Part shown: in pieces, positions 1 to 64,000 of the stretch
Layout of the letters: the number at the start of each line of letters is the position of its first letter
How positions within the stretch are numbered: position 1 is the stretch's first letter
NCBI GenBank assembly: GCA_963667675.1
Contig: OY763929.1
Span: 642 to 64,641 of the forward strand
Length of the DNA: 64,000 nucleotides
DNA from: Dehalococcoidia bacterium
GTDB lineage: Bacteria; Chloroflexota; Dehalococcoidia; Lucifugimonadales; UBA3495
Direction: 5' to 3'
The notes under the pieces: model-generated
What the model saw: only the letters and a program-made list of their open reading frames with translations
What the model was told of the DNA's origin: nothing
Database searches by the model: none
Made by a program: the position numbers and the translations under genes

Positions 1-218
1 GCTTCGGGAGCCTCCGTAGCCTCCGGCTCAGGCGCGGGGGTGGCTGTTGCCTCGGGCGCAGCCGTTGCCGTCGCTTCGGGCGCGGCGGTGGCCTCGGGCG
101 CGGTGGTCGCCTCGGGCGCGGTGGTGGCGTCGCCGCCGCAGGCAACCGCTATCACCAGCAATAGCGCGGCCAGCATTGGCGCAAAGATCCCGAAGCTCAT
201 CCACGGTCGTTTCGACAT
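1..218 (-). CDS. Lipoprotein, N-terminal part only (gene continues past the left edge). Signal peptide plus Thr/Ala/Pro/Glu-rich linker, as in solute-binding lipoproteins.
   Basis: Reverse-strand ATG at 218 preceded by GGTGGAG. Translation is MSKRPWMSFGIFAPMLAALLLVIAVACGGDATTAPEATTAPEATAAPEATATAAPE..., with a lipobox-like AVAC. The frame stays open to position 1, so it is missing from the ORF track. Confidence 0.6.
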   Translation of the reverse strand, partial: MSKRPWMSFGIFAPMLAALLLVIAVACGGDATTAPEATTAPEATAAPEATATAAPEATATPAPEPEATEAPE

Positions 219-317
219 TGCTCCACCTCGATTTTTCAGCATATATGCCAAGATCGTTTGAACTTTGTGTTCCTACCCCAACCTCAGCCGGGGCAGGATA
301 ACCCAACTGTTCCCGAC

Positions 318-346
318 AATGTATGGATTGCCCCGTGACTTGTCAA
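318..346 (-). promoter_or_regulatory. Sigma70-like promoter for the lipoprotein gene
   Basis: Reverse strand reads TTGACA-N17-TACATT, about 95 nt upstream of the ATG at 218. Confidence 0.5.
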
Positions 347-371
347 GCAGCGAACACGGCGCTCTGCCGCT

Positions 372-2126
372 CTAGCGGGCTCCTTGGTGCAGCGGGCCGC
401 GAAGGACCTGCCCGGGCAGGGCCCCGGTGTGCTCCCCGTCCTCCAGCAGCGCCTCGCCATTGACGATGACGTAGTTGATGCCGGCGGCGCCCTGCTGCAC
501 GTGCATCTCGCCGCCGGGGAATTCATAAATGGGCTTCCGGGGCGCGGCGGCAATGGTATCGGGGTCGAATATGGTGATATCGGCGGCCTTTCCCGGGGCG
601 ATGAAGCCGCGGTCGTGAAGGTCGTGCATCATGGCGGTCTTCCCGGTCATGCGGTAGACCGCGTCTTCCAGGGACATAATTCCCTTTTCCCGCACCCAGT
701 AGCTCAGCAGGTGGGTGCTGTAGTCGGTGCGGTCGCCCTTGTCCGGCCGGGCGCCGCCGTCGGTGGTGCCGATGACCGTGTACGGCGAGCCCATGATCTG
801 TCTCTGGGACTCGGGGTCGGTATTCCGGTCGATGACCATGAAGCTGGTCCGGAGATCATCGTCCAGGGCCAGATCGAGGAGGGCTTCGGCGACGCCCTTG
901 CCCTGTTCCCCGGCAATTTGCTCGACGCTCTTGCCGCCGAACTTCCTGTTTCTCTCTTCGTGGGCCATGTACACCTCGACCAGGTCCCAACGCCCGCTAA
1001 AGCTCATTCCCTGTCCAGCGGATTGGCCTCCGTTACCTTCGGCCTCTGCGCTCAATAGCCGGCGTACCTCCGAATCCTGGAAAGACCGGATCCTCTCCTC
1101 CACCGGCTGGGCCATTACCGAGTTCCAGGTCGGCATACCCTGGAACACCATGGAAGGGCTGATCATGTCCTCGTCCTCCAGGCCTCCGAACCCCGACCTC
1201 AAGTCGAAGATGGGTCCTGCGATGGCAGACAAGCACGAGGCATAAGCCCTGGCCCCTGACCTCCAAGACTGTTCCAACCATTGCAAATGCTCTTTCCAGT
1301 CGTCAGGGTTAATCAACTCCTGGGAAATGAGGTTGTACATAGCTGGGCGGCCGGTCCTGCGGGACAACTCCTCGGCGATCCTGGCCGGCCCCAGGAAGTC
1401 GCCCAGGGCGCCGCCGCTCACCTGGAAAACCCCGGTGCCGACTTCGCCCAGCACGCTGCCCAGGGCGTACCACTCCTCTGCGCCCGCCACGGAGGACGGG
1501 ACCAGAACGTTAAAGAACTCTACTCCGTGATCGGCGAAATTGGCAATGCTGAAGCCCAGGGCCCCCGCCAGCATCCCTTCCCGGACCAGTCCCCTCATCG
1601 CTTCGATTTCCTCTGGGGTAGCCAGCCGGTCGTGGCAGGCATCGCCCATTACGTAGCGCCGTACCGCGGAGTGCCCGATCAGCGCGCCAACGTTGATGCC
1701 GCGGTTTCGCCCGATGGCATCGAGGTACTCCGGGATGGACTCCCAGGCGAAATCCACTCCCTTCTGCTGTGAGCTCATAGGCACGCCTTCCATTTTCTCG
1801 AAAAGGTCCAAGTACCAGTCGCCGTCACCCGGCCGAGTGGGGGCGATGGTGGTCCCGCATTGCCCCACTACGATGGACGTATTGCCGTTTAGCGACGTGG
1901 ACTTGACTATGGGGTCCCACATACACTGGGGGTCAAAGTGGGTGTGGTGGTCAATAAAGCCGGGCGCAACCACCAGGCCATCCGCGTTGATGACACGGGC
2001 GGCGGTTTCGTTGAACTTGCCGACTCCTACTATCTGGCCATTGGTCACTGCGACGTCCGCGTAGAACCAGGGTTCACCCGAACCGTCTACTACCCGCCCG
2101 TTCTTTATCAACAGGTCATACGCCAT
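372..2126 (-). CDS. N-acyl-D-amino-acid deacylase (D-aminoacylase) family amidohydrolase
   Basis: 584-aa ORF. N-terminus MAYDLLIKNGRVVDGSG...PGFIDHHTHFD is typical of this family. RBS GAGGGAG. Shorter paralog at 33209-34567. Confidence 0.85.
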   Translation of the reverse strand: MAYDLLIKNGRVVDGSGEPWFYADVAVTNGQIVGVGKFNETAARVINADGLVVAPGFIDHHTHFDPQCMWDPIVKSTSLNGNTSIVVGQCGTTIAPTRPGDGDWYLDLFEKMEGVPMSSQQKGVDFAWESIPEYLDAIGRNRGINVGALIGHSAVRRYVMGDACHDRLATPEEIEAMRGLVREGMLAGALGFSIANFADHGVEFFNVLVPSSVAGAEEWYALGSVLGEVGTGVFQVSGGALGDFLGPARIAEELSRRTGRPAMYNLISQELINPDDWKEHLQWLEQSWRSGARAYASCLSAIAGPIFDLRSGFGGLEDEDMISPSMVFQGMPTWNSVMAQPVEERIRSFQDSEVRRLLSAEAEGNGGQSAGQGMSFSGRWDLVEVYMAHEERNRKFGGKSVEQIAGEQGKGVAEALLDLALDDDLRTSFMVIDRNTDPESQRQIMGSPYTVIGTTDGGARPDKGDRTDYSTHLLSYWVREKGIMSLEDAVYRMTGKTAMMHDLHDRGFIAPGKAADITIFDPDTIAAAPRKPIYEFPGGEMHVQQGAAGINYVIVNGEALLEDGEHTGALPGQVLRGPLHQGAR

Positions 2127-2226
2127 TACGATACTCCCTCATTTGCTCTGGATAATGCGGAGCCAAGCCGTTACCCCCGGATGGCCTCCGGCACTCTCAT
2201 CAACGCGCCATTCCGGGACGACAAAT

Positions 2227-2255
2227 ACTATAGCATCGAATATCGAAGTTATCAA
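2227..2255 (-). promoter_or_regulatory. Sigma70-like promoter for the D-aminoacylase gene
   Basis: Reverse strand reads TTGATA-N17-TATAGT. It leaves a leader of about 95 nt before the ATG at 2126. Confidence 0.55.
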
Positions 2256-2360
2256 ATTCCTCCAACTTGCAGCAGATACACCTCATAAGGCGCCGAGGAA
2301 ATTTCGCCGGCTGGGGATGATTCCGCTGGAGGTGGCCGCCCCCTGAAGTCGTTTACATAC

Positions 2361-3644
2361 TTATTCAGTTAACCTCAAAGGAACAAAGGACTGCTCGTCG
2401 TCGTCGCTCTCGGCTCGGATAGCTTCGACCATTTCTTCCTTGAACGCCGCCAGCAACTCGTCGCTGACCACACCGCCGGCTGCCACGGCCTTTTTCTTGA
2501 AGTTTTCGAACGTCCACTGGGTCGCGGTCCCCCGGGGCATTTCTTCGAAGAAGTCACGATCGAACACCGGCATCTCGCCGGGGCCGAAGTAGCCTTTGCC
2601 CTCCAAGGTGTAGCCTTCCAGGTCGTGGGTGCCCTTGCCCAGGACCTGCCCGGTCTGCACGTAATGCTCCATGACGTTCTTCATGCCGTACTTCTGGATG
2701 GGGCACACCTTCATGCAGATGCCGCAGCTCATGTAGCGGGCCATGACCGGACGGCAACGTCTCATGTAGACCTTGTTCTTTTCTACACCCCGCCACCAGA
2801 TCTTGTCGCGCATCAAGGCGCGGCCGGGACAGCGGTTGACGCATACCTGGCACACCTGGCAAAAGGCGTGTATGCCGTAGTCGATTGGCTGGTCATAGGT
2901 GACCTTGGCGTCGGTGGCGATTATCATCAACCGGTTCCTGTTGCCTTCGTGGGGAGTAAGCAGGTACCCGCAGGCGCCCAACTGTCCCAACCCGGCGGCG
3001 ACGAACATGGGAATCATCGCTCCCGGTGCGTCGTTGGAGTGGATGACGTGGGCGCGGTATCCCAGGGAGCGGATGAATGTCCCCAACTCCAGCCCTGCGG
3101 CAGTCTGGCTGCGGTAGGCGCCGGTGTAGACGATCTCGGCATCTATGCTGGGGATGGTCTGTGTGGACTCGAAGTCCTGTTGGTAGGCCAGGCAGATGGC
3201 GGTGGGAAGGTGAGTAAAGCCCCGCTTGTGCTTGAACTCGTAACGGGGGTCATAGGCGGTGAAGCCCACCTCGATGTAACCCACTTGCCTCGCCTTGTCC
3301 TTGATCAGCTGGGTGACATCCTCGCCGGTGGGTTCGGCAGTCGGCTCCATGTCGGCAGTCTCCCGTCCAGCGAGCACCAATTCGCGGTCAACCCTGCTGT
3401 GCTCCAGGAAGATTTCCCACGCCTGGGCGTGTTGTTTCTTCATTTCGACAAACTGCCAGTCCTGAGCGGCCTGCTGTGTATAGTCCTGCATTTCCTCGGG
3501 GTGCTCCCTGGCGTACCAGTCGACTTCCCGGTCGTTGGTTGGTATGCCGGGCACCGTCTCCAACTCTTCCGCAACGGGAATGGTTACCGGCTTGTCGCCA
3601 TAACGCTTGCCGGGCCTGACGACCTCGTGGCCTATTTTCAACAT
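2361..3644 (-). CDS. RdhA/QueG-superfamily (reductive dehalogenase / epoxyqueuosine reductase-like) Fe-S protein, cytoplasmic type, copy 1
   Basis: 427 aa. Core AGLGQLGACGYLLTPHEGNRNRLMII...FCQVCQVCVNRCP (CxxCxxCxxxCP) plus CRPVMARYMSCGICMKVCP. No Tat RR motif or TM segment. RBS GGAGGAGG. Paralogs at 8575-9852 and 12775-14064. Confidence 0.75.
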   Translation of the reverse strand: MLKIGHEVVRPGKRYGDKPVTIPVAEELETVPGIPTNDREVDWYAREHPEEMQDYTQQAAQDWQFVEMKKQHAQAWEIFLEHSRVDRELVLAGRETADMEPTAEPTGEDVTQLIKDKARQVGYIEVGFTAYDPRYEFKHKRGFTHLPTAICLAYQQDFESTQTIPSIDAEIVYTGAYRSQTAAGLELGTFIRSLGYRAHVIHSNDAPGAMIPMFVAAGLGQLGACGYLLTPHEGNRNRLMIIATDAKVTYDQPIDYGIHAFCQVCQVCVNRCPGRALMRDKIWWRGVEKNKVYMRRCRPVMARYMSCGICMKVCPIQKYGMKNVMEHYVQTGQVLGKGTHDLEGYTLEGKGYFGPGEMPVFDRDFFEEMPRGTATQWTFENFKKKAVAAGGVVSDELLAAFKEEMVEAIRAESDDDEQSFVPLRLTE

Positions 3645-3696
3645 GTCAGGTCCTCCTCCAGGCCCTTAGCATACGTCAACGGGAAGTGTAACTCCA

Positions 3697-3744
3697 AGGA
3701 TAATTCCTAGGCGGATTATAGCGGTCACACGCTGACAACGGCAA
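3697..3744 (-). promoter_or_regulatory. Promoter region of RdhA-like copy 1 (two candidate -10 boxes)
   Basis: Reverse strand reads TTGCCG-N18-TATAAT (3715-3744), plus a TATCCT box at 3697-3702. That box lies 9 nt upstream of the motif ACTTCCCGT, exactly as in copy 2. Confidence 0.45.
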
Positions 3745-3774
3745 TATTCCCGGCGACGCGTCGAGGCCGCATCA

Positions 3775-4548
3775 TCAGGCGAACACTTTGTTTCCCACAA
3801 AGGGCTCCACGGCGTCTTTCACATACCCGGCCAGGCCCTTGAGGGTCTCGGCGACGCTGCGGGGGACAGGTATTTTGGTCATAATAAAGATGAAGAAGAG
3901 CTCCCCCGATGACAACAAACCGCCGAACCCCAGCAACGACTTGAGGTCATACTGGACTACGAATTCCCCCGCATATTGGGCCATCCCCTCGAAGATCTCC
4001 TTGTTTCGCTCTGGAACCGATACGTTCTGAACAGCCATCTCCGGGCTGCCCTGGGCTTCGGGCACGTAGAAGGGGTTAAGTGACACGTTGCCGGCCAGTG
4101 CAGGGTCCGGCCGCATCACTGCGCTGAGGTCTATGCCGAACTGGTGAATCGCCGGGCTGAGCATGGGAATGCCCGAAGCCAACTCGGCGCTGGCCAATGG
4201 AAGCGCTTGGTGGATTTTCGAGTAGGCCCGGTCATTAGCCTCAAATATATCCCCGGCGGTGCCCAATAGACACAGGCAGTGCAGGCCGTCGGATGTAACG
4301 GTGGGACCAAAGATGTCTCGAGCGAACGCCTGCAGTTCTGCGTCGAGTTGGTCGTATGGGTGGGTCTTGTAGAACCTCACCAACGCGGTGGTAGTCTCGC
4401 CGGTTGCCGGGTCGAGGATATTCTCGTAGAGCACTCTAACCATGCTATAGGTCGCCTCTTCCATGCTGGACGCCCCGGACGCCGCCGACAGCAGAGCTTC
4501 TCCGCAATTAGCCACGTCCGCTTCGGTAAAATTGGCAAGGTCGTACAT
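3775..4548 (-). CDS. Hypothetical protein, orphan family (C-terminal half weakly GAF-like), copy 1
   Basis: Start set at MYDLANFTEADV by alignment to the paralog at 24993-25724 (MYEFAKLTESDV) and the RBS AAGGAGAA. The ORF-track start at 4689 is probably an upstream extension. Confidence 0.6.
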   Translation of the reverse strand: MYDLANFTEADVANCGEALLSAASGASSMEEATYSMVRVLYENILDPATGETTTALVRFYKTHPYDQLDAELQAFARDIFGPTVTSDGLHCLCLLGTAGDIFEANDRAYSKIHQALPLASAELASGIPMLSPAIHQFGIDLSAVMRPDPALAGNVSLNPFYVPEAQGSPEMAVQNVSVPERNKEIFEGMAQYAGEFVVQYDLKSLLGFGGLLSSGELFFIFIMTKIPVPRSVAETLKGLAGYVKDAVEPFVGNKVFA

Positions 4549-4656
4549 CGCGTTTCTCCTTTCCGAGGCCGCAGGCGCTGCGGTCCCTCCAAGGCAGATA
4601 TTTTGCAAAAGGGTCCCGTTCAAGAGACGCCGGCGCCAGGCCTCGGCAGAGGCCCC

Positions 4657-4695
4657 TGAATAAACAGCAGGCGCCTCCGTAAGAAACACCTGCTG
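4657..4695 (-). terminator. Candidate terminator after the amidohydrolase gene
   Basis: 9-bp stem with one G-U pair (4665-4673 with 4687-4695), followed on the minus strand by TTTATTC. Confidence 0.4.
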
Positions 4696-4739
4696 AGTGA
4701 GAACATGCTATGGGCTGGGCCGGGCGGCCCGGCCCGGAG

Positions 4740-5849
4740 CTAGTTCAGGTTGTACACCCTGGCGGCGTTCCCGCCGCATATCTTGGCCTTGTCCTCTTCC
4801 GAACAGTCCGCCAGAAGGTGCCCCAGTATCTCCTGGCTCCTGGGGAAGGTGGACTCCAGGTGGGGATAGTCCGCGCCCCACATCAACGTGTCTACGCCGA
4901 TGCGGTGCCGCTGCTCCAGGCCGATTATGTCTTCCTGAAAGCCCAGGAAGCAGTTGCTGCGGAAGAAGTCGCTGGGCATGGCGTCGCTCTTGAACCTCTT
5001 GCCCGCCAGCTCCTTGGCCAGTTGGGTGTAGCAGAAGTCTGCCCGCACCAGCCAGTGCAGGGCCCAGGCTACCTCGTGCTCCACCGAGCCGGCGTACAGA
5101 CCCGGATACCGCTCGAAAACGCCGCCGAAGATCATCGCTCCCAGCGACATCCGCACCCAGTGGTCCATGTTGGTTATGGCGTTCGGCCCCAGGTCGTCCA
5201 TGTGCGAATGTTCCAGGCGCTCGGTGCCCACGTGCAGGCTGATGGGCAGCCCCGCGGCCTGGGCGGCCGCCCAAAGGGGCTCGTACTCCGGCTTGTCGTA
5301 CGCCCGCCCCGGCGGGGGAGACGTGGGGATCATCACTCCCGTATACCCCATCTTGGCGCAGCGTTCCAACTCTTTTACGGCGTCCCCCACGTCGTCGACG
5401 TTCAGCATCGCGATGCCCTTGAGCCTGTCCGGGTACTCGCCGAAGAATTCCGCAACCCAATCGTTGTAGGTCCTCATCAGGGAGCTCACCAGGTCGCTGC
5501 CCTGTATGCCGTAGACTATCAGGCCAGTGGTGGGATAGAGGAAACTCATGTCAATCCCATCGGCGTCCATGTCCTTGACATGCTCCGTGGGAATGTATCC
5601 CCCGGGACGTATGTCCTCTTTCCTGGCGTCCATCGTCTGCGCTCCGGGGTCTTCGAACCTCATCCCTATCTGGGCGCCCCCGGCGCTGACGTCGATTAAC
5701 CTCCGTCCCTGGCAGACCCACCAGTCGCCGTCTTCGAACCGCTCGATGTAGGGCATGCCCTCGCTGAACTTGGACTCGCCTCTGCTGGTCCACAGGTCCG
5801 GCGGCTCGACAACGTGGTTGTCCGAAGAAATGATCTTATAGTTGGGCAT
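4740..5849 (-). CDS. Amidohydrolase-2 family metal-dependent hydrolase/decarboxylase
   Basis: Start moved to MPNYKIISSDNHVVEPPDLW (RBS GGAGG). A promoter lies inside the longer ORF-track version. Family-typical N-terminal D-x-H and a C-terminal ...CGGNAARVYNL. Confidence 0.8.
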   Translation of the reverse strand: MPNYKIISSDNHVVEPPDLWTSRGESKFSEGMPYIERFEDGDWWVCQGRRLIDVSAGGAQIGMRFEDPGAQTMDARKEDIRPGGYIPTEHVKDMDADGIDMSFLYPTTGLIVYGIQGSDLVSSLMRTYNDWVAEFFGEYPDRLKGIAMLNVDDVGDAVKELERCAKMGYTGVMIPTSPPPGRAYDKPEYEPLWAAAQAAGLPISLHVGTERLEHSHMDDLGPNAITNMDHWVRMSLGAMIFGGVFERYPGLYAGSVEHEVAWALHWLVRADFCYTQLAKELAGKRFKSDAMPSDFFRSNCFLGFQEDIIGLEQRHRIGVDTLMWGADYPHLESTFPRSQEILGHLLADCSEEDKAKICGGNAARVYNLN

Positions 5850-5964
5850 TACTAACCTCCGGCTATCGCTTGCAGCGTAACTTTCTGGCGGCATATCCCG
5901 TTGCTTGGGTTCAAGAGTACTGGCTCTAAGGCCACAACGGATCTGCCGCATGTTTGGCACGGGT

Positions 5965-5993
5965 ATTGTGCTACAGACGCAGTTATGTGTCAA
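5965..5993 (-). promoter_or_regulatory. Candidate promoter for amidohydrolase 4740-5849
   Basis: Reverse strand reads TTGACA-N17-CACAAT. Confidence 0.4.
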
Positions 5994-6140
5994 TATATCT
6001 TCGTAGAGCCGGTGTTCCCGGATACAGGCTTCGGCTAAAGGCCCCGCATGGCGGCGCCACATTGCAGCCGGACATCTCGTTCCCGTTGCCGGGTCCGCCC
6101 AACGAATCTCTCAGGCTGATACGGTTGCCGCCGGCAGAAA

Positions 6141-6168
6141 TTGCTGGCGGCGCCATTGGGGGTATAAT
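6141..6168 (+). promoter_or_regulatory. Candidate promoter for amidohydrolase 6270-7394
   Basis: TTGCTG-N16-TATAAT. The -35 region overlaps an imperfect 10-bp inverted repeat (6127-6136 with 6142-6151). Confidence 0.4.
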
Positions 6169-6269
6169 CGCCTGGCATAACCGGCGGCGAAGGGCAACGC
6201 CTGAAGACCCCCATGAGGCCCTCGCAATTGCGCGGGGTCGTAGATAGAGCGGCAGTAGGAGACGCATCA

Positions 6270-7394
6270 ATGTCGAGAGACGGATTCAAAGTAATGGACT
6301 CCGACATGCACATCATGGAGCCCGTGGACCTGTGGGACCGGTACATGGAGCCGGCCTATCGGGGCCGCTTGCAGGGCCAGGACCGGTTTAATCGCGATTT
6401 TGGCCTCACCATGGACGGCCAAATGCTTCAATACACCGGACCGGTCTCCACCCTGCTCATGGAGGGGACGGCCCGGGAACGCGAACAGACGGCTCCCACC
6501 TACCGGGATGCCCACGATCACGGCTGGGACCCCGGTTCCCAGATAAGGGCCATGGACAAAGAAGGCATAGACGTAGCTGTCCTGTACCCTACCAGGGGAC
6601 TGTTCTCAGCGGCCGTGGATAGCGCGGGCGGCATGAGTCCCGAACTGGCCGCCGCAGCCGGCCGGGCCTACAACAACTGGATGTTCGACTTCTGCAAAGA
6701 CCATCCCGGCCGCCTCTACGGCGCCGGCTACATTGCGCCCCACGACGTGGCGGCCGCCGTGTCCGAGGTCCGCCGCTCCGTGGAGGAACTGGGCTTCAAG
6801 GCCGCCTTCATGCGGCCAGACATCATCAACGGCCGTCAATGGCATGACCCCTACTACGATCCCCTGTGGGCTGAGTGCCAGCGGCTGGGCATACCGGTGG
6901 GTTTCCACGCCGGCGGACGCCCGCCTATTCCCCAGGTGGGAGACCGGGAGTTTTCTTCCCTCATGCTGCACCACGTGTATTCCCACCCGGTTTCGATGAT
7001 GTTGGCCGCCGGCAGCTTCTGCGCCGGCGGAATCTTTGCGCGGTTCCCGGAACTCAAGGTGGCCTTCCTGGAGGGCAACTGCTCCTGGGCCCCCTGGCTG
7101 CTATGGCGCATGGACGAGCATTACGAGTGGAGAGGCTATGAGCACCCTGAACTGACCATGTTCCCCAGCGAGTACTTCAAGCGTCAGGGCTTTGTCTCCG
7201 TGGAGTGCGATGAATGGCCGGCCAAGTACGTCGACGACGCCGGATACAGCGACAACGTGGTCTTCTCCACCGACTACCCCCACACCGACTCCAAGTACCC
7301 CCACGCGGTGGAAGCCTTCCTGGCCCTGGACATGGACGAGGACAGCAAGCGCAAGTACCTGTGGGACAACTGCGCCCGCCTATACAACCTGTAG
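6270..7394 (+). CDS. Amidohydrolase-2 family metal-dependent hydrolase
   Basis: Start at MSRDGFKVMDSDMHIMEPVDLW (RBS AGGAG). Ends ...KYLWDNCARLYNL, like its divergent paralog. Confidence 0.8.
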   Translation: MSRDGFKVMDSDMHIMEPVDLWDRYMEPAYRGRLQGQDRFNRDFGLTMDGQMLQYTGPVSTLLMEGTAREREQTAPTYRDAHDHGWDPGSQIRAMDKEGIDVAVLYPTRGLFSAAVDSAGGMSPELAAAAGRAYNNWMFDFCKDHPGRLYGAGYIAPHDVAAAVSEVRRSVEELGFKAAFMRPDIINGRQWHDPYYDPLWAECQRLGIPVGFHAGGRPPIPQVGDREFSSLMLHHVYSHPVSMMLAAGSFCAGGIFARFPELKVAFLEGNCSWAPWLLWRMDEHYEWRGYEHPELTMFPSEYFKRQGFVSVECDEWPAKYVDDAGYSDNVVFSTDYPHTDSKYPHAVEAFLALDMDEDSKRKYLWDNCARLYNL

Positions 7395-7425
7395 GCGGGG
7401 CCAAAGGAGCTAGTTGCGGGTCAAC

Positions 7426-7465
7426 ACAAGCTGCCCGGCGTTGAGACTAACGCCGGGCAGCTTGT
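7426..7465. terminator. 17-bp perfect hairpin between convergent genes (terminator-like, no U tract)
   Basis: ACAAGCTGCCCGGCGTT gagact AACGCCGGGCAGCTTGT. Confidence 0.45.
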
Positions 7466-7526
7466 CATATCTAAGCAACTCCAGGAAACCGTACACGCGT
7501 TCCCAGGGCGTCGCCAACGGGGAAGA

Positions 7527-7985
7527 TTAGTCTGCGGAGACGGGTACTTCCTCGGGGACCGGCACCGCGTGCAGTAGCTGCGTCTTGGCCTTGATTATCT
7601 TGTCCCACGAGGCCTTGGACTCATCTATCAGGTCGATCATCAACCCGTCGGGTCCCTTGTATTTGCGGCCGATGGGCAGGCTGCCCGGACACTCTGTAGA
7701 GCCGCGTGCCTTGGCGGCGTCGACGGTCTCCTCCAGGCCGTCCACGTAGAACCCTATGTGGTGAACGCCCTCCACCGTCGAAGGTCCGTGGCCCAGGTTG
7801 GGGGCGTCCTGGCTGCCGTACTTGAGAATCGCAAAGTAAATGTAGCCGTCGGTCAGCCAGACGCCGTCGTCCCCGGTATCCCTGGGCCTCCGGTTCAGCT
7901 CCTGCAGTCCGAAGACCTCTTTGTAGAAGTCCGCGGTCCCGGCCGGGTCCGGGGTGTGTAGGGCAATGTGCTTTATGCGTGCCAT
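7527..7985 (-). CDS. VOC (glyoxalase/bleomycin resistance/dioxygenase) family protein, copy 1
   Basis: 152 aa starting MARIKHIALHTPDPAGTADFYKEVFG. Paralog at 19104-19562. Confidence 0.8.
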   Translation of the reverse strand: MARIKHIALHTPDPAGTADFYKEVFGLQELNRRPRDTGDDGVWLTDGYIYFAILKYGSQDAPNLGHGPSTVEGVHHIGFYVDGLEETVDAAKARGSTECPGSLPIGRKYKGPDGLMIDLIDESKASWDKIIKAKTQLLHAVPVPEEVPVSAD

Positions 7986-8097
7986 GACTCCTCCTTACGG
8001 GGCTCCAATTTGGTTGCTGGCTATCCCCCTATGCCAATGCATCCGGGTGAATGTCAATCAACTTCTCAGTGCAAAGGTCAGTGGTTCTGATCAAGGG

Positions 8098-8511
8098 TCA
8101 CAGTTCCACCAAGCCCAACTGCAGGAACCAGTCCAGCATGTCCACCGCCAACCATAACTCTATCAGCTTGCCGTCCTTATAGCGCTGCAGGCTCATGCCT
8201 TGAACGCGGACGCTCTTGCCGCTGGGCTGGTAACCGACCCACTCTCCCAGGTGAGTGCCCGTTGCGGTCCACATGGTAGCCACCAGGTCCCCCTCCGCAA
8301 CATGGGCGTCAATGTCGAAGTGCAGGTCCGGGAAGCCCGCCCGGTGAATCGAAATGGACTGCTGGATGCCGTCAAATGTGCCGGGAATGCCTACGGGAGG
8401 ATTGTGCACCACCAGGTCCCGGGAGACCAGTTCCGGGAAGACCGCTACGTTTCCCTGGTTCCATATCTCTTCGAACCAGCGCCGGTCTACAGCCTTGTTC
8501 TCCTCGGACAT
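8098..8511 (-). CDS. SnoaL-like / ester cyclase (NTF2-fold) protein
   Basis: 137 aa. RRWFEEIWNQGN...HNPP start is typical of ester cyclases. RBS GAGGAG. Confidence 0.7.
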   Translation of the reverse strand: MSEENKAVDRRWFEEIWNQGNVAVFPELVSRDLVVHNPPVGIPGTFDGIQQSISIHRAGFPDLHFDIDAHVAEGDLVATMWTATGTHLGEWVGYQPSGKSVRVQGMSLQRYKDGKLIELWLAVDMLDWFLQLGLVEL

Positions 8512-8574
8512 TGCGCTCCTCTTTCCTGTTGGCTCCCGTTTCCGTCCGGTCTCTGCCGCCGGCCCCGGTCAATG

Positions 8575-9852
8575 CTATCTCTTGATGGTCCTCACGTAGG
8601 ACTGCTCGATATCGTCGTTCAGGCCTTGGAAGGCTTCTTCCAGTCCTTCTTTGAATTCGGCCAGCAACTCGTCGCTGACCACGCCCCCGGCCGCCGCCGC
8701 CTTCTCCTTGAACTGGATGAACGTCCACTCGCTGGCGTCGCCCCTGGGCATGTCGAAGAAGCTGCGGCTGAACACCGGCATCTCGCCGGGGCCGAAATAA
8801 CCCTTGCCCTCCAGCGTATATCCTTCCAGGTCGTGGGTGCCCTTACCCAGCACCTGCCCCGTCTGGGCGTAGTGCTCCATCACGTTCTTCATGCCGTACT
8901 TCTGCACGGGGCACACCTTCATGCAGATGCCGCAGCCCGCGTAGCGCGCCATCACCGGACGGCAGCGCTTGAAGTAGAGCTTGTTCTTCTCTATGCCCCG
9001 CCACCAGATCTTGTCCCGCATCAGGGCCCGGCCCGGGCAGCGGTTGACGCATATCTGGCACACCTGGCAAAAGGCGTGGATGCCGTAGTCTATGGGCTGG
9101 TCGTGGGTGACCTTGGCATCGGTGGTCAGCATGATCAGGCGGTTCCTGCTGCCTTCGTGGGGGGTAAGCAGGTAACCGCAAGCCCCCAACTGGCCCAAGC
9201 CGGCAGCCACGAACATGGGAATCATCGCTCCCGGCGCGTCGTTGGAGTGCATGACGTGGCACCGGTAGCCCAGGGAGCGGATGAAGTCGCCCAGCTTCAG
9301 TCCCGCGGCAGCCTGGGTCCGGTACGCGCTGGCGTGCACGATTTCGGCTTGCAGGCTGGGGATGGTCTGGGTGGGCTCGTAGTCCTGCTGGTAGGCCAGG
9401 CAGATGGCGGTGGGAAGCTGGGTGTAGCCTTTCAGGTGCTTGTATTCGTAGCGGGGATCATAGGCGGTCAGCCCCACTTCCAAGAAACCCAGCCGTCGCG
9501 CCTCGTCCTTAATCTGCTGGGTAACGTCCTCACCGGTGGGATCCGCCGTGGGTTCCATCTCGGCGGTCTCTCGCGTCGCCTGCACCAGGCGGCAGTCCAG
9601 TTGGTCGTGCTCTACGAGAATCTGCCACGTATCGGCATGCTCGGTCTGGTAGATGTTGATCAACCAGTCGCTGGAAGCCCGCTCGGACATGGTCTGGCTT
9701 TCCAGGGGTTGCTCCCGGGCGTACCAATCGACCTCACGGTGTCTAAGGGGAATGCCGGGTTCCGTCTCAAGCTCTTCCGGCACCGGAATCACCACCGGGG
9801 CCTCGCCAAACCGCTTGCCGGGCCTGACTACTTCGTGGCCGATCTTCAGCAT
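8575..9852 (-). CDS. RdhA/QueG-superfamily Fe-S protein, cytoplasmic type, copy 2
   Basis: Start set at MLKIGHEVVRPGKRFG, as in the two paralogs (RBS GGGGGA). FCQVCQICVNRCP and CGICMKVCP motifs. Confidence 0.75.
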   Translation of the reverse strand: MLKIGHEVVRPGKRFGEAPVVIPVPEELETEPGIPLRHREVDWYAREQPLESQTMSERASSDWLINIYQTEHADTWQILVEHDQLDCRLVQATRETAEMEPTADPTGEDVTQQIKDEARRLGFLEVGLTAYDPRYEYKHLKGYTQLPTAICLAYQQDYEPTQTIPSLQAEIVHASAYRTQAAAGLKLGDFIRSLGYRCHVMHSNDAPGAMIPMFVAAGLGQLGACGYLLTPHEGSRNRLIMLTTDAKVTHDQPIDYGIHAFCQVCQICVNRCPGRALMRDKIWWRGIEKNKLYFKRCRPVMARYAGCGICMKVCPVQKYGMKNVMEHYAQTGQVLGKGTHDLEGYTLEGKGYFGPGEMPVFSRSFFDMPRGDASEWTFIQFKEKAAAAGGVVSDELLAEFKEGLEEAFQGLNDDIEQSYVRTIKR

Positions 9853-9903
9853 GTCAATTCCCCCATAGAATCCTGGCGTACGACTACGGGAAGTCCTGCC
9901 CGC

Positions 9904-9933
9904 AGGATAGTCCCTCGCCTCTTTGTGTGTCAA
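9904..9933 (-). promoter_or_regulatory. Promoter of RdhA-like copy 2
   Basis: Reverse strand reads TTGACA-N18-TATCCT. The -10 box is 9 nt upstream of ACTTCCCGT. Confidence 0.5.
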
Positions 9934-10025
9934 TCGGTTTGGACAGGTCTTGTTGTTAGACATGCCCGCCTCTCCCGATTAACATAGCCTCTGGGCACGA
10001 TTCGAGTTGGACCAGGAGACAAACA

Positions 10026-10835
10026 ATGCGGTTGGATGGAATGGTAGCGGTGGTTACCGGAGCAGGCCGGGGCATCGGGCAGGCCATCGCCTTGGCTTTC
10101 GCCAGGGAAGGAGCGCGGCTGGCCCTGGCAGCCCGGAGCGCTAATGAACTCGAAGGCACCGCCAAGCAGGCCCGGGACCTGGGAGCGCCGGCCTTGGTTA
10201 TTCCCACCGACGTCACGGACCGGAACCAGGTCGACCGCATGGCGGCCCAGGTAATCGACCGCTATAGCGCCATCGACATCCTGGTGAACAACGCCGGAGT
10301 TGCCGGGCCCATCGGGCCGCTCCAGGACAACGACCCGGCCTATTGGGTCCGGACCATTCAGGTAAACCTGATTGGCGCCTATCTCTGCTGCCGCGCCGTG
10401 CTGCCGGCGATGCTGGAGCGCAACCGGGGCAAGATAATCAACATGTCCGGCGGGGGAAGCCTGAACGGCGCCGCCGACATGTCGGCCTACAGCTCCACCA
10501 AGGCAGCGGTGGTCCGGCTCACCGAATGCCTGGCCTTGGAACTGGCCCAGACCAACGTCTGCGTGAACGCCATAGCGCCGGGCACCATCCAGACGCGAAT
10601 GCTGGAGGAAATCCAGCAGGTGTACGACGCTGCAGGGGTCGAAATGCCCAGCGGGGGATGGGGGTCGCTGGAGCGGGCGGCTGACCTGGCCCTTTTCCTG
10701 GCCTCCGAAGACTCGGGAAATCTCAGCGGGCGGCTGGTCTCGGCAATATGGGACGACTACTCCAAGCTCCCCGACCGGATTCCAGAAATCATGGAGTCAG
10801 ACGCCTTTCAACTCCGGCGTGTGGACCTGCCCTAG
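10026..10835 (+). CDS. SDR family oxidoreductase
   Basis: TGAGRGIG cofactor motif and YSSTK (YxxxK). RBS AGGAGA. Confidence 0.9.
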   Translation: MRLDGMVAVVTGAGRGIGQAIALAFAREGARLALAARSANELEGTAKQARDLGAPALVIPTDVTDRNQVDRMAAQVIDRYSAIDILVNNAGVAGPIGPLQDNDPAYWVRTIQVNLIGAYLCCRAVLPAMLERNRGKIINMSGGGSLNGAADMSAYSSTKAAVVRLTECLALELAQTNVCVNAIAPGTIQTRMLEEIQQVYDAAGVEMPSGGWGSLERAADLALFLASEDSGNLSGRLVSAIWDDYSKLPDRIPEIMESDAFQLRRVDLP

Positions 10836-10900
10836 AAACATCGGTAGCCCCAAATGCTCTCCAGGAATATGGACGAGCGCGGCGTAAGTTACCCGCCCGC

Positions 10901-11233
10901 CTATTGCCACTCCTCATCGGTTGGCCAAATGTTGGAGCTCCCGAGCGCCGCTCCATTCCGCGGCACAGAGGCATCTTCTTCCGTCCAGTCCTGGGTCTTG
11001 TCTATATATTCCTTGAACATGGGCGTCTTTATATGGGTCCGGTATGCCGCCTCGTCCAGGAAAACCTCGTAAAACCAGATCCGGTTGACGTCTCCGGCAT
11101 CCTGGATGATGTCACATCGCACGCAGCCAATTCGTTCGTTCCTGACCATTTCCGAAGCGGCCTCCACCCCCGTCTTGATGTAATCATCCCTGTGTTCCGG
11201 CTTTAGCTGGACGGGTGCCAAAATGATGAACAT
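10901..11233 (-). CDS. Antibiotic-biosynthesis-monooxygenase (ABM) domain protein
   Basis: 110 aa. The pattern MFIILAPVQLKPEHRDDY...FYEVFLDEAAYRTH is typical of YgiN-like ABM proteins. RBS GGAGGA. Confidence 0.7.
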   Translation of the reverse strand: MFIILAPVQLKPEHRDDYIKTGVEAASEMVRNERIGCVRCDIIQDAGDVNRIWFYEVFLDEAAYRTHIKTPMFKEYIDKTQDWTEEDASVPRNGAALGSSNIWPTDEEWQ

Positions 11234-11299
11234 TCGGTCCTCCTTCGACGTTCCTACCTCAACGGCGCTTTGAAATAAGTCCCTTCAGGCATGGTTCGG

Positions 11300-11328
11300 A
11301 CTGTATCATCGGGCCTCTGTTGGGTCAA
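11300..11328 (-). promoter_or_regulatory. Promoter of the ABM gene
   Basis: Reverse strand reads TTGACC-N17-TACAGT. Confidence 0.5.
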
Positions 11329-11370
11329 CGGCCCGCTGATAAACCCGCTGATGTGAGCTTGCCTTGCTCC

Positions 11371-12579
11371 CTACGCTTCGTCGCCGGCGAAGCGGGGCAT
11401 GACCTGGGACCCGAACAACTCGATGCTCGACATTATTTTTTCGTGGCTTAGCCCCGGGCCTTCCATCCACATAGTTATGTAGTTGACGCCGCATTCTTCA
11501 CGCAGTTCCTGGACCTGTTCGGCCACCTGTTCCGGCGACCCGGCCAATATTAGCAATTGCTTTCTGTAGAACTCCCAGTCCATGTCGGTCCGTTTAGGTA
11601 TCGCTCCGCCTTCGTCTTGCCAGTAACTCATCGGGCGTCTTTCAAATTGCCTGGCGAAAATCGGGGTAAAGAGCGTGTCGGTCTGCTCTTTTGCCTCTTC
11701 GTAGGTGGGCGCAACATAGGCCAGCCGGATAACGTTTATATCGTCCCCTACCCGTAACTGGCCGCCTTCCAGTTCGTTTCGGATATCGGTATATGTTTTC
11801 AGTGCCACTCGCAGTCTACTTGCCGGCTGGACCAAGACCACACCCTTCAAACCCAGTTGAGCCGCTTCCGCAATAGATGCCTCGGAAGATGTATACATCC
11901 ATAGCGGAGGATGCGGTTGTTGGAACGGCTTGGGTCCCAGGCGTATCCTCGCTGCCTCGCCGTCCCTGACCTCGGCGGGGTTCCCAGTAGATTCAGCAGG
12001 CGAGATCGAGGATTCCCGTGAGCGGCCCGACGGCGGGAAGGCGTAGAAGGCCCCTTGGTGGGTAAACAAAGGCTCCGTCCAGGCTTTCTTCAGGATTTCC
12101 AGGAACTCGGCAAAGTGCTCTCGTGCAGCCGTCTGCCCGCTCGATGAACTTTGTCCGGCGTCTGACCCCGAGCCCGGCAGTACTCTCTCCGGCTGGGGGT
12201 TGAAGACGGATGCGTAGGTCATGTCCCGCTCGGTCAACTCTGGGTCTTCGCCACTGCGGCCTATGGCTAACTCAACCCGCCCTTTGCTGAAGTGGTCCAG
12301 GAGAGCAATGTCCTCCGCCAGGCGAAGCGGGTGCCAGCCCGTGACCCCGACTGCCGGCCCCAGGCGAATGCGGCTGGTCCGCTCCGCCAGCATCGAGGCG
12401 AACACCACGGGGTTGGGCGAATTGGTGTGGCCGGCGTTAAAGTGGTGCTCATCCATCCAAACGCATTCGAACCCGGCTTCCTCGCAGAGAACAACTTGCT
12501 CCCGCAGCTCATCCACCACGTCCGCATAGACCCTTTTCAGCGTCAGGTCATGCGCGCCGGTATACAGTCCAAACTTCAT
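11371..12579 (-). CDS. LLM-class (luciferase-like) flavin-dependent oxidoreductase
   Basis: Start set at MKFGLYTG... Family-typical ...VWMDEHHFN...RIRLGPAV. Ser/Gly-rich insertion SGSDAGQSSSSGQ. Confidence 0.8.
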   Translation of the reverse strand: MKFGLYTGAHDLTLKRVYADVVDELREQVVLCEEAGFECVWMDEHHFNAGHTNSPNPVVFASMLAERTSRIRLGPAVGVTGWHPLRLAEDIALLDHFSKGRVELAIGRSGEDPELTERDMTYASVFNPQPERVLPGSGSDAGQSSSSGQTAAREHFAEFLEILKKAWTEPLFTHQGAFYAFPPSGRSRESSISPAESTGNPAEVRDGEAARIRLGPKPFQQPHPPLWMYTSSEASIAEAAQLGLKGVVLVQPASRLRVALKTYTDIRNELEGGQLRVGDDINVIRLAYVAPTYEEAKEQTDTLFTPIFARQFERRPMSYWQDEGGAIPKRTDMDWEFYRKQLLILAGSPEQVAEQVQELREECGVNYITMWMEGPGLSHEKIMSSIELFGSQVMPRFAGDEA

Positions 12580-12654
12580 AGAACTCGCACGTTGTCCGGG
12601 GATGAGGCTTCTACAGGCTGCCGAGTATCGGCACTCTACCCGCACCGCGTTTGG

Positions 12655-12684
12655 ATGGTGACCGCGGCGCTAGAGGTGAGTCAA
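12655..12684 (-). promoter_or_regulatory. Candidate promoter of LLM 11371-12579
   Basis: Reverse strand reads TTGACT-N18-CACCAT. Confidence 0.35.
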
Positions 12685-12774
12685 TTGCCGGCGGTGCGGG
12701 GACGGGCCCTTCAATCGCAGCGCCCGTTGCGTAGCTACAGAAATGGCTGCAGTTCAACGAGAGACGTCGAACGC

Positions 12775-14064
12775 TTACTCGTCTTCCCCGCCGGCAAGCG
12801 CATCGTAACCCACCAACTCGATGTCGGTGGTCTCGGCCTTGATCACATTGACCATGTCTTCCTTGAATTCGGCCAGCAACTCGTCGCTGACACCGCCCCC
12901 GGCGGACATCGCTTTGCGTTTGAACGTCTCGAAGGTCCACTGGCTCCTCGAGCCGTGGGGAATATCGAAGAAGCTGCGGTCGAACACCGGCATTTCGCCG
13001 GGGCCGAAGTAGCCCTTGTCCTCCAACGTGTAGCCTTCCAGGTCGTGGGTGCCCTTGCCCAGCACCTGCCCCGTCTCGGCGTAGTGCTCCATGACGTTCT
13101 TCATGCCGTACTTCTGGATGGGGCAAACCTTCATGCAGACGCCGCAGTTCAGGTACTTGGCCATCACCGGGCGGCAACGCCGCAGGTAGACCTTGTTCTT
13201 TTCGATGCCCCGCCACCAGATCTTGTCCCGCATCAGGGCCCGGCCCGGGCAACGGTTCACGCATATCTGGCACACCTGGCAAAAGGCGTGGATGCCGTAG
13301 TCTACCGGCTGGTCGTGGGTGACCTTGGCATCGGTGGTGATTATCATCAACCGGTTCCTGCTGCCTTCGTGGGGGGTGAGCAGGTAACCGCAGGCGCCCA
13401 ACTGGCCCAACCCGGCGGCCACGAACATGGGAATCACCGGCCCCGTCGCGTCGTTGGAGTGGATGACGTGGGCGCGGTAGCCCAGGGAGCGTATGAATTC
13501 ACCCAACTCCAGCCCGTGGGCGGCCTGGGTGCGGTAGGCCGCGGCGTGGACGATCTCGGAGGCCACGCTGGGCAGCGTCTGGGTGGGCTCGAAGTCCTGC
13601 TCCCGGGCCAGGCAGATGGCCGTGGGCAGACTGGTAAAGCCCCGCTTTTGCTTGAACTCGTAACGATGGTCGTAGGCGGTGAAGCCCACCTCGACGTAAC
13701 CCAGTTGCCTCGCCTTGTCCTTGATCAACTGGGAAACGTCCTCGCCGGTGGGCTCCGCAGTAGGCTCTAAGTCGGCAGACTTCCGTCCCCCAATCACCAG
13801 GGGGCGGTCCACCTTGTCGTGCTCCAGGAGGATTCTCCACATCCCGGGGTCCTCTTCCTTCAACGTGGCAAACTGCCAGTCCTGGGCCGCGCTTTCGGAA
13901 TAGTTTTGGCCTTCCAGGGGTTGCTCCCTGGCATACCAATCGACCTCCCGGTTGTTGGCCGGAATGCCGGGCACCGTCTCCAGTTCTTCCGGCACGGGAA
14001 TGGTTACCGGGCTGTCGCCGTAGCGCTTGCCGGGCCTGACTACCTCGTGGCCTATTTTCAGCAT
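12775..14064 (-). CDS. RdhA/QueG-superfamily Fe-S protein, cytoplasmic type, copy 3
   Basis: 429 aa starting MLKIGHEVVRPGKRYG. FCQVCQICVNRCP and CGVCMKVCP motifs. Only 49 bp downstream of the NHL gene. Confidence 0.75.
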   Translation of the reverse strand: MLKIGHEVVRPGKRYGDSPVTIPVPEELETVPGIPANNREVDWYAREQPLEGQNYSESAAQDWQFATLKEEDPGMWRILLEHDKVDRPLVIGGRKSADLEPTAEPTGEDVSQLIKDKARQLGYVEVGFTAYDHRYEFKQKRGFTSLPTAICLAREQDFEPTQTLPSVASEIVHAAAYRTQAAHGLELGEFIRSLGYRAHVIHSNDATGPVIPMFVAAGLGQLGACGYLLTPHEGSRNRLMIITTDAKVTHDQPVDYGIHAFCQVCQICVNRCPGRALMRDKIWWRGIEKNKVYLRRCRPVMAKYLNCGVCMKVCPIQKYGMKNVMEHYAETGQVLGKGTHDLEGYTLEDKGYFGPGEMPVFDRSFFDIPHGSRSQWTFETFKRKAMSAGGGVSDELLAEFKEDMVNVIKAETTDIELVGYDALAGGEDE

Positions 14065-14113
14065 ATCGACTGCTCCTCCAGGCTCTCGGAAACGAGCCTA
14101 CCCAAAGCCTCGC

Positions 14114-15127
14114 CTACAGGTTGCTCTGCGGGTCCTGGTAGTTGGTGTCCTTGTGGTACATATGCAGGCGGCCCCGGTGGGTATCGCAGACTATCAGGCG
14201 GTTGGCCCGTTGGTCGAAGCCGCAGGCCACCGGCAGGCAGAACACTCTCTGTATCTCCTCCAGGTTCTGAACCTGGCTCCGGCGCTTTACCATGTCCGGG
14301 TTTGCGTCCATGGTCAACTGGGCCCACTTGGACAGCTCCCTGGCATCCCCGCGGAGATGGGTCAGCGGCTTGGCTTCGGGGTCGTAGATGACCACCCGTT
14401 CGTTCCTCCAGTCCACCACGTAGACGTCCCCGTCGCCGTCCACCGCCACCCCGCTGGGGAGTCTCAGCGAACCGGGGCCGGACCCGCCATACCCAAAGCT
14501 GAGCAGGTGATCGCCATCGCCGCTGAACTTCTGCACCCGGTTGTTATTCCAGTCCGCCACATAGACTTCGCCGTTGCTGTCGCAGGTGACGCCCCAGGGC
14601 ATGTTCAACTCGCCCTCGGCGCTGCCCTTGCAGCCGAACTCGCTTAGAAAACGGCCGTCCTTGCTGTATTTCTGGACGCGGCTGTCGAGGCTGTTGACGA
14701 CAATCAGGTTCTCGTCCGGGTCGAAGGTCAGCCCAGACGGGCCGTTGAGTTGCCCCGGGCCCTCGCCTGCTTCTCCCCAGGTTTCCAGCAGGGTCCCGTC
14801 TTTGTCGAAGACCGTTATGCGGTTGAGCCACTCGTCCGAGCAGTAGACGTTCTCGTCCCAGTCTATGGCCACGTCGGTGAGCGACCTGAATTTTCCTTCC
14901 TCTTCTCCGCCCCCGCCGAATTCGGTGATGAACTCCTCGTCCGCCGTCACCTTGCTGATTCGCTGGACCTGCGCGTACTCGTATCCCCTGTTGGCGATGT
15001 ATATTACGCCGTCATCGGCCAGGGCGATGCCTACGGGGTAGGTGAAGCCCGTGCCGGCTTCCATCAGCCTGCCTATGTTATGGGTGTAAATCCAGGCCCG
15101 TCTGCCGACAACGGTCTCAATGGCCAT
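14114..15127 (-). CDS. NHL-repeat beta-propeller protein, copy 1
   Basis: Start at MAIETVVGRRAWIY, as in the paralog (MATETVVGRRAWIY). Repeated ...G.G.G.L..P.GV.vD..G.vYVaD..N.RVq.F blades. No signal peptide. Confidence 0.8.
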   Translation of the reverse strand: MAIETVVGRRAWIYTHNIGRLMEAGTGFTYPVGIALADDGVIYIANRGYEYAQVQRISKVTADEEFITEFGGGGEEEGKFRSLTDVAIDWDENVYCSDEWLNRITVFDKDGTLLETWGEAGEGPGQLNGPSGLTFDPDENLIVVNSLDSRVQKYSKDGRFLSEFGCKGSAEGELNMPWGVTCDSNGEVYVADWNNNRVQKFSGDGDHLLSFGYGGSGPGSLRLPSGVAVDGDGDVYVVDWRNERVVIYDPEAKPLTHLRGDARELSKWAQLTMDANPDMVKRRSQVQNLEEIQRVFCLPVACGFDQRANRLIVCDTHRGRLHMYHKDTNYQDPQSNL

Positions 15128-15161
15128 ATTACCCTCGGTTCTTCCGCTGGAATCGGGGGTT

Positions 15162-16571
15162 CTAACCGAACTGGTACTCGGTTGTGGCGCCAATCATCGC
15201 CAGCAACTCACCGATTCGCGTTCCGGCAACGGCTTCGTCGCTCCAGTCCAGGTCACCGTTGCTTTTGGCGTACTCTGTCAGTTGTTCCCTGGTGTCGTCG
15301 GCAAGCTCCACGTAGCCCATATGGTCCAGGGCCGCCGCCATCAACTGCTCCGGCGTTGTGACTCCGGCAGCCTTCATGTCGTCGATGATGCTCTTCACTC
15401 CCGGCAGGCCGGCATTGGCGACGTGGTCGGCGATGAAGTTGACGCGGGCCAGCAGCGCGCCGCTGTTGATCCACTCCTTGCCTGTGTACCACCCCTCGAC
15501 GCTGGGCGGGTCCATAAGGGCCTGGCCCATGTACCTGGGCTGCATCCCCAGGGCCATGATCCCCGGCCTGGGCAGCTTCCAATCGCCCACCAGCCGGAGA
15601 GTGCCGGCCACCACCTCAGCCGGGCTCTTGATCTTAGAGAACCGGGCGTCCTTGAAGAACTGCGAGTTGAACAGCATGCGCAGTACCGGCGCAATCTCGT
15701 ATCCCGACTCTTCGAATACCTTTACCATTTCCGCCAGGGCTTCCTCGTCCCTGGCCGGCTCGATGGTCCACGCAGGCACCTGCACCTCGTCAGCCACGAA
15801 GAAGTTGTACAGGTGGCGGCAAATGAACCGGGACGTCGCCGGCTGCTTGACCACTATGTCGATGATGTCCTCGCCGTTGAAGTTGCCCGTATGCCCCAGG
15901 AAGGTCTTCTTCTCGTCGTCGTGGTCTTCCTCGCGATACTCGAAGTACCATGGAAAACGGCCGTAGGGCAGCCGCGGTATGTTGGGAGCCTTGGTCCAGC
16001 CGGTGAACGCCCGGGAGGCCTCCCGCACGTCGGTCTCCGTGTAGTTGTTGACCCCCATCGAAAACAGCTCCAGCAGCTCCCTGCCCCAGTTCTCGTTGAC
16101 CGCGTCCCGGTGATTTTCGTTGTTGTCCAACCAGTAAATCATGCCCGGGTCTTTGGCCACCCGCACCAGCAACTCGCGATAGTTGCCCATCCCGTGCTTC
16201 CGGAACATCTCGATTTGTTCGTTGGTCACGTTGCCGTTGTCGATTTTTGCGTTGCCAGTGGCGAATACGTGGTGCCAGAACAGTGCAATCTTCTCCACCA
16301 ACGGCGTCTGCGTGTTGATCATGGCAAACATCCACATGGCCTGGCCCGGCACCGTCTCGCCGCCGGGCAGCAGGGCCCAGGGGACGTAGCGGAGCATTAC
16401 CGATTGCGGGTCCGCCTCACCGGCGGGGTCGGCCGGCGGAGGACTTATCAACTCCTCCACCGTGGCCTCATACCCCTTGGCTACCCGCTGTTCCAACTCT
16501 TCTCTGGTTGCGCCGAATCCGGCCCGGCGCATCAGGTGGGCCATGAGAGCCATTTCGTCTCTGTCAGCCAT
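15162..16571 (-). CDS. DUF1800 domain protein, copy 1
   Basis: Start at MADRDEMALMAHLMRRAGFGA (RBS GGGAGG); this makes it 469 aa, like the paralog. LFWHHVFATGN and NENWGRELLELFSMGVNNYTETDVREASRAFTGW are DUF1800 hallmarks. Confidence 0.75.
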   Translation of the reverse strand: MADRDEMALMAHLMRRAGFGATREELEQRVAKGYEATVEELISPPPADPAGEADPQSVMLRYVPWALLPGGETVPGQAMWMFAMINTQTPLVEKIALFWHHVFATGNAKIDNGNVTNEQIEMFRKHGMGNYRELLVRVAKDPGMIYWLDNNENHRDAVNENWGRELLELFSMGVNNYTETDVREASRAFTGWTKAPNIPRLPYGRFPWYFEYREEDHDDEKKTFLGHTGNFNGEDIIDIVVKQPATSRFICRHLYNFFVADEVQVPAWTIEPARDEEALAEMVKVFEESGYEIAPVLRMLFNSQFFKDARFSKIKSPAEVVAGTLRLVGDWKLPRPGIMALGMQPRYMGQALMDPPSVEGWYTGKEWINSGALLARVNFIADHVANAGLPGVKSIIDDMKAAGVTTPEQLMAAALDHMGYVELADDTREQLTEYAKSNGDLDWSDEAVAGTRIGELLAMIGATTEYQFG

Positions 16572-16644
16572 ACATTGCCTCCCTTCGGCAAGGATGGTTG
16601 CCTGTGGGGCGGTTAACCGTTGCTCGTTCAGTCCAATTGCCCCA

Positions 16645-16673
16645 ATACTAGGCGTCAGCGTAGTCGCTGTCAA
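16645..16673 (-). promoter_or_regulatory. Promoter of the DUF1800-NHL-RdhA-like operon
   Basis: Reverse strand reads TTGACA-N17-TAGTAT. It lies inside the longer ORF-track version of the gene. Confidence 0.5.
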
Positions 16674-16769
16674 TGAATTTTCGTAACGACTGCCTCGCCA
16701 AATGGCCGGGACCGGCCTGGGGGCCCTCTATGCTCTGCCGTCAGCCGGCGGCGGCGTCTAGCCTCCCCG

Positions 16770-17663
16770 CTACGCCGTCGTCTTCTCCGCCGGCTTGACC
16801 CGCGGAGCATTGCGCCAATCGGGAACTCCGAACTCCGGCGTTCCCACCGGGCGCCCGCCGGTGACGTGTGCCCAATGAGCGTGGTTCAACTGGTGCAGGT
16901 TGAAGCAGGCGTTCAGGGCGTTGTAGAACCCCTGGTTGTCCACCGTCTGGTTCACCGACTCCTTGATGAGGAGCGAGGTCACCGACGGTAACTGGGCGAT
17001 GCGCCGGGCTAGGGCCAGCGTGTCGTCCTGGAGCGTCTCGGGGTTGAACACCTTGCTGATCATGCCCAGGCGGTAGCCCTCGTCCGCGTCTATCGAGTCC
17101 CCGGTGAGCAGCAGTTCCTTGGCCTTGCGCGGGCCGAACTCCCACGGGTGCCCGTAGTACTCCAAACCGCACATGCCCAGCCTGACTCCTACCACGTCGG
17201 CGAAGACAGTGCCCTCGGCCGCCACGATCAGGTCGCAGCACCAGGCCAGCATCAGCCCCGCCGCCAGGCACGTGCCCTGTACCTGGGCGATGGTGATTTT
17301 GCGCAGGTTGCGCCAGCGCAGGGTGTTCTCGAAAAAGAAGTGCCACTCCTGCAGAATCCGCTGCTCCGAGCCGCCCTTGGTCCCGCCGTAGCCCTGGTAG
17401 GTGTAGTGCTGGTCAGGGCCGGGCTCCCGTTCCGAACGCGCCTGGGAGGAACCCAGGTCGTGACCTGCGCTGAACACCGGCCCCAGCCCGCCAAAGATCA
17501 CCACCCGCACCTCGTCGTCGGCCTCCGCTCTGAGAAATGCCTCGTTCAGCTCTACCAGCATCCCCCGGTTCTGGGCGTTCCGGGCCTCCGGCCGGTTCAT
17601 GAATATCCGGGCGATCTTGCCGTCATCCAGGGTCTCATAGGTGAGAAACTGATAGTCTGCCAT
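16770..17663 (-). CDS. Enoyl-CoA hydratase/isomerase (crotonase) family protein
   Basis: IARIFMNRPEARNAQN...VVIFGGLGPVFSAGHDLG. RBS AAGGAGAGG. Confidence 0.85.
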   Translation of the reverse strand: MADYQFLTYETLDDGKIARIFMNRPEARNAQNRGMLVELNEAFLRAEADDEVRVVIFGGLGPVFSAGHDLGSSQARSEREPGPDQHYTYQGYGGTKGGSEQRILQEWHFFFENTLRWRNLRKITIAQVQGTCLAAGLMLAWCCDLIVAAEGTVFADVVGVRLGMCGLEYYGHPWEFGPRKAKELLLTGDSIDADEGYRLGMISKVFNPETLQDDTLALARRIAQLPSVTSLLIKESVNQTVDNQGFYNALNACFNLHQLNHAHWAHVTGGRPVGTPEFGVPDWRNAPRVKPAEKTTA

Positions 17664-17775
17664 CTGGCCTCTCCTTGGGAATGCTGGGAAGATTCTCGGG
17701 GAATGTCGAGTTTACCCAGGCGACTGATATGAAAATACGATAAGCGAAAGGGAAAGCCGTCGTGCACCAGGTCGG

Positions 17776-18267
17776 CTATAGCCTGTCCAAGTCTTCCAGG
17801 GCCTTCCTTCTCCGTTCCCGCTCGCGGGCCTTGAGCATCTCGTCGTATTTGTGCACCGCTTCCTCTTGTTCCTTGGTCTCAATTGTGCCCGGGCGCACCT
17901 CGCGTATACGGGAAACGGCTTGGTCCGGCTTGTAGCCTGCGTAGACCAGGTAGCAAGCCAGGACTGTGCCGGTGCGGCCCATGCCAGCCCTGCAGGTGAC
18001 CGCCACCGGGCGTTCCCAGGTGCGGATCTCCGCTTGCATGAACATCACCATGCGCTCGATCTGCTCCAGGCTGGGCGCGGCCCCGTCGGGCACCGGCTCG
18101 TACAGGTCAACCAGGTCGTTGGCTTCTCCGGAAATGGTCCCTTCCTGCATCCGCACTATCGACCGGATATTCTGCAGGTTGAGGTACATCAGGTCGCGGC
18201 GGCTCGTGGGCCCCTGTGCGGCCGCCAACAGGCCGTGAATGATCCAGCCAAAGTTCAAATATTCCAC
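17776..18267 (-). CDS. Dual-specificity / tyrosine protein phosphatase
   Basis: CX5R active-site loop VAVTCRAGMGRTG. GTG start with a weak RBS. Confidence 0.7.
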   Translation of the reverse strand: MEYLNFGWIIHGLLAAAQGPTSRRDLMYLNLQNIRSIVRMQEGTISGEANDLVDLYEPVPDGAAPSLEQIERMVMFMQAEIRTWERPVAVTCRAGMGRTGTVLACYLVYAGYKPDQAVSRIREVRPGTIETKEQEEAVHKYDEMLKARERERRRKALEDLDRL

Positions 18268-18388
18268 TAACCAAACTTCGCTTTGCCGCGAAGGGCCAAT
18301 CTACGCGCTGGTCTGGGCAACCCTCGATAAGGCCCTTAATGGCTTGCCAACGGCTTTTGGGAGTAATCCAGTCGTCGGCTAGCGTCCG

Positions 18389-18772
18389 CTACGGGACAAC
18401 CGCCGTTACGTCGATCTCGATGCGGAGCGCCGGCAACGCCAGGCCGGCGACGAGGATCAACGTGGCGGCCGGTACGAACTCGTCGGGAACGTACCTGGCT
18501 CTGGCGGCTACCAGCGCGGCAATGTCTTCGCTGTTGGTCAAGTAGACAGTCCACTTTGTCATGTGACGCATATCGCTGCCCACCGCGGCCAATGCCGCCT
18601 CGACGTTCTTGAACGCCTGCTCTATCTGCTCTGCCGGGTCTTCAGGTATGTTCCTGTCCTTGTCCATACCTACCTGGCCCGAGAGATAGGCTATATTCCC
18701 CTCTTTTACTACGTGATGATAGCCCCCGCCCGGATCGAATAAGCCGGGTGGGTTGATGCGCTCTATCGACAT
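18389..18772 (-). CDS. RidA (YjgF/TdcF) family protein
   Basis: Start at MSIERINPPGLF (RBS AAGGAG). The pattern ...YLSGQVG...R.EIDV is typical of the family. Confidence 0.8.
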   Translation of the reverse strand: MSIERINPPGLFDPGGGYHHVVKEGNIAYLSGQVGMDKDRNIPEDPAEQIEQAFKNVEAALAAVGSDMRHMTKWTVYLTNSEDIAALVAARARYVPDEFVPAATLILVAGLALPALRIEIDVTAVVP

Positions 18773-18820
18773 TACAACTCCTTCCTCTTCGGATTCCATA
18801 CGTCACCCCGCCAGCGACGC

Positions 18821-18874
18821 GCCCTGCCCCGCTCGTTTACCACCACCCTTCCTTGCGAGCGGGGCAGGGCTTTT
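18821..18874. other. 15-bp perfect hairpin with a 20-nt loop inside the ridA 5' leader (on the plus strand it is followed by TTTT)
   Basis: GCCCTGCCCCGCTCG ... CGAGCGGGGCAGGGC, at 18821-18835 and 18856-18870. Confidence 0.5.
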
Positions 18875-18916
18875 AACCGAAACCGGGGCTGGCCGTGCTC
18901 ACGTGGCTTGGCAGTG

Positions 18917-18945
18917 ACTATATGGATGCAGCCTGGCCTTGTCAA
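18917..18945 (-). promoter_or_regulatory. Promoter of ridA
   Basis: Reverse strand reads TTGACA-N17-TATAGT. It predicts a leader of about 135 nt containing the hairpin at 18821-18870. Confidence 0.55.
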
Positions 18946-19103
18946 ACCTTGCCCCCGGCGGAGGCGTGGCCCCGGACCACTCTCCACCTCGCCCGCGGTT
19001 TTCCCCCAGATAGAAACGGCGCCCCGGATGGTCAATTGATGCTAATTTCATTGTTATGCGGTATACTACGCTCAGGACAATATTGAGCAGTAAGGGGGCA
19101 GTC

Positions 19104-19562
19104 ATGGCTCGCATTAAACACATTGCCTTGCATACTCAGGACCCGGTCAAGACCGCGGACTTTTACAAAGAGGTCTTCGGGATGGAGGAGATACTGCGTC
19201 AGCCCAAGGACACGGGTGAACACGGGGTCTGGCTGTCCGACGGCTACATTTTCTTTGCCATCCTGAAGTTCGGCACCGACGACGTCCCCAACCTGGGCAA
19301 TGGGCCTTCCACGGTGGAGGGCGTCCACCACATCGGGTTCTTCGTGGACGACTTGGACGAGTCCGTCGCAGCCTTCGCGGCCAACGGCGGCTCCGAGTGC
19401 CCGGGCAGCAGCCGCGTCAACCGCAAGTACAAGGGCCCCGACGGGTTGATGATAGACATGGTGCCCTGGGCCACCCCTTATTGGGACGACATGATCAAGG
19501 CCAAGACCCAGCTCTTGCAGGCCGTGCCGGCCACCGAAGATGCGCCGGTTTCCGCCGATTAA
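19104..19562 (+). CDS. VOC family protein, copy 2
   Basis: Start at MARIKHIALHTQDPVKTADFYKEVFG (RBS AAGGGGG). 152 aa, like copy 1. Confidence 0.8.
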   Translation: MARIKHIALHTQDPVKTADFYKEVFGMEEILRQPKDTGEHGVWLSDGYIFFAILKFGTDDVPNLGNGPSTVEGVHHIGFFVDDLDESVAAFAANGGSECPGSSRVNRKYKGPDGLMIDMVPWATPYWDDMIKAKTQLLQAVPATEDAPVSAD

Positions 19563-19688
19563 TCAGCTGAGTCCCGGCCTTACTATCCCGGACCGACCCG
19601 TGACGGACGCTGGAGACCGCCTCAAGAGCTCCTCACAGAATACTATGGCTTGCCCTGGGATTACTTCCCAGGTCGGAGGAACACGTTA

Positions 19689-20822
19689 ATGCATTGTGGA
19701 GTGATGGTCACCGGTTACAATCAGGGTGACTGGGACCGTCTTTTGTCAAATGACTACAGCCGGCCTCCCGACGTCCCCGACGTCGACAATATGGACGACA
19801 CCCTGTACATGGGGGAATTGGTCGAGCCCCTGGGCTTCGACTCCATCTGGGCCACCGAACACTACGGCTCCGCCTACTCGATGCAGCCCAACCCCCTGCA
19901 ATACCTGGCTTATTGGGCCGGCCGCACCAGCCGGGTGGACGTGGGCACCGCGGTGGTCGTTGCTCCGTGGTGGAACCCGGTGCGGCTGGCCCACGAAATC
20001 TCCATGCTCGACATCCTGCTCAAGGGGCGGCGCCTGCACCTGGGCATCGGCCGCGGCATTGCTCCCCACGAGTACGCCTCCCTGAACATCCCCATCGGGG
20101 AGTCCCACAAGTACTTCTACGACGTGGTCAGGGCCATCAAGGCCGCCGACGGCGCAGAGCGTTTCGAGTTCAAAGGCGAGGTGTACGACATTCCCCCCAC
20201 CACCATCCGGCCCCAGGCAAGGCATAAGGGCGACCTGACCAAGAACATCAAGGTGGCCTTCACCACCGAGGCGTCGGCAAGGTTGGCCGCCCAGAACGGC
20301 CTTGGCCAGATGTTCATCGCCGACGATGACGCCGACCAGATGCTTACCAAGGTGCGCAGGTTTAACGGAATTCGAAAGGAGCTTGGCCTGCCGCCCGACC
20401 AGCCTACAACGCTTCTTTGGATGTACTGCGCCGAGACCCCGGAGGAGGCGGAAGAGGGTTGGACCTATTTCCATAACCAGCTCTCCGCAGCCCAGCATCA
20501 CTATTTCGAATGGAACAACCCCGGCTTCCAGGGCATATCCGGTTACGAAGAATACCTCAAGCGCCAGACTGCCGACGTGGGATCTGCCGACAGGAATCTC
20601 GCCGCCCGCAAGGCCACCCAGCCCATCGGCACTCCTGACGAAATTATCCAAAGGCTCAAGACCCTGCAGAAGAACATCAGCATGGAAAAGATCGTCGTCC
20701 ACATGATGTACGGCGGGATGCCCAGGGACAAGGCGGAAAAAAGCCTGAGGCTCTTTGCCGAGAAGGTCCTCCCGGAAGTCCAGGCCATGCCCACTCCGGT
20801 CAACCCCGAATCCCTTGGCTGA
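19689..20822 (+). CDS. LLM-class flavin-dependent oxidoreductase
   Basis: Start at MHCGVMVTGYN (RBS GGAGGA). ...FDSIWATEHYGS... is typical of LLM proteins. Confidence 0.8.
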   Translation: MHCGVMVTGYNQGDWDRLLSNDYSRPPDVPDVDNMDDTLYMGELVEPLGFDSIWATEHYGSAYSMQPNPLQYLAYWAGRTSRVDVGTAVVVAPWWNPVRLAHEISMLDILLKGRRLHLGIGRGIAPHEYASLNIPIGESHKYFYDVVRAIKAADGAERFEFKGEVYDIPPTTIRPQARHKGDLTKNIKVAFTTEASARLAAQNGLGQMFIADDDADQMLTKVRRFNGIRKELGLPPDQPTTLLWMYCAETPEEAEEGWTYFHNQLSAAQHHYFEWNNPGFQGISGYEEYLKRQTADVGSADRNLAARKATQPIGTPDEIIQRLKTLQKNISMEKIVVHMMYGGMPRDKAEKSLRLFAEKVLPEVQAMPTPVNPESLG

Positions 20823-20959
20823 GCCTGTCCGTCGAACAACACCAACGCCAGTTTGCCGAACCGGTTCTCCGCTAGTGGGACAACCTCTCGGCCCGACTAC
20901 CAACCGGAACAGCCTCGCCCCACAACTCCTTGCCGTTAAACAGGGACCATTAGTCATTC

Positions 20960-22183
20960 ATGCCTGACCAAGCCCTGTCCCACATAAGGGTCCTCGACTT
21001 CACCCAGCATCTGGCCGGCCCCTATTGCACCAAGCTGATGGCCGACCAGGGGGCCGACGTCATCAAGGTGGAGCGGCCCGGTATTGGTGATGTGGCCCGA
21101 AGGTTAGGCCCATTTCCCGGCGATGCTCCCCATCCCGAAAAAAGCGGCCTGTTCCTCCACCTGAACACCAACAAGCGCGGCATAACCCTGGACCTCGCTA
21201 CTGAGCCAGGCCGCGACATCGCCCGCCAACTGGTCGCGGAGGCCGACCTCGTCGTGGAAAGCTTCCGGCCCGGGATCATGGCGTCCTTCGGCCTGGACTA
21301 TCCGGCCCTGAAGGCCGTCAACCCTGACCTGGTTATGACCTCCATTTCCAACTTCGGCCAGACGGGCCCCTACCGTGACTACCGCGGCTCGGACATCATC
21401 TTCTATGCCATGGGCGGTGAGATGTCCGCAACGGGGCTGCCTGAACGAGAGCCCCTGAAGCTCGGGCCCAACGCCACCCTGTACCAGGCGGGCGCCGCCG
21501 CGGCCGTGGCCACCATGGGCGCCCTTTTCCTGTCCTGCAACCCCGACGACGGCCAACCCATCGGCCAGCACGTGGATGTCTCCATCATGGAGACCCAGCT
21601 TTCGTCCGTGGACAGGCGGATGACCGCCCTCCTTGCTTACCAATACGCCGGCAAGATCACCGGTCGGGAAGACTGGGGATTCGCCGGCTACCCCCACGGG
21701 GTTTTTCCCTGCCTGGACGGGTACTTCGCCATCACCGGAGCCGGGGTTTACTTTTCCAGGACAGTGGAGATGATCGGCTCTCCCGAAGCCCTGCAAGACC
21801 CCAAATTTCACTCCCTGGAAGCCCAGACTGACCCGGGGCTCCAGGAAGAGTTCGAGGAAGTGTTCTACCCCTGGATCTTGTCCAGGACTAAACTAGAGGT
21901 CTGGGAAGCCGCCCAGAAAGCCCATGTGCTGGGCGCGCCGTTGAACACCATGGAAGAGGTGTTCAACATGCCCTTCTTCGACGAACGCGGCTCATTCGCC
22001 CAGGTCGATCATCCTGAAGCCGGCCCCATAACCCAGCCGGGCAGGCCCTTTGTCATGAACGAGACCCCCTGGGCCTTGCGAAGGCCCGCGCCGTTGTTGG
22101 GCCAGCACAACCAAGAGGTGCTGACCGACTTGGGGTACACACCCGCGGATATCGCCTCCCTCCGGCAGTCCGGGGTGATTTAG
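20960..22183 (+). CDS. Family III CoA-transferase (CaiB/BaiF family)
   Basis: IRVLDFTQHLAGPYCTKLMADQGADVIKVERP. Confidence 0.9.
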   Translation: MPDQALSHIRVLDFTQHLAGPYCTKLMADQGADVIKVERPGIGDVARRLGPFPGDAPHPEKSGLFLHLNTNKRGITLDLATEPGRDIARQLVAEADLVVESFRPGIMASFGLDYPALKAVNPDLVMTSISNFGQTGPYRDYRGSDIIFYAMGGEMSATGLPEREPLKLGPNATLYQAGAAAAVATMGALFLSCNPDDGQPIGQHVDVSIMETQLSSVDRRMTALLAYQYAGKITGREDWGFAGYPHGVFPCLDGYFAITGAGVYFSRTVEMIGSPEALQDPKFHSLEAQTDPGLQEEFEEVFYPWILSRTKLEVWEAAQKAHVLGAPLNTMEEVFNMPFFDERGSFAQVDHPEAGPITQPGRPFVMNETPWALRRPAPLLGQHNQEVLTDLGYTPADIASLRQSGVI

Positions 22184-22194
22184 GGGGCTTACCG

Positions 22195-23496
22195 ATGCCA
22201 AGACTGCCGCTGCAAGGCATAAGGGCGTTGGAGTTCGGCGTCGTCTGGGCGGGACCCTATTGCGGCATGTTCTTGGCCGGGCTGGGCGCAGAGGTAATCA
22301 GGGTAGAGTCCCTCAAGGCGTTCGTTCCCTTAACCAGGAGCCGGGGCCGCACCCCGCGTCCCAGCGAGCCGGACCCGAAAGCGTTGGTGTCGCCCTTATA
22401 CGCCGCCCCGGAGGGCATGCCGGGTGCGCGGCCTTGGAACCAGATGCCCCTTTTCAACCCCCACGCCACCAATAAGCTGGGCATGACCGTCGACCTGCTC
22501 CTGCCCAAAGGCCAGGAAGTCCTCCGGCGCTTGATTGCCGTCACCGACGTCGTCTTCGAGAATAGTCCAACCCAGACCATGGACAAGCTGGGCATCTCCT
22601 ATGAGAAGTTAAAATCGATTAACCCGTCTATCATCATGCTGCGGATGCCCGCCTACGCCAACAGCGGCCACTACCGGAATCACCGGGCTTTCGGCTTCCA
22701 CATAGAGAGCATGGCGGGACATGTGCTTCAACGGGGCTATGCCGACATGGACCCGTCGACCCTCACCAATACGTTGATGGGCGACGCCTCGGCCGGCACC
22801 CAGGCTGCCTTCGCCGTGCTGGCCGCCCTGCACTACCGCCGGCGCACCGGCAAGGGACAGTTGATTGAGGTCTCCCAGGCCGAGGCCCTGATTCCTCTGG
22901 AAGGCGAGGCATTCATGGACTACACCATGAATGGGCGCAACGCTTCCACCCTGGGCAACCGGCATCCCTCCGCCATCCAGGGCTGCTACCCCTGCCGCGG
23001 TGACGACCGGTGGGTCTGCATCACCGTCACCGGCGATGATGACTGGCGCAAGCTGTGCCAGGCCATGGGCGACCCCGAGTGGTGCGAGCAAGATGGGTTC
23101 GGCAGTCCGGCTGAGCGCTATAGTCGCCACGACGAGATTGACGAAAAAATCAGCCTCTGGACCCGTTCACGGGAGCCCTATGAAATAATGTCGCTGCTGC
23201 AAGAAGCGGGAGTGGCCGCGGGGCCGGTGATGGACCCGCGAGACGTTTTCGCCGATCCCCACGTGAGCCGCCGCGGGGTGTTCGAAGAGGCCTTTCAAGA
23301 GGACACCGGCGCCCATCTCTACCCTGGCGCGCCGTACAAGATGTCCGAGACCCCCTCCACGATCCGCCGCGGGCCCGTCAGGCTGGGTGAAGACAACGAA
23401 TACGTATACCAGGACCTGTTGGGCTACACCCCCGAAGAATATGCCGCCCTGGAGGAAGAGGGCCACGTCGGCATGGACTACCGCCCCGACCCGTAG
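22195..23496 (+). CDS. Family III CoA-transferase (CaiB/BaiF family), second copy
   Basis: IRALEFGVVWAGPYCGMFLAGLGAEVIRVES. Starts 11 bp after the previous gene. Confidence 0.85.
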   Translation: MPRLPLQGIRALEFGVVWAGPYCGMFLAGLGAEVIRVESLKAFVPLTRSRGRTPRPSEPDPKALVSPLYAAPEGMPGARPWNQMPLFNPHATNKLGMTVDLLLPKGQEVLRRLIAVTDVVFENSPTQTMDKLGISYEKLKSINPSIIMLRMPAYANSGHYRNHRAFGFHIESMAGHVLQRGYADMDPSTLTNTLMGDASAGTQAAFAVLAALHYRRRTGKGQLIEVSQAEALIPLEGEAFMDYTMNGRNASTLGNRHPSAIQGCYPCRGDDRWVCITVTGDDDWRKLCQAMGDPEWCEQDGFGSPAERYSRHDEIDEKISLWTRSREPYEIMSLLQEAGVAAGPVMDPRDVFADPHVSRRGVFEEAFQEDTGAHLYPGAPYKMSETPSTIRRGPVRLGEDNEYVYQDLLGYTPEEYAALEEEGHVGMDYRPDP

Positions 23497-23531
23497 AGGA
23501 ACCGCAGAGAGCGACGTGGTTGGGGCAAGTA

Positions 23532-23880
23532 CGGCGGCGGCCTGGTCAGCCCGTCCCTTCGCCCTGGTACGGTCCTGAGGCAGGGCAGCCCGTCCGTTCG
23601 TCCCAGTCCGGTCCTGGGGCAGGGCAGCCCGTCCGTTCGTCCCAGTCCGGTCCTGAGGCAGGGCAGCCCGTCAGTTCGTCCCAGTGCGCTCCTGAGGCAG
23701 GGCAGCCCGTCCGTTCGTCCCAGTGCGCTCCTGAGGCAGGGCAGCCCGTCCGTTCGTCCTAGTGCGGTCCTGAGGCAGGGTGGCCCGTCCGTTCGTCCCA
23801 GTGCGGTCCTGAATCAGGGCAGCCCGTCGGTTCGTCCTAGCGCGGTCCTGAGGCAGGACAGCCCGTCCGTTCGTCCTGAG
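23532..23880. repeat. Tandem repeat, 39-bp unit, about 9 copies (first degenerate, last truncated)
   Basis: Units start at 23532, 23571, 23610, 23649, 23688, 23727, 23766, 23805 and 23844. Consensus GGTCCTGAGGCAGGGCAGCCCGTCCGTTCGTCCCAGTCC. Confidence 0.95.
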
Positions 23881-23956
23881 GGAAATCGAAGGGGGAATAG
23901 ACGGGCGGGGGAGGTTGGGGCCTACCGCGGAGCATCGGTGGAACTTCTACGGGGGC

Positions 23957-24856
23957 CTAGCCGGTGTGCTTGCGGATGAATTCCCCCACTCGCTCGATGG
24001 CCTGCTGGCCTTCGGGCAACACGGCGGCGAATTGGTGCCACACGTGGGGCATGTCGTCCCAAATCTCCACCTCCACTTCCACGCCCGCCTTCTTTGCCCT
24101 CTCGGCCAGCACGGTGGTGTCGCTCACCAGGCACTCAATAGAACCCACGTGCAGCAGCAGCGGCGGCAGCCCGCTGAGATCGGCGTGGATGGGAGACGCC
24201 AACGGCGTCTTGGGGTCTTTGCCCCGCAGATAGGCCCCGGCAAACCGGTGGATCCCCTCCCGGTTTACCATTGGGTCCTTGTCCGCATTTGTGGTGAACG
24301 ACTCACCGGCGCCCTCCATGTCGGCCCACGCCGAGAGTCCGACCCCTGCCGCGGGCAGAGGCTCTCCCAGGTACCTCAGGGCCACCATTGTCGAGACCAT
24401 CAGGCCTCCCCCCGCCGAGTCGCCGCCGATGGCGACCCTCTTGGGGTCTATCCCCTGGCCCAGCAGCCAGCGGTAGGCCGCAACGGCGTCCTCCACCGGG
24501 GCCGGGAACGAAAACTCCGGCGCCAGCCGGTAGTCCAGCGCCAGCACGCGAGATCCCGCAGCGCGGGAGATTCGGGACAGCATTTCCCGGTGGGACCTGA
24601 TTGACCCGATGACGAATCCACCGCCGTGGAAATACAGCAGCGTGCCCCCGTTTTCCGCTCCCGGGGCGGTGATCCACTCCGCCGCCACGCCGCCGGCGGC
24701 CACTTTTTCGGTGCGGACGTCGTCGTCGACTGGAAACGACTCCGTCATCGCCTCGTACCTTTGCCGCCCTTCTTCCGGCGTCCTCGGCGGGTTCGCGGCC
24801 CGTTCCCTCAATCCCTGTATGATTTTGTCCAGTTGCGGACTTCCTGCCATGGGCAC
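23957..24856 (-). CDS. Alpha/beta hydrolase, hormone-sensitive-lipase-type esterase
   Basis: HGGGF oxyanion motif and GDSAGG nucleophile elbow. The start may be the ATG at 24850, which sits 5 nt after GGGGG. Confidence 0.9.
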   Translation of the reverse strand: MPMAGSPQLDKIIQGLRERAANPPRTPEEGRQRYEAMTESFPVDDDVRTEKVAAGGVAAEWITAPGAENGGTLLYFHGGGFVIGSIRSHREMLSRISRAAGSRVLALDYRLAPEFSFPAPVEDAVAAYRWLLGQGIDPKRVAIGGDSAGGGLMVSTMVALRYLGEPLPAAGVGLSAWADMEGAGESFTTNADKDPMVNREGIHRFAGAYLRGKDPKTPLASPIHADLSGLPPLLLHVGSIECLVSDTTVLAERAKKAGVEVEVEIWDDMPHVWHQFAAVLPEGQQAIERVGEFIRKHTG

Positions 24857-24992
24857 CCCCGTTATATTCCGTCCAGCGGCTTAGGCGCCGACCGGCCGCC
24901 CCGGAGCGGCTTCCCTCCGACTGGGTCGCTCAACCCACTAAATTTGCCTGGCTGCCGGTCTCCTCACTTCAGGCTCGCCGGTATGCCGTAGA

Positions 24993-25724
24993 TCAGTTCC
25001 TTGAAAGCTGGTCGCCGACGAACGGCGCCACGGCTTCCTTGACGCTTTGGGATAGGTTCCTGACGGCCGATGCGACGTCGGCGGGTATGCTGACCCTGGG
25101 GAACAGGATGAGAAAGAAAGCCTCTCCATTGGTAAGGACCCCTCCGAATCCCAGCGCCGACTTGACCCCGAATGCCGCCACAAAGGCCTCCTGTCCTGGA
25201 ACATAGGGACTGCCCAGGGCCTCGGGTACGTAGAATGTGTCCAGCGTCTGTGTCGACAGTTCTTGCATTCCCGCCGAGTCGGGCTGTCCCAGCAATTCGA
25301 GGTCTATGCCGAATTGCTCGAACAGCCTGTTGAGCATCGGTATTCCCGCCATCACCCCGGAATCGACGATGGGCATGGACTTCCTGCGCCTGGTCAAAGC
25401 TTCCAGGTCGGCCACGCTGGCCAGCAGGGTCAAGCACGGCAGGACGGAATCGGGAGGAGGGTTGGAGCCCGGCCCCGAGTAGGCCATGAGGAAACCCCGG
25501 ACGTAGGTCTGCAGCTCGAAGTCCAGCTTGTTATAGGGATGGACCTTGAAGAACCGGATCATTGCGTTGACCGTGTTGCCGTCCGAGTCCGTGAGATTCT
25601 CGAACAGGAAACGTACGACTTTGCCGGCGGCGTCCTGCAGGCTGGTGGCGTCGGCGGCCGCGCCCCGTAGCTCCCTGCCGCAGGCGGCTACGTCAGATTC
25701 CGTCAGCTTGGCGAATTCGTACAT
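24993..25724 (-). CDS. Hypothetical protein, orphan family (weakly GAF-like), copy 2
   Basis: 243 aa. Aligns end to end with 3775-4548 (e.g. FYVPEA.GSP, KS.LGFGG.L..GE.FF). RBS GAGAGGGGAG. Confidence 0.65.
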   Translation of the reverse strand: MYEFAKLTESDVAACGRELRGAAADATSLQDAAGKVVRFLFENLTDSDGNTVNAMIRFFKVHPYNKLDFELQTYVRGFLMAYSGPGSNPPPDSVLPCLTLLASVADLEALTRRRKSMPIVDSGVMAGIPMLNRLFEQFGIDLELLGQPDSAGMQELSTQTLDTFYVPEALGSPYVPGQEAFVAAFGVKSALGFGGVLTNGEAFFLILFPRVSIPADVASAVRNLSQSVKEAVAPFVGDQLSRN

Positions 25725-25843
25725 CCGCTCCCCTCTCTTTCAGCAATGCCGGCTTGTCTTGGGCGCCGGCGTTGATTCGTTGCCGCCCTTTAGGCTTCCC
25801 GGCCAAAGACCGACGTTTCCCGAATCAAAAACTGGCGTTGCCC

Positions 25844-25881
25844 GAATAATACAACAACCGCCCCGTTTTCGCCGGGGCGGT
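25844..25881 (-). terminator. Rho-independent terminator after NHL copy 2
   Basis: Minus strand reads ACCGCCCCG gcgaaaa CGGGGCGGT, followed by TGTTGTATTATTC. Confidence 0.7.
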
Positions 25882-25915
25882 CAGTGTGCCTTTGACCCGT
25901 AAACGGGTGATTCAC

Positions 25916-26929
25916 CTACAGATTTTGCTGGGGGTCAAGGTAGTTGGAGTCCTTGTGGTATATCTGCAGGCGTTCCCGCTGGGTGTCGCATACGATCAGG
26001 CGGTTGACCCGCTGGTCGAAAGCGCAGGCCACCGGCATGACGAACACCCTCTGTTGCTCCTCCAGGTTGTACATCTGGCGGCGGCGTCTTTGAAAGTCCG
26101 GGTTGGCGTCAATGGTCATCTGGGCCCATTTGGACACGTCCGCCGCATCCCCGCGTAGATGGGTCAGGGGCTTACCCTCTGCATCGTAGATGACTACCCG
26201 CTGGTTCATCCAGTCCACAACGTACACGTCGCCTTCCCCGTCCACCGCCACGCCGCTGGGGTGCCTCAGCGAGCCCGGGCCGGACCCGCCGCGCCCTATA
26301 GTCTGCAGGTGCGCGCCGTCGGCGCTGAACTTTTGCACCCGGTGGTTGTTCCAGTCGGCCGCGTAGATGGCCCCGTTATTGTCGATGGTAATGCCCCACG
26401 GCGTATCCAGTTCGCCTTCCCCGCTGCCCTTCCGGCCAAACCCGCCCAGGTAGCGGCCGTCTTTGTCGAACTTCTGGATACGGCTGTCATTGCCGTTGAC
26501 TATTACCAGGTTGTCGTCCTGGTCGAACGCCATGCCCGACGGCCCGTTGAGCTGCCCTGGGCCCGGGCCCGCTTCTCCCCAGGTCCTCAACAATTCCCCG
26601 TCCTTGTTGAAGACGGTAATCCGGTTGAGCCACTCGTCGGAGGCGTAGACGTTCTCGTCACGGTCCAGGGCCACGGCGGTCAGAAAACGGAACTGTCCCG
26701 GGTCCTCTCCTCCGCCGCCGAATTCGCAGATGAAGTCTTGTTCCACCGTTAACTTGGTGATTCGGCAAATCTCGACGAAGTCGATACCCCTGTTGGCGAC
26801 GTATAGCACACCGTCCCTGGCTGGGGCAACACCTACGGGATGGTTGAAACCCGTGCCTGTCTCGGCATACCTTCCAATGTGATGACTATAGATCCAGGCG
26901 CGTCTTCCGACAACGGTTTCGGTTGCCAT
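25916..26929 (-). CDS. NHL-repeat beta-propeller protein, copy 2
   Basis: 337 aa, collinear with 14114-15127. RBS AAGGAGA. Confidence 0.8.
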   Translation of the reverse strand: MATETVVGRRAWIYSHHIGRYAETGTGFNHPVGVAPARDGVLYVANRGIDFVEICRITKLTVEQDFICEFGGGGEDPGQFRFLTAVALDRDENVYASDEWLNRITVFNKDGELLRTWGEAGPGPGQLNGPSGMAFDQDDNLVIVNGNDSRIQKFDKDGRYLGGFGRKGSGEGELDTPWGITIDNNGAIYAADWNNHRVQKFSADGAHLQTIGRGGSGPGSLRHPSGVAVDGEGDVYVVDWMNQRVVIYDAEGKPLTHLRGDAADVSKWAQMTIDANPDFQRRRRQMYNLEEQQRVFVMPVACAFDQRVNRLIVCDTQRERLQIYHKDSNYLDPQQNL

Positions 26930-27152
26930 CAGGCTTATCTCCTTCTAGAGCCCCTCTAGTCTTCTTTTTTGGGGCATAGTGTTTCCGGCGGTTACCCGCC
27001 GGGTGCCGTCGCTGAATTGATACCGCACTATGGGATTCAGGCTGAAGAGCGCAGTCCCTCTTGGAAGTACGACCGCCGCCGCCGGCCTGTCCCGCATGAG
27101 CCAAGCCGGTCTCACTGACGCAACAATCCAGCTAAGGCTCCGGATGAGGCGC

Positions 27153-28280
27153 TTAGAGGAACGAAAGTTTCTCGAAGCTCCCGTTGACGATGGGCTTGGC
27201 GTCAAGGCCAAACCAGTCCTCGGCAATGGTGCTGTAAGCCCCGCGGAAGTCGTAGTTGGGCACCAGGTCGCCCTGTTCCAGGTCTTCGGCCTTCCGGGAC
27301 GGGTACTCCCCGTAGAAGCCGCCCTTGACCGGTTCGCCGATTACGAAAGAGGCCCCGGCGGCCCCGTGGTCGGTGCCCGACCCGTTGTCCCGTACCCTCC
27401 GGCCGAACTCGGAGAACACGTACATGACAACGTTGTCCCCCCGGCCGTGCTCCCGCAGGTCTTCGAAAAACGCTCCCACTCCCTGTGACACGTCCTGCCA
27501 CAATTTGGGATGGGCGGCCATCTCGCCAGCGTGGTTGTCAAAGCTGCCGTGCTGGGTGTAGAAGATGCGCGTCCCCAGGTCGGCCAGGTAGACCTGGGCG
27601 ATGTCCCTCAGGTGGTTGGCGATACTCGTGTTGGGGTACTCCACGTTGGAGGAATACCTCTCCGGCGCCACCTTGACGATATCGGCGCCCGTTAGGGCGT
27701 CCATGCCGGTGCTGCGCAGGTAGTCGTTCACCGGTCCTGCGCCGATGGCGGGAGAGTACATGCGGGCAAACAGGTCCAAGGCCTTGGCCCGCTGTTCCTG
27801 GTCGCTTATCCCCGTCAGCAGACCGTAGGTCGACAGGTCGGAGATGGCGGCCACCGGCACGCCGGGCACCACCAGCGCCCGGGGCAGGCCGTGGCCGAAG
27901 TTGACCGCGGTCAGCACGTTGTCCTTGTTGGGGTCCAGCGCCTTGGCCACCCTGCCGGCCCACCCTTCTACCCCTATTATGTCCGGCTCGCAGGTATGCC
28001 AGATGTCCATCGAGCGGAAGTGGGACCGCGGCGAATTTGCGTATCCTATGCCGTGGATGACCGCCACGTTCCCCTGGTCGTACAGTTCCTTGATTGGACC
28101 CATGTCGGGCATGAAGGCCATCTCGTCATCCACCTGGAGGAGGTCCTCCAGCGGATACCTGACGACTGGCCGGTTGTCCACGTACAGTGGGTCGTTGTAT
28201 GGGATGACCGTGTTGAAATAGTCGTTGCCGCCGCTTAGCTGCAGGACCACTATCACCGGGTCTTTCGTTGTTGAGGTCAT
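27153..28280 (-). CDS. DUF1501 domain protein (sulfatase/alkaline-phosphatase-like fold), no signal peptide
   Basis: VLQLSGGNDYFNTVIPY...GIGYANSPRSHFRSMDIWHT...SEFGRRVRDNGSGTDHGAAG. RBS AAGGAGGA. An in-frame TAA at 28320-28322 excludes an N-terminal extension. Confidence 0.85.
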   Translation of the reverse strand: MTSTTKDPVIVVLQLSGGNDYFNTVIPYNDPLYVDNRPVVRYPLEDLLQVDDEMAFMPDMGPIKELYDQGNVAVIHGIGYANSPRSHFRSMDIWHTCEPDIIGVEGWAGRVAKALDPNKDNVLTAVNFGHGLPRALVVPGVPVAAISDLSTYGLLTGISDQEQRAKALDLFARMYSPAIGAGPVNDYLRSTGMDALTGADIVKVAPERYSSNVEYPNTSIANHLRDIAQVYLADLGTRIFYTQHGSFDNHAGEMAAHPKLWQDVSQGVGAFFEDLREHGRGDNVVMYVFSEFGRRVRDNGSGTDHGAAGASFVIGEPVKGGFYGEYPSRKAEDLEQGDLVPNYDFRGAYSTIAEDWFGLDAKPIVNGSFEKLSFL

Positions 28281-28330
28281 GCTCGGTCCTCCTTTGACTC
28301 TCGATTCCCGTACTCCGGATTACCGGAAAT

Positions 28331-29740
28331 CTAACCGAACTGGTACTCGGTTGTGGCGCCGATCATCGCCAGTGTCTCTCCAATTCGAGTCCCGGCGGCC
28401 GCTTCGTCGCTCCAGTCCAGATCACCTCCGCCCCTCATGTACTCCAGCAATTGCTCGCTGGTCTCGTCTGCAAGCTCCAGGTAGCCCATGTGGTCCAGGG
28501 CAGCCGCCAGCAACTGCTCCGGCGTTGTTACCCCGGCGGCCTTCATGTCGGCGATGATGCTCTTCACCCCCGGCAGGCTGGTGTCGGCCATGTGGTCGGC
28601 AACAAAGTTGACCCTGGCCAGCAGCGAGCCGCTGTTGATCCACTCCTTGCCGGTGTACCACCCCTCGACGCTCGGCGGGTCCAGAACGGCCTGGCCCATG
28701 TAGTCGGGTTGCTCGCCCAAAGTCCTGATTCCAGGCGTGGGTTGGTCCCACTTGCCCACCAGCCGCAGAGTCCCGGCTATCACCTCCGCCGGGCTCTTGA
28801 TCTTCGAGAACCGGGCGTCCTTGAAGAACTGCGAGGTGAATATGGTGCGGAGCACGGCTTTCAGGTCGTAACCCGAGTCTTCGAACGACTTCATCATTTC
28901 CGCCAGGGCTTCCTCGTCCCTGGCCGGCTCGATGGTCCACGCCGGCACCTGCACCTCGTCAGCCACGAAGAAGTTGTACAGGTGGCGGCAGATGAACCGG
29001 GACGTCGCCGGCTGCTTGACCACTATGTCGATGATATCCTCGCCATTGAAGTTGCCCGTATGCCCCAGGAAGGTCTTCTCGGTTTCGTCGTGGTCTTCTT
29101 CCCGGTAATCGAAGTACCACGGGAACCGGCCATAGGGCAGACGCGGCATCTTGGGGGTCACTGTCCACCCGGTGAACGCCCGGGAGGCCTCCCGCACGTC
29201 CGTTTCGGTGTAGTTGTTGACCCCCATCGAAAACAATTCCAGCAGCTCCCTGCCCCAGTTCTCGTTGACCGCGTCCCGGTGATTCTCATTGTTGTCCAGC
29301 CAGAAAATCATGGCGGGGTTTTTCGACAGTTGCACCAGCAACTCGCGATAGTTGCCCATCCCGTATTTCCGGAACATGTCGATTTGGTCCAGAACCAGGT
29401 TGCAGTTGTCCACTTTCGCGTTGCCCGTGGCAAAGACCTGGTGCCAGAACAGCCCCATCTTATCCAACAATGGGTTACGGCTGTTGCGCAAGCTATACAT
29501 GTACCGGGCCTGCCCCATTGTCGGCGTGCCGCCCGGCAGGAAAGTGCCGGGGTGGTAGCGGTAAAGCAGCGCATCCACGCTCGCCTTGCCGGCGGGGTCC
29601 TCGGGCGGTGGGTTCAGAAGCTCCTCCACCGTCGCCTCATATCCCTTGGCCACCCTCTCTTCCAACTCTTCCCGGGCCGCGCCGAACCCCGCCCGGCGCA
29701 TCAGGTGGGCCATTAGGGCCATCTCGTCCTTTTTAGCCAT
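28331..29740 (-). CDS. DUF1800 domain protein, copy 2
   Basis: 469 aa starting MAKKDEMALMAHLMRRAGFGA. Same hallmarks as copy 1. RBS GGGAGA. Confidence 0.75.
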   Translation of the reverse strand: MAKKDEMALMAHLMRRAGFGAAREELEERVAKGYEATVEELLNPPPEDPAGKASVDALLYRYHPGTFLPGGTPTMGQARYMYSLRNSRNPLLDKMGLFWHQVFATGNAKVDNCNLVLDQIDMFRKYGMGNYRELLVQLSKNPAMIFWLDNNENHRDAVNENWGRELLELFSMGVNNYTETDVREASRAFTGWTVTPKMPRLPYGRFPWYFDYREEDHDETEKTFLGHTGNFNGEDIIDIVVKQPATSRFICRHLYNFFVADEVQVPAWTIEPARDEEALAEMMKSFEDSGYDLKAVLRTIFTSQFFKDARFSKIKSPAEVIAGTLRLVGKWDQPTPGIRTLGEQPDYMGQAVLDPPSVEGWYTGKEWINSGSLLARVNFVADHMADTSLPGVKSIIADMKAAGVTTPEQLLAAALDHMGYLELADETSEQLLEYMRGGGDLDWSDEAAAGTRIGETLAMIGATTEYQFG

Positions 29741-29823
29741 AAAGAAATCTCCCGCCGCTGCAGATTACCTGCGGCGGCGTCGCTAGGTATTGGTCTGGAA
29801 CAACGCTATTACCCTATGCACGC

Positions 29824-29853
29824 ACTATAGGAAATAAAGGCCTCGGCTGTCAA
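29824..29853 (-). promoter_or_regulatory. Promoter of the DUF1800-DUF1501-NHL operon
   Basis: Reverse strand reads TTGACA-N18-TATAGT, about 85 nt upstream of the ATG at 29740. Confidence 0.55.
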
Positions 29854-29936
29854 TACTTTCGCGTAAGCGCGACGTGCGGACTGGAACCGTAACAAGCTGG
29901 AAAGCGTCGAATGGACGCTGCGGCATGAACCCCTAA

Positions 29937-30971
29937 TCACGACCGCAACTGCACCTTTATGGACCCGCTGGACTTGTCGTAGGCGGTGGCCAGGGCCTGG
30001 GGCATTTCTGTGAGGGGATAGGTATGGGTCACCATGGGCTTCAAGTCCACCGCGCCTGACGCTATGAGGCCTATGGCCGTTTGGAACTCGTGCCGGCCGT
30101 TGTCTATTCCGTAGCACAGCGAGAAGATGACCGACTGCTCCTTTATCAAAGGCTGCAGCCAGTCGGTGGGGCTTTGACCGTAGAAGACTCCCAATACCAC
30201 GATGCTACCCATAGGACGAGTAAGTTCGACGGCCTGCACGAGTGTAGCGATGTTGTCGGATCCTCCCACGGTCTCCACCGTAATATCTGCGCCGCGGCCG
30301 CTGGTGAGACCGTAGACGGCGTCTTTGGCGGCGGCGTCAGCGGGGTCCATAACCACGTCGGCCCCCAATTTCGTGGCAAGCTTCACCTGGTGCGGGTGCC
30401 TTGCGGTGGCTAGGATCTTCCCCGCTCGCAAAGCTTTGGCGGCCGCTATCGCGGTGAGGCCGATGTTTCCTGAGCCCAGCACGACCACTGTGTCTCCCGC
30501 CGTCAGCCCTCCCCGGTGCAGCCCGCGGATGGAGACGGCAAGTGGCTCTACCAGGGCGCCTTCTTCCCAAGTCATGGATTCGCCCAGGGGATAGCAGGCC
30601 GCGGCCCGGCGGGTGACGTACTCGGCAAACCCGCCGCCGCCCCAGCCCCGTTTCCCGGCGCAATGGGTGTATTGGCCCCGCCGGCAGTACCAGCAGGCCA
30701 GACAGGCGTTTCCGTGACCAATAACCTCGACAGCGACCCTTTGGCCGACTATCGACGGGTCGACGCGGGCGCCGACCTCTACGATCTCCCCGGCGGTCTC
30801 GTGCCCCCCGGGAACGGTCTCGGGCTCCTTCAGCCGGCGGTAGTAGTTGAGGTCGGAGCCGCAGATCCCCTCGGCAGTTACCCTCACCAGCGCATCGTCC
30901 GGGCCGGGGGCCGGACGGGGAACACTCTTGACTTCCACGGTGTCGACGCCGTTCCACAACGCAGCGAGCAT
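29937..30971 (-). CDS. Zinc-dependent alcohol dehydrogenase (MDR family)
   Basis: Start at MLAALWNGVDTVEVK (RBS GGAGG). GICGSDL, GHETAGEIVEVG and VLGSGNIG motifs. Confidence 0.85.
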   Translation of the reverse strand: MLAALWNGVDTVEVKSVPRPAPGPDDALVRVTAEGICGSDLNYYRRLKEPETVPGGHETAGEIVEVGARVDPSIVGQRVAVEVIGHGNACLACWYCRRGQYTHCAGKRGWGGGGFAEYVTRRAAACYPLGESMTWEEGALVEPLAVSIRGLHRGGLTAGDTVVVLGSGNIGLTAIAAAKALRAGKILATARHPHQVKLATKLGADVVMDPADAAAKDAVYGLTSGRGADITVETVGGSDNIATLVQAVELTRPMGSIVVLGVFYGQSPTDWLQPLIKEQSVIFSLCYGIDNGRHEFQTAIGLIASGAVDLKPMVTHTYPLTEMPQALATAYDKSSGSIKVQLRS

Positions 30972-31232
30972 TTCGACCTCCGGGCCGTTGGGCGTTGGGC
31001 TACCGGCGACGAGACTGAGCGTACTGGATAATCTGGGGATGGGCAACGGCTCAGACCGTATTCTACATGGGGCGGCAAGGGAGGGCGGGCCCTGAGACAG
31101 GTCTTGGTATGCTGGGACCACGAGATCAAATGGGGAATCGCAGCGGGTGTCAGCCTAGTCCGTTTGCCCAGATGATGTAGAATACAGCGCAGTTTGGCCT
31201 GAATTACCCTCATATCATCCTGAAGAGCAGCT

Positions 31233-33011
31233 TTGGCCTCTAACCCGACAGCGCAAAACCCACGCTACGAACCGCAGGAGAACCCGTCTGCACGGGCCTC
31301 GCTGGGCTACGGGCTGCAGTTCAGCCTGATAGCCTCGGCCGCGCTGCTGGTGACGCCGGTGGTGGTGGCCCAGGAGTCCGGCAGGGGAGAGGCGTACCTG
31401 ACGTGGATGGTCTTCGCCTCCCTATTGGTGTGCGGCCTGGCCACCCTGCTGCAGGTGCGCCGGCTGGGTCCCGTTGGCGCCGGCACGGTCCTCCCCATGT
31501 TCACCGCCGCCTTTGCCATTCCATTCTGCATTACGGCGGTGGTGGACGGCGGGCCGGCGACGCTGACGACCTTGGTGCTGGTGTCGGCGGTGGTCCAACT
31601 GGTCATATCCAAGTGGCTGTTCATACTGAGAAGAATCGTCACGCCCACGGTGGGCGGCACGGTAATGATGATTCTCTCCATCACACTGGCCTCGGTCGTG
31701 TTCGACCTGCTGGACAAATCGTCGCAAGTTGAGCCTACGGCCGCTCCGCTGTCCGCGCTGGTCACGTTGATCATCGTCGCCGCCCTGGCGCTGCGGGGAT
31801 CGGAGTTGTTGCGCCTGTGGGCTCCGCTGATAGCAATCGTAGGCGGCTGCATAGCCGCCGCCGGGTTCGGAATCTACGACGCCGACCGGATATTGAACGC
31901 GCCATGGGTGGGACTTCCCAGCGAGGCCCCGGGACTGGCCCTGGACTTTGGAGTGGACTTCTGGACGCTGCTCCCGGGGTTTCTGTTCCTAGGGGTAATC
32001 ATTTCGATTCAGGCCAACGGAGCGTCCATTGCCGCGCAGCGCGTCTCGTGGCGGGCCGCCAGGGCAGTGGACTTTCGGCAGGTGCAGGGCGCCCTGTCTG
32101 GCGGCGGGGTGACCAACCTGATGGCGGGACTTGCCGGCACAGTACCCAACATCATCAACGCCGGCACCGCGGCCTTCATCCAGACTACCGGGGTCGCTTC
32201 CCGCAGGGTTGGCTACTTCATCGGCGCCATCCTGATTCTGCTGGCCTTCGTGCCCAAAGCGTCGGCGGTGCTCAGCTCCATTCCCGGGCCGGTAATGACC
32301 GGATACCTGACCCTGGTCACCGGTACCCTGTTCGTGGACGGCGCCCGGACGGTTATCCAGACCGAAGAGAACAGCCAGAAGGTTATTGTGGCCGGAGTCT
32401 GCTTCTGGATTGGCGCCGCCTTCCAGTTCGGACTGTTCGAGTTGCCCGACCTGGCCCCGTGGTTGGAGGCTCTCTTCGCCAGCGGCGTCACCACCGGCGG
32501 CTTCGCGGCGATAGCGATGATCCTCTACCTGGAGTTCACTAACCCCCGGCGCATGAGGTTCACGTCTCCGCTCAACGTAGACTCCCTGCCTGACCTGAAC
32601 GAGTTCATCGCCAGGTTCGCCCGGCGTAGGGGTTGGAGCACCGAGATGAAGGACAAGCTCAGCGCGGTGGCGGAGGAGACGCTGCTGACCATGGCCCCGC
32701 TGGACCTGGAACTGAATCTGGATGCGGAAGCGGACTCGGCAGAATCTGAAGAGGACAAGGGCGACGAAAAGCAGTTGGTGGTTGTGGCCTCCAGCGACGG
32801 CCCGGTGGCCATCCTGGAGTTCATCGGCGGAGGAGACGAGGGCAATGTCGAGGACAGGGTGCGGCAGCTCCAGCAGTACGGCGAGGAAGCCCCGGCAGAG
32901 GAGGAGCTTTCCCTACAGTTATTGCGGAGTTACGCCTCCTCCGTGCAGCACCAGCAGTACCACGACACCAACATCATCACCGTGCGGGTGGACCCTCCCG
33001 GAACCCGGTAG
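31233..33011 (+). CDS. NCS2-like (xanthine/uracil permease family) membrane transporter with a C-terminal cytoplasmic extension of about 145 aa
   Basis: Multiple TM segments. IPGPVMTGYLTLVTGTLFVDG resembles the NCS2 signature. Acidic C-terminal domain. TTG start with a weak RBS, so the start is uncertain. Confidence 0.6.
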   Translation: MASNPTAQNPRYEPQENPSARASLGYGLQFSLIASAALLVTPVVVAQESGRGEAYLTWMVFASLLVCGLATLLQVRRLGPVGAGTVLPMFTAAFAIPFCITAVVDGGPATLTTLVLVSAVVQLVISKWLFILRRIVTPTVGGTVMMILSITLASVVFDLLDKSSQVEPTAAPLSALVTLIIVAALALRGSELLRLWAPLIAIVGGCIAAAGFGIYDADRILNAPWVGLPSEAPGLALDFGVDFWTLLPGFLFLGVIISIQANGASIAAQRVSWRAARAVDFRQVQGALSGGGVTNLMAGLAGTVPNIINAGTAAFIQTTGVASRRVGYFIGAILILLAFVPKASAVLSSIPGPVMTGYLTLVTGTLFVDGARTVIQTEENSQKVIVAGVCFWIGAAFQFGLFELPDLAPWLEALFASGVTTGGFAAIAMILYLEFTNPRRMRFTSPLNVDSLPDLNEFIARFARRRGWSTEMKDKLSAVAEETLLTMAPLDLELNLDAEADSAESEEDKGDEKQLVVVASSDGPVAILEFIGGGDEGNVEDRVRQLQQYGEEAPAEEELSLQLLRSYASSVQHQQYHDTNIITVRVDPPGTR

Positions 33012-33208
33012 TAGGGTTAGCCCCGGCCACTTCCGTTTTCCGCCGCGTTAGCCGGGCAATTCAGGGTATTCTCATTCCGCGTGTAGCCTCAGATGTTGGC
33101 TCTTGATGCAAGACCGCCCGTTTAAGGGTACAATCGGGGGCAGATGCCGGGCGCGTCGCCTGCCCCGGTGCAGAATGGAAATATCCCGGCGAAGAGGGAG
33201 GTAGACCG

Positions 33209-34567
33209 ATGGCTTTCGACCTGCTGGTGAAGAACGGCCGCCTAATCGACGGTTCCGGCATGCCCGCATTCCGCGGGGACCTGGGAATCAGAAACGGGCT
33301 CATAGTTGAGTTGGGCAAGCTCAGCGGGCCGGCGGACCAGGTCATCGACGCCGACGGCCTGGCGGTCTCCCCCGGCTTTGTGGACAACCATTGCCACTAC
33401 GACGCCCAGGTCACCTGGGACCCCCTGTGCACCTTCTCCTGCTACCACGGGGCCACCACGGTGGTTATCGGCAACTGCTCGCTGGCCGTGGCGCCGGTGC
33501 GGCCCGGGGCCCAGGACCGCGTCTGCGAGTTCCTGTCCCGGGTGGAGGCGATTCCCATGGAAGTGCTGCGCACGGTGGACTTCTCCTGGGAGACCAACGC
33601 CCAGTACATGGACGCCCTGGACGGGCGCATCGGCGTGAACGTCGGGACTCTCATAGGGCATTCGGCGGTCAGGTACTACGTCATGGGAGACGAGAGCCAG
33701 GGAAGGGAGGCCACCGAGGCCGAGGTACAGGAGATGCAGCGGGTGGTGAGCGACGGCATCCAGGCCGGGGCATTGGGCCTGTCGGTGTCCAAGAACATGG
33801 GCCACTTCGACCCCCAGGGCGTGCTGGTGCCCGCCGTCTGGGCGACGGAAGACGAGATTTTCGCCCTGGGCGACGTGTTGAGGGAACTGGGCACGGGCAT
33901 CATCCAAGGCGGCGGCGGCAGGGCCGCTGAGCTGGAGAACCGGCTGATGAGCCGGCTGGCAGAGGCCACGGGCCGCCAGGTGCTGTACAACAACCTTAAC
34001 ATCAGCGCCAAGAACCCCGGCGGTTGGAAGAAGCTCAAGGGGATGGTCGAAGAGAGTTCCAACGCGGGCATAAGGGCCTACCCCCTGACTACCCCATACA
34101 AGGTGCCGGAGAGCGACGAGGACCTGGAAGCCCTGCGGGAGATTCTAAACTTCCCCAGCGCCATACTGGGTCTTTCCGACGGCGGCGCCCACGTGCAGAT
34201 GCACGGCGGGTACGGCTACAGCACACGCCTGCTGGGTTACTGGGTCAGGGAGCAGGGAATCATGTCCCTGGAACACGCGGTGCGGCGGCTGACCTTCGAG
34301 TCGGCCTCGGCCTTCGGCATCTACGACCGGGGGCTGCTGCGGCCGGGCATGGCCGCCGACATTACGATATTCGACCCGGACACAGTCCAGACGCTGCCGG
34401 AGGAGCGGTTCGACGACTTCCCCGCCGGCGGCTGGCGCATCGGGGAGATGGCGGAGGGAATCAAGACCACCATCGTCAACGGACAGGTACTCTTGGAGGA
34501 CGGCAAGCATTCCGGCGCGCTGCCCGGACGGGTGGTCCGCAACCCGCTGTACAACTCTGACGCATAA
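33209..34567 (+). CDS. D-aminoacylase-family amidohydrolase, short form
   Basis: MAFDLLVKNGRLIDGSG...PGFVDNHCHYD. RBS GGGAGG. Lacks about 130 central residues relative to 372-2126. Confidence 0.75.
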   Translation: MAFDLLVKNGRLIDGSGMPAFRGDLGIRNGLIVELGKLSGPADQVIDADGLAVSPGFVDNHCHYDAQVTWDPLCTFSCYHGATTVVIGNCSLAVAPVRPGAQDRVCEFLSRVEAIPMEVLRTVDFSWETNAQYMDALDGRIGVNVGTLIGHSAVRYYVMGDESQGREATEAEVQEMQRVVSDGIQAGALGLSVSKNMGHFDPQGVLVPAVWATEDEIFALGDVLRELGTGIIQGGGGRAAELENRLMSRLAEATGRQVLYNNLNISAKNPGGWKKLKGMVEESSNAGIRAYPLTTPYKVPESDEDLEALREILNFPSAILGLSDGGAHVQMHGGYGYSTRLLGYWVREQGIMSLEHAVRRLTFESASAFGIYDRGLLRPGMAADITIFDPDTVQTLPEERFDDFPAGGWRIGEMAEGIKTTIVNGQVLLEDGKHSGALPGRVVRNPLYNSDA

Positions 34568-34617
34568 GCAGAGCGCGTCACCGGCGGCGTTTCAGAGCCG
34601 GTAGAAACCCTGAAACA

Positions 34618-34660
34618 GAAAACGGGCGGCCCAGCTTTGCCAGGCCGCCCGTTTCTTTTG
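34618..34660. terminator. Bidirectional rho-independent terminator
   Basis: ACGGGCGGCC ... GGCCGCCCGT (34622-34631 with 34643-34652), followed by TTCTTTTG on the plus strand and TTTTCTGTTT on the minus strand. Lies between convergent genes. Confidence 0.8.
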
Positions 34661-34705
34661 CCTTGTTCAGCGCCGCGTCGGCGCGCTTGGGTTCTTGGCA
34701 GAGCG

Positions 34706-35950
34706 CTAGGCTTCCTCGGTCACCTCGGCTTCCACCGGCTTGTTGGTGGCCGGATCCACCTCGAAGGGGCTGTAAAGCTCCAACTCCTTGGCCATCTCGT
34801 GTATGGCCGGGATGACCTCTTCACCTTTCAGGCGGAGACTGCGCATGGTGTCCTCGTGGGTCATGGAGCCGTCGCCGTCCCATAGGAAGATGCTGCCAGG
34901 CCTCAGGTACTCCAGCACGTGGCGAATTTTGGGTATTACCGTCTTGGGCGTGCCCGAGATGATGCTGTAGCTGGTGGTCTGGTCTTCGTAGGCGACACCC
35001 TCGCCCGCCCGGCCCGCGACTAACGCGGAACGAGTGGGGAGCAGCCCCCTGCGTTGGGTGTGGCCGGGAAGACTCATGATGGCATTGTTGTTGGTGCCCT
35101 CGTTGCCGGCCAGGAATGGATTGCTGGGGCCCTGCACGTACTTCCTGCCTACCTCGTCGGCCAACTCCTCAGTTTCGTCCACGTGCACCTTGAACACGTA
35201 AGCCGTGTTCTGGGTCCCGGCCTCGTACCCCAGCTCCGCGGCGGTGTCTTTGTACAACTGGAAGCACTGCTTGGTCGGCTCCAGAGCGGTGGCCAGCATG
35301 ACGTATGGGTAGCGGTGCTCGGCAGCCCAGGTCACCGTCCTGGGGCTGGCGATGCCGGGAATCCAGACCGGGGGGTGAGGCTTCTGGTAGGGCATGGCCC
35401 AGGGGTTCACGTAGCGGTACTGGTAGTGCTTGCCCTCCCAGCGGAACGGGCCCGGCGTGGTCCATGCCTTGATGATAAAGTCGTGGGCTTCCTGGAACCG
35501 CTCCCAGTTATGGGCCGGAGGGGCGTTGTGGGCGATGCTCTCACGGCCGGTGCCCCGTACAAAACCCGACACCAGGCGGCCGCGGGAAATCATGTCGATT
35601 ATCGACAGTTGCTCCACCAGCCACAATGGGTCTTCCCAGATGGGCAGGATGTTGCCCAGCAGGACGATTTTGGCTTTCTTGGACTGGCGGGCATATATCG
35701 CCGCCTCCAGGTTCATCACGCTGCCCATGCAGAAGGGGGTGCTGTGGTGCTCGTTGATGTTGATGGCGTCGAACCCGACCTCCTCGGCGTACAGGTACTC
35801 GTCTATGTAGCGGTTGTAGAGCTCGGCCCCCAGCTTGGAGTCGTAACTCTCGTTGCTCAGAGTCAGGTCCTTGATGGGCAGTCCGGTAGCGCCGAAATAG
35901 CCCGACGCCGGGTCCTGATAGGGGCGCTCGGTGACGTGACCGATGAACAT
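34706..35950 (-). CDS. LLM-class flavin-dependent oxidoreductase, tandem copy A
   Basis: 414 aa starting MFIGHVTERPYQDP...ININEHHSTPFCMG. RBS GAGGAGAAG. Confidence 0.85.
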   Translation of the reverse strand: MFIGHVTERPYQDPASGYFGATGLPIKDLTLSNESYDSKLGAELYNRYIDEYLYAEEVGFDAININEHHSTPFCMGSVMNLEAAIYARQSKKAKIVLLGNILPIWEDPLWLVEQLSIIDMISRGRLVSGFVRGTGRESIAHNAPPAHNWERFQEAHDFIIKAWTTPGPFRWEGKHYQYRYVNPWAMPYQKPHPPVWIPGIASPRTVTWAAEHRYPYVMLATALEPTKQCFQLYKDTAAELGYEAGTQNTAYVFKVHVDETEELADEVGRKYVQGPSNPFLAGNEGTNNNAIMSLPGHTQRRGLLPTRSALVAGRAGEGVAYEDQTTSYSIISGTPKTVIPKIRHVLEYLRPGSIFLWDGDGSMTHEDTMRSLRLKGEEVIPAIHEMAKELELYSPFEVDPATNKPVEAEVTEEA

Positions 35951-36021
35951 CTACTTCTCCTCGAGGGGCAGGGATCGGCGCAGGCAAACCCTACCCGTGT
36001 CAGCGTCTAGGTGACTTTGCT

Positions 36022-36050
36022 ATGGTAGCAATACGACAGACTGGGGTCAA
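36022..36050 (-). promoter_or_regulatory. Promoter of LLM copy A
   Basis: Reverse strand reads TTGACC-N17-TACCAT. The -10 box is embedded in the palindrome GCTACCATAGC (36019-36029). Confidence 0.5.
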
Positions 36051-36081
36051 TCGCAGGCGAGGCCGATGGGTGAAGCAGACT

Positions 36082-37338
36082 TTATGCCTGCCCCTCGGCG
36101 ACGGGCTCGGGCTCTATCCGCTTGTTGGTGGCCGGGTCCACCTCGAAGGGGCTGTAAAGCTCCATTTCCTTGGCCATCTCGTGTATGGCTGGCAGCACTT
36201 CCTCGCCCTTCAAGCGTAAGCTGCGCATGGTGTCCTCGTGGGTCATGGCCCCGTCGCCGTCCCATAGGAAGATGCTGCCGGGCCGCAGGTATTCCAGCAC
36301 GTGGCGAATCTTGGGTATGACCGTCTTGGGCGTGCCCGAGATGATGCTGTAGTTTTCAATCTGCTCCTCGTAGGGACGGGCGCCCGACCCTCCGCCCCGG
36401 GCCATGGTCTGCACCTTGGAGGTGGGGAGCCGCGCGGTGCGGGACCGCAGCCCCGGCAGGTTGACGATGGCAACGTTACTGGAGCCCTCGTTGCCGGCCA
36501 GGAAGGGGTTGCTGGGACCCTGCACGAACTTCCGGCCCACCTCCTCGGCCAGCTCCTCCGTCTCGTCCACGTGCACCTTGAACACGTAGGCCGTGTTCTG
36601 TGTCCCGGCCTCGTACCCCAGCTCCGCAGCGGTGTCCCGGTACAGTTGGAAGCTCTGCTTGGTGGGCTCCATTTCGGTGGCCAGCATGACGTATGGGTAG
36701 CGGTGCTCGGCAGCCCACTGCACCGTCCTGACGCTGGCGATACCGGGTATCCAGATGGGCGGGTGGGGCTTCTGGTAGGGCATGGCCCAGGGGTTCACGT
36801 AGCGGTACTGGTAGTGCTTGCCTTCCCAGCGGAAGGGGCCAGGGGTTGTCCAGGCCTTGATGATGAAGTCGTGGGCTTCCTGGAACCGTTCCCAGTTGTT
36901 GGCCGGCGGCGCGTTGTGGGAGATTTGCTCTCGCCCGCCGCCCCGCACAAAGCCCGACACCAGGCGGCCCCGGGAGATCATGTCGATTATAGATAGCTGC
37001 TCCACCAGCCACAGGGGGTCGTCCCAGATTGGCAGGATGTTGCCCAGCAGGACTATCTTGGCCTTCTTGGACTGGCGGGCGTAGATGGCGGCTTCCAGGT
37101 TCATGACGCCGCCCATGCAGAAGGGCGTGCTGTGGTGCTCGTTGATGTTAATCGCGTCGAAGCCGACCTCCTCGGCGTACAGGTACTCGTCGATATACCG
37201 GTTGTACAGCTCGGCGCCCAGCTTGGAGTTGTAAATCTCGTTACTGAGCGTCAGGTCCTTGATGGGGAGTCCGGCAGCGCCGAAATACCCCGACGTGGGG
37301 TCCTGATAGGGGCGCTCGGTGACGTGACCTATGAACAT
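36082..37338 (-). CDS. LLM-class flavin-dependent oxidoreductase, tandem copy B
   Basis: 418 aa, near-identical to copies A and C outside one internal segment. Confidence 0.85.
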   Translation of the reverse strand: MFIGHVTERPYQDPTSGYFGAAGLPIKDLTLSNEIYNSKLGAELYNRYIDEYLYAEEVGFDAININEHHSTPFCMGGVMNLEAAIYARQSKKAKIVLLGNILPIWDDPLWLVEQLSIIDMISRGRLVSGFVRGGGREQISHNAPPANNWERFQEAHDFIIKAWTTPGPFRWEGKHYQYRYVNPWAMPYQKPHPPIWIPGIASVRTVQWAAEHRYPYVMLATEMEPTKQSFQLYRDTAAELGYEAGTQNTAYVFKVHVDETEELAEEVGRKFVQGPSNPFLAGNEGSSNVAIVNLPGLRSRTARLPTSKVQTMARGGGSGARPYEEQIENYSIISGTPKTVIPKIRHVLEYLRPGSIFLWDGDGAMTHEDTMRSLRLKGEEVLPAIHEMAKEMELYSPFEVDPATNKRIEPEPVAEGQA

Positions 37339-37409
37339 GGGCTTCTCCTTCCATAGCCGGGGGAACCAGGGGCAATTGCTGCACGCGTCTGAGTCTTTGG
37401 ATCTCTGCT

Positions 37410-37438
37410 ATGGTAGCGATACACGGGCCTGTGGTCAA
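37410..37438 (-). promoter_or_regulatory. Promoter of LLM copy B
   Basis: Reverse strand reads TTGACC-N17-TACCAT. Palindrome GCTACCATAGC at 37407-37417. Confidence 0.5.
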
Positions 37439-37556
37439 ACGCAGGCGAGGGCGCTGCATCACGCCGTTCCGGCTAGGAGGCGGGGATCCAGGGGCTGGGC
37501 CTTGGGCTTGGTCCCTGTTTAATGAAGTAGCGGAAAATGGCGGAGGGTCTGGGCCC

Positions 37557-37778
37557 TTAGCACTCAGAGCAGACTATCCGGCAATTCTCGGCGGTCTCGG
37601 GACCGTCCTCCTGCACCGGGCGAACGTCCCATCCCCACTGGCCGGACTTGCCCCTGCTGGGAAAGCCGAGCATGGCATTGCACCGGTCACCGCCATGGGC
37701 GCATTCCGCCGCCTGGCATTCGCACTTGCTTCCCGCCCGTATCCAGGCTTCCTGTACTACGTCGCCGGGGAATTCCAT
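37557..37778 (-). CDS. Small Cys-rich protein, degenerate HNH-like zinc-finger fold
   Basis: 73 aa with RBS GAGGTGG 5 nt upstream. The pattern W.RAGSKCECQAAECAHGGDRC...WDVRPV...AENCRIVCSEC resembles small HNH nucleases, but the His-His pair is replaced by D-V. The protein ends right after CxxC. Confidence 0.45.
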   Translation of the reverse strand: MEFPGDVVQEAWIRAGSKCECQAAECAHGGDRCNAMLGFPSRGKSGQWGWDVRPVQEDGPETAENCRIVCSEC

Positions 37779-37862
37779 TGTTCCACCTCGAAACGGAGAA
37801 TCATCCGCAGCGGGGACGCAACGATTATCTCGACAAGGGATTCCCGATGGGTGAAGTCTCTT

Positions 37863-39128
37863 TTATGCTTGTTCTTTGGCGGGTTCGGCGGCAGGCTCGG
37901 GCTCTACCCGCTTGTTGGTGGCCGGGTCTACCTCGAAGGGGCTGTAAAGCTCCAATTCCTTGGCCATCTCGTGTATGGCCGGGAGCACTTCCTCGCCCTT
38001 CAACCGCAGGCTGCGCATGGTGTCCTCATGGCTCATGGAGCCGTCGCCGTCCCACAAGAAAATGCTGCCGGGCCGCAGGTATTCCAGCACGTGGCGAATC
38101 TTGGGTATCACTGTCTTGGGCGTTCCCGAGATGATGCTGTACTTTTCGATCTGTTCTTCGTAGGGACGCTGGCCCGATCCCCCGCCGCGGGCAACGGTCT
38201 GCACATTGCGAGTGGGGAGCAGGGCGCTTCGGGACCGCAATCCCGGCAGCATAGTGGTGGCCAGGTTGTTGGTCCCCTCGTTGCCGGCCAGGAAGGGGTT
38301 GCTGGGGCCCTGCACGAACTTCCGGCCCACCTCGTCGGCCAACTCTTCCGTCTCGTCTACGTGCACCTTGAACACGTAGGCCGTGTTCTGAGTCCCGGCC
38401 TCGTACCCCAACTCCGCGGCAGTGTCCCGGTATAGCTGGTAGGACTGCTTGGTGGGCTCCAACTCGGTGGCCAGCATGACGTAGGGGTAGCGGTGCTCGG
38501 CAGCCCACTGCACCGTCCTGACGCTGGCGATGCCGGGAATCCAGACCGGGGGGTGGGGTTTCTGGTAGGGCATGGCCCAGGGATTCACGTAGCGGTACTG
38601 GTAATGCTTGCCCTCCCAGCGGAAGGGGCCGGGGGTGGTCCACGCCTTGATGATGAAGTCGTGGGCCTCCTCGAACCGCTCCCAGTTATTCGCTGGAGGC
38701 GCGTTGTGGGAGATGCTCTCACGCCCTCCTCCACGCACGAAGCCCGACACCAGGCGGCCCCGGGAAATCATGTCGATTATGGACAACTGCTCAACCAGCC
38801 ACAGGGGGTCGTCCCAAATCGGCAGGATGTTGCCCAGCAGGACTATCTTGGCATTCTTGGACTGGCGGGCATATATGGCCGCCTCCAGGTTCATCACCCC
38901 GCCCATGCAGAAGGGCGTGCTGTGGTGCTCGTTGATGTTGATGGCGTCGAAGCCCACTTCCTCAGCGTAAAGGTACTCGTCGATGTAGCGGTTGTAGAGT
39001 TCGGCGCCCAGCTTGGAGTCGTATATCTCGTTGCTGAGAGTCAGGTCTTTGATGGGAAGTCCGGCAGCGCCAAAATACCCCGATGCGGGGTCCTGATAGG
39101 GGCGCTCGGTGACGTGACCGATGAACAT
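37863..39128 (-). CDS. LLM-class flavin-dependent oxidoreductase, tandem copy C
   Basis: 421 aa with the same N-terminus. RBS GGAGAAG. Confidence 0.85.
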   Translation of the reverse strand: MFIGHVTERPYQDPASGYFGAAGLPIKDLTLSNEIYDSKLGAELYNRYIDEYLYAEEVGFDAININEHHSTPFCMGGVMNLEAAIYARQSKNAKIVLLGNILPIWDDPLWLVEQLSIIDMISRGRLVSGFVRGGGRESISHNAPPANNWERFEEAHDFIIKAWTTPGPFRWEGKHYQYRYVNPWAMPYQKPHPPVWIPGIASVRTVQWAAEHRYPYVMLATELEPTKQSYQLYRDTAAELGYEAGTQNTAYVFKVHVDETEELADEVGRKFVQGPSNPFLAGNEGTNNLATTMLPGLRSRSALLPTRNVQTVARGGGSGQRPYEEQIEKYSIISGTPKTVIPKIRHVLEYLRPGSIFLWDGDGSMSHEDTMRSLRLKGEEVLPAIHEMAKELELYSPFEVDPATNKRVEPEPAAEPAKEQA

Positions 39129-39198
39129 CTACTTCTCCTTCCGTAGCCGGGGGAACCAGGAACAATCCCTGCGTGGGACAGCTTCGATAACGTTGGCT

Positions 39199-39227
39199 AT
39201 GGTAGCAACGCCGTCCGGCAGCGTCAA
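39199..39227 (-). promoter_or_regulatory. Promoter of LLM copy C
   Basis: Reverse strand reads TTGACG-N17-TACCAT. Palindrome GCTACCATAGC at 39196-39206. Confidence 0.5.
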
Positions 39228-39276
39228 GCAGATTTAGCTGCTAAGACAGTCGGCCCCAGGGAGAGATGAAACGTGC

Positions 39277-40095
39277 TCAGTAATAGACAGAGTCTCCGGT
39301 GCCGCCGCCGGCCATGATGACCTCGCCGGTGACGGCCCAGGCCTTGTCGGAAGCCAGGAAAGCCGCCAGGTATGCGATCTCCGAGGCGTCCACCATACGG
39401 CAGATCGCGTTGCCACTGGGCGAGCCTGGGGCGAACATGCGCTCCTCCTGCTCCTCCGGCGTGACGCCCTCGTCAAGGGCCAGGCTGGCCAGCATTTCCG
39501 GCGTGCGCTCGGTGCGGGTGGCGCCGGGGTGGATGCAATTGACCGTGATGCCATGCCTGCCAAGCTGGAGGGAGAGGGTCTTGGTCATGTGCACCAGGGA
39601 CACGTTGCGCGCCCCTCCGCTGAGGTTGCCGGCCCGGCGGGCGTTGCCGCCGCTGATGTTGATGATGCGGCCCCATCCCTGTTCCTTCAGGAATGGGATT
39701 GCGGCGCGGGCGCAGCGCAGCGACCCCACGTACTTCACGTGGAAGTCGTACATCAGGTCGTCATCGTTGACCGTCTCGATGGGGCCCTTGGCGCCAGGCG
39801 AGCCGCCGGGATACGACCCGCTATTGACCAGCACGTGCAGTCCACCCAGCTTATCCGCAGCTTCAGCTACCACCCGGTCCACCTGCTCCTTGCTGGTCAC
39901 GTCCATGGGCAGGGGCAGCACCCGCCGCCCCGTTTCCTGGGCGATTTCTTTGGCCGTTTCTTCGAGGGCAGCCTGGGTACGGGCGGCTACGGCCACGTCT
40001 GCCCCCTCCCGCGCCAACTGGCGCGCGATGGCCTTGCCGATGCCCTTGCTGCCGCCAACCACCAGGGCTCGTTTGCCTTGCAGTCCAAAGTCCAT
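39277..40095 (-). CDS. SDR family oxidoreductase
   Basis: VVGGSKGIGKAIA cofactor motif. RBS GGAGG. Confidence 0.9.
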   Translation of the reverse strand: MDFGLQGKRALVVGGSKGIGKAIARQLAREGADVAVAARTQAALEETAKEIAQETGRRVLPLPMDVTSKEQVDRVVAEAADKLGGLHVLVNSGSYPGGSPGAKGPIETVNDDDLMYDFHVKYVGSLRCARAAIPFLKEQGWGRIINISGGNARRAGNLSGGARNVSLVHMTKTLSLQLGRHGITVNCIHPGATRTERTPEMLASLALDEGVTPEEQEERMFAPGSPSGNAICRMVDASEIAYLAAFLASDKAWAVTGEVIMAGGGTGDSVYY

Positions 40096-40430
40096 GTCGT
40101 GTGCCTCCAGTTACAAGAATATGTGGCTTGCAGACCGAGAAATCAGGGACGCCTCGAGGGCAACTGCCCCCTCCAACACTAGGGAGCGTCCCACGGATAG
40201 TATAAGCCATGGTCTATCGGCTGGGGTCCGCCGAAAACGGATACCCGGACAGCAGTGTCGAATCAGGAATCGTAATGGGCCGTTCTGACGCTAAATCCCT
40301 TCCCAAAACTGCCAAAATATGGTAGATTGGAATACGGTCATAGATAACTGGCCCCATGGCTTGACCTAAGTAAGGTAAACACCCTGGTGATCAGTTATAG
40401 CCAAACATTCAAGCTTTAAGGAGATCACCA

Positions 40431-40766
40431 GTGGCTTTTGAAGACCGGACTCTTACCTGTGTGGAGTGCAACCAGAGTTTCATATTCTCTGCTGACGACC
40501 AGCAGTATCATGCGGACAAGGGCTATACCAACGAGCCCAAGCGGTGCCCCAGTTGCCGCCAGGCCCGGCGGGCCAACCGCGGCTACGACGGCGGATTCGG
40601 CGGCGGCTTCGGCGGCGGACGGCGGGAGATGCACCCCGTAGTCTGCGCCGAGTGCGGCAAGGACGCCGAGGTGCCGTTCATACCCAGGGGCGACAGGCCG
40701 GTATACTGCAACGACTGCTACCGGCAGCAGAGCCCCAGGAGCGGCGACAGGCAGTACCGCTACTAG
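40431..40766 (+). CDS. Zinc-ribbon (CxxC...CxxC, two modules) protein with a Gly-rich linker
   Basis: GTG start after AAGGAGA. CVEC...CPSC and CAEC...CNDC pairs separated by GGFGGGFGGG. Confidence 0.7.
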   Translation: MAFEDRTLTCVECNQSFIFSADDQQYHADKGYTNEPKRCPSCRQARRANRGYDGGFGGGFGGGRREMHPVVCAECGKDAEVPFIPRGDRPVYCNDCYRQQSPRSGDRQYRY

Positions 40767-40804
40767 GACTCAGCCCGCAAGGGCGGTCCAAAAGTAGAAA
40801 CTAG

Positions 40805-40837
40805 AAGGGCCGACGCGTATGCGCCGGCCCTTTCTCT
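40805..40837. terminator. Bidirectional terminator between convergent genes
   Basis: AGGGCCGaCGCgtatGCGcCGGCCCT followed by TTCTCT. The minus strand shows the same stem followed by TTCTAGTTTC. Confidence 0.7.
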
Positions 40838-40858
40838 ATGGACACGAACAGGGAACGC

Positions 40859-41785
40859 CTACTTGTGGAACAGGGGCAGAATCTCGCTCCCCATGATGTC
40901 CAGTTGTTCCACGGTCTCGTTCCCCTGGCATAGGGGACGGACCACTATCTTGGAGGCTCCGGCATCGATATAACCCTGGATGGCCTCGGCGACGCGGTCA
41001 GGCGGGCCCAGGGCGCTGTACTCGGTGAAGTGGGCGTCGGGCCGGTGGCGGGTGACGTATCGATGGGCCACAGCCTCGGTCTTCTGAGCGTCGGGGGATA
41101 TGTAGTACCCCACCAAGGCGCCTATGTGGTCCTCCTCGATGGTCCGCCCGTACTCCGCTGCGGTGTCGAAGATGATTTCGGCTCCGTCGCTTACCTCACG
41201 GGGCGTCGCTCCGGATACCAGCCAGCCATCGCCGACGCGGCCCACCCGCCGGGCGGCGGCCTCGCTGCGGCCGCCGATCCACACCGGCGGCGAAGGCTGG
41301 AAACAGGGCTTGGGCGTTACCGACACGTTATGACAAGTGAAGAACTCGCCCTCGTGGGTGACGTCGTCCTCCTCCCACAGGCGTCGCATGAGCCTGACGG
41401 CCTCCTCGGTGCGGGCTCCGCGGCGGGCTTTGGACACGCCGCAGGCCTCGTATTCCTCGGGCTCTTCCTGCCCCAGGCCCACCGCAGGCAGCATTCTGCC
41501 CTTGGACAGGAAGTCCAGGGTGGCGATTTGCTTGGCCAGCACCACCGGGTTGCGCAGGGGCATGGCCAACACGCTGGTGCCGAACTTCATCCGCTCTGAA
41601 TAGACGGCCGCCATGGACAGGGCAACCATGGGCTCCAGGCTGAAGCGGTCGCTGACTATGCGGTCGCTGAGCCAGATGGAGTCGTAGCCATACTTGTCGC
41701 CGACCTCCACCAACTGCTTCAGGTAGTCCGGACTCTCGCCGCCCTCACCATAGGCCCCCGGCATGTACCCGATGGCAATGCTCAT
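40859..41785 (-). CDS. LLM-class flavin/F420-dependent oxidoreductase
   Basis: 308 aa with ...YDSIWLSDRIV...MKFGTSVLAMPLRNPVVLAKQIATLDFLSKGR. RBS GAGGGA. Confidence 0.8.
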   Translation of the reverse strand: MSIAIGYMPGAYGEGGESPDYLKQLVEVGDKYGYDSIWLSDRIVSDRFSLEPMVALSMAAVYSERMKFGTSVLAMPLRNPVVLAKQIATLDFLSKGRMLPAVGLGQEEPEEYEACGVSKARRGARTEEAVRLMRRLWEEDDVTHEGEFFTCHNVSVTPKPCFQPSPPVWIGGRSEAAARRVGRVGDGWLVSGATPREVSDGAEIIFDTAAEYGRTIEEDHIGALVGYYISPDAQKTEAVAHRYVTRHRPDAHFTEYSALGPPDRVAEAIQGYIDAGASKIVVRPLCQGNETVEQLDIMGSEILPLFHK

Positions 41786-41847
41786 GCTATTCCCTCGTTA
41801 TCGTCATTTCGCCGGCGCGGGGGCCAGGCATCCCGGGAGCCGGCAGG

Positions 41848-42789
41848 CTACCCGCTAATGAGCGGCAAGCCCGCTTCAGCTCTGGCGTCGTTGATGTGCT
41901 CCAGTATCCGCACCGACAGCGGCGCCAGTTCGTAGCCTATGTCGGCCAGCATGCGGCTGTTGTCCACCAGGTATATGTGGGGCACCACCTGGTCTCCCAT
42001 GGTGATCCTGCCTTCGGGGACATGGGACAGCACCAGGTCGGCCATGCCCCGAATGGTCGTCATGTGGCCGCCGCTGATGTAGACCCGGTGGTTCAACCGG
42101 CCGCTGAGGGCCACCCTCACGAATATCTCCGCCGCATCCTCGGCGTGAATCATGGAGCAGGGCTCGTTCTGGTCGAAGGGCATGTCCACCGGCTTGCCCA
42201 CCGCGGGCAGGGAAATCAGCAGCCCGCCGATCATGCCGGTCATGCCGGTGACCCGGCCGTGGCCGAATACGGTGCAAATACGGACTCCCCGGAGGTCCAG
42301 GCCGTAGCGTTCGGTGTACCTTCCGGCGCTGTAGTCGTTGACCGCCTTGGTCATGCCGTAGACGTTCACCGGGCCGATGTGGTCGTCTTCGTGCACAGGC
42401 CTCTCGCCGAAGGTCTCCTGCACGCCGTACACCGCTATGGAACTCGCGTAGACCACCCTTTCCAGGCCGGTCCAGCGGGCCACCTCGAACACGTTGTTGG
42501 TGCCCTGGATGTTGACGTGCATCCCGAAATGGGGCCGCTCCTCGGTGTCCGGCGGCAGCAGCGCCGCCATGTGGATGACCCTGGTAACGCCGTGGAGGTT
42601 GACCGCCTCCAACAGGTGCGGGATCTGGGTCACGTCTCCCCGGTACACCTGTATGCGGTCCAGGTAAGGGGCAAGATTGGCCCGGGGCGGCGTCATGTCG
42701 AAACAGACGACGTCTTCGCCCCGCTCAAGAAGCTTGCGGACAATCTTTGCGCCGATGAAGCCGGCGCCGCCGGTAACCATGACGGACAT
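41848..42789 (-). CDS. NAD-dependent epimerase/dehydratase (extended SDR)
   Basis: VMVTGGAGFIGAKIV Rossmann motif. Confidence 0.85.
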   Translation of the reverse strand: MSVMVTGGAGFIGAKIVRKLLERGEDVVCFDMTPPRANLAPYLDRIQVYRGDVTQIPHLLEAVNLHGVTRVIHMAALLPPDTEERPHFGMHVNIQGTNNVFEVARWTGLERVVYASSIAVYGVQETFGERPVHEDDHIGPVNVYGMTKAVNDYSAGRYTERYGLDLRGVRICTVFGHGRVTGMTGMIGGLLISLPAVGKPVDMPFDQNEPCSMIHAEDAAEIFVRVALSGRLNHRVYISGGHMTTIRGMADLVLSHVPEGRITMGDQVVPHIYLVDNSRMLADIGYELAPLSVRILEHINDARAEAGLPLISG

Positions 42790-42874
42790 CGGGAGAGCCT
42801 CTGGGTCCTGGTGCAGACTGGGATGCGCCGTAGCATATCACAAACAGCGGCGGCCCAGCCCCAGCGACGCCGGG

Positions 42875-43597
42875 CTACAGCGGCCGCTTGACCGGCATGC
42901 CCGGCCGCCGGGGGTACCGCGCGGGCGTGGTCTCAACCTTGTCCACGGTCACGATCACCCGGCCGTCGTCCAGCCCCGGAAGCTGCACCGGGTGAATATC
43001 GCCCATGCGGCCTCCCAAGGCTTCCAGTGCGTTGGACGCACCGTCGATTTCCCGTTGGACGTTGCGCTTCAGGAGCGCCGCCCTGCCGCCGACTTGGCAA
43101 AAGGGCAGCGTGTACTCCAAGAGGACGGGCAGCTTGGCCACGCCCCGGCTAACCGCCAGATCGAAGCTCTCTCGCAGTTCCGCGTCATGGGCCAGCTCCT
43201 CAGAGCGGCCAGTCAGCACGTCCACACCAGACAAGCCCAGCAGGTTTACCAGGTGTTCCAAGAAACGGGTTTTCTTACCGGCCGACTCAACCAATGTGAG
43301 GTGAATATCGGGAAGGGCCAGTTTCAGGGGCAGGCCGGGAAATCCTGCGCCCGCTCCCACGTCGACCACCCTGAGGCCCGCCGTTGGGCCGCCGCCGACA
43401 ACGGAGTACAGGCTAAGGGAGTCCAGGAAGTGCTTGACCTGTACCTCCCGGTACTCGGCGACTGCGGTCAGGTTCACCCGCCGGTTCCAGTCCGCAAGTT
43501 CGCGGTGGTACGCCTGGAACTGCTCGAGCTGTCCGGCGGTAAGCCGCAAGCCCAGTTCGGAGGCTCCCCGTTCCAACAGCTCCATCGACTGAGACAT
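42875..43597 (-). CDS. rsmG: 16S rRNA (guanine527-N7)-methyltransferase
   Basis: ...NLTAV....VQVKHFLDSL...VVDVGAGAGFPGLPLK...LTLVESAGKKTRFL. Confidence 0.85.
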   Translation of the reverse strand: MSQSMELLERGASELGLRLTAGQLEQFQAYHRELADWNRRVNLTAVAEYREVQVKHFLDSLSLYSVVGGGPTAGLRVVDVGAGAGFPGLPLKLALPDIHLTLVESAGKKTRFLEHLVNLLGLSGVDVLTGRSEELAHDAELRESFDLAVSRGVAKLPVLLEYTLPFCQVGGRAALLKRNVQREIDGASNALEALGGRMGDIHPVQLPGLDDGRVIVTVDKVETTPARYPRRPGMPVKRPL

Positions 43598-43808
43598 AGA
43601 TTGCCATTATAGCCAAGGATGCACGGCGGCCCGACACGCTCCGCCATTCCCGCGAAGGACCGGAAGCTAATTGACAGTGCCAGGGCCGGACCGTAGAATT
43701 GGCATCGTGTTTCCCACATAGGGCTCGAGGTGCCAGGCTGGGCCGGGAAACAAGCAGCATTGGAACCAAACATCGTCCGGCTGGAAACCTGTTTATGGGA
43801 GAATGGCA

Positions 43809-44039
43809 ATGAAAGCGTACCTGCTGGTGGAGACCGCTATCGGGAAGACCCGGGACGTGGCGGATACCCTCAACGGGTTGGATGGCATCGAGTCGGTAGA
43901 CGTGGTCACCGGCCCCCACGACATCATCGCAGTGGTCACCGGTGACGACATGACCGCGGTGGGCAACCTGATAACCAACAACATCCACACGGTAGCCGGT
44001 GTGCAGCGGACGGTGACGTGCGTCGCCGTGGACTCCTAA
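43809..44039 (+). CDS. Lrp/AsnC ligand-binding-domain-only protein
   Basis: MKAYLLVETAIGKTRDVADTLNGLDGIESVDVVTGPHDIIAVV. The second ATG is preferred because of its spacing from GGGAGA. Confidence 0.7.
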   Translation: MKAYLLVETAIGKTRDVADTLNGLDGIESVDVVTGPHDIIAVVTGDDMTAVGNLITNNIHTVAGVQRTVTCVAVDS

Positions 44040-44110
44040 GCAGGACACCCCTCCGCCCGCTTTTTCAACCCACCCTCTAAGTTCCGGCAAGAGGATAGAG
44101 GAGAACCACT

Positions 44111-45286
44111 TTGGACTTCAACCTAAGCCCCGAGGACGAATCCTTCCAGCAAGAGTTGCGCAGCTTTTTGACCTTCCAGTTGCCGGACAATTGGGAGGGG
44201 GGCGGACGGTGGCCGGAAGAAGAGAACTGGGAGTTCACCCAGGAAATGCGCAAAAAGCTGGCCGAAAAGGGCTGGCTGACCATGCACTGGCCGGAAGAGT
44301 ACGGCGGCCAGGACGCTTCGCCGGTGCGCTCGGCCATCTTCAACGAAGAGATGGCCTACCTGCGCGCCCCGGGCCGCGACATATTCGGAGTCCGCATGCT
44401 GGGGCCCACGCTGATGATTCACGGGTCCGAGGAGCAGAGGCAGACGCACCTGCCCCCCATAGCCCGCGGCGAGGTGCAGTGGTGCCAGGGATACAGCGAG
44501 CCTGAGTCCGGGTCCGACCTGGCTTCACTTAACACCCGCGCCGTGCTGGACGGCGACGATTTCGTAATCAACGGCTCCAAGATCTGGACCACCCTGGCCC
44601 ACCGGGCCGATTGGATAATGCTGTTGACCCGCACCGACCCCGACGCGGCCAAACACCGGGGAATAACCTTCATCCTGGTGGACATGAAGAGCCCCGGCGT
44701 CGAGGTACGGCCCATCGTCAACATGGCCAACGGGCACGAGTTCAACGAGGTGTTGTTCACCGACGTGCGGGTCCCCCGCAGGAACGTGGTGGGGGAGGTC
44801 AACAGGGGCTGGTACGTGGCGGTGACGCTGTTGGACTTTGAGCGGTCCGGCGTCGACTACTCCGCCGGAGCCCGCCGGTTGCTGGACCAGACCAAGAAGT
44901 ACGCCGAGGAGACCAAGCGCAACGGGAAGCCCTTAATCGAGACCCCCTGGGTGCGCAATGAATTGGCCGACCGGTATATTGAATGCGAAGTGGCCCGGCT
45001 TATGGCCTACAACGTGGCCTATATGCAGGGCGAGGGGCTGGTGCCCAACAAAGAAGCATCTATGAGCAAGGTCTTCGGCTCTGAGACCTTCCAGCGGGCC
45101 ACCAACTCGTGCCTGACCATCCTGGGGATGTACGGTGCGTTGGGCAGGGGAGAAAAGTGGGCGCCGCTGAAAGGCCTAGCCCAGGAGAGCTGGATGAACA
45201 GTTTCTCCAACAAGATCGCCGCGGGGACGTCGGAAGTGCAGCGCAACATCATTGCCGGCCGCGGCCTGGGCTTGCCTCGGGGCTAA
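44111..45286 (+). CDS. Acyl-CoA dehydrogenase
   Basis: TTG start after GAGGAGA. ...WCQGYSEPESGSDLASL...GSKIWTT... and the C-terminal ...IAAGTSEVQRNIIA. Confidence 0.85.
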   Translation: MDFNLSPEDESFQQELRSFLTFQLPDNWEGGGRWPEEENWEFTQEMRKKLAEKGWLTMHWPEEYGGQDASPVRSAIFNEEMAYLRAPGRDIFGVRMLGPTLMIHGSEEQRQTHLPPIARGEVQWCQGYSEPESGSDLASLNTRAVLDGDDFVINGSKIWTTLAHRADWIMLLTRTDPDAAKHRGITFILVDMKSPGVEVRPIVNMANGHEFNEVLFTDVRVPRRNVVGEVNRGWYVAVTLLDFERSGVDYSAGARRLLDQTKKYAEETKRNGKPLIETPWVRNELADRYIECEVARLMAYNVAYMQGEGLVPNKEASMSKVFGSETFQRATNSCLTILGMYGALGRGEKWAPLKGLAQESWMNSFSNKIAAGTSEVQRNIIAGRGLGLPRG

Positions 45287-45369
45287 GCGCCCGGACTGGT
45301 CCCCGGCAGGGCGTCCGGGTATGGCCTCTTACCGCCGCCCCAAGTTCTGGATGCTTCTGAGCCTACTCG

Positions 45370-45699
45370 CTATATGGTCGCCAGGGCCCGAATCGTCGTA
45401 TGGTCCAGGCCCTGCGCTGCCTCCCGATAGCGCTGTATTTTCCTGAACACGGTACGCACCGTCACCGAGAAACGGTCCGCCGCAGCCTCCATGGTCAACC
45501 CTTCCGACTCTACCGTCGCCCACACCTTCCAGTCCTGTGCGATTCTCCGGTGCCTGTGGAACCAGTCCAAGTCATCGTACTTGCACTGGGGCAAGGGACA
45601 GTCGAGGCACGCGGGCGAGACCTCGCAACCAGTATCTTCGTAGTGATAGATCTCAGGGGACGCATCTTGTAGGAGATTGGCCGACGTCGCAGTAGTCAT
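45370..45699 (-). CDS. Small DNA-binding protein: Cys-rich N-terminus plus C-terminal helix-turn-helix
   Basis: Start at MTTATSANLL (GGAG RBS; a promoter lies inside the longer ORF). CEVSPACLDCPLPQC, then LTMEAAADRFSVTVRTVFRKIQRY. Confidence 0.5.
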   Translation of the reverse strand: MTTATSANLLQDASPEIYHYEDTGCEVSPACLDCPLPQCKYDDLDWFHRHRRIAQDWKVWATVESEGLTMEAAADRFSVTVRTVFRKIQRYREAAQGLDHTTIRALATI

Positions 45700-45738
45700 A
45701 GAAATACTCCAAAACGGATGTTCTAAAACCTGTCGCAA

Positions 45739-45768
45739 AGTATAGAACGTCTGTTCTGAATACGTCAA
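45739..45768 (-). promoter_or_regulatory. Promoter of the HTH gene with an operator-like palindrome in the spacer
   Basis: Reverse strand reads TTGACG-N18-TATACT. The perfect inverted repeat AGAAC-N4-GTTCT (45744-45757) overlaps the spacer and -10 box. Confidence 0.55.
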
Positions 45769-45780
45769 CCACTTTTTGGA

Positions 45781-45818
45781 CCAATTTGGCGGGTAATTTC
45801 TTGTTTCGGCCAATTTGG
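45781..45818. promoter_or_regulatory. Two direct copies of CCAATTTGG, 29 bp apart, upstream of the HTH-gene promoter
   Basis: Copies at 45781-45789 and 45810-45818. The motif is itself a near-palindrome. Confidence 0.35.
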
Positions 45819-45957
45819 CCTTGCCGCGCAGGGAACACCGGGACAATGCCTGACACGAAACCGCAAGAGGACCGAGAAGACGGGAGGGGGAACGAACAAG
45901 CGGGTAGAAGCCCCGTCCGGGGCTTCTACGCCAAGGCGACGGTAGGGGGCTGAACGG

Positions 45958-46539
45958 CTATTGCGGGTCTGCGGTGGCCAGCAGGTGGTTGCGGGTCTCG
46001 ACGCATGCCGGGTGGACCAACAGGCCCTGGGAAACCCTGGATATGGTCTCCCGGGTCAAGAACTCCAGCATGGCCCGGTCCAGGTTTTCCGCCGCCAATT
46101 GCTTCAGCAGGGACTGATAGGGATACATGCGGGCTTTTTGCGGGTCCAACTTGTCAGCCAGAAACACGATCTTGCCCAGGTCGTCCAAAGTGGGGTGCCC
46201 GGTGGAGTGCCAGTAAACCGCGCCGTGCAGGGCCGGGTCGTCCAGTCCGTCCTCGCGGGCCAGTATCGCGGCTCCCACCGGGCCGTGCAGCAGCACCGGA
46301 GCCTTGCGCTCCACCGTCTCTATGGGCAACTCCATCTCGCCCGCCCGTCGCAGCAACTCATCGCCGGCCATGGCCCGGGCCACGTCGTGGGCCAGCATTC
46401 CCAGCGACGCCCGCTGTTGCTCGACGCCGTGGCAGAGTGCCAACTCTTTGGCTATCTCTTCTACCCGGTGTATATGGGACTGGAGCCCGTTGGGCAGCGC
46501 CTTCACCCGCCGCCCTATCCGGTCACGCAACTCCTCCAC
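45958..46539 (-). CDS. yqeK: HD-domain protein, YqeK-type bis(5'-nucleosyl)-tetraphosphatase
   Basis: ...HIHRVEEIAKELA...LAHDVAR...LLHGPVGA...WHSTGHP...IVFLADKLDP. Confidence 0.7.
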   Translation of the reverse strand: MEELRDRIGRRVKALPNGLQSHIHRVEEIAKELALCHGVEQQRASLGMLAHDVARAMAGDELLRRAGEMELPIETVERKAPVLLHGPVGAAILAREDGLDDPALHGAVYWHSTGHPTLDDLGKIVFLADKLDPQKARMYPYQSLLKQLAAENLDRAMLEFLTRETISRVSQGLLVHPACVETRNHLLATADPQ

Positions 46540-46553
46540 GGGGCTACCTCAAC

Positions 46554-46901
46554 CTACCCCATGTCCCCCAGCGGCCGGCCAGCCAGCAGGTGCATGTGCG
46601 GGTGTTCAATGACCTGGCCCGCGTCCTTGCCCTGGTTGAGGGCCAGCCGATAGCCGCTGACGGTCACGTCGTGCCGGCGGGCCATTTCTTCAGCCACCAT
46701 GAACATGTGCCCCATGGCGGGGACTTGTCCCGGCCCAACGTAGGCCAGCGACGCGAGGTGCCTGTTGGGAATTATCAGCAAGTGGACGGGCGCTTTGGGG
46801 TTTATGTCCCGGACCACGAAGACCTGGTCGTCGCGGTAGATGGGCGCCTCGTGGCTGGGGTCGCGGGCCATGGTGCAGAAAATGCAGTCCCTGGTAGTCA
46901 C
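46554..46901 (-). CDS. HIT (histidine triad) family protein
   Basis: CIFC...HLLIIPNRH...HPHMHLL triad. GTG start after GGAGGAGG. Confidence 0.85.
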   Translation of the reverse strand: MTTRDCIFCTMARDPSHEAPIYRDDQVFVVRDINPKAPVHLLIIPNRHLASLAYVGPGQVPAMGHMFMVAEEMARRHDVTVSGYRLALNQGKDAGQVIEHPHMHLLAGRPLGDMG

Positions 46902-46978
46902 GTCTCAGATGCCTCCTCCGGGTTCATCCCAAGAGACCAACGGGCGGCATTGGGCCTGCGCGCTCTCTTTGCCGGATT

Positions 46979-48115
46979 CTAGTCGCGGCCCAGGTTCTGT
47001 AAGACCAGCTCTCTATGGTGGTGGGCGTCTCCGTAGGCCAACTCCATGGCCTTGGCCCTGCGGGTGTAGAGCTGCAGGTCGTGCTCCTTGGTGAAGCCGA
47101 TGGCCCCGTGGCACTGGTGGGCAAGGTTGCAGATGCGCTGGTAGGCGTCGTTCACCCAGGCCTTGGCCATGGACACTTCCAGGTCCGCCGGGCCCCCTTC
47201 CGCCACCCGCCAAGCGGCCTTGTGAACGATGTTGCGGGAAGCCTCGACGTCCGTCGCCATGTTCGCGCAGTGGTGCTGGACCGCCTGGAAGCTGCCTATA
47301 GGACGGCCGAACTGGGTCCTTTGCGTGACGTAGTCAATGGTCATGTCCAAAACGGCGCCGGCCCCGCCGACCATTTCGGAGCACTTGCCGGCGATGGCCC
47401 GCTGCAAAGCCCGGCTCACCACCGGCCATCCCTCGCCTATCTCTCCCAGCACCGCATTTGCGGCGACGGTTACCCCTTCCAGGGTAACCTGGTACTGGCG
47501 GTCGGAGCCCATGGAATTGAGAGGGGCAACGGTAACGCCGGGGCTATCGGACGGCACCAGAAAGACGGTAATCCCCCGGTCAGGATCGTCCTCGGCGGAA
47601 GTTCGGGCCGCGACCAGGAGCATGTCGGCGGCCTGGGCGTCGGGAACGAACAGCTTGACGCCATCTATGACGTAGCCGTCGCCTTCGCGCCGGGCGGCGG
47701 TCTCTACGCCCCAGGACTCGTAGGACGCCGAAGCCTCGGTGAGGGCCATGGTCATGGTCAGGTCGCCGGAGCAGACCCGGGGCAGGATGTCTTCCTTTTG
47801 AGCATCAGAGCCCGCGTCCAGGACGGTTAACCCTCCCAGCACCACGGTGGCAAACAACGGACTGGGGGCCAGGTAACGGCCCGTCTCTTCCAGTAGGACG
47901 GACAGGTCCTGGAAGTCGCCCCCGGTGCCGCCGTACCGCTCGGGGAAGACCAAGCTGGTCCATCCCAGGTTGACCATCTGCCGCCACAACTCATCCGTGT
48001 AGCCGCGGGGGTCTTCCTCCATCTCCCGGACCAACGTCAGGGGACATTCGCGGGACAGGAACTCCTGGGCGCTGTTCTTCAGCATCTGCTGGATTTCGTT
48101 CAAGCCAAGATCCAT
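46979..48115 (-). CDS. Acyl-CoA dehydrogenase
   Basis: 378 aa with ...RTQFGRPIGSFQAVQHHCANM... RBS GAGGAGA. Confidence 0.85.
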   Translation of the reverse strand: MDLGLNEIQQMLKNSAQEFLSRECPLTLVREMEEDPRGYTDELWRQMVNLGWTSLVFPERYGGTGGDFQDLSVLLEETGRYLAPSPLFATVVLGGLTVLDAGSDAQKEDILPRVCSGDLTMTMALTEASASYESWGVETAARREGDGYVIDGVKLFVPDAQAADMLLVAARTSAEDDPDRGITVFLVPSDSPGVTVAPLNSMGSDRQYQVTLEGVTVAANAVLGEIGEGWPVVSRALQRAIAGKCSEMVGGAGAVLDMTIDYVTQRTQFGRPIGSFQAVQHHCANMATDVEASRNIVHKAAWRVAEGGPADLEVSMAKAWVNDAYQRICNLAHQCHGAIGFTKEHDLQLYTRRAKAMELAYGDAHHHRELVLQNLGRD

Positions 48116-48201
48116 GGTGTCTCCTCAGGTGCGCCGGACTGCGACGGCGCGACCGCGTTTGGCTAGCAGCGGAATTAGCCCCTGGGCGAAAGGCCCACGC
48201 T

Positions 48202-48230
48202 AGTATAGAGCAAAGGAAATCCCGTCTCAA
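48202..48230 (-). promoter_or_regulatory. Promoter of acyl-CoA dehydrogenase 46979-48115
   Basis: Reverse strand reads TTGAGA-N17-TATACT. Confidence 0.5.
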
Positions 48231-48324
48231 GGAACCGGGGAAGGCTAACCGGCAATGGGAACAGGCCTGGGAAGGGCAGCAGCGTCGCGTTGCTGCAAAT
48301 GCAGCCGGATGGGGCGGCGGACTA

Positions 48325-49491
48325 TTAGACGTTTCGGACTAATCCGTCCAGCCGCTCCAGCGCCTTTTGGATGTTTTCCTGGGAGTTGGCGTAGGAGAGG
48401 CGGACACACCCTTCACCCTGCTTGCCGAAGGCGGAGCCCGACAGCAATGCCACCCCGGCCTCGTTCATGGCCCGCTCTTCGAACTCCCGGCAGGTGAGGC
48501 CGGTGTCTGCAATATTGGGGAAGACGTAGAACGCCCCCTCGGGCTCGGGGCACTTGACGCCCGGGATGCTCCGCAGGCCGTCGGTGATCAGGCGGCGTCT
48601 CTTGTCGAACTCGGCCACCATGTCGTGCACCGGCTCCATGGGGCCTTCCAGCGCGGCGATGGCTGCCCGTTGGCCGAACGAGGCGGCGCAGGAAACGCTG
48701 TTGACGGCCAGCTTGGTGACGTGGGGCGCCAGTTCGTCGGGCATGATCCCGTAGCCCAGACGCCAGCCGGTCATGGCGTAGCTCTTGGAGAAGCCGTCCA
48801 GGATGATCGTCCGCTGCTCCATGCCCGGCATAGCGGCGATGCTGTGGTGCCCGCCGCCGTACAGTATGTCCTTGTAAATCTCGTCGGCCAGCACGTACAG
48901 GCCGTCGTGCTCTTGCACCAGTTCCGCTATCCTACGGATTTCCGCCTGGGTAAGGGCAGAGCCGCAGGGGTTCTCCGGGCTGTTCAGGATCAACAGCCTG
49001 GTCTGGTCGTTGATTTTTCCCGCCAAATCATCCAGGTCCGGGTGGTAGTCCCGGTCTCCCAGCAAGGGCATGGGCACCGGCGTTGCGCCGGAAAAATTGA
49101 TCATGGACTCGTAGATGGGAAATCCCGGGTTGGGGTAGATGACTTCAACTCCCGGCTCGGCCAGGGCCAGGATGGTGAAGAACATGATGGGTTTGGCGCC
49201 GGGGGTGACCACCACCTGGGAAGGGTCGGTGTCTATGCCCCGCACCTCGCGGCTGTTGCGGGCTATGGCTTCGCGCAGTTCGGGTAGTCCCGGCGCCGGG
49301 CCGTAGTGGGTGTACCCCTGGCGCAGGGCCTCGACTCCGGCCTCCACGATGTGCGCGGGGGTATCGAAATCGGGCTCCCCGATTTCCAGGTGGACTATCT
49401 CTTTGCCCTGGGCCTCCAAGGCTTTCGCCTTGGCCAGCACCTCGAATGCCGACTCGGTGCCCAGGCCGCTCATCCTGCTGGCGATATTCAT
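48325..49491 (-). CDS. Class I/II PLP-dependent aminotransferase (aspartate aminotransferase-like)
   Basis: ...LNSPENPCG... and the SKSYAMTGWRLGY lysine motif. Confidence 0.85.
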   Translation of the reverse strand: MNIASRMSGLGTESAFEVLAKAKALEAQGKEIVHLEIGEPDFDTPAHIVEAGVEALRQGYTHYGPAPGLPELREAIARNSREVRGIDTDPSQVVVTPGAKPIMFFTILALAEPGVEVIYPNPGFPIYESMINFSGATPVPMPLLGDRDYHPDLDDLAGKINDQTRLLILNSPENPCGSALTQAEIRRIAELVQEHDGLYVLADEIYKDILYGGGHHSIAAMPGMEQRTIILDGFSKSYAMTGWRLGYGIMPDELAPHVTKLAVNSVSCAASFGQRAAIAALEGPMEPVHDMVAEFDKRRRLITDGLRSIPGVKCPEPEGAFYVFPNIADTGLTCREFEERAMNEAGVALLSGSAFGKQGEGCVRLSYANSQENIQKALERLDGLVRNV

Positions 49492-49516
49492 AGCTGCCCT
49501 GCCCGGCCTCCTGCCG

Positions 49517-50707
49517 TCACTCCCGGTGCACCTGGTTCTGGGTCTTTACCGGGAGGCCGTAGATGGATATGAATCCTTGCGCCGAGGTGTGGTCGAACTC
49601 GTCCGAGCGGTCGTAGGTGGCCAGATGGTACTGGTACAACGACCGGGGCGCGCTGCGGCCGGCGACAATGCAGGAACCCTTGTGCAGCCTGACCCGGACG
49701 TCGCCGGTAACGTGGTGCTGGGTACTGCGCACGTAGGCGTCCAGGTCCTGCCGGTGGGCGGTGAACCACAAGCCGTTGTAGACCACGTCCGCGTACTCCT
49801 GGGCGATGCGGTCCTTGGTCCTGGCCTGCTCCTTGCTCAAAGTCAGCGCCTCCAGGGACCGGTGCGCGGCGTGGAGCACCACTGCCGCGGGGGTCTCGTA
49901 AATCTCCCGGGACTTGATGCCGACTAAGCGGTTCTCCACGTGATCCACCCGGCCCACGCCGTGGCCGCCGGCCAGCACGTTGAGGTGACGCACCAGGTCG
50001 GGCCCGGCCATGCTCTCCCCGTCCACCGCCGTTGGTATGCCCTGGTCGAAATGGACTTCCACGTAGGCCGGTTCGTCGGGGGCCGCCGAGACGGCATTGG
50101 TCCAGGTGTAGGCCTCTTCCGGGGGCTCCAGCCAGGGGTCCTCCAGTTCGCCGGCCTCGGCGCTGCGGCCCCACAGGTTTTCGTCCACGGAAAAACGGCT
50201 GTCTTTGGCGACCACCGGCAGGTCCCGCTCCTTGGCGTAGTCCATTTCATCGTCCCGGCTCATGCCCCAGTCCCGGATTGGAGCGATTATCTGCAGGTCC
50301 GGCTGCAGGGCGGCGACGCTGACCTCCAGCCTCACCTGGTCGTTGCCCTTGCCGGTGCAGCCGTGGGCTATGGCGTATGCACCTTCGGACCGGGCAGCTT
50401 CCACCAAATGCTTGGCTATCAGGGGCCGGCCCAGGGCGGTGGCCAGGGGGTACTGGCCCTCGTACACCGCTCCAGCCTGCAGGGCGGGAAACAGGTACCC
50501 TGCGACCAGTTCGGACTTGGCGTCCACGGTCAGGGCCTTGGCGGCGCCCACGGCCAAGGCGCGCTGCCGTATGGTTTCCAGGTCCACCATGCCCAGGTCG
50601 ATGGTCAGGCAGACTATTTCCGCGCCGTACTTCTCCTTCAGCCATGGCACGGCCACCGAGGTGTCCAGCCCCCCGCTGTAGGCCAAAATTATCTTGTTGT
50701 CAGCCAT
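49517..50707 (-). CDS. argG: Argininosuccinate synthase
   Basis: ILAYSGGLDTSV ATP-binding motif. 396 aa. Confidence 0.95.
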   Translation of the reverse strand: MADNKIILAYSGGLDTSVAVPWLKEKYGAEIVCLTIDLGMVDLETIRQRALAVGAAKALTVDAKSELVAGYLFPALQAGAVYEGQYPLATALGRPLIAKHLVEAARSEGAYAIAHGCTGKGNDQVRLEVSVAALQPDLQIIAPIRDWGMSRDDEMDYAKERDLPVVAKDSRFSVDENLWGRSAEAGELEDPWLEPPEEAYTWTNAVSAAPDEPAYVEVHFDQGIPTAVDGESMAGPDLVRHLNVLAGGHGVGRVDHVENRLVGIKSREIYETPAAVVLHAAHRSLEALTLSKEQARTKDRIAQEYADVVYNGLWFTAHRQDLDAYVRSTQHHVTGDVRVRLHKGSCIVAGRSAPRSLYQYHLATYDRSDEFDHTSAQGFISIYGLPVKTQNQVHRE

Positions 50708-50750
50708 TTTTGGTGCTTAGGCTCCTCGATCCAAGAAGTCTGTCGGGCCG

Positions 50751-51941
50751 CTAAAGCTTGGACAGCGCCTGCTCCAGGCGGCCCAGTCCTTCGTCTATCT
50801 CCGAGGCGGTGATGGTCAGGGGCGGCATGAGGCGGATTGCGTTGGGCTTGACCCCGTTGAACAGTACTCCCGCCTCGTTGGAGTTGGTCAACACCTGGCC
50901 GGAAATGTCGCTTTCGAACTCGATGGCCGCCAGCAGGCCCTTGCCCCGCACGTCGCTGATGAACGAGTACCTGGACTTGAGATCTTCCAGCCGTCCCATC
51001 AGGTGCTTTTCCATGGCCTTGACGTTGTCTAAGACGCCGTTCTCTATGAGGAACTTGGTCCCGGCGTAAGCCGCCGCGGTGGTCAGGGCGTTGCCGCCGA
51101 AGGTCGAGCCGTGGTCGCCGGGCACCAGGGCCATGCAATGCTCCTTGGACAGGAATGCGCCGATGGGAACGCCGTAGCCCAGTCCCTTGGCCAGGGTCAT
51201 AACGTCCGGCTCCACGCCGTATTCCTGGTAGCCGAACAGGCTCCCCAGGCGGCCCAGGCCCGTCTGTACCTCGTCCAGGATCAGCAACAAGCCTTGCTTG
51301 TCGCACCAGTCCCTTACTCTTTTCAGGTAGTCGTCGCTGGGGATGTTGACTCCGCCTTCACCCTGCACCGGCTCCAGCATCACCGCGGCGGTCCTGTCGG
51401 TGGTGGCGCTGATGATGCCCTCGACGTCGTTGTAGTCGACGTGGACGAACCCGGGCAGCAGAGGCGTGAAGTTTTCCTGGTAGTGAGGCTGTCCCGTCGC
51501 CGCCACCGTGCCCATGGTGCGCCCGTGGAATGAATTGAGAGCGGTTATGACCTCATAGGCCCCGTCCCTGTTCAGCTTTCCGTGGCGGCGGGCTAGCTTC
51601 AAAGCACCCTCGTTGGCCTCAGCGCCACTGTTGCCGAAGAACACCAGGTCCAGGCAGCTGTTCTCGATGAGCAGTTGGGCCAGGTTCAGCTGGGGGACGG
51701 TGTAGAACTGGTTGGACGTTTGCAGCAGGGTATTGGCCTGCTCCACCACCGCCTGGGTCACCGCCGGATGGCAATGGCCCAGGTTGTCCACGGCCCAACC
51801 GGCCACGAAGTCCAAGTATTCCTTCCCGTCGGCGTCCCATACGCGAGAGCCCTCGCCGCGGACGATCACCACCGGCTGGCGGCGCACCGTCTGGGCGTAG
51901 TACTTGTTTTCAACCGCTATCCATTCACTGCTCTTGGTCAC
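50751..51941 (-). CDS. argD: Acetylornithine aminotransferase (class III)
   Basis: ...LILDEVQTGLGRLG...TLAKGLG... GTG start. Sits in an arg gene context. Confidence 0.85.
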   Translation of the reverse strand: MTKSSEWIAVENKYYAQTVRRQPVVIVRGEGSRVWDADGKEYLDFVAGWAVDNLGHCHPAVTQAVVEQANTLLQTSNQFYTVPQLNLAQLLIENSCLDLVFFGNSGAEANEGALKLARRHGKLNRDGAYEVITALNSFHGRTMGTVAATGQPHYQENFTPLLPGFVHVDYNDVEGIISATTDRTAAVMLEPVQGEGGVNIPSDDYLKRVRDWCDKQGLLLILDEVQTGLGRLGSLFGYQEYGVEPDVMTLAKGLGYGVPIGAFLSKEHCMALVPGDHGSTFGGNALTTAAAYAGTKFLIENGVLDNVKAMEKHLMGRLEDLKSRYSFISDVRGKGLLAAIEFESDISGQVLTNSNEAGVLFNGVKPNAIRLMPPLTITASEIDEGLGRLEQALSKL

Positions 51942-52059
51942 GATGAACGGCCTCCAGATTTTTCACCCGGTTTCGGCGTGAGATTCCCGGTAAACGCTGC
52001 TCCTAATGGATGCATGAGTTTCGTTTGCTTGTAGGGCTTGGCCCAGTATACGACTTGGG

Positions 52060-52422
52060 CTAGGGACGCCCTCTGTTGAACATGAAACGGCGCAGCAGTC
52101 GCATCAATAGTGAACCATTCTTGAGAGCCCTGGGCGCAGGTAAAGGGTGGACGTACTCGCTAATCCGGTATATTCCCGGCTGGGATTGGTTGGCCCTTCT
52201 ATGTACTGCAACAATGAAGCCAACAGACTCAGACTGAATATGACGCCCGTCTAGACTTGTGAGCCACATACCTATCCGGCTTCTCCGTCCACTGTCTTCG
52301 GTGCTGCGGTCGTCAATCAACTCGGCCAGTTCTTCTACTTGGGCACTCTCCAAGTCCTGAATCCTGAATGGCCGGTTTTCAAACCAACTATAGAGAGCCT
52401 CTATCGCTAGTCCTTGCTTCAT
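52060..52422 (-). CDS. Hypothetical protein (lower-GC islet)
   Basis: 120-aa ORF with RBS GGAGA 4 nt upstream. I recognise no motif. Confidence 0.45.
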   Translation of the reverse strand: MKQGLAIEALYSWFENRPFRIQDLESAQVEELAELIDDRSTEDSGRRSRIGMWLTSLDGRHIQSESVGFIVAVHRRANQSQPGIYRISEYVHPLPAPRALKNGSLLMRLLRRFMFNRGRP

Positions 52423-52446
52423 GCGTTCTCCATGCCGGACTACGCC

Positions 52447-52740
52447 CTAATCAACCTCATAACCGATGAACCAGTCCCCTTCCACCTCCTGAAGGTGAAA
52501 GGCGATTCCTTCATCGTCGCCTCGAGACCATATAACATCCCCATGGCACCTTATCAGGCTATGGGTGCGCCTGACTTCTCTAACGTCGTAAATCTTGAGG
52601 AGTTCACTGAATACCGCGTTGTCGTTGTACATGTCAACGATCTCCGGCACTAGGTCATTACACTCAATCTTGTGAAACTCTTTGCCGCTGAAAGCGGAAC
52701 CACCGCAGGCCGGGGCCAAGGCTAACAGTGCCAGCACCAC
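52447..52740 (-). CDS. Hypothetical small lipoprotein (lower-GC islet)
   Basis: GTG start. MVLALLALAPACGG resembles a lipobox, but there is no clear RBS. Confidence 0.35.
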   Translation of the reverse strand: MVLALLALAPACGGSAFSGKEFHKIECNDLVPEIVDMYNDNAVFSELLKIYDVREVRRTHSLIRCHGDVIWSRGDDEGIAFHLQEVEGDWFIGYEVD

Positions 52741-52818
52741 AAGCCAAAGTAGCCGCTTCCACGGCCTTGCTCCTAAAGTCGGTGGTCTGCTCCAGAAGTC
52801 CTTGCAACGGCCACCATT

Positions 52819-53199
52819 CTAATAGCCAGTCAACTCTGAGACGACGGCAACTACTGCATCATCGTCGAAAACAAGGGCTTTAAACTTCCAGGTTCTCCCA
52901 GGAGCCAAGTCACTTGTGTAGTCCGATGTTGAGCCAACTTGCGCGTCGCTGGCATCCAATAGGACAAAGCTAATGGAGACAGAGCTAAATGTCCGGTCGC
53001 TTTGGTTCTTGACTGTTCCAACTATATAGTTGCTTCCGTACTCTGATGTTTCCCAACCCCAACGCCCTAGATATAGATCTACCTCGCTGTCACGCTCGCT
53101 CCCGCCCCCTACGTTGCTTGTGGCTGTGCAGCCAATAAACACTATAGATGAGACAATGACTAACGCCAGTATCAAAATGCCGCCCTTTGATATCGTCAT
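52819..53199 (-). CDS. FxLYD-like domain lipoprotein (lower-GC islet)
   Basis: Start at MTISKGGILILALVIVSSIVFIGC (RBS ACGGAG). ...GTVKNQSDRTFSSVSISFVLLDASD...APGRTWKFKA. Confidence 0.5.
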   Translation of the reverse strand: MTISKGGILILALVIVSSIVFIGCTATSNVGGGSERDSEVDLYLGRWGWETSEYGSNYIVGTVKNQSDRTFSSVSISFVLLDASDAQVGSTSDYTSDLAPGRTWKFKALVFDDDAVVAVVSELTGY

Positions 53200-53269
53200 A
53201 TCAACTCCGTGAGCCTTGCCCAAAAGTCAACTAAAGCGATTCCGCCAACTTTTTCCGGTACAGCTTTGG

Positions 53270-53569
53270 TTAACCTTCTCCCGATCGGTCACCTTGAAAC
53301 AGTGCCTTGGCCAATTGTTCGGCGTGAATCCTTACGACCTCCCATGACTCGCACAGTGCTTGGGCTTCCTCACAAGAGTCAAAGAGGGGCAGATTATCCG
53401 AGTCTGGTTCTGGCCATCCATAAGCTACCCACTTCATCGCGGGAACATCAGGATTGACGAATACCAGCCCATACCACACTCGGTAAACCTCGCCAGACGG
53501 CCCGTTCCCTTCCAAAACGACCTTGGCAAGTGATTCCTCAGCTTCTATTTCTTCCCACTCAATTTCCAT
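53270..53569 (-). CDS. Hypothetical acidic protein (lower-GC islet)
   Basis: 99-aa ORF with a weak RBS. Confidence 0.4.
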   Translation of the reverse strand: MEIEWEEIEAEESLAKVVLEGNGPSGEVYRVWYGLVFVNPDVPAMKWVAYGWPEPDSDNLPLFDSCEEAQALCESWEVVRIHAEQLAKALFQGDRSGEG

Positions 53570-53765
53570 TCTTTACCAAAATCCCTGTACTAGCCGTCGA
53601 TTACCGGGGCCAAGTGCTTTGACACTTGGCTCAGGGCCATTCAAGGACTTTTGACCCTGCCCCTCAGTTCTAGGTATGCTTGACTAGGATTAGGACAGCC
53701 GTTCCCACGGCAAACAGAACCGATGCCTGATTATATCCTAAAACGCACTAAAGAGCCGCGGGCGC

Positions 53766-54590
53766 CTAACCGCCGGCTACTATGGTGGTGCCGCCTTCTT
53801 CTCCCCGCAGGCAGGACAGCAACGCCCCCGGACGCCGTCCGTCGACGATGTTGGCCACCGCCGACCGCTCCAATGCCCGCAGGCAAGCCCCCAGCTTGGG
53901 GATCATGCCGCCCCGGACCACCCCTGACTGGAACAGTATCCCGGCGCGCCTGCGGTCCAGCCTGCTGATTAGCCGGTTGGACCCGTCCAGCACCCCTTCC
54001 ACGTCGGTCAGGAAAATGAGACGCTCCGCGCCCAGGGCCCGGGCCAGTTCACCGGCTACCGTGTCGGCGTTGACGTTCAGGGGGCCGCCGGAGTGCTCCG
54101 AGCCGTCGGCGCAGTGCATGGCCAGCGGCGCGACCATGGGAATGTAGCCGCCGGCCAGTATGTCCTGGACGGGTTGGCAGTTGACTTTGTCGATTTCACC
54201 CACGTAACCCAATTCAGGATTGGCGATGTGGGCTTCCAGCAGTCCGCCGTCGATGCCGCTTATGCCGATGGCCCGGCCTCCAAGCCGCTGCAGCGACGAG
54301 ACCAGGTCCTTGTTTATCACCCCGGTCAGCACCGCCACCACGATTTCCAGGCTGGCGGCGTCGGTCACCCGCAGCCCGTTGGAGAAACGAGGCTGCAGGC
54401 CCTGCCGCTGCATCCACTGGGTAATCGCGTTGCCGCCGCCGTGCACCACCACGGTCGGGGTCCCCTCCTGCTGGAGGGTCACCAGGTCTTTCAGGCTGGT
54501 GTCGTGAAGACCAAGGGTGCTCCCCCCGATCTTCACCACGACCGGCGGCTTCGGCGCTGCCTCCTCGCTATTGGAGATATCAGTACTCAT
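53766..54590 (-). CDS. argB: Acetylglutamate kinase
   Basis: VVVKIGGSTL...VVVHGGG... amino-acid kinase motifs. Confidence 0.9.
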   Translation of the reverse strand: MSTDISNSEEAAPKPPVVVKIGGSTLGLHDTSLKDLVTLQQEGTPTVVVHGGGNAITQWMQRQGLQPRFSNGLRVTDAASLEIVVAVLTGVINKDLVSSLQRLGGRAIGISGIDGGLLEAHIANPELGYVGEIDKVNCQPVQDILAGGYIPMVAPLAMHCADGSEHSGGPLNVNADTVAGELARALGAERLIFLTDVEGVLDGSNRLISRLDRRRAGILFQSGVVRGGMIPKLGACLRALERSAVANIVDGRRPGALLSCLRGEEGGTTIVAGG

Positions 54591-54780
54591 ACAATCCCGT
54601 TTACGTCAGTCAACTGCGACTTGAAACAGGGAATACCAGGACTAAGCATACTTTCTTCCACTGGGCCAATGCATAATGCAAAAAGAAGAGGTTCTGAGGA
54701 AAATTGAATCGCGGGCTATCGGATGGACGAGGCTTTGGCGGCGGCCCCTCCTCGCCTCGGGAGGGCGTCCGCCTGCTGCA

Positions 54781-55998
54781 TCAGGTGGTGTAAGCGCTGT
54801 TGATGATTACATACTGCTCGGTAAGGTCGCAGCCCCAGGCGGTAGCCTGTCCGTCCCCCAGGTTGAGGTTCACTCGGAAAGTCACTTCCGGCGACCTCAT
54901 CAGGGCCACCACCGCGTCCCGGTGGTACGGGATGGGCTTGCCGGCCTCCATGATGCACACCCCGTTTACGAACAGGTCGACCTTCACCTCTTCGGCGGCC
55001 GCCCCGCTCCGTCCCAGGGCCATCATCACCCGCCCCCAGTTGGGGTCTGCCCCGTACACCGCGGACTTTACCAGGTTGGACGACGCAATGGTCTTGGCCG
55101 CTTTGCGGGCATCTGCAGTATCCTTGGCGCCCAAAAGCTCCACGGTGATGAGCTTGGAAGCGCCCTCGCCGTCTCGCGCGGTCTCCCTTGCCAGGTAGGT
55201 GCATACCTCCAACAACGCTTGCTTGAAGACGGCTGCGTCGGGAGAGCCGGCGTTGATGGGGCTGTTTTGCGCCGTTCCGTTGGCCATCACCAGCAACGCG
55301 TCGTTGGTGCTGGTGTCGCCGTCCACCGACATCATATTGAAAGAGGCGTCCGCCACTTCCTTCAGCGCGGCGGCCAGGTAACCCTGCTCCACCGCCGCAT
55401 CGGTGCCGATGAAGGCCAGCATGGTCGCCATGTCCGGGTGTATCATGCCCGAGCCTTTGCACAAGCCGCCGACGTGGACGGTGCGGCCCTCCAGCTCGAA
55501 CGAGACTGCGGTCTCCTTGGGCCTGGTGTCGGTGGTCATCATGGCCCTGGCCAAGGCGTGGCCGCCCTCCCCGTTCAGTTCTATCTTCCCCAAGCCGGCG
55601 CCTATCAGCGACATGGGCAACTCAACGCCGATGATGCCGGTGCTGCATACCAGCACCTCATGCGCCGACACGCCCAGCCGCTGGGCTGCCATCGCCGCCA
55701 TGTTCTTGGCGTCGGTGTATCCCTGCTCTCCCACGCAGGCGTTGGCGATGCCGGCGTTGACCACCAGGCCGCGTACCGGACCCTGGGCGAGATGCTCCTG
55801 GTTGACCGTAATCGTGGGCGACCTGATGGCGCTGGTGGTGAACACCCCGGCGGCGGCGCAGGGGGTTTCCGACGACACCAGGCCAAGGTCCAGCTTGTCC
55901 TCGGAATACGTCTTCAATCCGGCGTAGGTCGCTCCGGCCAGGAAGCCCGGAACGGTGGTCAGGGTCCCGCCTTCCACCGCCTTAATCGCGCCAGCCAT
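54781..55998 (-). CDS. argJ: Bifunctional ornithine acetyltransferase / N-acetylglutamate synthase
   Basis: Autoprocessing site ...HPDMATMLAFIGTDA... RBS GGGAGAA. Confidence 0.9.
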   Translation of the reverse strand: MAGAIKAVEGGTLTTVPGFLAGATYAGLKTYSEDKLDLGLVSSETPCAAAGVFTTSAIRSPTITVNQEHLAQGPVRGLVVNAGIANACVGEQGYTDAKNMAAMAAQRLGVSAHEVLVCSTGIIGVELPMSLIGAGLGKIELNGEGGHALARAMMTTDTRPKETAVSFELEGRTVHVGGLCKGSGMIHPDMATMLAFIGTDAAVEQGYLAAALKEVADASFNMMSVDGDTSTNDALLVMANGTAQNSPINAGSPDAAVFKQALLEVCTYLARETARDGEGASKLITVELLGAKDTADARKAAKTIASSNLVKSAVYGADPNWGRVMMALGRSGAAAEEVKVDLFVNGVCIMEAGKPIPYHRDAVVALMRSPEVTFRVNLNLGDGQATAWGCDLTEQYVIINSAYTT

Positions 55999-56053
55999 CT
56001 ACATGTTCTCCCGCATACGAATGGGCACGAATGCCCTCAAAAAACAGGCAACG

Positions 56054-56062
56054 AGTATAACA
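56054..56062 (-). promoter_or_regulatory. Candidate extended -10 promoter of argJ
   Basis: Reverse strand reads TGtTATACT. No good -35 box. Confidence 0.35.
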
Positions 56063-56081
56063 CAGCGCCAGTCACGTTTGT

Positions 56082-56110
56082 TTGACACCGTTCCAAGCCG
56101 AAAGTACCAT
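56082..56110 (+). promoter_or_regulatory. Promoter of the DUF1015 gene
   Basis: TTGACA-N17-TACCAT. It coincides with the ORF-track start, supporting the downstream ATG at 56196. Confidence 0.5.
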
Positions 56111-56195
56111 TCCACGTGTCAAAATCTCTGCCGGCATAGCTACTCCCCGCTCAGCGGCGTCGCAGGCAGTCCCAACAGGAGAAGTAACGTTCCCA

Positions 56196-57491
56196 ATGGT
56201 TGATGTCAGGCCCTTCCGCGGCTGGCGCTACGACCTCGACTTGGTGGGCGACCCCGCCACCGCGCTGTGCCCTCCCTACGACATGATTACGCCGGAGGCG
56301 CAGGCGTCGCTGCGGCAGTCGAATCCCTACAACGTGGTACACCTGGAGGCCGGCGAGAGCCTGGACTGGGACAACCCGGCCCAGGAACAGTACTCCAGCG
56401 CCGCCGGCCTCTTCGCGGATTGGACGAGCAAAGGCGTGCTCAGGCGGGACGCCCAGCCTTCCTACTACCTGTCCAAGCAGGTGTTTATGCACGAGGGCAG
56501 GGAGTGGACGCGCCTGGGATTGACCGCCTGCGTCGGCTTGGAGCCCTACGACGGCGGGCAGGTGCTGCCCCACGAGTACACCGAAGCCCCGGCGGTGCGC
56601 GACCGCGTGACCCTGATGAAGGCCTGCAGCGCCAACATCAGCCCCATCATGGGCCTCTACCGCGACGCTGACGGCGCCCTTTGCCCCGTGTTCCGGCAGG
56701 TCATGTCCGGGCCTGCGGACTTGCACGCCGACGACGGCAAAGAACTGCGGGCAAAGCTGTGGCAAATCTCCGACCCAGCCCTTTCGGGCCAAATAACCCG
56801 ATTCTTCCAGGACAAGCCCGTCTTCCTGGCCGACGGCCATCACCGCTACCACGCGGCCCTGCAGTTCCAGCAGGAACAACTGGATGCCGGCGAGATCGCC
56901 CCCGGCCACGCCGGCAATTTCGTGATGATGACGTTGATTGCCTTCGAGGACCCCGGCCTGCTGGTGCTCCCGTACCACCGGATGCTGGGCGGCCTGTCCC
57001 CCGAACAATTCTCGGAGGTGCAACGGCGGCTGGGCGAAATATTCCAGGCCGCGCCGATCCGAGGGGATACGCCCCTGGACGCGGAGTCGGCGGCCAGGGA
57101 AGCGGCCGGCGGTGACGGTGGCGGTCACGCCATGGTGATGGTGGGACCCGACGGTGAATCCCCCTCCCTGCTGACCCTGCGGCCGGAAGTAAACTGGCGC
57201 GACTGGGGCTCGCTGGCGGTCGCCGAAGCGTGGATTCTCGAGGAGAAGGTGCTGCGTCCCGTCCTTGGCGACGCGACCCTGGCCCACCTGGGCTTTATCC
57301 ACAGCCAACAAGAGGCCGTCGATGCGGTGTCCTCGGGCGGCAGCCAGCTTGCCTTCCTGCTCCGGCCGTTCCCGATGGGGCAGTTCGAGGCGCTGGTCAC
57401 CCAGCGGCAGCGGCTCCCCCGCAAGTCAACCTTCTTCTACCCCAAACTCCCCACCGGCCTGGTCATCAACCAGTTGGACGGGACTCTATAG
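56196..57491 (+). CDS. DUF1015 domain protein
   Basis: MVDVRPFRGWRYD...CPPYDMITPE is the family-typical N-terminus. RBS AGGAG. Confidence 0.75.
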   Translation: MVDVRPFRGWRYDLDLVGDPATALCPPYDMITPEAQASLRQSNPYNVVHLEAGESLDWDNPAQEQYSSAAGLFADWTSKGVLRRDAQPSYYLSKQVFMHEGREWTRLGLTACVGLEPYDGGQVLPHEYTEAPAVRDRVTLMKACSANISPIMGLYRDADGALCPVFRQVMSGPADLHADDGKELRAKLWQISDPALSGQITRFFQDKPVFLADGHHRYHAALQFQQEQLDAGEIAPGHAGNFVMMTLIAFEDPGLLVLPYHRMLGGLSPEQFSEVQRRLGEIFQAAPIRGDTPLDAESAAREAAGGDGGGHAMVMVGPDGESPSLLTLRPEVNWRDWGSLAVAEAWILEEKVLRPVLGDATLAHLGFIHSQQEAVDAVSSGGSQLAFLLRPFPMGQFEALVTQRQRLPRKSTFFYPKLPTGLVINQLDGTL

Positions 57492-57505
57492 TTCCGGCCA
57501 ACCAT
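57351..57505 (+). repeat. Direct repeat copy A (3' end of the DUF1015 gene plus 14 bp)
   Basis: 146 of 155 positions identical to 59101-59255. Confidence 0.95.
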
Positions 57506-57518
57506 CCCGGACTCTGTC

Positions 57519-57650
57519 ATGAACTACGACTACGTTGTTCCAGAGGATTGGGCGAAGTGGGCCCCATCGCCGCTCAACGAGCCTGACTGCTCGCCCCATC
57601 CCTTCGACGTGATGGCGGTCTACGCTCTGTACCAGACTGTTTCCCAATGA
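57519..57650 (+). CDS. 43-aa ORF translationally coupled to the PD40 gene (below the ORF-track size cutoff)
   Basis: MNYDYVVPEDWAKWAPSPLNEPDCSPHPFDVMAVYALYQTVSQ. Its TGA overlaps the PD40 ATG as ATGA (57647-57650). The tail is conserved upstream of the second PD40 gene, with mostly synonymous changes. Confidence 0.4.
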   Translation: MNYDYVVPEDWAKWAPSPLNEPDCSPHPFDVMAVYALYQTVSQ

Positions 57651-59059
57651 AGCCAGCCGATGGGGGTAACCACCGACTGAGAATTATACGGTCGCCACTT
57701 GTCATCGGTCCGATTCTGGTAGTGACTATATTTTCTGTGGCGTACATTATTTTTGTTGGCACCGTAGGGATAGGCTGGGGTGAACGCGAAGGTAACCTCA
57801 GCCCCAACGAAGACTATCACAGGTGGAGCGATACACACTGGTATGCTCCGCAGTCGTTGGAACCCCAGTGGATACCTGCTGGGAGCCGCATTGTTTTCAA
57901 AAAGCCATACGACTCCGAAGACCGATGGCCCGACGACCTCTACAGCATTACTTCAGACGGCTCCAGCCTACGTAAGGTCGCTGATGATGCGCGCTGGTTA
58001 AACATCTCTCCTGATGGCTCAAGCATCGCCTACAGCACGACGCGAGAACATCAAAAGCTGCCCTACTATATAGAGACCTCCAAGCCGGACGGCTCAGGTC
58101 GGCGGCCCATTACCGAGCAAGCATTGAAGGACTACATTCCTGTTGAAGAAGCACTCCTCAATGACGTTTCTCCTTCATGGTCGCCAGACGGCGAGCGCAT
58201 CGCTTTCGCAAGAATCTCGCACTCCAGTCGTGAGGAAGGTCGGGGTATCTACATCATGAACGCGGACGGCACCAACCAGCATCGGATATTCCGTTTTGAA
58301 GGCCGGGGCCTCCACGCTACGTACGCGGTTAGCTCCAAGCAACCTCAGATATTCCGTTCTGGAGAGACTCCTTCAGATGATAGATTACATGACTATGTGT
58401 GGGGTCCAGTGTGGTCGCCCGATGGTGGGAAGTTGGCTTTTGTACTTTGGGAATATGAAGCAGGCGGCGGCGAGTCCGTCAACCCGTACGCTCTTTACGA
58501 GTCTGTCAATCCGTATGTTCTTTACGTCATAAACGCTGACGGCTCGGGCTTGGTGCGGGCTTTCGAAGCGACCCAGGACAAACCCATAACTCCAGTAGAC
58601 AGGTCGATAGACGAAATACCAGGACCTCCCATATGGTCACCGGACGGCCGGAAGTTGGCGTTCACCCCTTTTTATTATGAGGCCTCATTTGCGGAAGAAG
58701 AAATAACAGTGCTCCACGGAGTTGTTGTGAACACGATAAACGCTGACGGCTCCGGGTTGCAGGCCGCGGCCGAATTCGACGGATCATTTGTAAACAACTT
58801 GTCCTGGTCGCCAAACGGAAAGAACATCTTATTCACCACTTTGACTAGGACAGTGTACATAGGTGACGGTGACGGGTCAGGTGTTTATAGCCGAGTGTCA
58901 GACGGGTCATATGCAGCTTGGTCTCCCGACGGTTCCAAGATAGCGGTAATTGACTTTGTTTCCGACGAATATCTCTTTACGGTAAACGCAGACGGCTCAG
59001 GCCGGCAGGTGTTGGTGAGGAGAGAAGAAGACGGAGACCTGAAGGCTGCCAACAGATGA
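57647..59059 (+). CDS. PD40/TolB-like WD40 beta-propeller protein with an N-terminal membrane anchor
   Basis: Repeated WSPDG(x)(K/R)IAF blades. TM segment IGPILVVTIFSVAYIIFVGTVGI. Confidence 0.8.
   Translation: MKPADGGNHRLRIIRSPLVIGPILVVTIFSVAYIIFVGTVGIGWGEREGNLSPNEDYHRWSDTHWYAPQSLEPQWIPAGSRIVFKKPYDSEDRWPDDLYSITSDGSSLRKVADDARWLNISPDGSSIAYSTTREHQKLPYYIETSKPDGSGRRPITEQALKDYIPVEEALLNDVSPSWSPDGERIAFARISHSSREEGRGIYIMNADGTNQHRIFRFEGRGLHATYAVSSKQPQIFRSGETPSDDRLHDYVWGPVWSPDGGKLAFVLWEYEAGGGESVNPYALYESVNPYVLYVINADGSGLVRAFEATQDKPITPVDRSIDEIPGPPIWSPDGRKLAFTPFYYEASFAEEEITVLHGVVVNTINADGSGLQAAAEFDGSFVNNLSWSPNGKNILFTTLTRTVYIGDGDGSGVYSRVSDGSYAAWSPDGSKIAVIDFVSDEYLFTVNADGSGRQVLVRREEDGDLKAANR
58472..58525 (+). 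repeat. In-frame 27-bp tandem duplication inside the PD40 gene
   Basis: GAGTCCGTCAACCCGTACGCTCTTTAC followed by GAGTCTGTCAATCCGTATGTTCTTTAC, encoding ESVNPYALY and ESVNPYVLY. Confidence 0.9.
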
Positions 59060-59241
59060 CAGCCATGCTCTCAAGAGAAGCAAAGCTATTCTTCGGCTTG
59101 GCCTTCCTGCTCAGGCCGTCCCCCACGGGGCAGTTCGAGGCGCTAGTCACCCAGCGGCAGCGGCTACCACGCAAGTCAACTTTCTTCTACCCCAAACTCC
59201 CCACCGGCCTGGTCATCAACCAGTTGGACGGGACTCTATAG
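59056..59241 (+). pseudogene. Orphan copy of the DUF1015 C-terminus (61-aa ORF); either a gene fragment or a coupled mini-ORF
   Basis: The last 46 of its 61 residues match the C-terminus of 56196-57491 at 44 of 46 positions. Its ATG overlaps the PD40 stop as ATGA (59056-59059). Confidence 0.6.
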
Positions 59242-59255
59242 TTCCAGCCAACCAT
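59101..59255 (+). repeat. Direct repeat copy B
   Basis: See copy A. The offset between copies is 1750 bp. Confidence 0.95.
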
Positions 59256-59362
59256 TCAAAACGCCGGGCATTGAAGGCTAGAGGATCAAAAATCTGAGTT
59301 GCTCTCATCTTCCCTTTGACATCATGGCTATTTACGCCCTATACCAGTCGGTGGACTAAATT

Positions 59363-61132
59363 GTGATTTCGACGAGGAGAGTATCAATCACGCTTTGCCT
59401 GGCGTTGGCTTTGGTTTTAGGAGTCTCATGCCAGGATGATGGAGCAGGCGGCGTGACCGAGGATGCACCCCCATCTCCAGGCCCTACGGCAACATCGGCG
59501 ATTTCTCCGACTCCCGGAGTGGTCCGCGGTATTGTTTCTGATCCCGACGACCCCTGCGGCATCAGCCTAGGGGGATATTCGGGCGAATACCACGAGGGGT
59601 TTTTCCACTGGAGCGGCGACGGATCCTTTTTGGTGTTCGACGTCGACGACGAAATCTGGGCGCTGGATATGTCAAATTCCCGGGTGCGAAAGATAGCCGA
59701 CGTAGACCCAGACTATAGGGAGGAGGGCGACGAGTATTATAGATATACCGATTATAGATTTCTCTACGGGTTCTACGCCGACGTATCGCCGGACGGATTA
59801 CGGATAGTGTATTCCACCTGCGAGTACGAGGTTTATCCGCCGTCCGTCATCGGCTGGTCACATCGTGGCGAGGGGAATATACAGGTTTATGAAATCGGTA
59901 CGGTCAACATCGACGGGGGCGACAAGGAGCGGTCGACTGAGTCGGTGCAGATGGACAACTACCCCGTGTGGTCCCCGGATGGAACGCAGGTCGCCTTCAT
60001 TTCGGGTATCAGGGGAAGTGCGTATGACGAAGGCCACTACGAACCGGAGTACTCGGCGCTGCACATCAAGTGGGTAGAAGACGGTGAATTAAGAGCGCAC
60101 CGGATTGCCAAAGTGCTTCGAGGCACTACCGGGGTGGCCCTGTATCCCCCTGTGTGGTCGCCCGATGGTCGGTACCTAGCGTACCTCTTCAATCGTGACA
60201 AGTTAAAGCCGTTTGCCCGTGATCTCTACATTGTAAAGGCGGACGGTTCCGAAGAAACCGGATTAGAGGCAGGTAAAACTGTTACGGCGCCCGCCGACTG
60301 GTCCCCGGACGGTCGGGAATTGGCCTTCGCCTCCATTGACGAAGAGTCGCCAATAATCTATGCAGTTATGCCCGATGGCACAGGCTTGCGCACGGTTTGG
60401 CGCAGCGGATACGACGGCCCGTATGAGCCCATCTCCCAGGTGTCCTGGTCTCCCGACGGCTCGGAACTCCTGTTCGTGTCCGGCAGCGTCTACGTCGTGG
60501 GGTCCGACGGCAGCAGCCTGCGGCTGATTGAGTATGGCGCCAGGGCCGCTTGGTCTCCGGACGGGTCAAGGGTTGCCGTCTACCAACCGGGTTATCAGAT
60601 ACTGATCGCGGCCCGTGACGGCACGGACGTGCGCCCGCTGGCGATGGCAGATGCAAACGGCATTTTCCATGCGGTGAAGACGGCCCCGTCTGTTGGCCCG
60701 GCGGCGTGCTCGGCGGGCGTCGTCCCGGATCCCGATACAAACCCCGGCCTGGTACGAGACTGCGAAGTCCTGCTGAACATCCGGGACTCTCTTGACACAG
60801 GCGAGCAGTTGAACTGGAGCGGAAGCGTTCCCATGGGAGATTGGGACGGGGTCGTCCTGGCTGGCTCGCCTCCTCGAGTCTATGCGCTGGTTCTTCTAGA
60901 CCGTGACTTAACGGGCATTCTGCCGCCGGAACTCGGCGAACTAGCCGAGCTTCGGACGCTCAACCTAAGCGGGAACTACCTTACAGGAAGCATCCCCCAG
61001 GAACTGAGCAATCTATCAAGTCTTAACACAATGTCACTATCCGGCAATCAGCTTACGGGCTGCATTCCAATAGACTTGAGGTATATAGAGAGCACCGACC
61101 TTGCTGCACTCGGCCTCCCAAATTGCGAGTAG
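59363..61132 (+). CDS. PD40 beta-propeller lipoprotein with C-terminal plant-type leucine-rich repeats
   Basis: GTG start. Signal with lipobox-like LVLGVSC. WSPDG blades. The C-terminus carries an LRR N-cap (DCEVLLNIRDSL...NWS...W.GV) and LTGxIPxEL repeats. Confidence 0.8.
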   Translation: MISTRRVSITLCLALALVLGVSCQDDGAGGVTEDAPPSPGPTATSAISPTPGVVRGIVSDPDDPCGISLGGYSGEYHEGFFHWSGDGSFLVFDVDDEIWALDMSNSRVRKIADVDPDYREEGDEYYRYTDYRFLYGFYADVSPDGLRIVYSTCEYEVYPPSVIGWSHRGEGNIQVYEIGTVNIDGGDKERSTESVQMDNYPVWSPDGTQVAFISGIRGSAYDEGHYEPEYSALHIKWVEDGELRAHRIAKVLRGTTGVALYPPVWSPDGRYLAYLFNRDKLKPFARDLYIVKADGSEETGLEAGKTVTAPADWSPDGRELAFASIDEESPIIYAVMPDGTGLRTVWRSGYDGPYEPISQVSWSPDGSELLFVSGSVYVVGSDGSSLRLIEYGARAAWSPDGSRVAVYQPGYQILIAARDGTDVRPLAMADANGIFHAVKTAPSVGPAACSAGVVPDPDTNPGLVRDCEVLLNIRDSLDTGEQLNWSGSVPMGDWDGVVLAGSPPRVYALVLLDRDLTGILPPELGELAELRTLNLSGNYLTGSIPQELSNLSSLNTMSLSGNQLTGCIPIDLRYIESTDLAALGLPNCE

Positions 61133-61233
61133 GCGGTGAGCGGAAAGTGACCGTGATTAACGAAACGACATCGAGAAACCGGATAGCCGCTTGCTTGGCT
61201 GGACTGGGCATCGCCTCGCTTTGACTTGATTCC

Positions 61234-62346
61234 CTAGCCGGCGCTGAACCCCACCTGGGGCAAGACGGCCTTCAGCGTATCCAGTACTTCCTGGATGTCG
61301 TCTTCCGACACCTGCCCCATGTGGCCTATTCGGAAGATCTTGCCGCTGAGCTTGCCCTGTCCTCCCGCCAGCACCACGCTGTGCTCGGTGCGGGCCAGGG
61401 ACACCAGCTTGCCGCCGTCTATTCCCTCCGGCACCTTCACCGCGGTCACGGCGTTGGACGCCCACCGCTCGTCCTGGGCCAGCAGTTCCAGCCCCAAGTC
61501 CCTGACTCCGTCACGGGTCATCTGGCCGATGCGGACGTGCCTTTCGAACACGTTTTCCATGCCCTCGGCCAGCAGCGTATCCAAAGCCAGGGACAGGCCG
61601 TAGAGGGCCGCAACGTTGGGCGTGAACGGCGTCTCGCCCCGTTCTAGGTAGCTTTGGGCCGCCTGCAAATCGAAGTAGTACCTGGGCATGGTGGCCGGCT
61701 CCTGGGCTGCGTGCGCGGCCTCGCTCATGCTGACGAAGGCCAGCCCCGGCGGCACCATGAACCCCTTCTGCGACGCAGTGCTCACCACGTCGCAGCGCCA
61801 GCCGTCGGTCGGCAGGGGCACGCATCCCAGGCCGCTGACCGCGTCCACCAGCAGCAGCTTGTCGAACTCCCTCTTGACCACTCCGGCGATGGCTTCCACG
61901 GGGTGGGTGATACCGGTGGAGGTCTCGTTGTGGGTGACCAGCACCGCCTTGATTTCCGGGTCGTTCGCCAATGCTTTTCGGATTTCCTCCGGGTCCAGCG
62001 GCTCTCCCCACTCGAATGTCAGCCGCTGCACTTGGGATCCGTAGGTCTCGGCAATCTCGGTGTAGCGGTCTCCAAATGACCCGGCGCTGGCGGCCAGCAC
62101 CTTGTCGCCGGGCGACAGGGTGTTGACCACCGACGCCTCCAGCGCCCCGGTGCCCGAGGCGGTGAGGACGTACACGTCGCCCTGGGTCATGAACACCTGC
62201 TTCAGTTGCTCCGTCGTCCGAGTGATGATCTCCCGGAACTCCGGGCCCCGGTGGTTGATCATCGGCTGGGACATTGCCTCCACGATGTCGTCGGGCACCG
62301 GAGTAGGTCCGGGCACCCTCAGGTTCTGCCTGGGTATTTTCACCAC
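61234..62346 (-). CDS. Class V aminotransferase (alanine-glyoxylate / serine-pyruvate aminotransferase family)
   Basis: 370 aa with ...PGPTPVPD...MINHRGPEF... GTG start after GAGGTGAAGGA. Confidence 0.85.
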   Translation of the reverse strand: MVKIPRQNLRVPGPTPVPDDIVEAMSQPMINHRGPEFREIITRTTEQLKQVFMTQGDVYVLTASGTGALEASVVNTLSPGDKVLAASAGSFGDRYTEIAETYGSQVQRLTFEWGEPLDPEEIRKALANDPEIKAVLVTHNETSTGITHPVEAIAGVVKREFDKLLLVDAVSGLGCVPLPTDGWRCDVVSTASQKGFMVPPGLAFVSMSEAAHAAQEPATMPRYYFDLQAAQSYLERGETPFTPNVAALYGLSLALDTLLAEGMENVFERHVRIGQMTRDGVRDLGLELLAQDERWASNAVTAVKVPEGIDGGKLVSLARTEHSVVLAGGQGKLSGKIFRIGHMGQVSEDDIQEVLDTLKAVLPQVGFSAG

Positions 62347-62566
62347 GTTTCCTTCACCTCATTTGATGATGCAGGCGTCGAGAGCGATGCCTGCAAATGA
62401 TTGCCCAAGAGCCGGCGCCGCCGCGCCCGTTCGAATCCATGCCGCTATAAGGCCGTTTCAGTCCCATGGGGATACCGGGGGCGGCATCAAGCGAAGTCCG
62501 ATTATAGCACCTGTCTCCAGGCGTCGCTACGGTCAGTAGAAGCCGCCTCTGGCCCCGCTAATCCGA

Positions 62567-62575
62567 TGCTATAAT
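62567..62575 (+). promoter_or_regulatory. Extended -10 promoter (TGcTATAAT) 6 nt upstream of the helicase ATG, suggesting a leaderless mRNA
   Basis: TGCTATAAT cgcctc ATG. There is no room for a Shine-Dalgarno sequence. Confidence 0.4.
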
Positions 62576-62581
62576 CGCCTC

Positions 62582-64000
62582 ATGACCACCGGCGTCGAAG
62601 TCCTGGAGGGCCTGAACTCCGCTCAACAAAAGGCGGTCGAGACCGTTTCCGGCCCCCTGCTGATTATCGCCGGGCCCGGCAGCGGCAAGACCCGCGTCAT
62701 CACCCACCGCATCGCCTACCTGGTCCGGGTGCAGGACATCAAGCCCTGGCGCATCGCCGCCGTGACCTTCACCAACAAGGCCGCCAGGGAGATGCGCGGC
62801 CGGCTGGAACGCCTGGTCGGCCCCTACAGCGACGCCCTGACCGCATGCACCTTCCATTCCTTCTGCGCTCTGCTGCTCCGTCGCGAGGGCAGCCGCGTTG
62901 GACTGCCCTCCAACTACACCATCTACGACGCCGACGACCAGCTTGTCGTCATAAAACAGGCCATGGAACTGGCCGAGTTGGAGCCGAGGCACAACCCGCC
63001 CCAGGCTATACGAGGGGTCATCTCCAGGGCCAAGAGCGTATTGATGGACTCCCAGGAACTGGCCCGCCGCAGCGACAACTACTTCGAGGAGAACTGCGCC
63101 AGGGTCTACCATCACTACGAGGAACTGCTGTCCCGCAACAACGCCGCCGACTTCGACGACCTGCTCATGCGGGCAGTCCAGTTGTTCCAGGAGTACCCCG
63201 ACGTTCTGGAGCGCTACCAGGACCAGTATTTTCACCTGATGGTGGACGAGTTCCAGGACACCAACGTGGCCCAGTACCGCCTGGCTAGACTGCTGGCCGA
63301 ACAGCGCCGGAACATCTGCGTCGTGGGCGACCCCGACCAGTCCATCTACTCCTGGCGCAGCGCCGACATCCGCAACATCCTCAGCTTCCAGCAGGACTAC
63401 CCAGGCGCAACCGTCGTCTCTCTTGAGGAGAATTACCGTTCCACCGGCAAGATACTGGAGGCGGCCAAGGGCCTGATTTCGGCCAACGGCCAACGGATTC
63501 ACAAGGACCTGTTCACCCAGAACGCCGGAGGCCCACCGGTGGTGGTGAACGAGGCCTACGACGAAACTGAAGAAGCCTCCTACGTCGTCAGTGAGGTAGC
63601 CCGGCTGGTCCGCGAAGAAAGGATGCGGCCCGGCGACTGCGCCGTGATGTACCGGGTCAACGCCCAGTCCCGGGCCCTGGAAGAAGCCTGCCTCCACCAG
63701 GGGATGAAATACCGATTGGTCGGGGGTGTCCGCTTTTACCAGCGGCGGGAAGTCAAAGACGCGATGGCCTATCTCCGGGTGCTGCACAACCCTGCGGACG
63801 ACGTGAGCCTGGCCCGGGTGATAGGCGTTCCACCCCGGGGCATCGGCGCCAAGACCATGCAGGACCTGGCTGCCTGGGCGCAAGGGCAAGACCTCTCCCT
63901 GTTTGCCGCCATGCAACGGGTCGCCGCCGACAAGCGGGCCGGCGAGCCGTGCACCGCCAAGTTGAATCCACGGGCTGTCAACGCTATCACCGACTTGGTG
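62582..64000 (+). CDS. UvrD/PcrA/Rep-family ATP-dependent DNA helicase (N-terminal 473 codons; continues past the right edge)
   Basis: MTTGVEVLEGLNSAQQKAVETVSGPLLIIAGPGSGKTRVITHRIAYLV (Walker A), FTNKAAREM and DEFQDTN motifs. Absent from the ORF track because there is no stop codon in the window. Confidence 0.85.
   Translation, partial: MTTGVEVLEGLNSAQQKAVETVSGPLLIIAGPGSGKTRVITHRIAYLVRVQDIKPWRIAAVTFTNKAAREMRGRLERLVGPYSDALTACTFHSFCALLLRREGSRVGLPSNYTIYDADDQLVVIKQAMELAELEPRHNPPQAIRGVISRAKSVLMDSQELARRSDNYFEENCARVYHHYEELLSRNNAADFDDLLMRAVQLFQEYPDVLERYQDQYFHLMVDEFQDTNVAQYRLARLLAEQRRNICVVGDPDQSIYSWRSADIRNILSFQQDYPGATVVSLEENYRSTGKILEAAKGLISANGQRIHKDLFTQNAGGPPVVVNEAYDETEEASYVVSEVARLVREERMRPGDCAVMYRVNAQSRALEEACLHQGMKYRLVGGVRFYQRREVKDAMAYLRVLHNPADDVSLARVIGVPPRGIGAKTMQDLAAWAQGQDLSLFAAMQRVAADKRAGEPCTAKLNPRAVNAITDLV

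What the first reader, a model, noticed from the sequence alone, without database searches (positions are those of the whole stretch)
2361..14064. Three ~425-aa RdhA/QueG-like paralogs with a private N-terminal extension, no Tat signal and no RdhB anchor
All three begin MLKIGHEVVRPGKR(Y/F)G..P(V)xIPVxEELETxPGIP...REVDWYARE. They carry about 110 residues ahead of the region that resembles the corrinoid domain (LIKDKARQ(V/L)GY(I/V)EVGFTAYD). They also carry the two Fe-S motifs and an acidic helical tail of about 90 aa. Respiratory RdhA proteins have an RRxFLK Tat leader and an adjacent small membrane RdhB; neither is present here. Copies 1 and 2 also share a 19-nt 5'UTR element (ACTTCCCGT.G.CGTA.GC, at 3669-3687 and 9876-9894). 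It sits at the same distance (24-25 nt) from the ATG and 9 nt downstream of a shared TATCCT box. Copy 3 has lost this element and is fused into the DUF1800-NHL operon.
Basis: partly seen in the sequence, partly recalled or inferred. Interest (0 to 1): 0.6.

Follow-up and report, generated by a model that had tools for sequence, protein, structure and literature searches.

The report
Cytoplasmic RdhA-like reductase paralogs in SAR202
Three neighbouring genes in a marine SAR202 (Dehalococcoidia) genome encode soluble, vitamin-B12-type iron-sulfur reductases related to reductive dehalogenases; they belong to a large, multi-copy, biochemically untested family of an already recognised "cytosolic" kind, so they are real and useful but not a new kind of system.

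Summary
Three intact paralogs of 425-429 aa, 75-79% identical, lie on the minus strand at 2361-3644, 8575-9852 and 12775-14064. All are under purifying selection. Profile and fold searches place them in the reductive-dehalogenase (RdhA) clade, close to catabolic NpRdhA and respiratory PceA and far from QueG. Both 4Fe-4S motifs are invariant in 82 relatives. So are the aligned equivalents of the catalytic Tyr/basic dyad, Y177 and R238. There is no Tat motif, no membrane segment and no RdhB-like ORF.

The "private N-terminal extension" is not private. MLKIGHEVVRPG is conserved across the close relatives examined, and the N-module motif is recognisable down to ~31% identity. It is also shorter than the N-terminal regions of characterised RdhAs. 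The family is confined, as far as seen, to Dehalococcoidia/SAR202 genomes, many from sponges. It usually occurs in same-strand clusters of 2-4 copies.

The shared leader element is real. It is the best-kept block of a co-duplicated promoter and leader (TTGACA-N18-TATCCT-N9-ACTTCCCGT).

A "simplified cytosolic" RdhA-like type in Chloroflexota is already described in silico. I therefore rate this a new member of a known kind. The most likely function is catabolic, non-respiratory reductive dehalogenation, which remains unproven.

The parts
2361..3644 (-). Copy 1, 427-aa cytosolic RdhA-like protein
   Evidence: ORF and translation. TIGR02486 E 7.6e-31. PDB hits PceA and NpRdhA. AF2 model pLDDT 89.7. 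Orthologs L001 96%, L002 86%, L003 85%.
8575..9852 (-). Copy 2, 425-aa paralog. The in-frame upstream extension to 9963 is not coding.
   Evidence: The conserved family N-terminus MLKIG fixes the ATG at 9852. The promoter TTGACA-N18-TATCCT lies inside the extension. Ortholog P0013/L081 is 94% identical.
12775..14064 (-). Copy 3, 429-aa paralog
   Evidence: Orthologs L007 97% and L004 93%.
3330..3644 (-). N-terminal module of copy 1 (aa 1-~105): three short strands followed by helices. No sequence match to solved RdhAs.
   Evidence: AF2 secondary structure, pLDDT 79-95. Conserved in 82 relatives. Motif VPxELxxVPGI persists to 31% identity.
2700..2861 (-). Two 4Fe-4S cluster motifs of copy 1 (aa 262-315; C262, C265, C268, C272 and C297, C307, C310, C314)
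   Evidence: Direct reading. Fer4 family hits. All eight Cys invariant in 82 sequences.
2529..2696 (-). Conserved post-Fe-S module of copy 1 (aa 317-372, QKYG..HY..TG.VLGKGT.DLEGYTLE.KGYFGPGEMPVF), a subfamily signature
   Evidence: Conserved to 31% identity. Lowest dN/dS in the protein, 0.06-0.17.
2364..2528 (-). C-terminal tail of copy 1 (aa 373-427): two helices and a disordered acidic end
   Evidence: AF2 helices 374-388 and 395-413, pLDDT <50 for 415-427. Present only in the close clade.
3669..3702 (-). Copy 1 promoter-proximal block: -10-like TATCCT (3697-3702), 9 nt, then ACTTCCCGTTGACGTATGC (3669-3687)
   Evidence: ACTTCCCGT is invariant in orthologs L001-L003.
9876..9933 (-). Copy 2 promoter and leader start: TTGACA (9928-9933), 18 nt, TATCCT (9904-9909), 9 nt, ACTTCCCGTAGTCGTACGC (9876-9894)
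   Evidence: The same arrangement occurs in ortholog L081 and, with a diverged 9-mer, in L082.
7527..8511 (-). SnoaL-like (8098-8511) and glyoxalase/VOC (7527-7985) genes directly downstream of copy 2
   Evidence: Pfam. The order rdhA-SnoaL(-RidA)-glyoxalase recurs in L081 and L082.
14114..16673 (-). DUF1800 (15162-16673) and NHL-repeat (14114-15193) genes directly upstream of copy 3
   Evidence: Pfam. 49-nt gap to copy 3. The order DUF1800-NHL-rdhA recurs in L004, L007 and L011.
11371..12645 (-). Luciferase-like monooxygenase downstream of copy 3
   Evidence: Pfam. The same neighbour (cluster 19) follows the gene in L004 and L007.
3775..4689 (-). Unknown ORF upstream of copy 1, probably starting at Met48
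   Evidence: No Pfam, NCBIfam or PDB match. The same protein cluster (35) precedes the copy-1 orthologs in L001 and L003.
372..2126 (-). Amidohydro_3 metallohydrolase downstream of copy 1
   Evidence: Pfam. The same neighbour (cluster 24) follows the gene in L001-L003.

Best explanation
The three genes encode soluble, cytoplasmic enzymes of the reductive-dehalogenase (RdhA) branch of the corrinoid/[4Fe-4S] 'class III' B12 enzymes. Each has a single corrinoid-binding core and two 4Fe-4S clusters. Family-specific N- and C-terminal modules replace the Tat leader and N-terminal unit of respiratory RdhAs, and also the vestigial domain and reductase of the NpRdhA/BhbA type. They belong to a large family that SAR202/Dehalococcoidia genomes carry in many copies, usually clustered.

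Most likely mechanism (inferred, not shown): a separate soluble donor (ferredoxin or flavodoxin plus an NAD(P)H reductase) passes electrons through the two clusters to the cobalt. The cobalt attacks a carbon-halogen bond. Tyr177, tuned by Arg238, protonates the carbanion or radical. The dehalogenated product then enters the hydrolase, dioxygenase, isomerase or monooxygenase steps encoded next to each copy. The paralogs probably differ in substrate.

Copies 1 and 2 keep a co-duplicated sigma-70-type promoter. Their leader begins, at about the transcription start, with the invariant ACTTCCCGT. Copy 3 is instead read through from DUF1800-NHL.
For: - Homology and fold. TIGR02486 RDH scores E~1e-31 for all three. 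phmmer to PceA 8q4h gives 6e-22 and to NpRdhA 7e-20. A family profile gives NpRdhA 1e-41, PceA 1e-36 and 1e-34, and QueG only 4e-11. The AF2 model (pLDDT 89.7, pTM 0.88) matches PceA and NpRdhA at E~1e-16 to 1e-15, and QueG at 3e-6.
- Catalytic residues. Anchoring on the GY motif, Y177 aligns with NpRdhA Y426 ('AY') and with the PceA Tyr. R238 aligns with NpRdhA K488 and with the second Arg of PceA 'GPRHR'. PMC7565698 describes the Y426/K488 dyad and its PceA Tyr246 equivalent.
- Conservation. Y177, R178, R236, R238 and all eight Cys are invariant in 82 family members.
- Purifying selection. dN/dS is 0.23-0.34 between the copies.
- Soluble and non-respiratory. There is no RR motif, no membrane segment and no RdhB-like ORF. 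None of the 58 full-length representatives at 30-49% identity has a convincing Tat leader.
- Positions lining the pocket by alignment vary among paralogs: 173 (S422 equivalent; Y in copy 1, H elsewhere), 233 and 237.
- Catabolic context. Neighbours are amidohydrolases, VOC/glyoxalase, SnoaL, SDR and luciferase-like monooxygenases. Each paralog lineage has its own conserved neighbours.
- Cofactor supply. Cobalamin biosynthesis is reported as enriched in SAR202 group III (PMC11245477).
- Leader. TATCCT-N9-ACTTCCCGT occurs only at these two genes. It is kept in orthologs of both lineages while the flanks drift. DNA homology between copies 1 and 2 begins at -43.
Against: - No activity, cofactor or expression data exist for any member.
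- Scores are below NCBIfam's curated RDH cut-off (108-111 against 160 bits). Pfam's Dehalogenase model PF13486 does not report them at E<=1.
- The third NpRdhA substrate residue, R552, lies in an insertion that is absent here.
- The Tyr column is not uniformly conserved in the 31-47% identity relatives. The alignment is uncertain in that region.
- No electron-donor gene is linked in the window or in the 82 loci.
- I could not inspect model coordinates. The pocket geometry and the role of the N-terminal hairpin are therefore unverified.
- Leader RNA folds are no more stable than shuffled sequences (z -0.19 to +1.7).
Confidence: 0.6

Rival explanations
1. They have the RdhA fold and bind corrinoid, but they catalyse a different reduction on non-halogenated substrates. 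Examples would be epoxide reduction as in QueG, or reductive removal of another leaving group from recalcitrant dissolved organic matter. On this reading they are one more of SAR202's expanded enzyme families.
For: - Scores are below the curated RDH cut-off, and PF13486 does not report them.
- The N- and C-terminal modules are family-specific and strongly conserved.
- The host is a typical aerobic-heterotroph SAR202 region full of oxidative paralog families.
- The commonest neighbour in the main orthogroup is a TPP enzyme, not a haloaromatic pathway.
- R552 is absent.
Against: - The Tyr/Arg dyad typical of RdhAs, and not of QueG chemistry, is invariant.
- The profile is far closer to NpRdhA and PceA than to QueG.
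- The only chemistries I know of for this superfamily are dehalogenation and epoxyqueuosine reduction (my own knowledge).
Confidence: 0.25
2. They are divergent QueG (tRNA epoxyqueuosine reductase) paralogs, as some automatic annotations say.
For: JGI labels several family members 'epoxyqueuosine reductase'. There are weak TIGR00276 hits of 32-41 bits.
Against: - The QueG cut-off is 200 bits.
- No DUF1730 or HEAT-type C-terminal domain is reported by Pfam.
- QueG is a distant second by profile (4e-11 against 1e-41) and by fold (TM 0.35 against 0.5-0.6).
- Up to four clustered copies per locus is implausible for a tRNA-modification enzyme.
Confidence: 0.03
3. They are respiratory reductive dehalogenases that reach the membrane by an unrecognised route.
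For: The host class Dehalococcoidia contains the classical organohalide respirers. PceA is a top structural match.
Against: - There is no Tat motif, no hydrophobic segment and no rdhB in 18 kb.
- Neighbours are soluble catabolic enzymes.
- The whole sequence neighbourhood lacks Tat leaders.
- SAR202 is regarded as an aerobic heterotroph lineage in the SAR202 papers read.
Confidence: 0.03
4. They are Fe-S electron-transfer proteins that have lost corrinoid binding, like the vestigial domain of NpRdhA. On this reading they act only as ferredoxin-like redox partners.
For: Pfam sees only Fer4 domains, below threshold. Automatic names include 'ferredoxin' and 'PFOR delta subunit'.
Against: - The core aligns with the functional, not the vestigial, NpRdhA domain (124 against 20 bits).
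- The AGLGQLG...P..G.R.R...TD motifs and the Tyr/Arg dyad are invariant.
- The core is under strong purifying selection (dN/dS 0.20-0.27).
Confidence: 0.05

Closest known systems
'Simplified cytosolic' RdhA-like proteins of Chloroflexota and Desulfobacterota (in-silico class in Microbiome 2025, PMC12219181)
   Same: About 395-430 aa. No Tat signal, no RdhB and no membrane helix. No vestigial second cobalamin domain and no fused reductase. Found in Chloroflexota, in carbon-degradation gene contexts.
   Different: That class was defined from cold-seep sediment metagenomes. I could not compare sequences directly. The SAR202-wide multi-copy expansion, the MLKIGHEVVRPG N-module and the conserved post-Fe-S module are not mentioned in the passages I read.
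NpRdhA (Nitratireductor pacificus) and BhbA (Comamonas 7D-2), catabolic oxygen-tolerant reductive dehalogenases (PDB 4RAS, 6ZXU)
   Same: Best profile match (1e-41). Cytoplasmic and non-respiratory. Equivalents of the Tyr426/Lys488 dyad are present as Y177/R238. Same two-cluster ferredoxin insert.
   Different: NpRdhA has ~700 aa, including an N-terminal vestigial cobalamin-domain duplicate that makes it a monomer. BhbA and self-sufficient types carry a C-terminal NAD(P)H reductase. R552 has no counterpart here. Identity is only ~18-22% in structural alignments.
PceA, respiratory tetrachloroethene reductive dehalogenase (PDB 4UQU, 8Q4H)
   Same: Similar overall size and single-core architecture. 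Top Foldseek matches (E~1e-16, alignments spanning ~460 columns). Tyr and 'GPRHR' Arg equivalents are present.
   Different: PceA has a Tat leader and a membrane anchor PceB, and it is periplasm-facing and oxygen-sensitive. Its N-terminal unit shows no sequence similarity to the one here.
QueG, epoxyqueuosine reductase (PDB 5D08, 5D6S)
   Same: Same superfamily core and double-cluster domain.
   Different: Much more distant. QueG has a tRNA-binding C-terminal domain and Asp-based chemistry, and is typically single-copy.
Cytoplasmic Rdh homolog of marine Dehalococcoidia DEH-C11 (Wasmund et al. 2016, as cited in PMC7506110)
   Same: A marine Dehalococcoidia Rdh homolog, about 32-35% similar to BhbA and NpRdhA.
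   Different: It is a single gene in a sediment anaerobe. Its sequence was not compared here.

Membership tests
RdhA/QueG superfamily (corrinoid + 2x[4Fe-4S] 'class III' B12 enzymes) | Nitroreductase-like corrinoid-binding core followed by a ferredoxin-like double-cluster domain | tested here: met
   HMM and phmmer alignments over residues ~108-318 to NpRdhA and PceA. Foldseek E~1e-16 with a high-confidence model.
RdhA/QueG superfamily (corrinoid + 2x[4Fe-4S] 'class III' B12 enzymes) | Eight cysteines in two cluster motifs (CxxCxxCxxxCP and C...CxxCxxxCP) | tested here: met
   C262, C265, C268, C272 and C297, C307, C310, C314. Invariant in 82 sequences.
RdhA/QueG superfamily (corrinoid + 2x[4Fe-4S] 'class III' B12 enzymes) | Actual binding of a corrinoid cofactor | not testable with these tools
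   Needs purified protein (UV-vis, EPR, cobalt analysis).
Reductive dehalogenase catalytic subunit RdhA (TIGR02486 / PF13486) | Closer to RdhAs than to QueG by profile and by fold | tested here: met
   108-111 bits against 32-41 bits. 1e-41 and 1e-36 against 4e-11. TM 0.5-0.6 against 0.35.
Reductive dehalogenase catalytic subunit RdhA (TIGR02486 / PF13486) | Score at or above the curated family cut-off | tested here: not met
   TIGR02486 scores 108-111 bits against a cut-off of 160.35. PF13486 is not listed at E<=1.
Reductive dehalogenase catalytic subunit RdhA (TIGR02486 / PF13486) | Catalytic Tyr with an adjacent Arg/Lys (PceA Y246/R305; NpRdhA Y426/K488) | tested here: met
   Y177 and R238 by alignment, invariant in 82 sequences. 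Roles are taken from PMC7565698. This rests on alignment only, not geometry.
Reductive dehalogenase catalytic subunit RdhA (TIGR02486 / PF13486) | Reductive carbon-halogen bond cleavage | not testable with these tools
   Needs an enzyme assay.
Respiratory (organohalide-respiring) RdhA | N-terminal twin-arginine (RRxFLK) signal peptide | tested here: not met
   No RR motif in the first 80 residues. No hydrophobic stretch. The in-frame extension of copy 2 also lacks one.
Respiratory (organohalide-respiring) RdhA | Adjacent small membrane anchor gene rdhB | tested here: not met
   No ORF of 50-200 aa with two or more membrane-like segments in 1..18000. Flanking genes are soluble enzymes.
NpRdhA/BhbA-type catabolic RdhA | Cytoplasmic, without Tat or RdhB | tested here: met
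NpRdhA/BhbA-type catabolic RdhA | N-terminal vestigial second cobalamin-domain copy (~700-aa protein) | tested here: not met
   The proteins are 425-429 aa with one core. NpRdhA residues ~79-221 have no counterpart.
NpRdhA/BhbA-type catabolic RdhA | C-terminal NAD(P)H:ferredoxin reductase module (self-sufficient members) | tested here: not met
   No FAD, NAD or Fer2 domains. Such a fusion is seen only in a distant relative, P0229.
NpRdhA/BhbA-type catabolic RdhA | Substrate-hydroxyl binding residues S422 and R552 | tested here: not met
   R552 falls in a 3-residue insertion that is absent here. The S422 equivalent is H or Y173.
'Simplified cytosolic' RdhA-like type (PMC12219181) | About 395 aa, Chloroflexota/Desulfobacterota, without Tat, membrane helix, vestigial domain or reductase | tested here: met
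   Matches the published description on length, taxon and architecture.
'Simplified cytosolic' RdhA-like type (PMC12219181) | Falls in the same phylogenetic clade as the published sequences | not tested
QueG (epoxyqueuosine reductase) | TIGR00276 equivalog score, DUF1730 N-domain and HEAT-like tRNA-binding C-domain | tested here: not met
   32-41 bits against a cut-off of 200. No such Pfam domains.

The most novel reading that the evidence does not exclude
SAR202 bacteria, including abundant sponge symbionts, carry a clade-wide, clustered and diversifying set of oxygen-compatible B12-dependent cytosolic reductases, several to many per genome. This set would be a previously overlooked arm of their machinery for recalcitrant organic matter. 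Either it makes them major aerobic consumers of natural organobromines, such as sponge bromotyrosine and bromophenol metabolites. Or the family performs a reductive chemistry not yet known for the RdhA fold, with the conserved N-terminal hairpin and the post-Fe-S module acting as a new docking or gating device.
Probability: 0.2. Interest if true: 0.7.

Novelty: new member of a known kind. Interest (0 to 1): 0.4.

Why it matters
SAR202 is one of the most abundant bacterial lineages of the dark ocean and of high-microbial-abundance sponges. Its role is discussed almost entirely in terms of oxidative enzyme families. The SAR202 and sponge-Chloroflexi papers I could search do not mention this family. 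Automatic annotation scatters it under 'hypothetical', 'ferredoxin', 'PFOR delta subunit', 'PreA' and 'QueG'.

If these proteins are active cytosolic dehalogenases, three consequences follow:
- They would link SAR202 to marine organohalogen turnover under oxic conditions.
- They would create a B12 demand in these cells.
- They would offer compact ~48-kDa single-core candidates for biocatalysis, simpler than NpRdhA.

The practical gain now is a correct family assignment, a corrected start codon for copy 2, and a list of residues and constructs to test.

Tried and rejected
- Profile re-search. A search of the 5.8-billion-protein database with the diverse alignment A2 returned the same close clade and added no distant named relatives.
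- Leader RNA. In three of five leaders the minimum-energy fold pairs CUUCCC with the Shine-Dalgarno region. None folds better than shuffles (z -0.19 to +1.7), so an SD-sequestering hairpin is unsupported.
- Known RNA families. No Rfam family at gathering thresholds (no cobalamin riboswitch among them) and no tRNA was found in the window.
- The 19-nt element as a unit. Only the first 9 nt (ACTTCCCGT) are invariant. The second half already differs in the 94%-identical copy-2 ortholog.
- Conserved partner genes. Neighbour clustering in 80 loci gave a TPP enzyme (35 loci), a pentapeptide-TIR protein, an aminotransferase and an FlK-type thioesterase, plus housekeeping genes. No ferredoxin, flavodoxin or reductase partner appeared.
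- Fusion proteins among distant relatives. One fusion, with an ABC ATPase, is probably a gene-call run-on. One is a genuine reductase fusion, but at only 34% identity.
- The unknown ORF upstream of copy 1 has no Pfam, NCBIfam or PDB match.
- A CCGC-N6-GCGG hairpin in the leader of the main orthogroup shows no covariation.
- Additional copies. There are no further RdhA-like copies elsewhere in the window.

Full report
**1. What is there**

Three ORFs lie on the minus strand at 2361-3644 (427 aa), 8575-9852 (425 aa) and 12775-14064 (429 aa). They are mutually 75-79% identical in protein and 79-83% in DNA. All begin MLKIGHEVVRPGKR(Y/F)G.

Copy 2's reading frame stays open for 37 more codons, up to 9963. 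Public gene calls use that longer form (P0013, 462 aa). Two results place the true start at 9852:
- A near-consensus promoter, TTGACA-N18-TATCCT, lies inside the extension.
- The MLKIG N-terminus is conserved in all relatives.

A tblastn search finds no further copies in the window. Between copies, dN/dS is 0.23-0.34. It is lowest (0.06-0.17) in residues 321-372. All three copies are therefore maintained by selection.

**2. Which family**

Sequence profiles:
- Pfam reports only sub-threshold Fer4 domains.
- NCBIfam TIGR02486 (reductive dehalogenase) matches at E~1e-31 with 108-111 bits, below its 160-bit cut-off. QueG TIGR00276 scores only 32-41 bits.
- Against PDB sequences the best hits are PceA (8q4h, 6e-22), NpRdhA (4ras, 7e-20) and PceA (4uqu, 3e-15). 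QueG reaches only 4e-4.
- A profile of 17 diverse relatives raises this to NpRdhA 1e-41, PceA 1e-36 and 1e-34, and QueG 4e-11.

Structure:
- An AlphaFold2 model of copy 1 is confident (pLDDT 89.7, pTM 0.88).
- Its Foldseek matches are PceA (E~1e-16, TM ~0.52) and NpRdhA (E~1e-15, TM up to 0.60), with QueG far behind (3e-6, TM 0.35).

The proteins are therefore RdhA-clade, not QueG.

**3. Catalytic and cofactor features**

Both cluster motifs are intact: C262/265/268/272 and C297/307/310/314.

Anchoring the alignment on the conserved GY motif gives these equivalences:
- Y177 ('AY') corresponds to NpRdhA Y426 and to the PceA Tyr.
- R238 corresponds to NpRdhA K488 and to the second Arg of PceA 'GPRHR'.

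Y426/K488 is the proposed proton-donor dyad of NpRdhA, and PceA Tyr246 is its equivalent (PMC7565698). Y177, R178, R236, R238 and all eight Cys are invariant in 82 family members.

NpRdhA R552 lies in an insertion that is absent here. The position equivalent to S422 is His in most members but Tyr in copy 1. Positions 233 and 237, which flank the catalytic Arg, vary between paralog lineages. That pattern fits substrate diversification, but this is inference.

I could not inspect the model coordinates, so pocket geometry is unverified.

**4. Tat, RdhB and the 'private extension'**

- No RR motif occurs in the first 80 residues.
- The maximum 19-residue hydropathy is 1.5.
- No small multi-membrane-segment ORF exists in 18 kb.
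- The intergenic gaps downstream of the copies (234, 63 and 129 nt) leave no room for an rdhB.

This part of the reading is correct, but it is the defining state of a known class. Cytosolic/catabolic RdhAs are established, and a 'simplified cytosolic' type averaging 395 aa is described from Chloroflexota and Desulfobacterota (PMC12219181). A cytoplasmic Rdh homolog in marine Dehalococcoidia is also on record (PMC7506110). Of 58 full-length representatives at 30-49% identity, none has a convincing Tat leader.

The N-terminal ~105 residues form three short strands followed by helices. They have no sequence match to solved RdhAs, but they are not private:
- The N-terminus is nearly invariant in 82 relatives from other genomes.
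- The motif VPxELxxVPGI persists in ~380-aa relatives of 31-47% identity.

The module is also shorter than the pre-core regions of PceA (~235 residues) and NpRdhA (~350 residues).

The C-terminal '90-aa acidic tail' is really two parts. Residues 317-372 form a conserved module shared across the wider subfamily. The remainder is a clade-specific pair of helices with a disordered acidic end.

**5. Distribution**

- The first database search reported 1,699 proteins at E<=0.001 among the candidates scored. The best 120 listed were all at least 69% identical.
- The representative library gave 2,039 clusters at E<=0.001 and 87 at E<=1e-30.
- In one-genome-per-species contigs, 267 stretches encode relatives. 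The 80 loci kept are all labelled Dehalococcoidia, Chloroflexota or SAR202. By my reading of the isolate names, several come from sponge metagenomes.
- The nearest genome is OZ219860/61, whose ortholog is 96% identical.
- Of 82 loci, 43 hold two to four same-strand copies within ~9 kb. Three copies in 11.7 kb is therefore the family's normal habit.
- Each window copy has orthologs elsewhere: copy 1 in L001-L003; copy 2 in L081; copy 3 in L004 and L007. The duplications thus predate these genomes.

The window is typical SAR202. It carries five luciferase-like monooxygenase genes, tandem CoA-transferases, short-chain dehydrogenases (SDRs), amidohydrolases and two DUF1800 clusters. Cobalamin synthesis is reported as enriched in SAR202 group III (PMC11245477).

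**6. Context of each copy**

| Copy | Upstream | Downstream | Where the order recurs |
|---|---|---|---|
| 1 | Unknown ORF (3775-4689) | Amidohydro_3 hydrolase | L001 and L003; downstream hydrolase also in L002 |
| 2 | Divergent SDR | SnoaL, then glyoxalase/VOC | L081, L082 |
| 3 | DUF1800, NHL (49-nt gap) | Luciferase-like monooxygenase | L004, L007, L011 |

No ferredoxin or reductase partner is linked to any copy. In the largest orthogroup the commonest neighbour is a TPP-dependent enzyme on the same strand (35 of 80 loci).

**7. The leader element**

TATCCT-N9-ACTTCCCGT occurs exactly twice in the window, against 0.09 expected by chance.

- In copy 2, TATCCT sits 18 nt after a perfect TTGACA. 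It is therefore a -10 box, and ACTTCCCGT begins at about the transcription start.
- The 9-mer is invariant in copy-1 orthologs L001-L003 and in copy-2 ortholog L081, while the flanks drift. The second half of the 19-mer is not conserved.
- A more distant copy-2-like locus, L082, keeps the promoter but has ATTTCGCCT in place of the 9-mer.
- DNA homology between copies 1 and 2 starts at -43.

The simplest reading is a co-duplicated promoter and leader, with selection on its first nine transcribed bases. The function could be start-site context, an operator, or pairing with the ribosome-binding site. The folds give no support for that pairing. No Rfam family reaches its gathering threshold anywhere in the window.

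**8. Verdict**

The genes are best filed as members of the cytosolic, non-respiratory branch of the RdhA family, matching the 'simplified cytosolic' description. They have family-specific terminal modules. Their SAR202-wide expansion is not mentioned in the literature I could search.

The function, most likely catabolic reductive dehalogenation, is inferred from homology and conserved residues only.

Noticed in passing
window 52000-53700: A low-GC islet (0.535 against ~0.62) lies between argD (50751-51941) and argB (53766-54590). It contains only small unknown minus-strand ORFs (52060-52422, 52447-52740, 52819-53223, 53270-53569). It may be an insertion into the arginine gene cluster.
   Followed up: partly
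window 57647-61132: A second low-GC stretch encodes two PD40/WD40 beta-propeller proteins, the second with leucine-rich repeats. To my knowledge, such eukaryote-like repeat proteins are common in sponge symbionts.
   Followed up: partly
window 25916-29740: A second DUF1800-DUF1501-NHL gene cluster, paralogous to the DUF1800-NHL pair upstream of copy 3. That pair lacks the DUF1501 gene.
   Followed up: partly
window 3775-4689 (-): ORF with no Pfam, NCBIfam or PDB match, conserved upstream of copy-1 orthologs (L001, L003). A terminator-like 14-bp hairpin (4695-4665) from the preceding gene overlaps its annotated 5' end, so it probably starts at Met48.
   Followed up: partly
window 2625-3710 (+), 8200-9987 (+), 12292-13770 (+): Long antisense ORFs (361-595 aa) overlie each rdhA-like gene. 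They recur in 44 related loci. I interpret them as GC-rich shadow frames rather than genes. In my own greedy ORF pick they displaced the true gene at many loci, so gene callers could make the same error.
   Followed up: partly
L031-L080, about 3940-4003: The largest orthogroup of the family (N-terminus MLTIGHEVVRPGRHW) has a different conserved leader: TATAAAT, then an invariant CCGC-N6-GCGG inverted repeat with a variable loop, then GAGGAGG. There is no covariation, so it could be a small hairpin or a protein-binding site.
   Followed up: partly
L014-L030 and similar loci: Recurrent locus layout: a TPP-dependent enzyme, then 2-3 clustered rdhA-like genes, then on the opposite strand a pentapeptide-repeat/TIR protein and an FlK-family (fluoroacetyl-CoA thioesterase-like) hotdog thioesterase.
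   Followed up: partly
window 11371-12645, 34706-39128, 40859-41785; 20960-23496: Five luciferase-like monooxygenase paralogs and two tandem family-III CoA-transferases. These are the hallmark paralog expansions described for SAR202.
   Followed up: no

Follow-up and report, generated by a model that had tools for sequence, protein, structure and literature searches.

Insertion with long target duplication, described by Nobusato et al. (2000) and by Furuta, Abe and Kobayashi (2010) (PMC2853133), places foreign DNA without mobility genes between direct repeats of 46–423 bp that are 93–100% identical (e.g. 384/412), and the repeat may extend over the 3′ end of a gene, leaving that gene intact. 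Such cases were defined there by a genome with an empty site, an insert of less than 20 kb without a mobility gene, and repeats of more than 30 bp that align to a single target and enclose the insert completely. Homology-facilitated illegitimate recombination, on the other side, builds arrays of displaced modules, as in the T6SS effector–immunity loci of V. cholerae, and the orphan C-terminal modules of Rhs/CDI systems are cited as displaced modules in the same work (PMC5361080). In the present study we analysed a 64-kb stretch of a Dehalococcoidia genome (hereafter the window) in which the 3′ end of a core gene is present twice, and we conclude, with a probability of about 75%, that this repeat is a recombination scar in a lineage-specific, horizontally acquired islet, made without dedicated machinery and representing no working cassette or attachment element.

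The left flank of the locus is an intact DUF1015 gene (56196–57491, + strand), a family proposed to be a serine kinase/SerB replacement, ‘SerBK’ (bioRxiv 10.1101/2024.10.14.618325), which gave a full-length match to Pfam PF06245 (56196–57488; E=6e-71; 239 bits, cut-off 25.8). Orthologues with 84–94% identity were found in six syntenic Dehalococcoidia genomes (L001–L003 and L007–L009), and in 6/6 of these the convergent class-V aminotransferase core gene that forms the right flank in the window (61234–62346, − strand; PF00266, E=4e-25) lies only 22–157 bp after DUF1015. Synteny by blastn breaks at 57499 and at 61233–61241, and the gene tables of L007–L009 agree on the empty site. This indicates that 57500–61233, 3.7 kb on the + strand that is missing from all six relatives, is a lineage-specific, foreign-looking islet. 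Its two PD40 genes have G+C contents of 52.9% (PD40-1) and 58.2% (PD40-2) versus 65–67% in the flanking genes, and GC3 values of 57 and 66% versus 85–87%, bearing out the low G+C that an earlier note on this DNA had reported for the first of them. The same note had proposed comparing the locus across genomes for variable cargo downstream of DUF1015; the locus does vary, in that six sites are empty, but an alternative cargo was seen in 0/6 relatives. A genome scan with DUF1015 returned three species-level relatives and none closer, the sole return of a metagenome scan with the same gene was a 33%-identical locus, exact-sequence look-ups with DUF1015 and PD40-1 of the window found no contig on record, and no genome was found with the intermediate state of a single PD40 gene at this locus.

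The direct repeat between 57351–57505 and 59101–59255 was reproduced as first described (146/155 positions identical, 94%, at a spacing of 1750), although the homology is wider than that description, with a true extent of 57348–57508 (copy A) and 59098–59258 (copy B), both on the + strand. Over 158 nt the copies differ at 10–11 positions, and they share a perfectly identical run of 64 nt (57432–57495 on the copy A side). A 38-nt core pattern of the repeat had exactly 2 matches in the window versus 0 in 100 shuffles. In a search for the 155-bp element elsewhere, which the earlier note had suggested, these two copies were recovered but no third one, either in the window, including the region distal to PD40-2 (pattern search), or in any of the fetched loci, where further matches were confined to remnants of the tail motif in L006, L012 and L013. 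As had been claimed, copy A is the genuine 3′ end of the DUF1015 gene: it comprises the last 47 codons (385–431), the stop codon, a spacer of ~8 nt (TTCCGGCC) that is ancestral, being homologous to the spacer of the relatives as far as 57499, and the first ~10 nt (CCAACCATC) of a protease-gene remnant. Copy B is an orphan with the same parts, its DUF1015 homology starting at 59098, and 57348–57499 and 59098–59249 both align to the same 149–151 nt of L001–L003. The junction into the protease remnant, TAG-TTCCRGCC-AACCATY, is identical in A and B, which indicates that it arose once. In addition, A and B are mutual closest relatives with the derived states AAA and CTC in common, and copy B is more distant than copy A from all six DUF1015 orthologues.

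The tail that follows copy A, s1 (57498–57650, + strand), is a ~51-codon 3′ remnant of an HExxH protease-like gene, whose stop overlaps the PD40-1 start (ATGA) and which contains a 43-aa ORF starting at ATG 57519. It shows 79% amino acid identity with the C-terminus of an intact 233-aa gene (L013:4353–5054) that also sits upstream of a PD40 homologue. The protein encoded by this intact gene contains the motif HEAGHALGLSK, in which the third His of the HExxHxxGxxH zinc motif of metzincin/matrixin-type metalloproteases is missing from its register, and a Met-turn-like STMNY, and its match to Peptidase_M10 is weak (18.3 bits, under the cut-off of 24; E=2e-3). Given this intact homologue, s1 was rejected as a conserved micro-gene, and the ‘conserved short coding tail’ of the earlier note is what truncation has left of the 3′ end of a larger gene. 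The corresponding tail s2 (59259–59359, + strand) is decayed: it is interrupted by an in-frame TAG and lacks ~42 nt that s1 has, and only its last ~20 codons, ending in CSHLPFDIMAIYALYQSVD and the stop, remain readable. At the nucleotide level s1 and s2 are 60–67% identical, and s1 is nearer to the L012 and L013 remnants than to s2.

PD40-1 (57647–59059, + strand) encodes a TolB-like β-propeller with an N-terminal hydrophobic anchor (PD40, PF07676, E=6e-22, 77 bits against a cut-off of 20.9); it forms a singleton cluster and its best non-self homologue is 50% identical. PD40-2 (59363–61132, + strand) combines a PD40 propeller (E=1e-18, 67 bits) with a C-terminal LRR (LRR_1/LRR_8) and has a lipoprotein-like signal peptide provided that GTG 59363 is the start. 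It belongs to a large, highly diversified PD40-LRR family (40–51% identity), members of which occur as paralogues in tandem arrays in L011, and PD40 homologues in L013 are clustered with LRR, fn3 and cadherin proteins. For neither protein was a relative above 51% identity found among 5.8 billion clusters. From DUF1015 through PD40-2 all of the + strand ORFs abut or overlap, and a promoter/terminator scan predicted none of these signals in that interval, so that the acquired PD40 genes are, judging from this layout, probably co-transcribed by read-through from the DUF1015 promoter. An Rfam scan of 51.5–62.5 kb gave a sub-threshold chance match and no element.

Copy B lies within an ORF of 61 codons (orf61, 59056–59241) whose ATG overlaps the PD40-1 stop (ATGA, 59056–59059), exactly as first reported. 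This ORF is a chimera, in which the first 14 codons of the third ORF of the PD40 module (g3′, 59056–59097, + strand), cut at an illegitimate junction with copy B, are fused to the DUF1015 fragment. An overlapping ATGA or GTGA start of the downstream ORF is conserved in the modules of L005, L006 and L013; on this comparison the ATGA overlap of orf61 is inherited from the PD40 module, and its use as a mark of a real gene is not supported.

The repeats bracket only 57509–59097, with PD40-2 (59259–61233) outside the bracket. Of the 3.7 kb of the islet just 1.6 kb thus lies between them, and a minimum of two events is needed to explain the whole. Having observed the empty sites, the foreign composition, the shared junction, the chimeric orf61, the remnant tails and the lack of recombinases, we infer the following order and mechanism. 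An ancestor would first have gained, at the ~20-nt spacer that separates the convergent DUF1015 and aminotransferase genes, a 5′-truncated fragment of a surface-protein cluster consisting of the protease-like gene, a PD40 propeller and further ORFs. A second rearrangement would then have placed two different PD40 genes in series and set between them a copy of the final 141 nt of DUF1015 with the stop, the spacer and the first ~10 nt of the protease remnant, which would need one homology-guided join and one illegitimate join at 59097/59098. The observed structure could be produced by insertion of a PD40-1 fragment with long target duplication, by tandem duplication followed by internal deletion, or by homology-facilitated illegitimate recombination with DNA of a close sister lineage. 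DUF1015 would have been kept whole throughout, copy B would be an orphan that is now decaying, and orf61 would be an accidental in-frame fusion. A scar of this kind has a parallel in L006, where a homologous PD40 module lies between two copies, 76 nt long and 87% identical, of the 5′ end of the gene next to it. That the scar was formed by an event in place is our tentative preference, at slightly less than an even chance.

In its empty relatives, foreign insert, repeats that each align to a single target and intact gene, the locus resembles the long target duplications (PMC2853133), and the islet agrees with their definition as to empty site, size (3.7 kb), lack of a mobility gene and repeats of more than 30 bp. 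It differs in that its cargo is a PD40 gene fragment and theirs a restriction–modification system, that a second foreign gene lies outside the repeats, that the repeats enclose 57509–59097 and not the whole islet, and that they include ~10 nt of the earlier insert, as would be the case for a nested, secondary event. As in the T6SS arrays (PMC5361080), homology is anchored at the end of a conserved gene upstream, a fragment of which (copy B) precedes the displaced s2/PD40-2, and the order is comparable with one in which a new module is added and the older one is pushed downstream. Unlike in those arrays, however, the anchoring gene is metabolic and unrelated and remains whole, the relatives show alternative modules at the locus in 0/6 cases, copy B is nearest to A and not to the allele of another strain, and no toxin–immunity logic accounts for retention of the cargo. 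Islands and integrons at gene or tRNA 3′ ends likewise have repeats of the target gene 3′ end around the inserted DNA, but in the islet a recombinase and a common att core are lacking, no third repeat follows distally, and the repeat is far longer with arbitrary ends.

A sub-variant of the scar explanation, which we consider possible but less probable than an in-place event, is that a second allele was captured from a sister lineage that had diverged. Both lineages would have carried the junction of DUF1015 with the remnant but different PD40 cargo, one homologous and one illegitimate crossover would have joined them, and A and B would each represent the 3′ end of a formerly functional orthologue. 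The eight coding differences between A and B comprise 6 synonymous and 2 non-synonymous changes (F→S and M→T), just as the earlier note had counted them, and this 6:2 bias (P=0.007–0.047 under neutrality) would not be expected if an orphan were decaying in place, and counts against such decay. A divergence of 6% in the repeat versus 33–40% in the neutral remnants also resembles purifying selection on both copies, and a repeat pair in L006 similarly shows 4 synonymous and 1 non-synonymous differences. In addition, DUF1015 is a mosaic, with 57026–57313 98% identical to L007 and 57300–57421 99% identical to L008 against a background difference of 8–12%, which indicates that inter-lineage recombination does occur here; the affinity break itself, at ~57300–57314, was rejected as the left end of the repeat since it lies 35–50 nt upstream of 57348. 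However, when the changes were polarised using the six DUF1015 orthologues, copy B alone was found to have both non-synonymous changes plus 4 unique synonymous ones (the branch of the other 2 synonymous differences was not assignable), and the bias weakened to P=0.05–0.17. The F and the M that are replaced in B are invariant across seven functional DUF1015 sequences, and 6/9 changes in B are GC→AT, matching the expectation for unconstrained DNA, so that purifying selection on both copies, as originally proposed, is not upheld. Capture also needs an unsampled lineage with the same junction, when 6/6 sampled relatives are empty, and the 51% identity ceiling for both PD40 proteins leaves no visible donor. 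Of the allele capture through the DUF1015 3′ end put forward in the earlier note, a homology-assisted join may well have taken place, but B as a foreign allele is not supported, its nearest relative being A, with which it shares derived states and the identical junction.

We regard as doubtful a wider reading in which units of protease remnant and PD40 gene, with or without a third ORF, are a family of recombinase-independent mobile modules in Dehalococcoidia that repeatedly land beside core genes with long target duplications of 76–160 nt. The bracketed form is present in two independent genomes, this one and L006, and the final ~60 nt of the protease gene, which are always kept, might be a recombination handle or an obligatory translational-coupling leader for PD40. 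Searches for flanking repeats around the L012 and L013 modules found none, which means that the L006 parallel may be coincidence, and a similar search around the PD40 homologues of L005 and L010 gave nothing relevant.

It is very unlikely, more so than the preceding reading, that selection maintains orf61 and copy B with it, such as in the role of a translated micro-protein of 61 aa mimicking the DUF1015 C-terminus. Its frame stays open, its start is ATGA-coupled and its differences are synonymous-biased; against this, the replacements fall on the invariant F and M, an in-frame fusion is expected by chance in one case out of three, the ATGA comes from the module, and orf61 alone has no Pfam match and no homologous orphan elsewhere. 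Marginally less probable still, and already disfavoured, is a simple old tandem duplication of the DUF1015 end, tail and PD40 gene that diverged in place. The order of parts and the junction are indeed common to both units, but if all parts were equally old, neutral decay at the 33–40% divergence of the tails would lead one to expect ~30 differences in the repeat versus the 10–11 observed, s1 lies closer to remnants in other genomes than to s2, and the PD40 proteins are only 28% identical with different domain architectures. This uneven divergence, and the poor fit of a simple duplication to it, stand as the earlier note had them.

The two least credible explanations are a site-specific system and an assembly artefact. 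In the former, which is already largely refuted, the PD40 units would be cassettes that a recombinase integrates at the 155-nt element, acting as an attachment site at the 3′ end of DUF1015; repeats of the target gene 3′ end do flank a compositionally foreign unit, and the second PD40 module, in L006, is also repeat-flanked. However, no integrase, transposase or resolvase was found in the islet or among ~40 Pfam-scanned ORFs across the 64-kb window (nor an integrase or transposase when two inserts were included in these ~40 ORFs), a third copy after PD40-2 is absent, the repeat of L006 is unrelated in sequence and derives from another gene and so provides no common att core, other PD40 modules are without repeats, and the right end of B continues into the cargo's own remnant. 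Together with the lack of alternative cargo in the six relatives, this leaves the ‘cassette slot’, and the recombinase acting on it that had been envisaged, without support. An artefact fusing two strain haplotypes might be suspected in a metagenome-assembled genome, given how common strain mixtures are, but 59097/59098 joins non-overlapping sequences, a kind of junction not invented by assemblers, the contig has a length of 2.6 Mb, and copies that differ at 9–11 positions are not a collapsed repeat.

The islet shows neither a new mechanism nor a new class of element; rather, read as a recombination scar, it extends the long-target-duplication pattern, which has been little studied, beyond restriction–modification genes and naturally competent Proteobacteria. 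It also corrects three annotation traps, since orf61 and the 43-aa ‘small gene’ are fragments, and ATGA coupling may be inherited and not adaptive. With repeats that have a 64-nt identical core, the 1.75-kb PD40-1 unit could be deleted or amplified by ordinary homologous recombination. Sponge-associated bacteria are enriched in eukaryotic-like repeat proteins (PD40, LRR, cadherin and fn3; PMC9531527), and the cargo here similarly consists of PD40 and PD40-LRR proteins with homologues near LRR, fn3 and cadherin proteins; by this analogy the cargo genes may be linked to sponge symbiosis, which we offer as a mere lead. The long duplication kept a core gene whole despite insertion into the ~20-nt spacer of convergent core genes, and the locus provides a clean, datable case of an uncultured, streamlined member of the Dehalococcoidia gaining genes for surface ‘eukaryotic-like’ repeat proteins without mobile-element machinery.

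The DUF1015 gene (56196-57491) is full-length (PF06245, 239 bits), and its true 3′ end forms the first copy (copy A) of the direct repeat reported in the earlier note, which we could confirm: positions 57351-57505 and 59101-59255 are identical at 146 of 155 positions, with a spacing of 1750 bp. Followed base by base, homology extends over 57348-57508 and 59098-59258, the longest identical run between the copies is 64 nt (57432-57495), and a 38-nt repeat core matched exactly twice in the 64-kb window and in none of 100 shuffles. The second copy (copy B) lies, as had been described, within a 61-codon ORF (orf61, 59056-59241) whose ATG overlaps the stop of the first PD40 gene (PD40-1, 57647-59059, plus strand).

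Using the DUF1015 protein as query, we retrieved three Dehalococcoidia MAGs from a genome collection (84-91% identity) and three further DUF1015 loci from a protein database (90-94% identity). These relatives are collinear with the window at 82-91% nucleotide identity, and in all six the next gene after DUF1015, 22-157 bp away, is a convergent class-V aminotransferase gene, indicating that the window holds a lineage-specific insert, or islet, from approximately 57500 to 61233. The islet is compositionally foreign, with GC3 values of 57% for PD40-1 and 66% for the second PD40 gene (PD40-2, 59363-61132, plus strand) compared with 85-87% for DUF1015, argJ and the aminotransferase. The two PD40 proteins share 28% identity; that of PD40-1 has an N-terminal hydrophobic anchor and that of PD40-2 begins with a lipoprotein-like signal and ends in an LRR domain. 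No relative more than 51% identical to either protein was found among 5.8 billion clusters, where both are singletons, and a scan of JGI metagenomes gave no close match. Given its higher GC3 and the more decayed gene remnant ahead of it, PD40-2 looks like the older resident. The source annotation apparently places its start 30 codons downstream (559 aa, P0241; 59363-59452 being left out); the longer form seems more likely, as a start at GTG 59363 brings in a signal peptide of lipoprotein type (..LALALVLGVSC) and is preceded by a Shine-Dalgarno-like GGTGGA motif. No promoter or terminator was predicted between DUF1015 and PD40-2 and the intervening ORFs abut or overlap, so that the simplest expectation would be read-through of the acquired genes from the DUF1015 promoter. 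PD40 and LRR domains belong to the eukaryotic-like repeat proteins for which sponge microbiomes are enriched (PMC9531527). At another locus with PD40 homologues (L011, 3370-16646), PD40-LRR paralogues form tandem arrays, with three copies approximately 2.1 kb apart (81-97% nucleotide identity) followed by further related copies at approximately 1.7 kb spacing and an adjoining IS110-family transposase, indicating that this family expands locally.

The 'conserved short coding tail' ahead of each PD40 gene does not represent a small gene of its own; it is the 3′ remnant of a larger gene that is intact in locus L013. There a 233-aa gene precedes a PD40-1 homologue (P0005), its stop overlapping the PD40 start, and encodes a protein with an HEAGHALGL motif and a match to Peptidase_M10 that is weak and falls below threshold (E=2e-3). 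From 57498 onwards the window encodes a sequence (PTIPDSVMNYDYVVPEDW, ending in YALYQTVSQ and a stop) that shares 79% identity with the C-terminal 50 residues of this protein, and the start of the 43-aa ORF is a methionine internal to this first remnant (s1). The second (s2, 59259-59359) has decayed further: its frame is interrupted by a stop, and it lacks about 42 nt. Remnants upstream of PD40 homologues in loci L006 and L012 keep the same last ~20 codons, and the stop of the protease-like gene or its remnant overlaps or adjoins the beginning of the PD40 gene. The final ~60 nt of the protease-like gene (..HPFD[VIL][MI]A[VI]YA[LM]YQxVxx and stop; window 57590-57650 and 59296-59359, L006 5690-5764, L012 5915-5968, L013 4990-5054) are kept in every truncated remnant, also in those with an upstream frameshift or deletion. 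This retained end, a short MA[VI]YALYQ.. uORF, may be an obligatory translational-coupling leader for the PD40 gene. The intact L013 module sits within a surface or 'eukaryotic-like' cluster (1220-12376) of cadherin/fn3, HExxH protease-like, PD40 and LRR-fn3 proteins and then several cadherin-domain proteins, and the N-terminus of its LRR-fn3 protein resembles the third ORF of locus L005.

In L005, L006 and L013 the PD40 stop is overlapped by the start of a third ORF (GTGA or ATGA), which identifies orf61 as a chimera: 14 codons of this third ORF are in frame with the last 47 DUF1015 codons across an illegitimate junction at 59097/59098. The ATGA at the PD40-1 stop is thus inherited, and to read it as a sign of function, as had been done, went too far.

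Both repeat copies carry TTCCRGCC AACCATY after the DUF1015 stop, in which TTCCGGCC is the ancestral spacer (its counterpart in the empty site L002 being CTCCGGCC) and CCAACCAT encodes P-T-I, the start of the protease remnant. The identity of this host-foreign junction in copies A and B indicates that it arose once, and that the repeat was made after the first insertion.

Three routes to this structure remain, each with one homology-guided and one illegitimate join: insertion of a PD40-1 fragment with long target duplication, tandem duplication with internal deletion, or, as the earlier note proposed, homology-facilitated illegitimate recombination with DNA of a sister lineage having the same junction and other cargo. 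In favour of the last are the synonymous bias of the A-B differences and the clearly mosaic DUF1015 gene, in which 57026-57313 shares 98% identity with L007 and 57300-57421 shares 99% with L008 (both empty-site relatives) against a background divergence of 8-12%, although it requires an unsampled lineage, all six relatives being empty. Recombination at the DUF1015 end, as the earlier note proposed, was involved. The switch in affinity within the gene lies 35-50 nt upstream of the left end of the repeat. In L006 (GCA_034421215.1), the homologous module of remnant, PD40 homologue (P0004) and third ORF has a 76-nt direct repeat on both sides (5278-5353 and 7602-7677, 87% identical, 2324 bp apart, with weaker similarity for ~75 nt further upstream). 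On the right, the repeat consists of the ribosome-binding region plus the first 14 codons of the adjacent MR_MLE gene; on the left it is an orphan copy. The coding differences between the two are four synonymous and one non-synonymous, a bias that is a further point in favour of the sister-lineage route. The L012 and L013 modules have no such flanking repeats; bracketing in two of four loci is intriguing, but does not establish a module-specific mechanism. A plain old tandem duplication is rejected, in agreement with the earlier note, because the tails are only 60-67% identical while the repeat shows only 10-11 differences, against about 30 expected at equal age, and because s1 is closer to the L012 and L013 remnants than to s2.

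The claim that both copies evolved under purifying selection was stronger than the data allow. In a comparison including the six orthologues, the nearest sequence to copy B is copy A (11 differences in 158), with which it shares the derived states AAA and CTC, and B lies at a greater distance from each orthologue than A does (26-31 compared with 17-28 differences). Both replacements, F to S and M to T, are unique to B when polarised and fall at positions where all seven functional sequences have the same residue. B alone also carries four synonymous changes, and for two more (codons 6 and 9) the branch is ambiguous. Under neutrality, this many synonymous changes would arise with a probability of 0.007-0.047 if all eight changes are taken and of 0.05-0.17 if the six specific to B are taken, the values varying with the mutation model, and six of B's nine changes are GC to AT. 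Given the B-only replacements, the polarised values and this GC-to-AT excess, purifying selection on B is suggestive at most; B shows clearly less constraint than the DUF1015 gene end itself.

The proposed cassette slot was likewise an over-reach. The islet, a second insert and 30 other large ORFs of the window, which are metabolic genes, encode no integrase, transposase or resolvase; no tRNA gene, Rfam element or third repeat copy distal to PD40-2 was found, and the six relatives compared have no other cargo at this site. The second insert (52018-53722, between argD and argB) is unrelated and lineage-specific, being absent from L001-L003, L007 and L009; it has a low GC content (51.6%) and no flanking duplication, and its four small ORFs, all on the minus strand (120, 97, 134 and 99 aa), lack Pfam matches.

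Other repeated features occur in the window. A tandem array of a 39-nt unit (23466-23933; at least nine registers, 81-92% identical in the core) sits between a CoA-transferase and an alpha/beta-hydrolase gene, and three dispersed ORFs of 427-462 aa with no Pfam match (2361-3644, 8575-9963 and 12775-14064) have common 300-nt blocks that are 86-88% identical. Three luciferase-like monooxygenases lie in tandem (34706-39128), and an NHL-propeller and DUF1800 (+DUF1501) gene group is duplicated (14114-16673 and 25916-29740). SAR202-like Dehalococcoidia typically show paralogue expansion of this kind.

Among known systems, insertion with long target duplication has published operational criteria (PMC2853133), and the structure described here agrees with them: related genomes have an empty site, mobility genes are absent, and the two repeats, each >30 bp long, align to one and the same target. 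The one departure is that part of the islet lies outside the bracket formed by the repeats. The structure is also similar to displaced-module arrays attributed to homology-facilitated illegitimate recombination (PMC5361080), although the alternative alleles that define those arrays were not found for this locus. Site-specific islands and integrons are defined by features that it does not show. The feature is a fresh example of an already known type of rearrangement scar. Overall, the original observation was real and its rejection of tandem duplication and its case for recombination at the DUF1015 end stand, whereas its claims of a cassette slot, of selection on both copies and of the ATGA as a mark of function go too far.

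The DUF1015 gene is convergent with the class-V aminotransferase gene (61234-62346) in all seven genomes. DUF1015 has recently been proposed as a serine kinase and SerB substitute, 'SerBK', often encoded near serA and serC (bioRxiv 10.1101/2024.10.14.618325). As SerC belongs to the class-V aminotransferases, the two genes may be a conserved serine-metabolism pair. The proposed SerBK role, with DUF1015 facing the aminotransferase, fits the strong conservation and a selective need for an intact DUF1015 gene.
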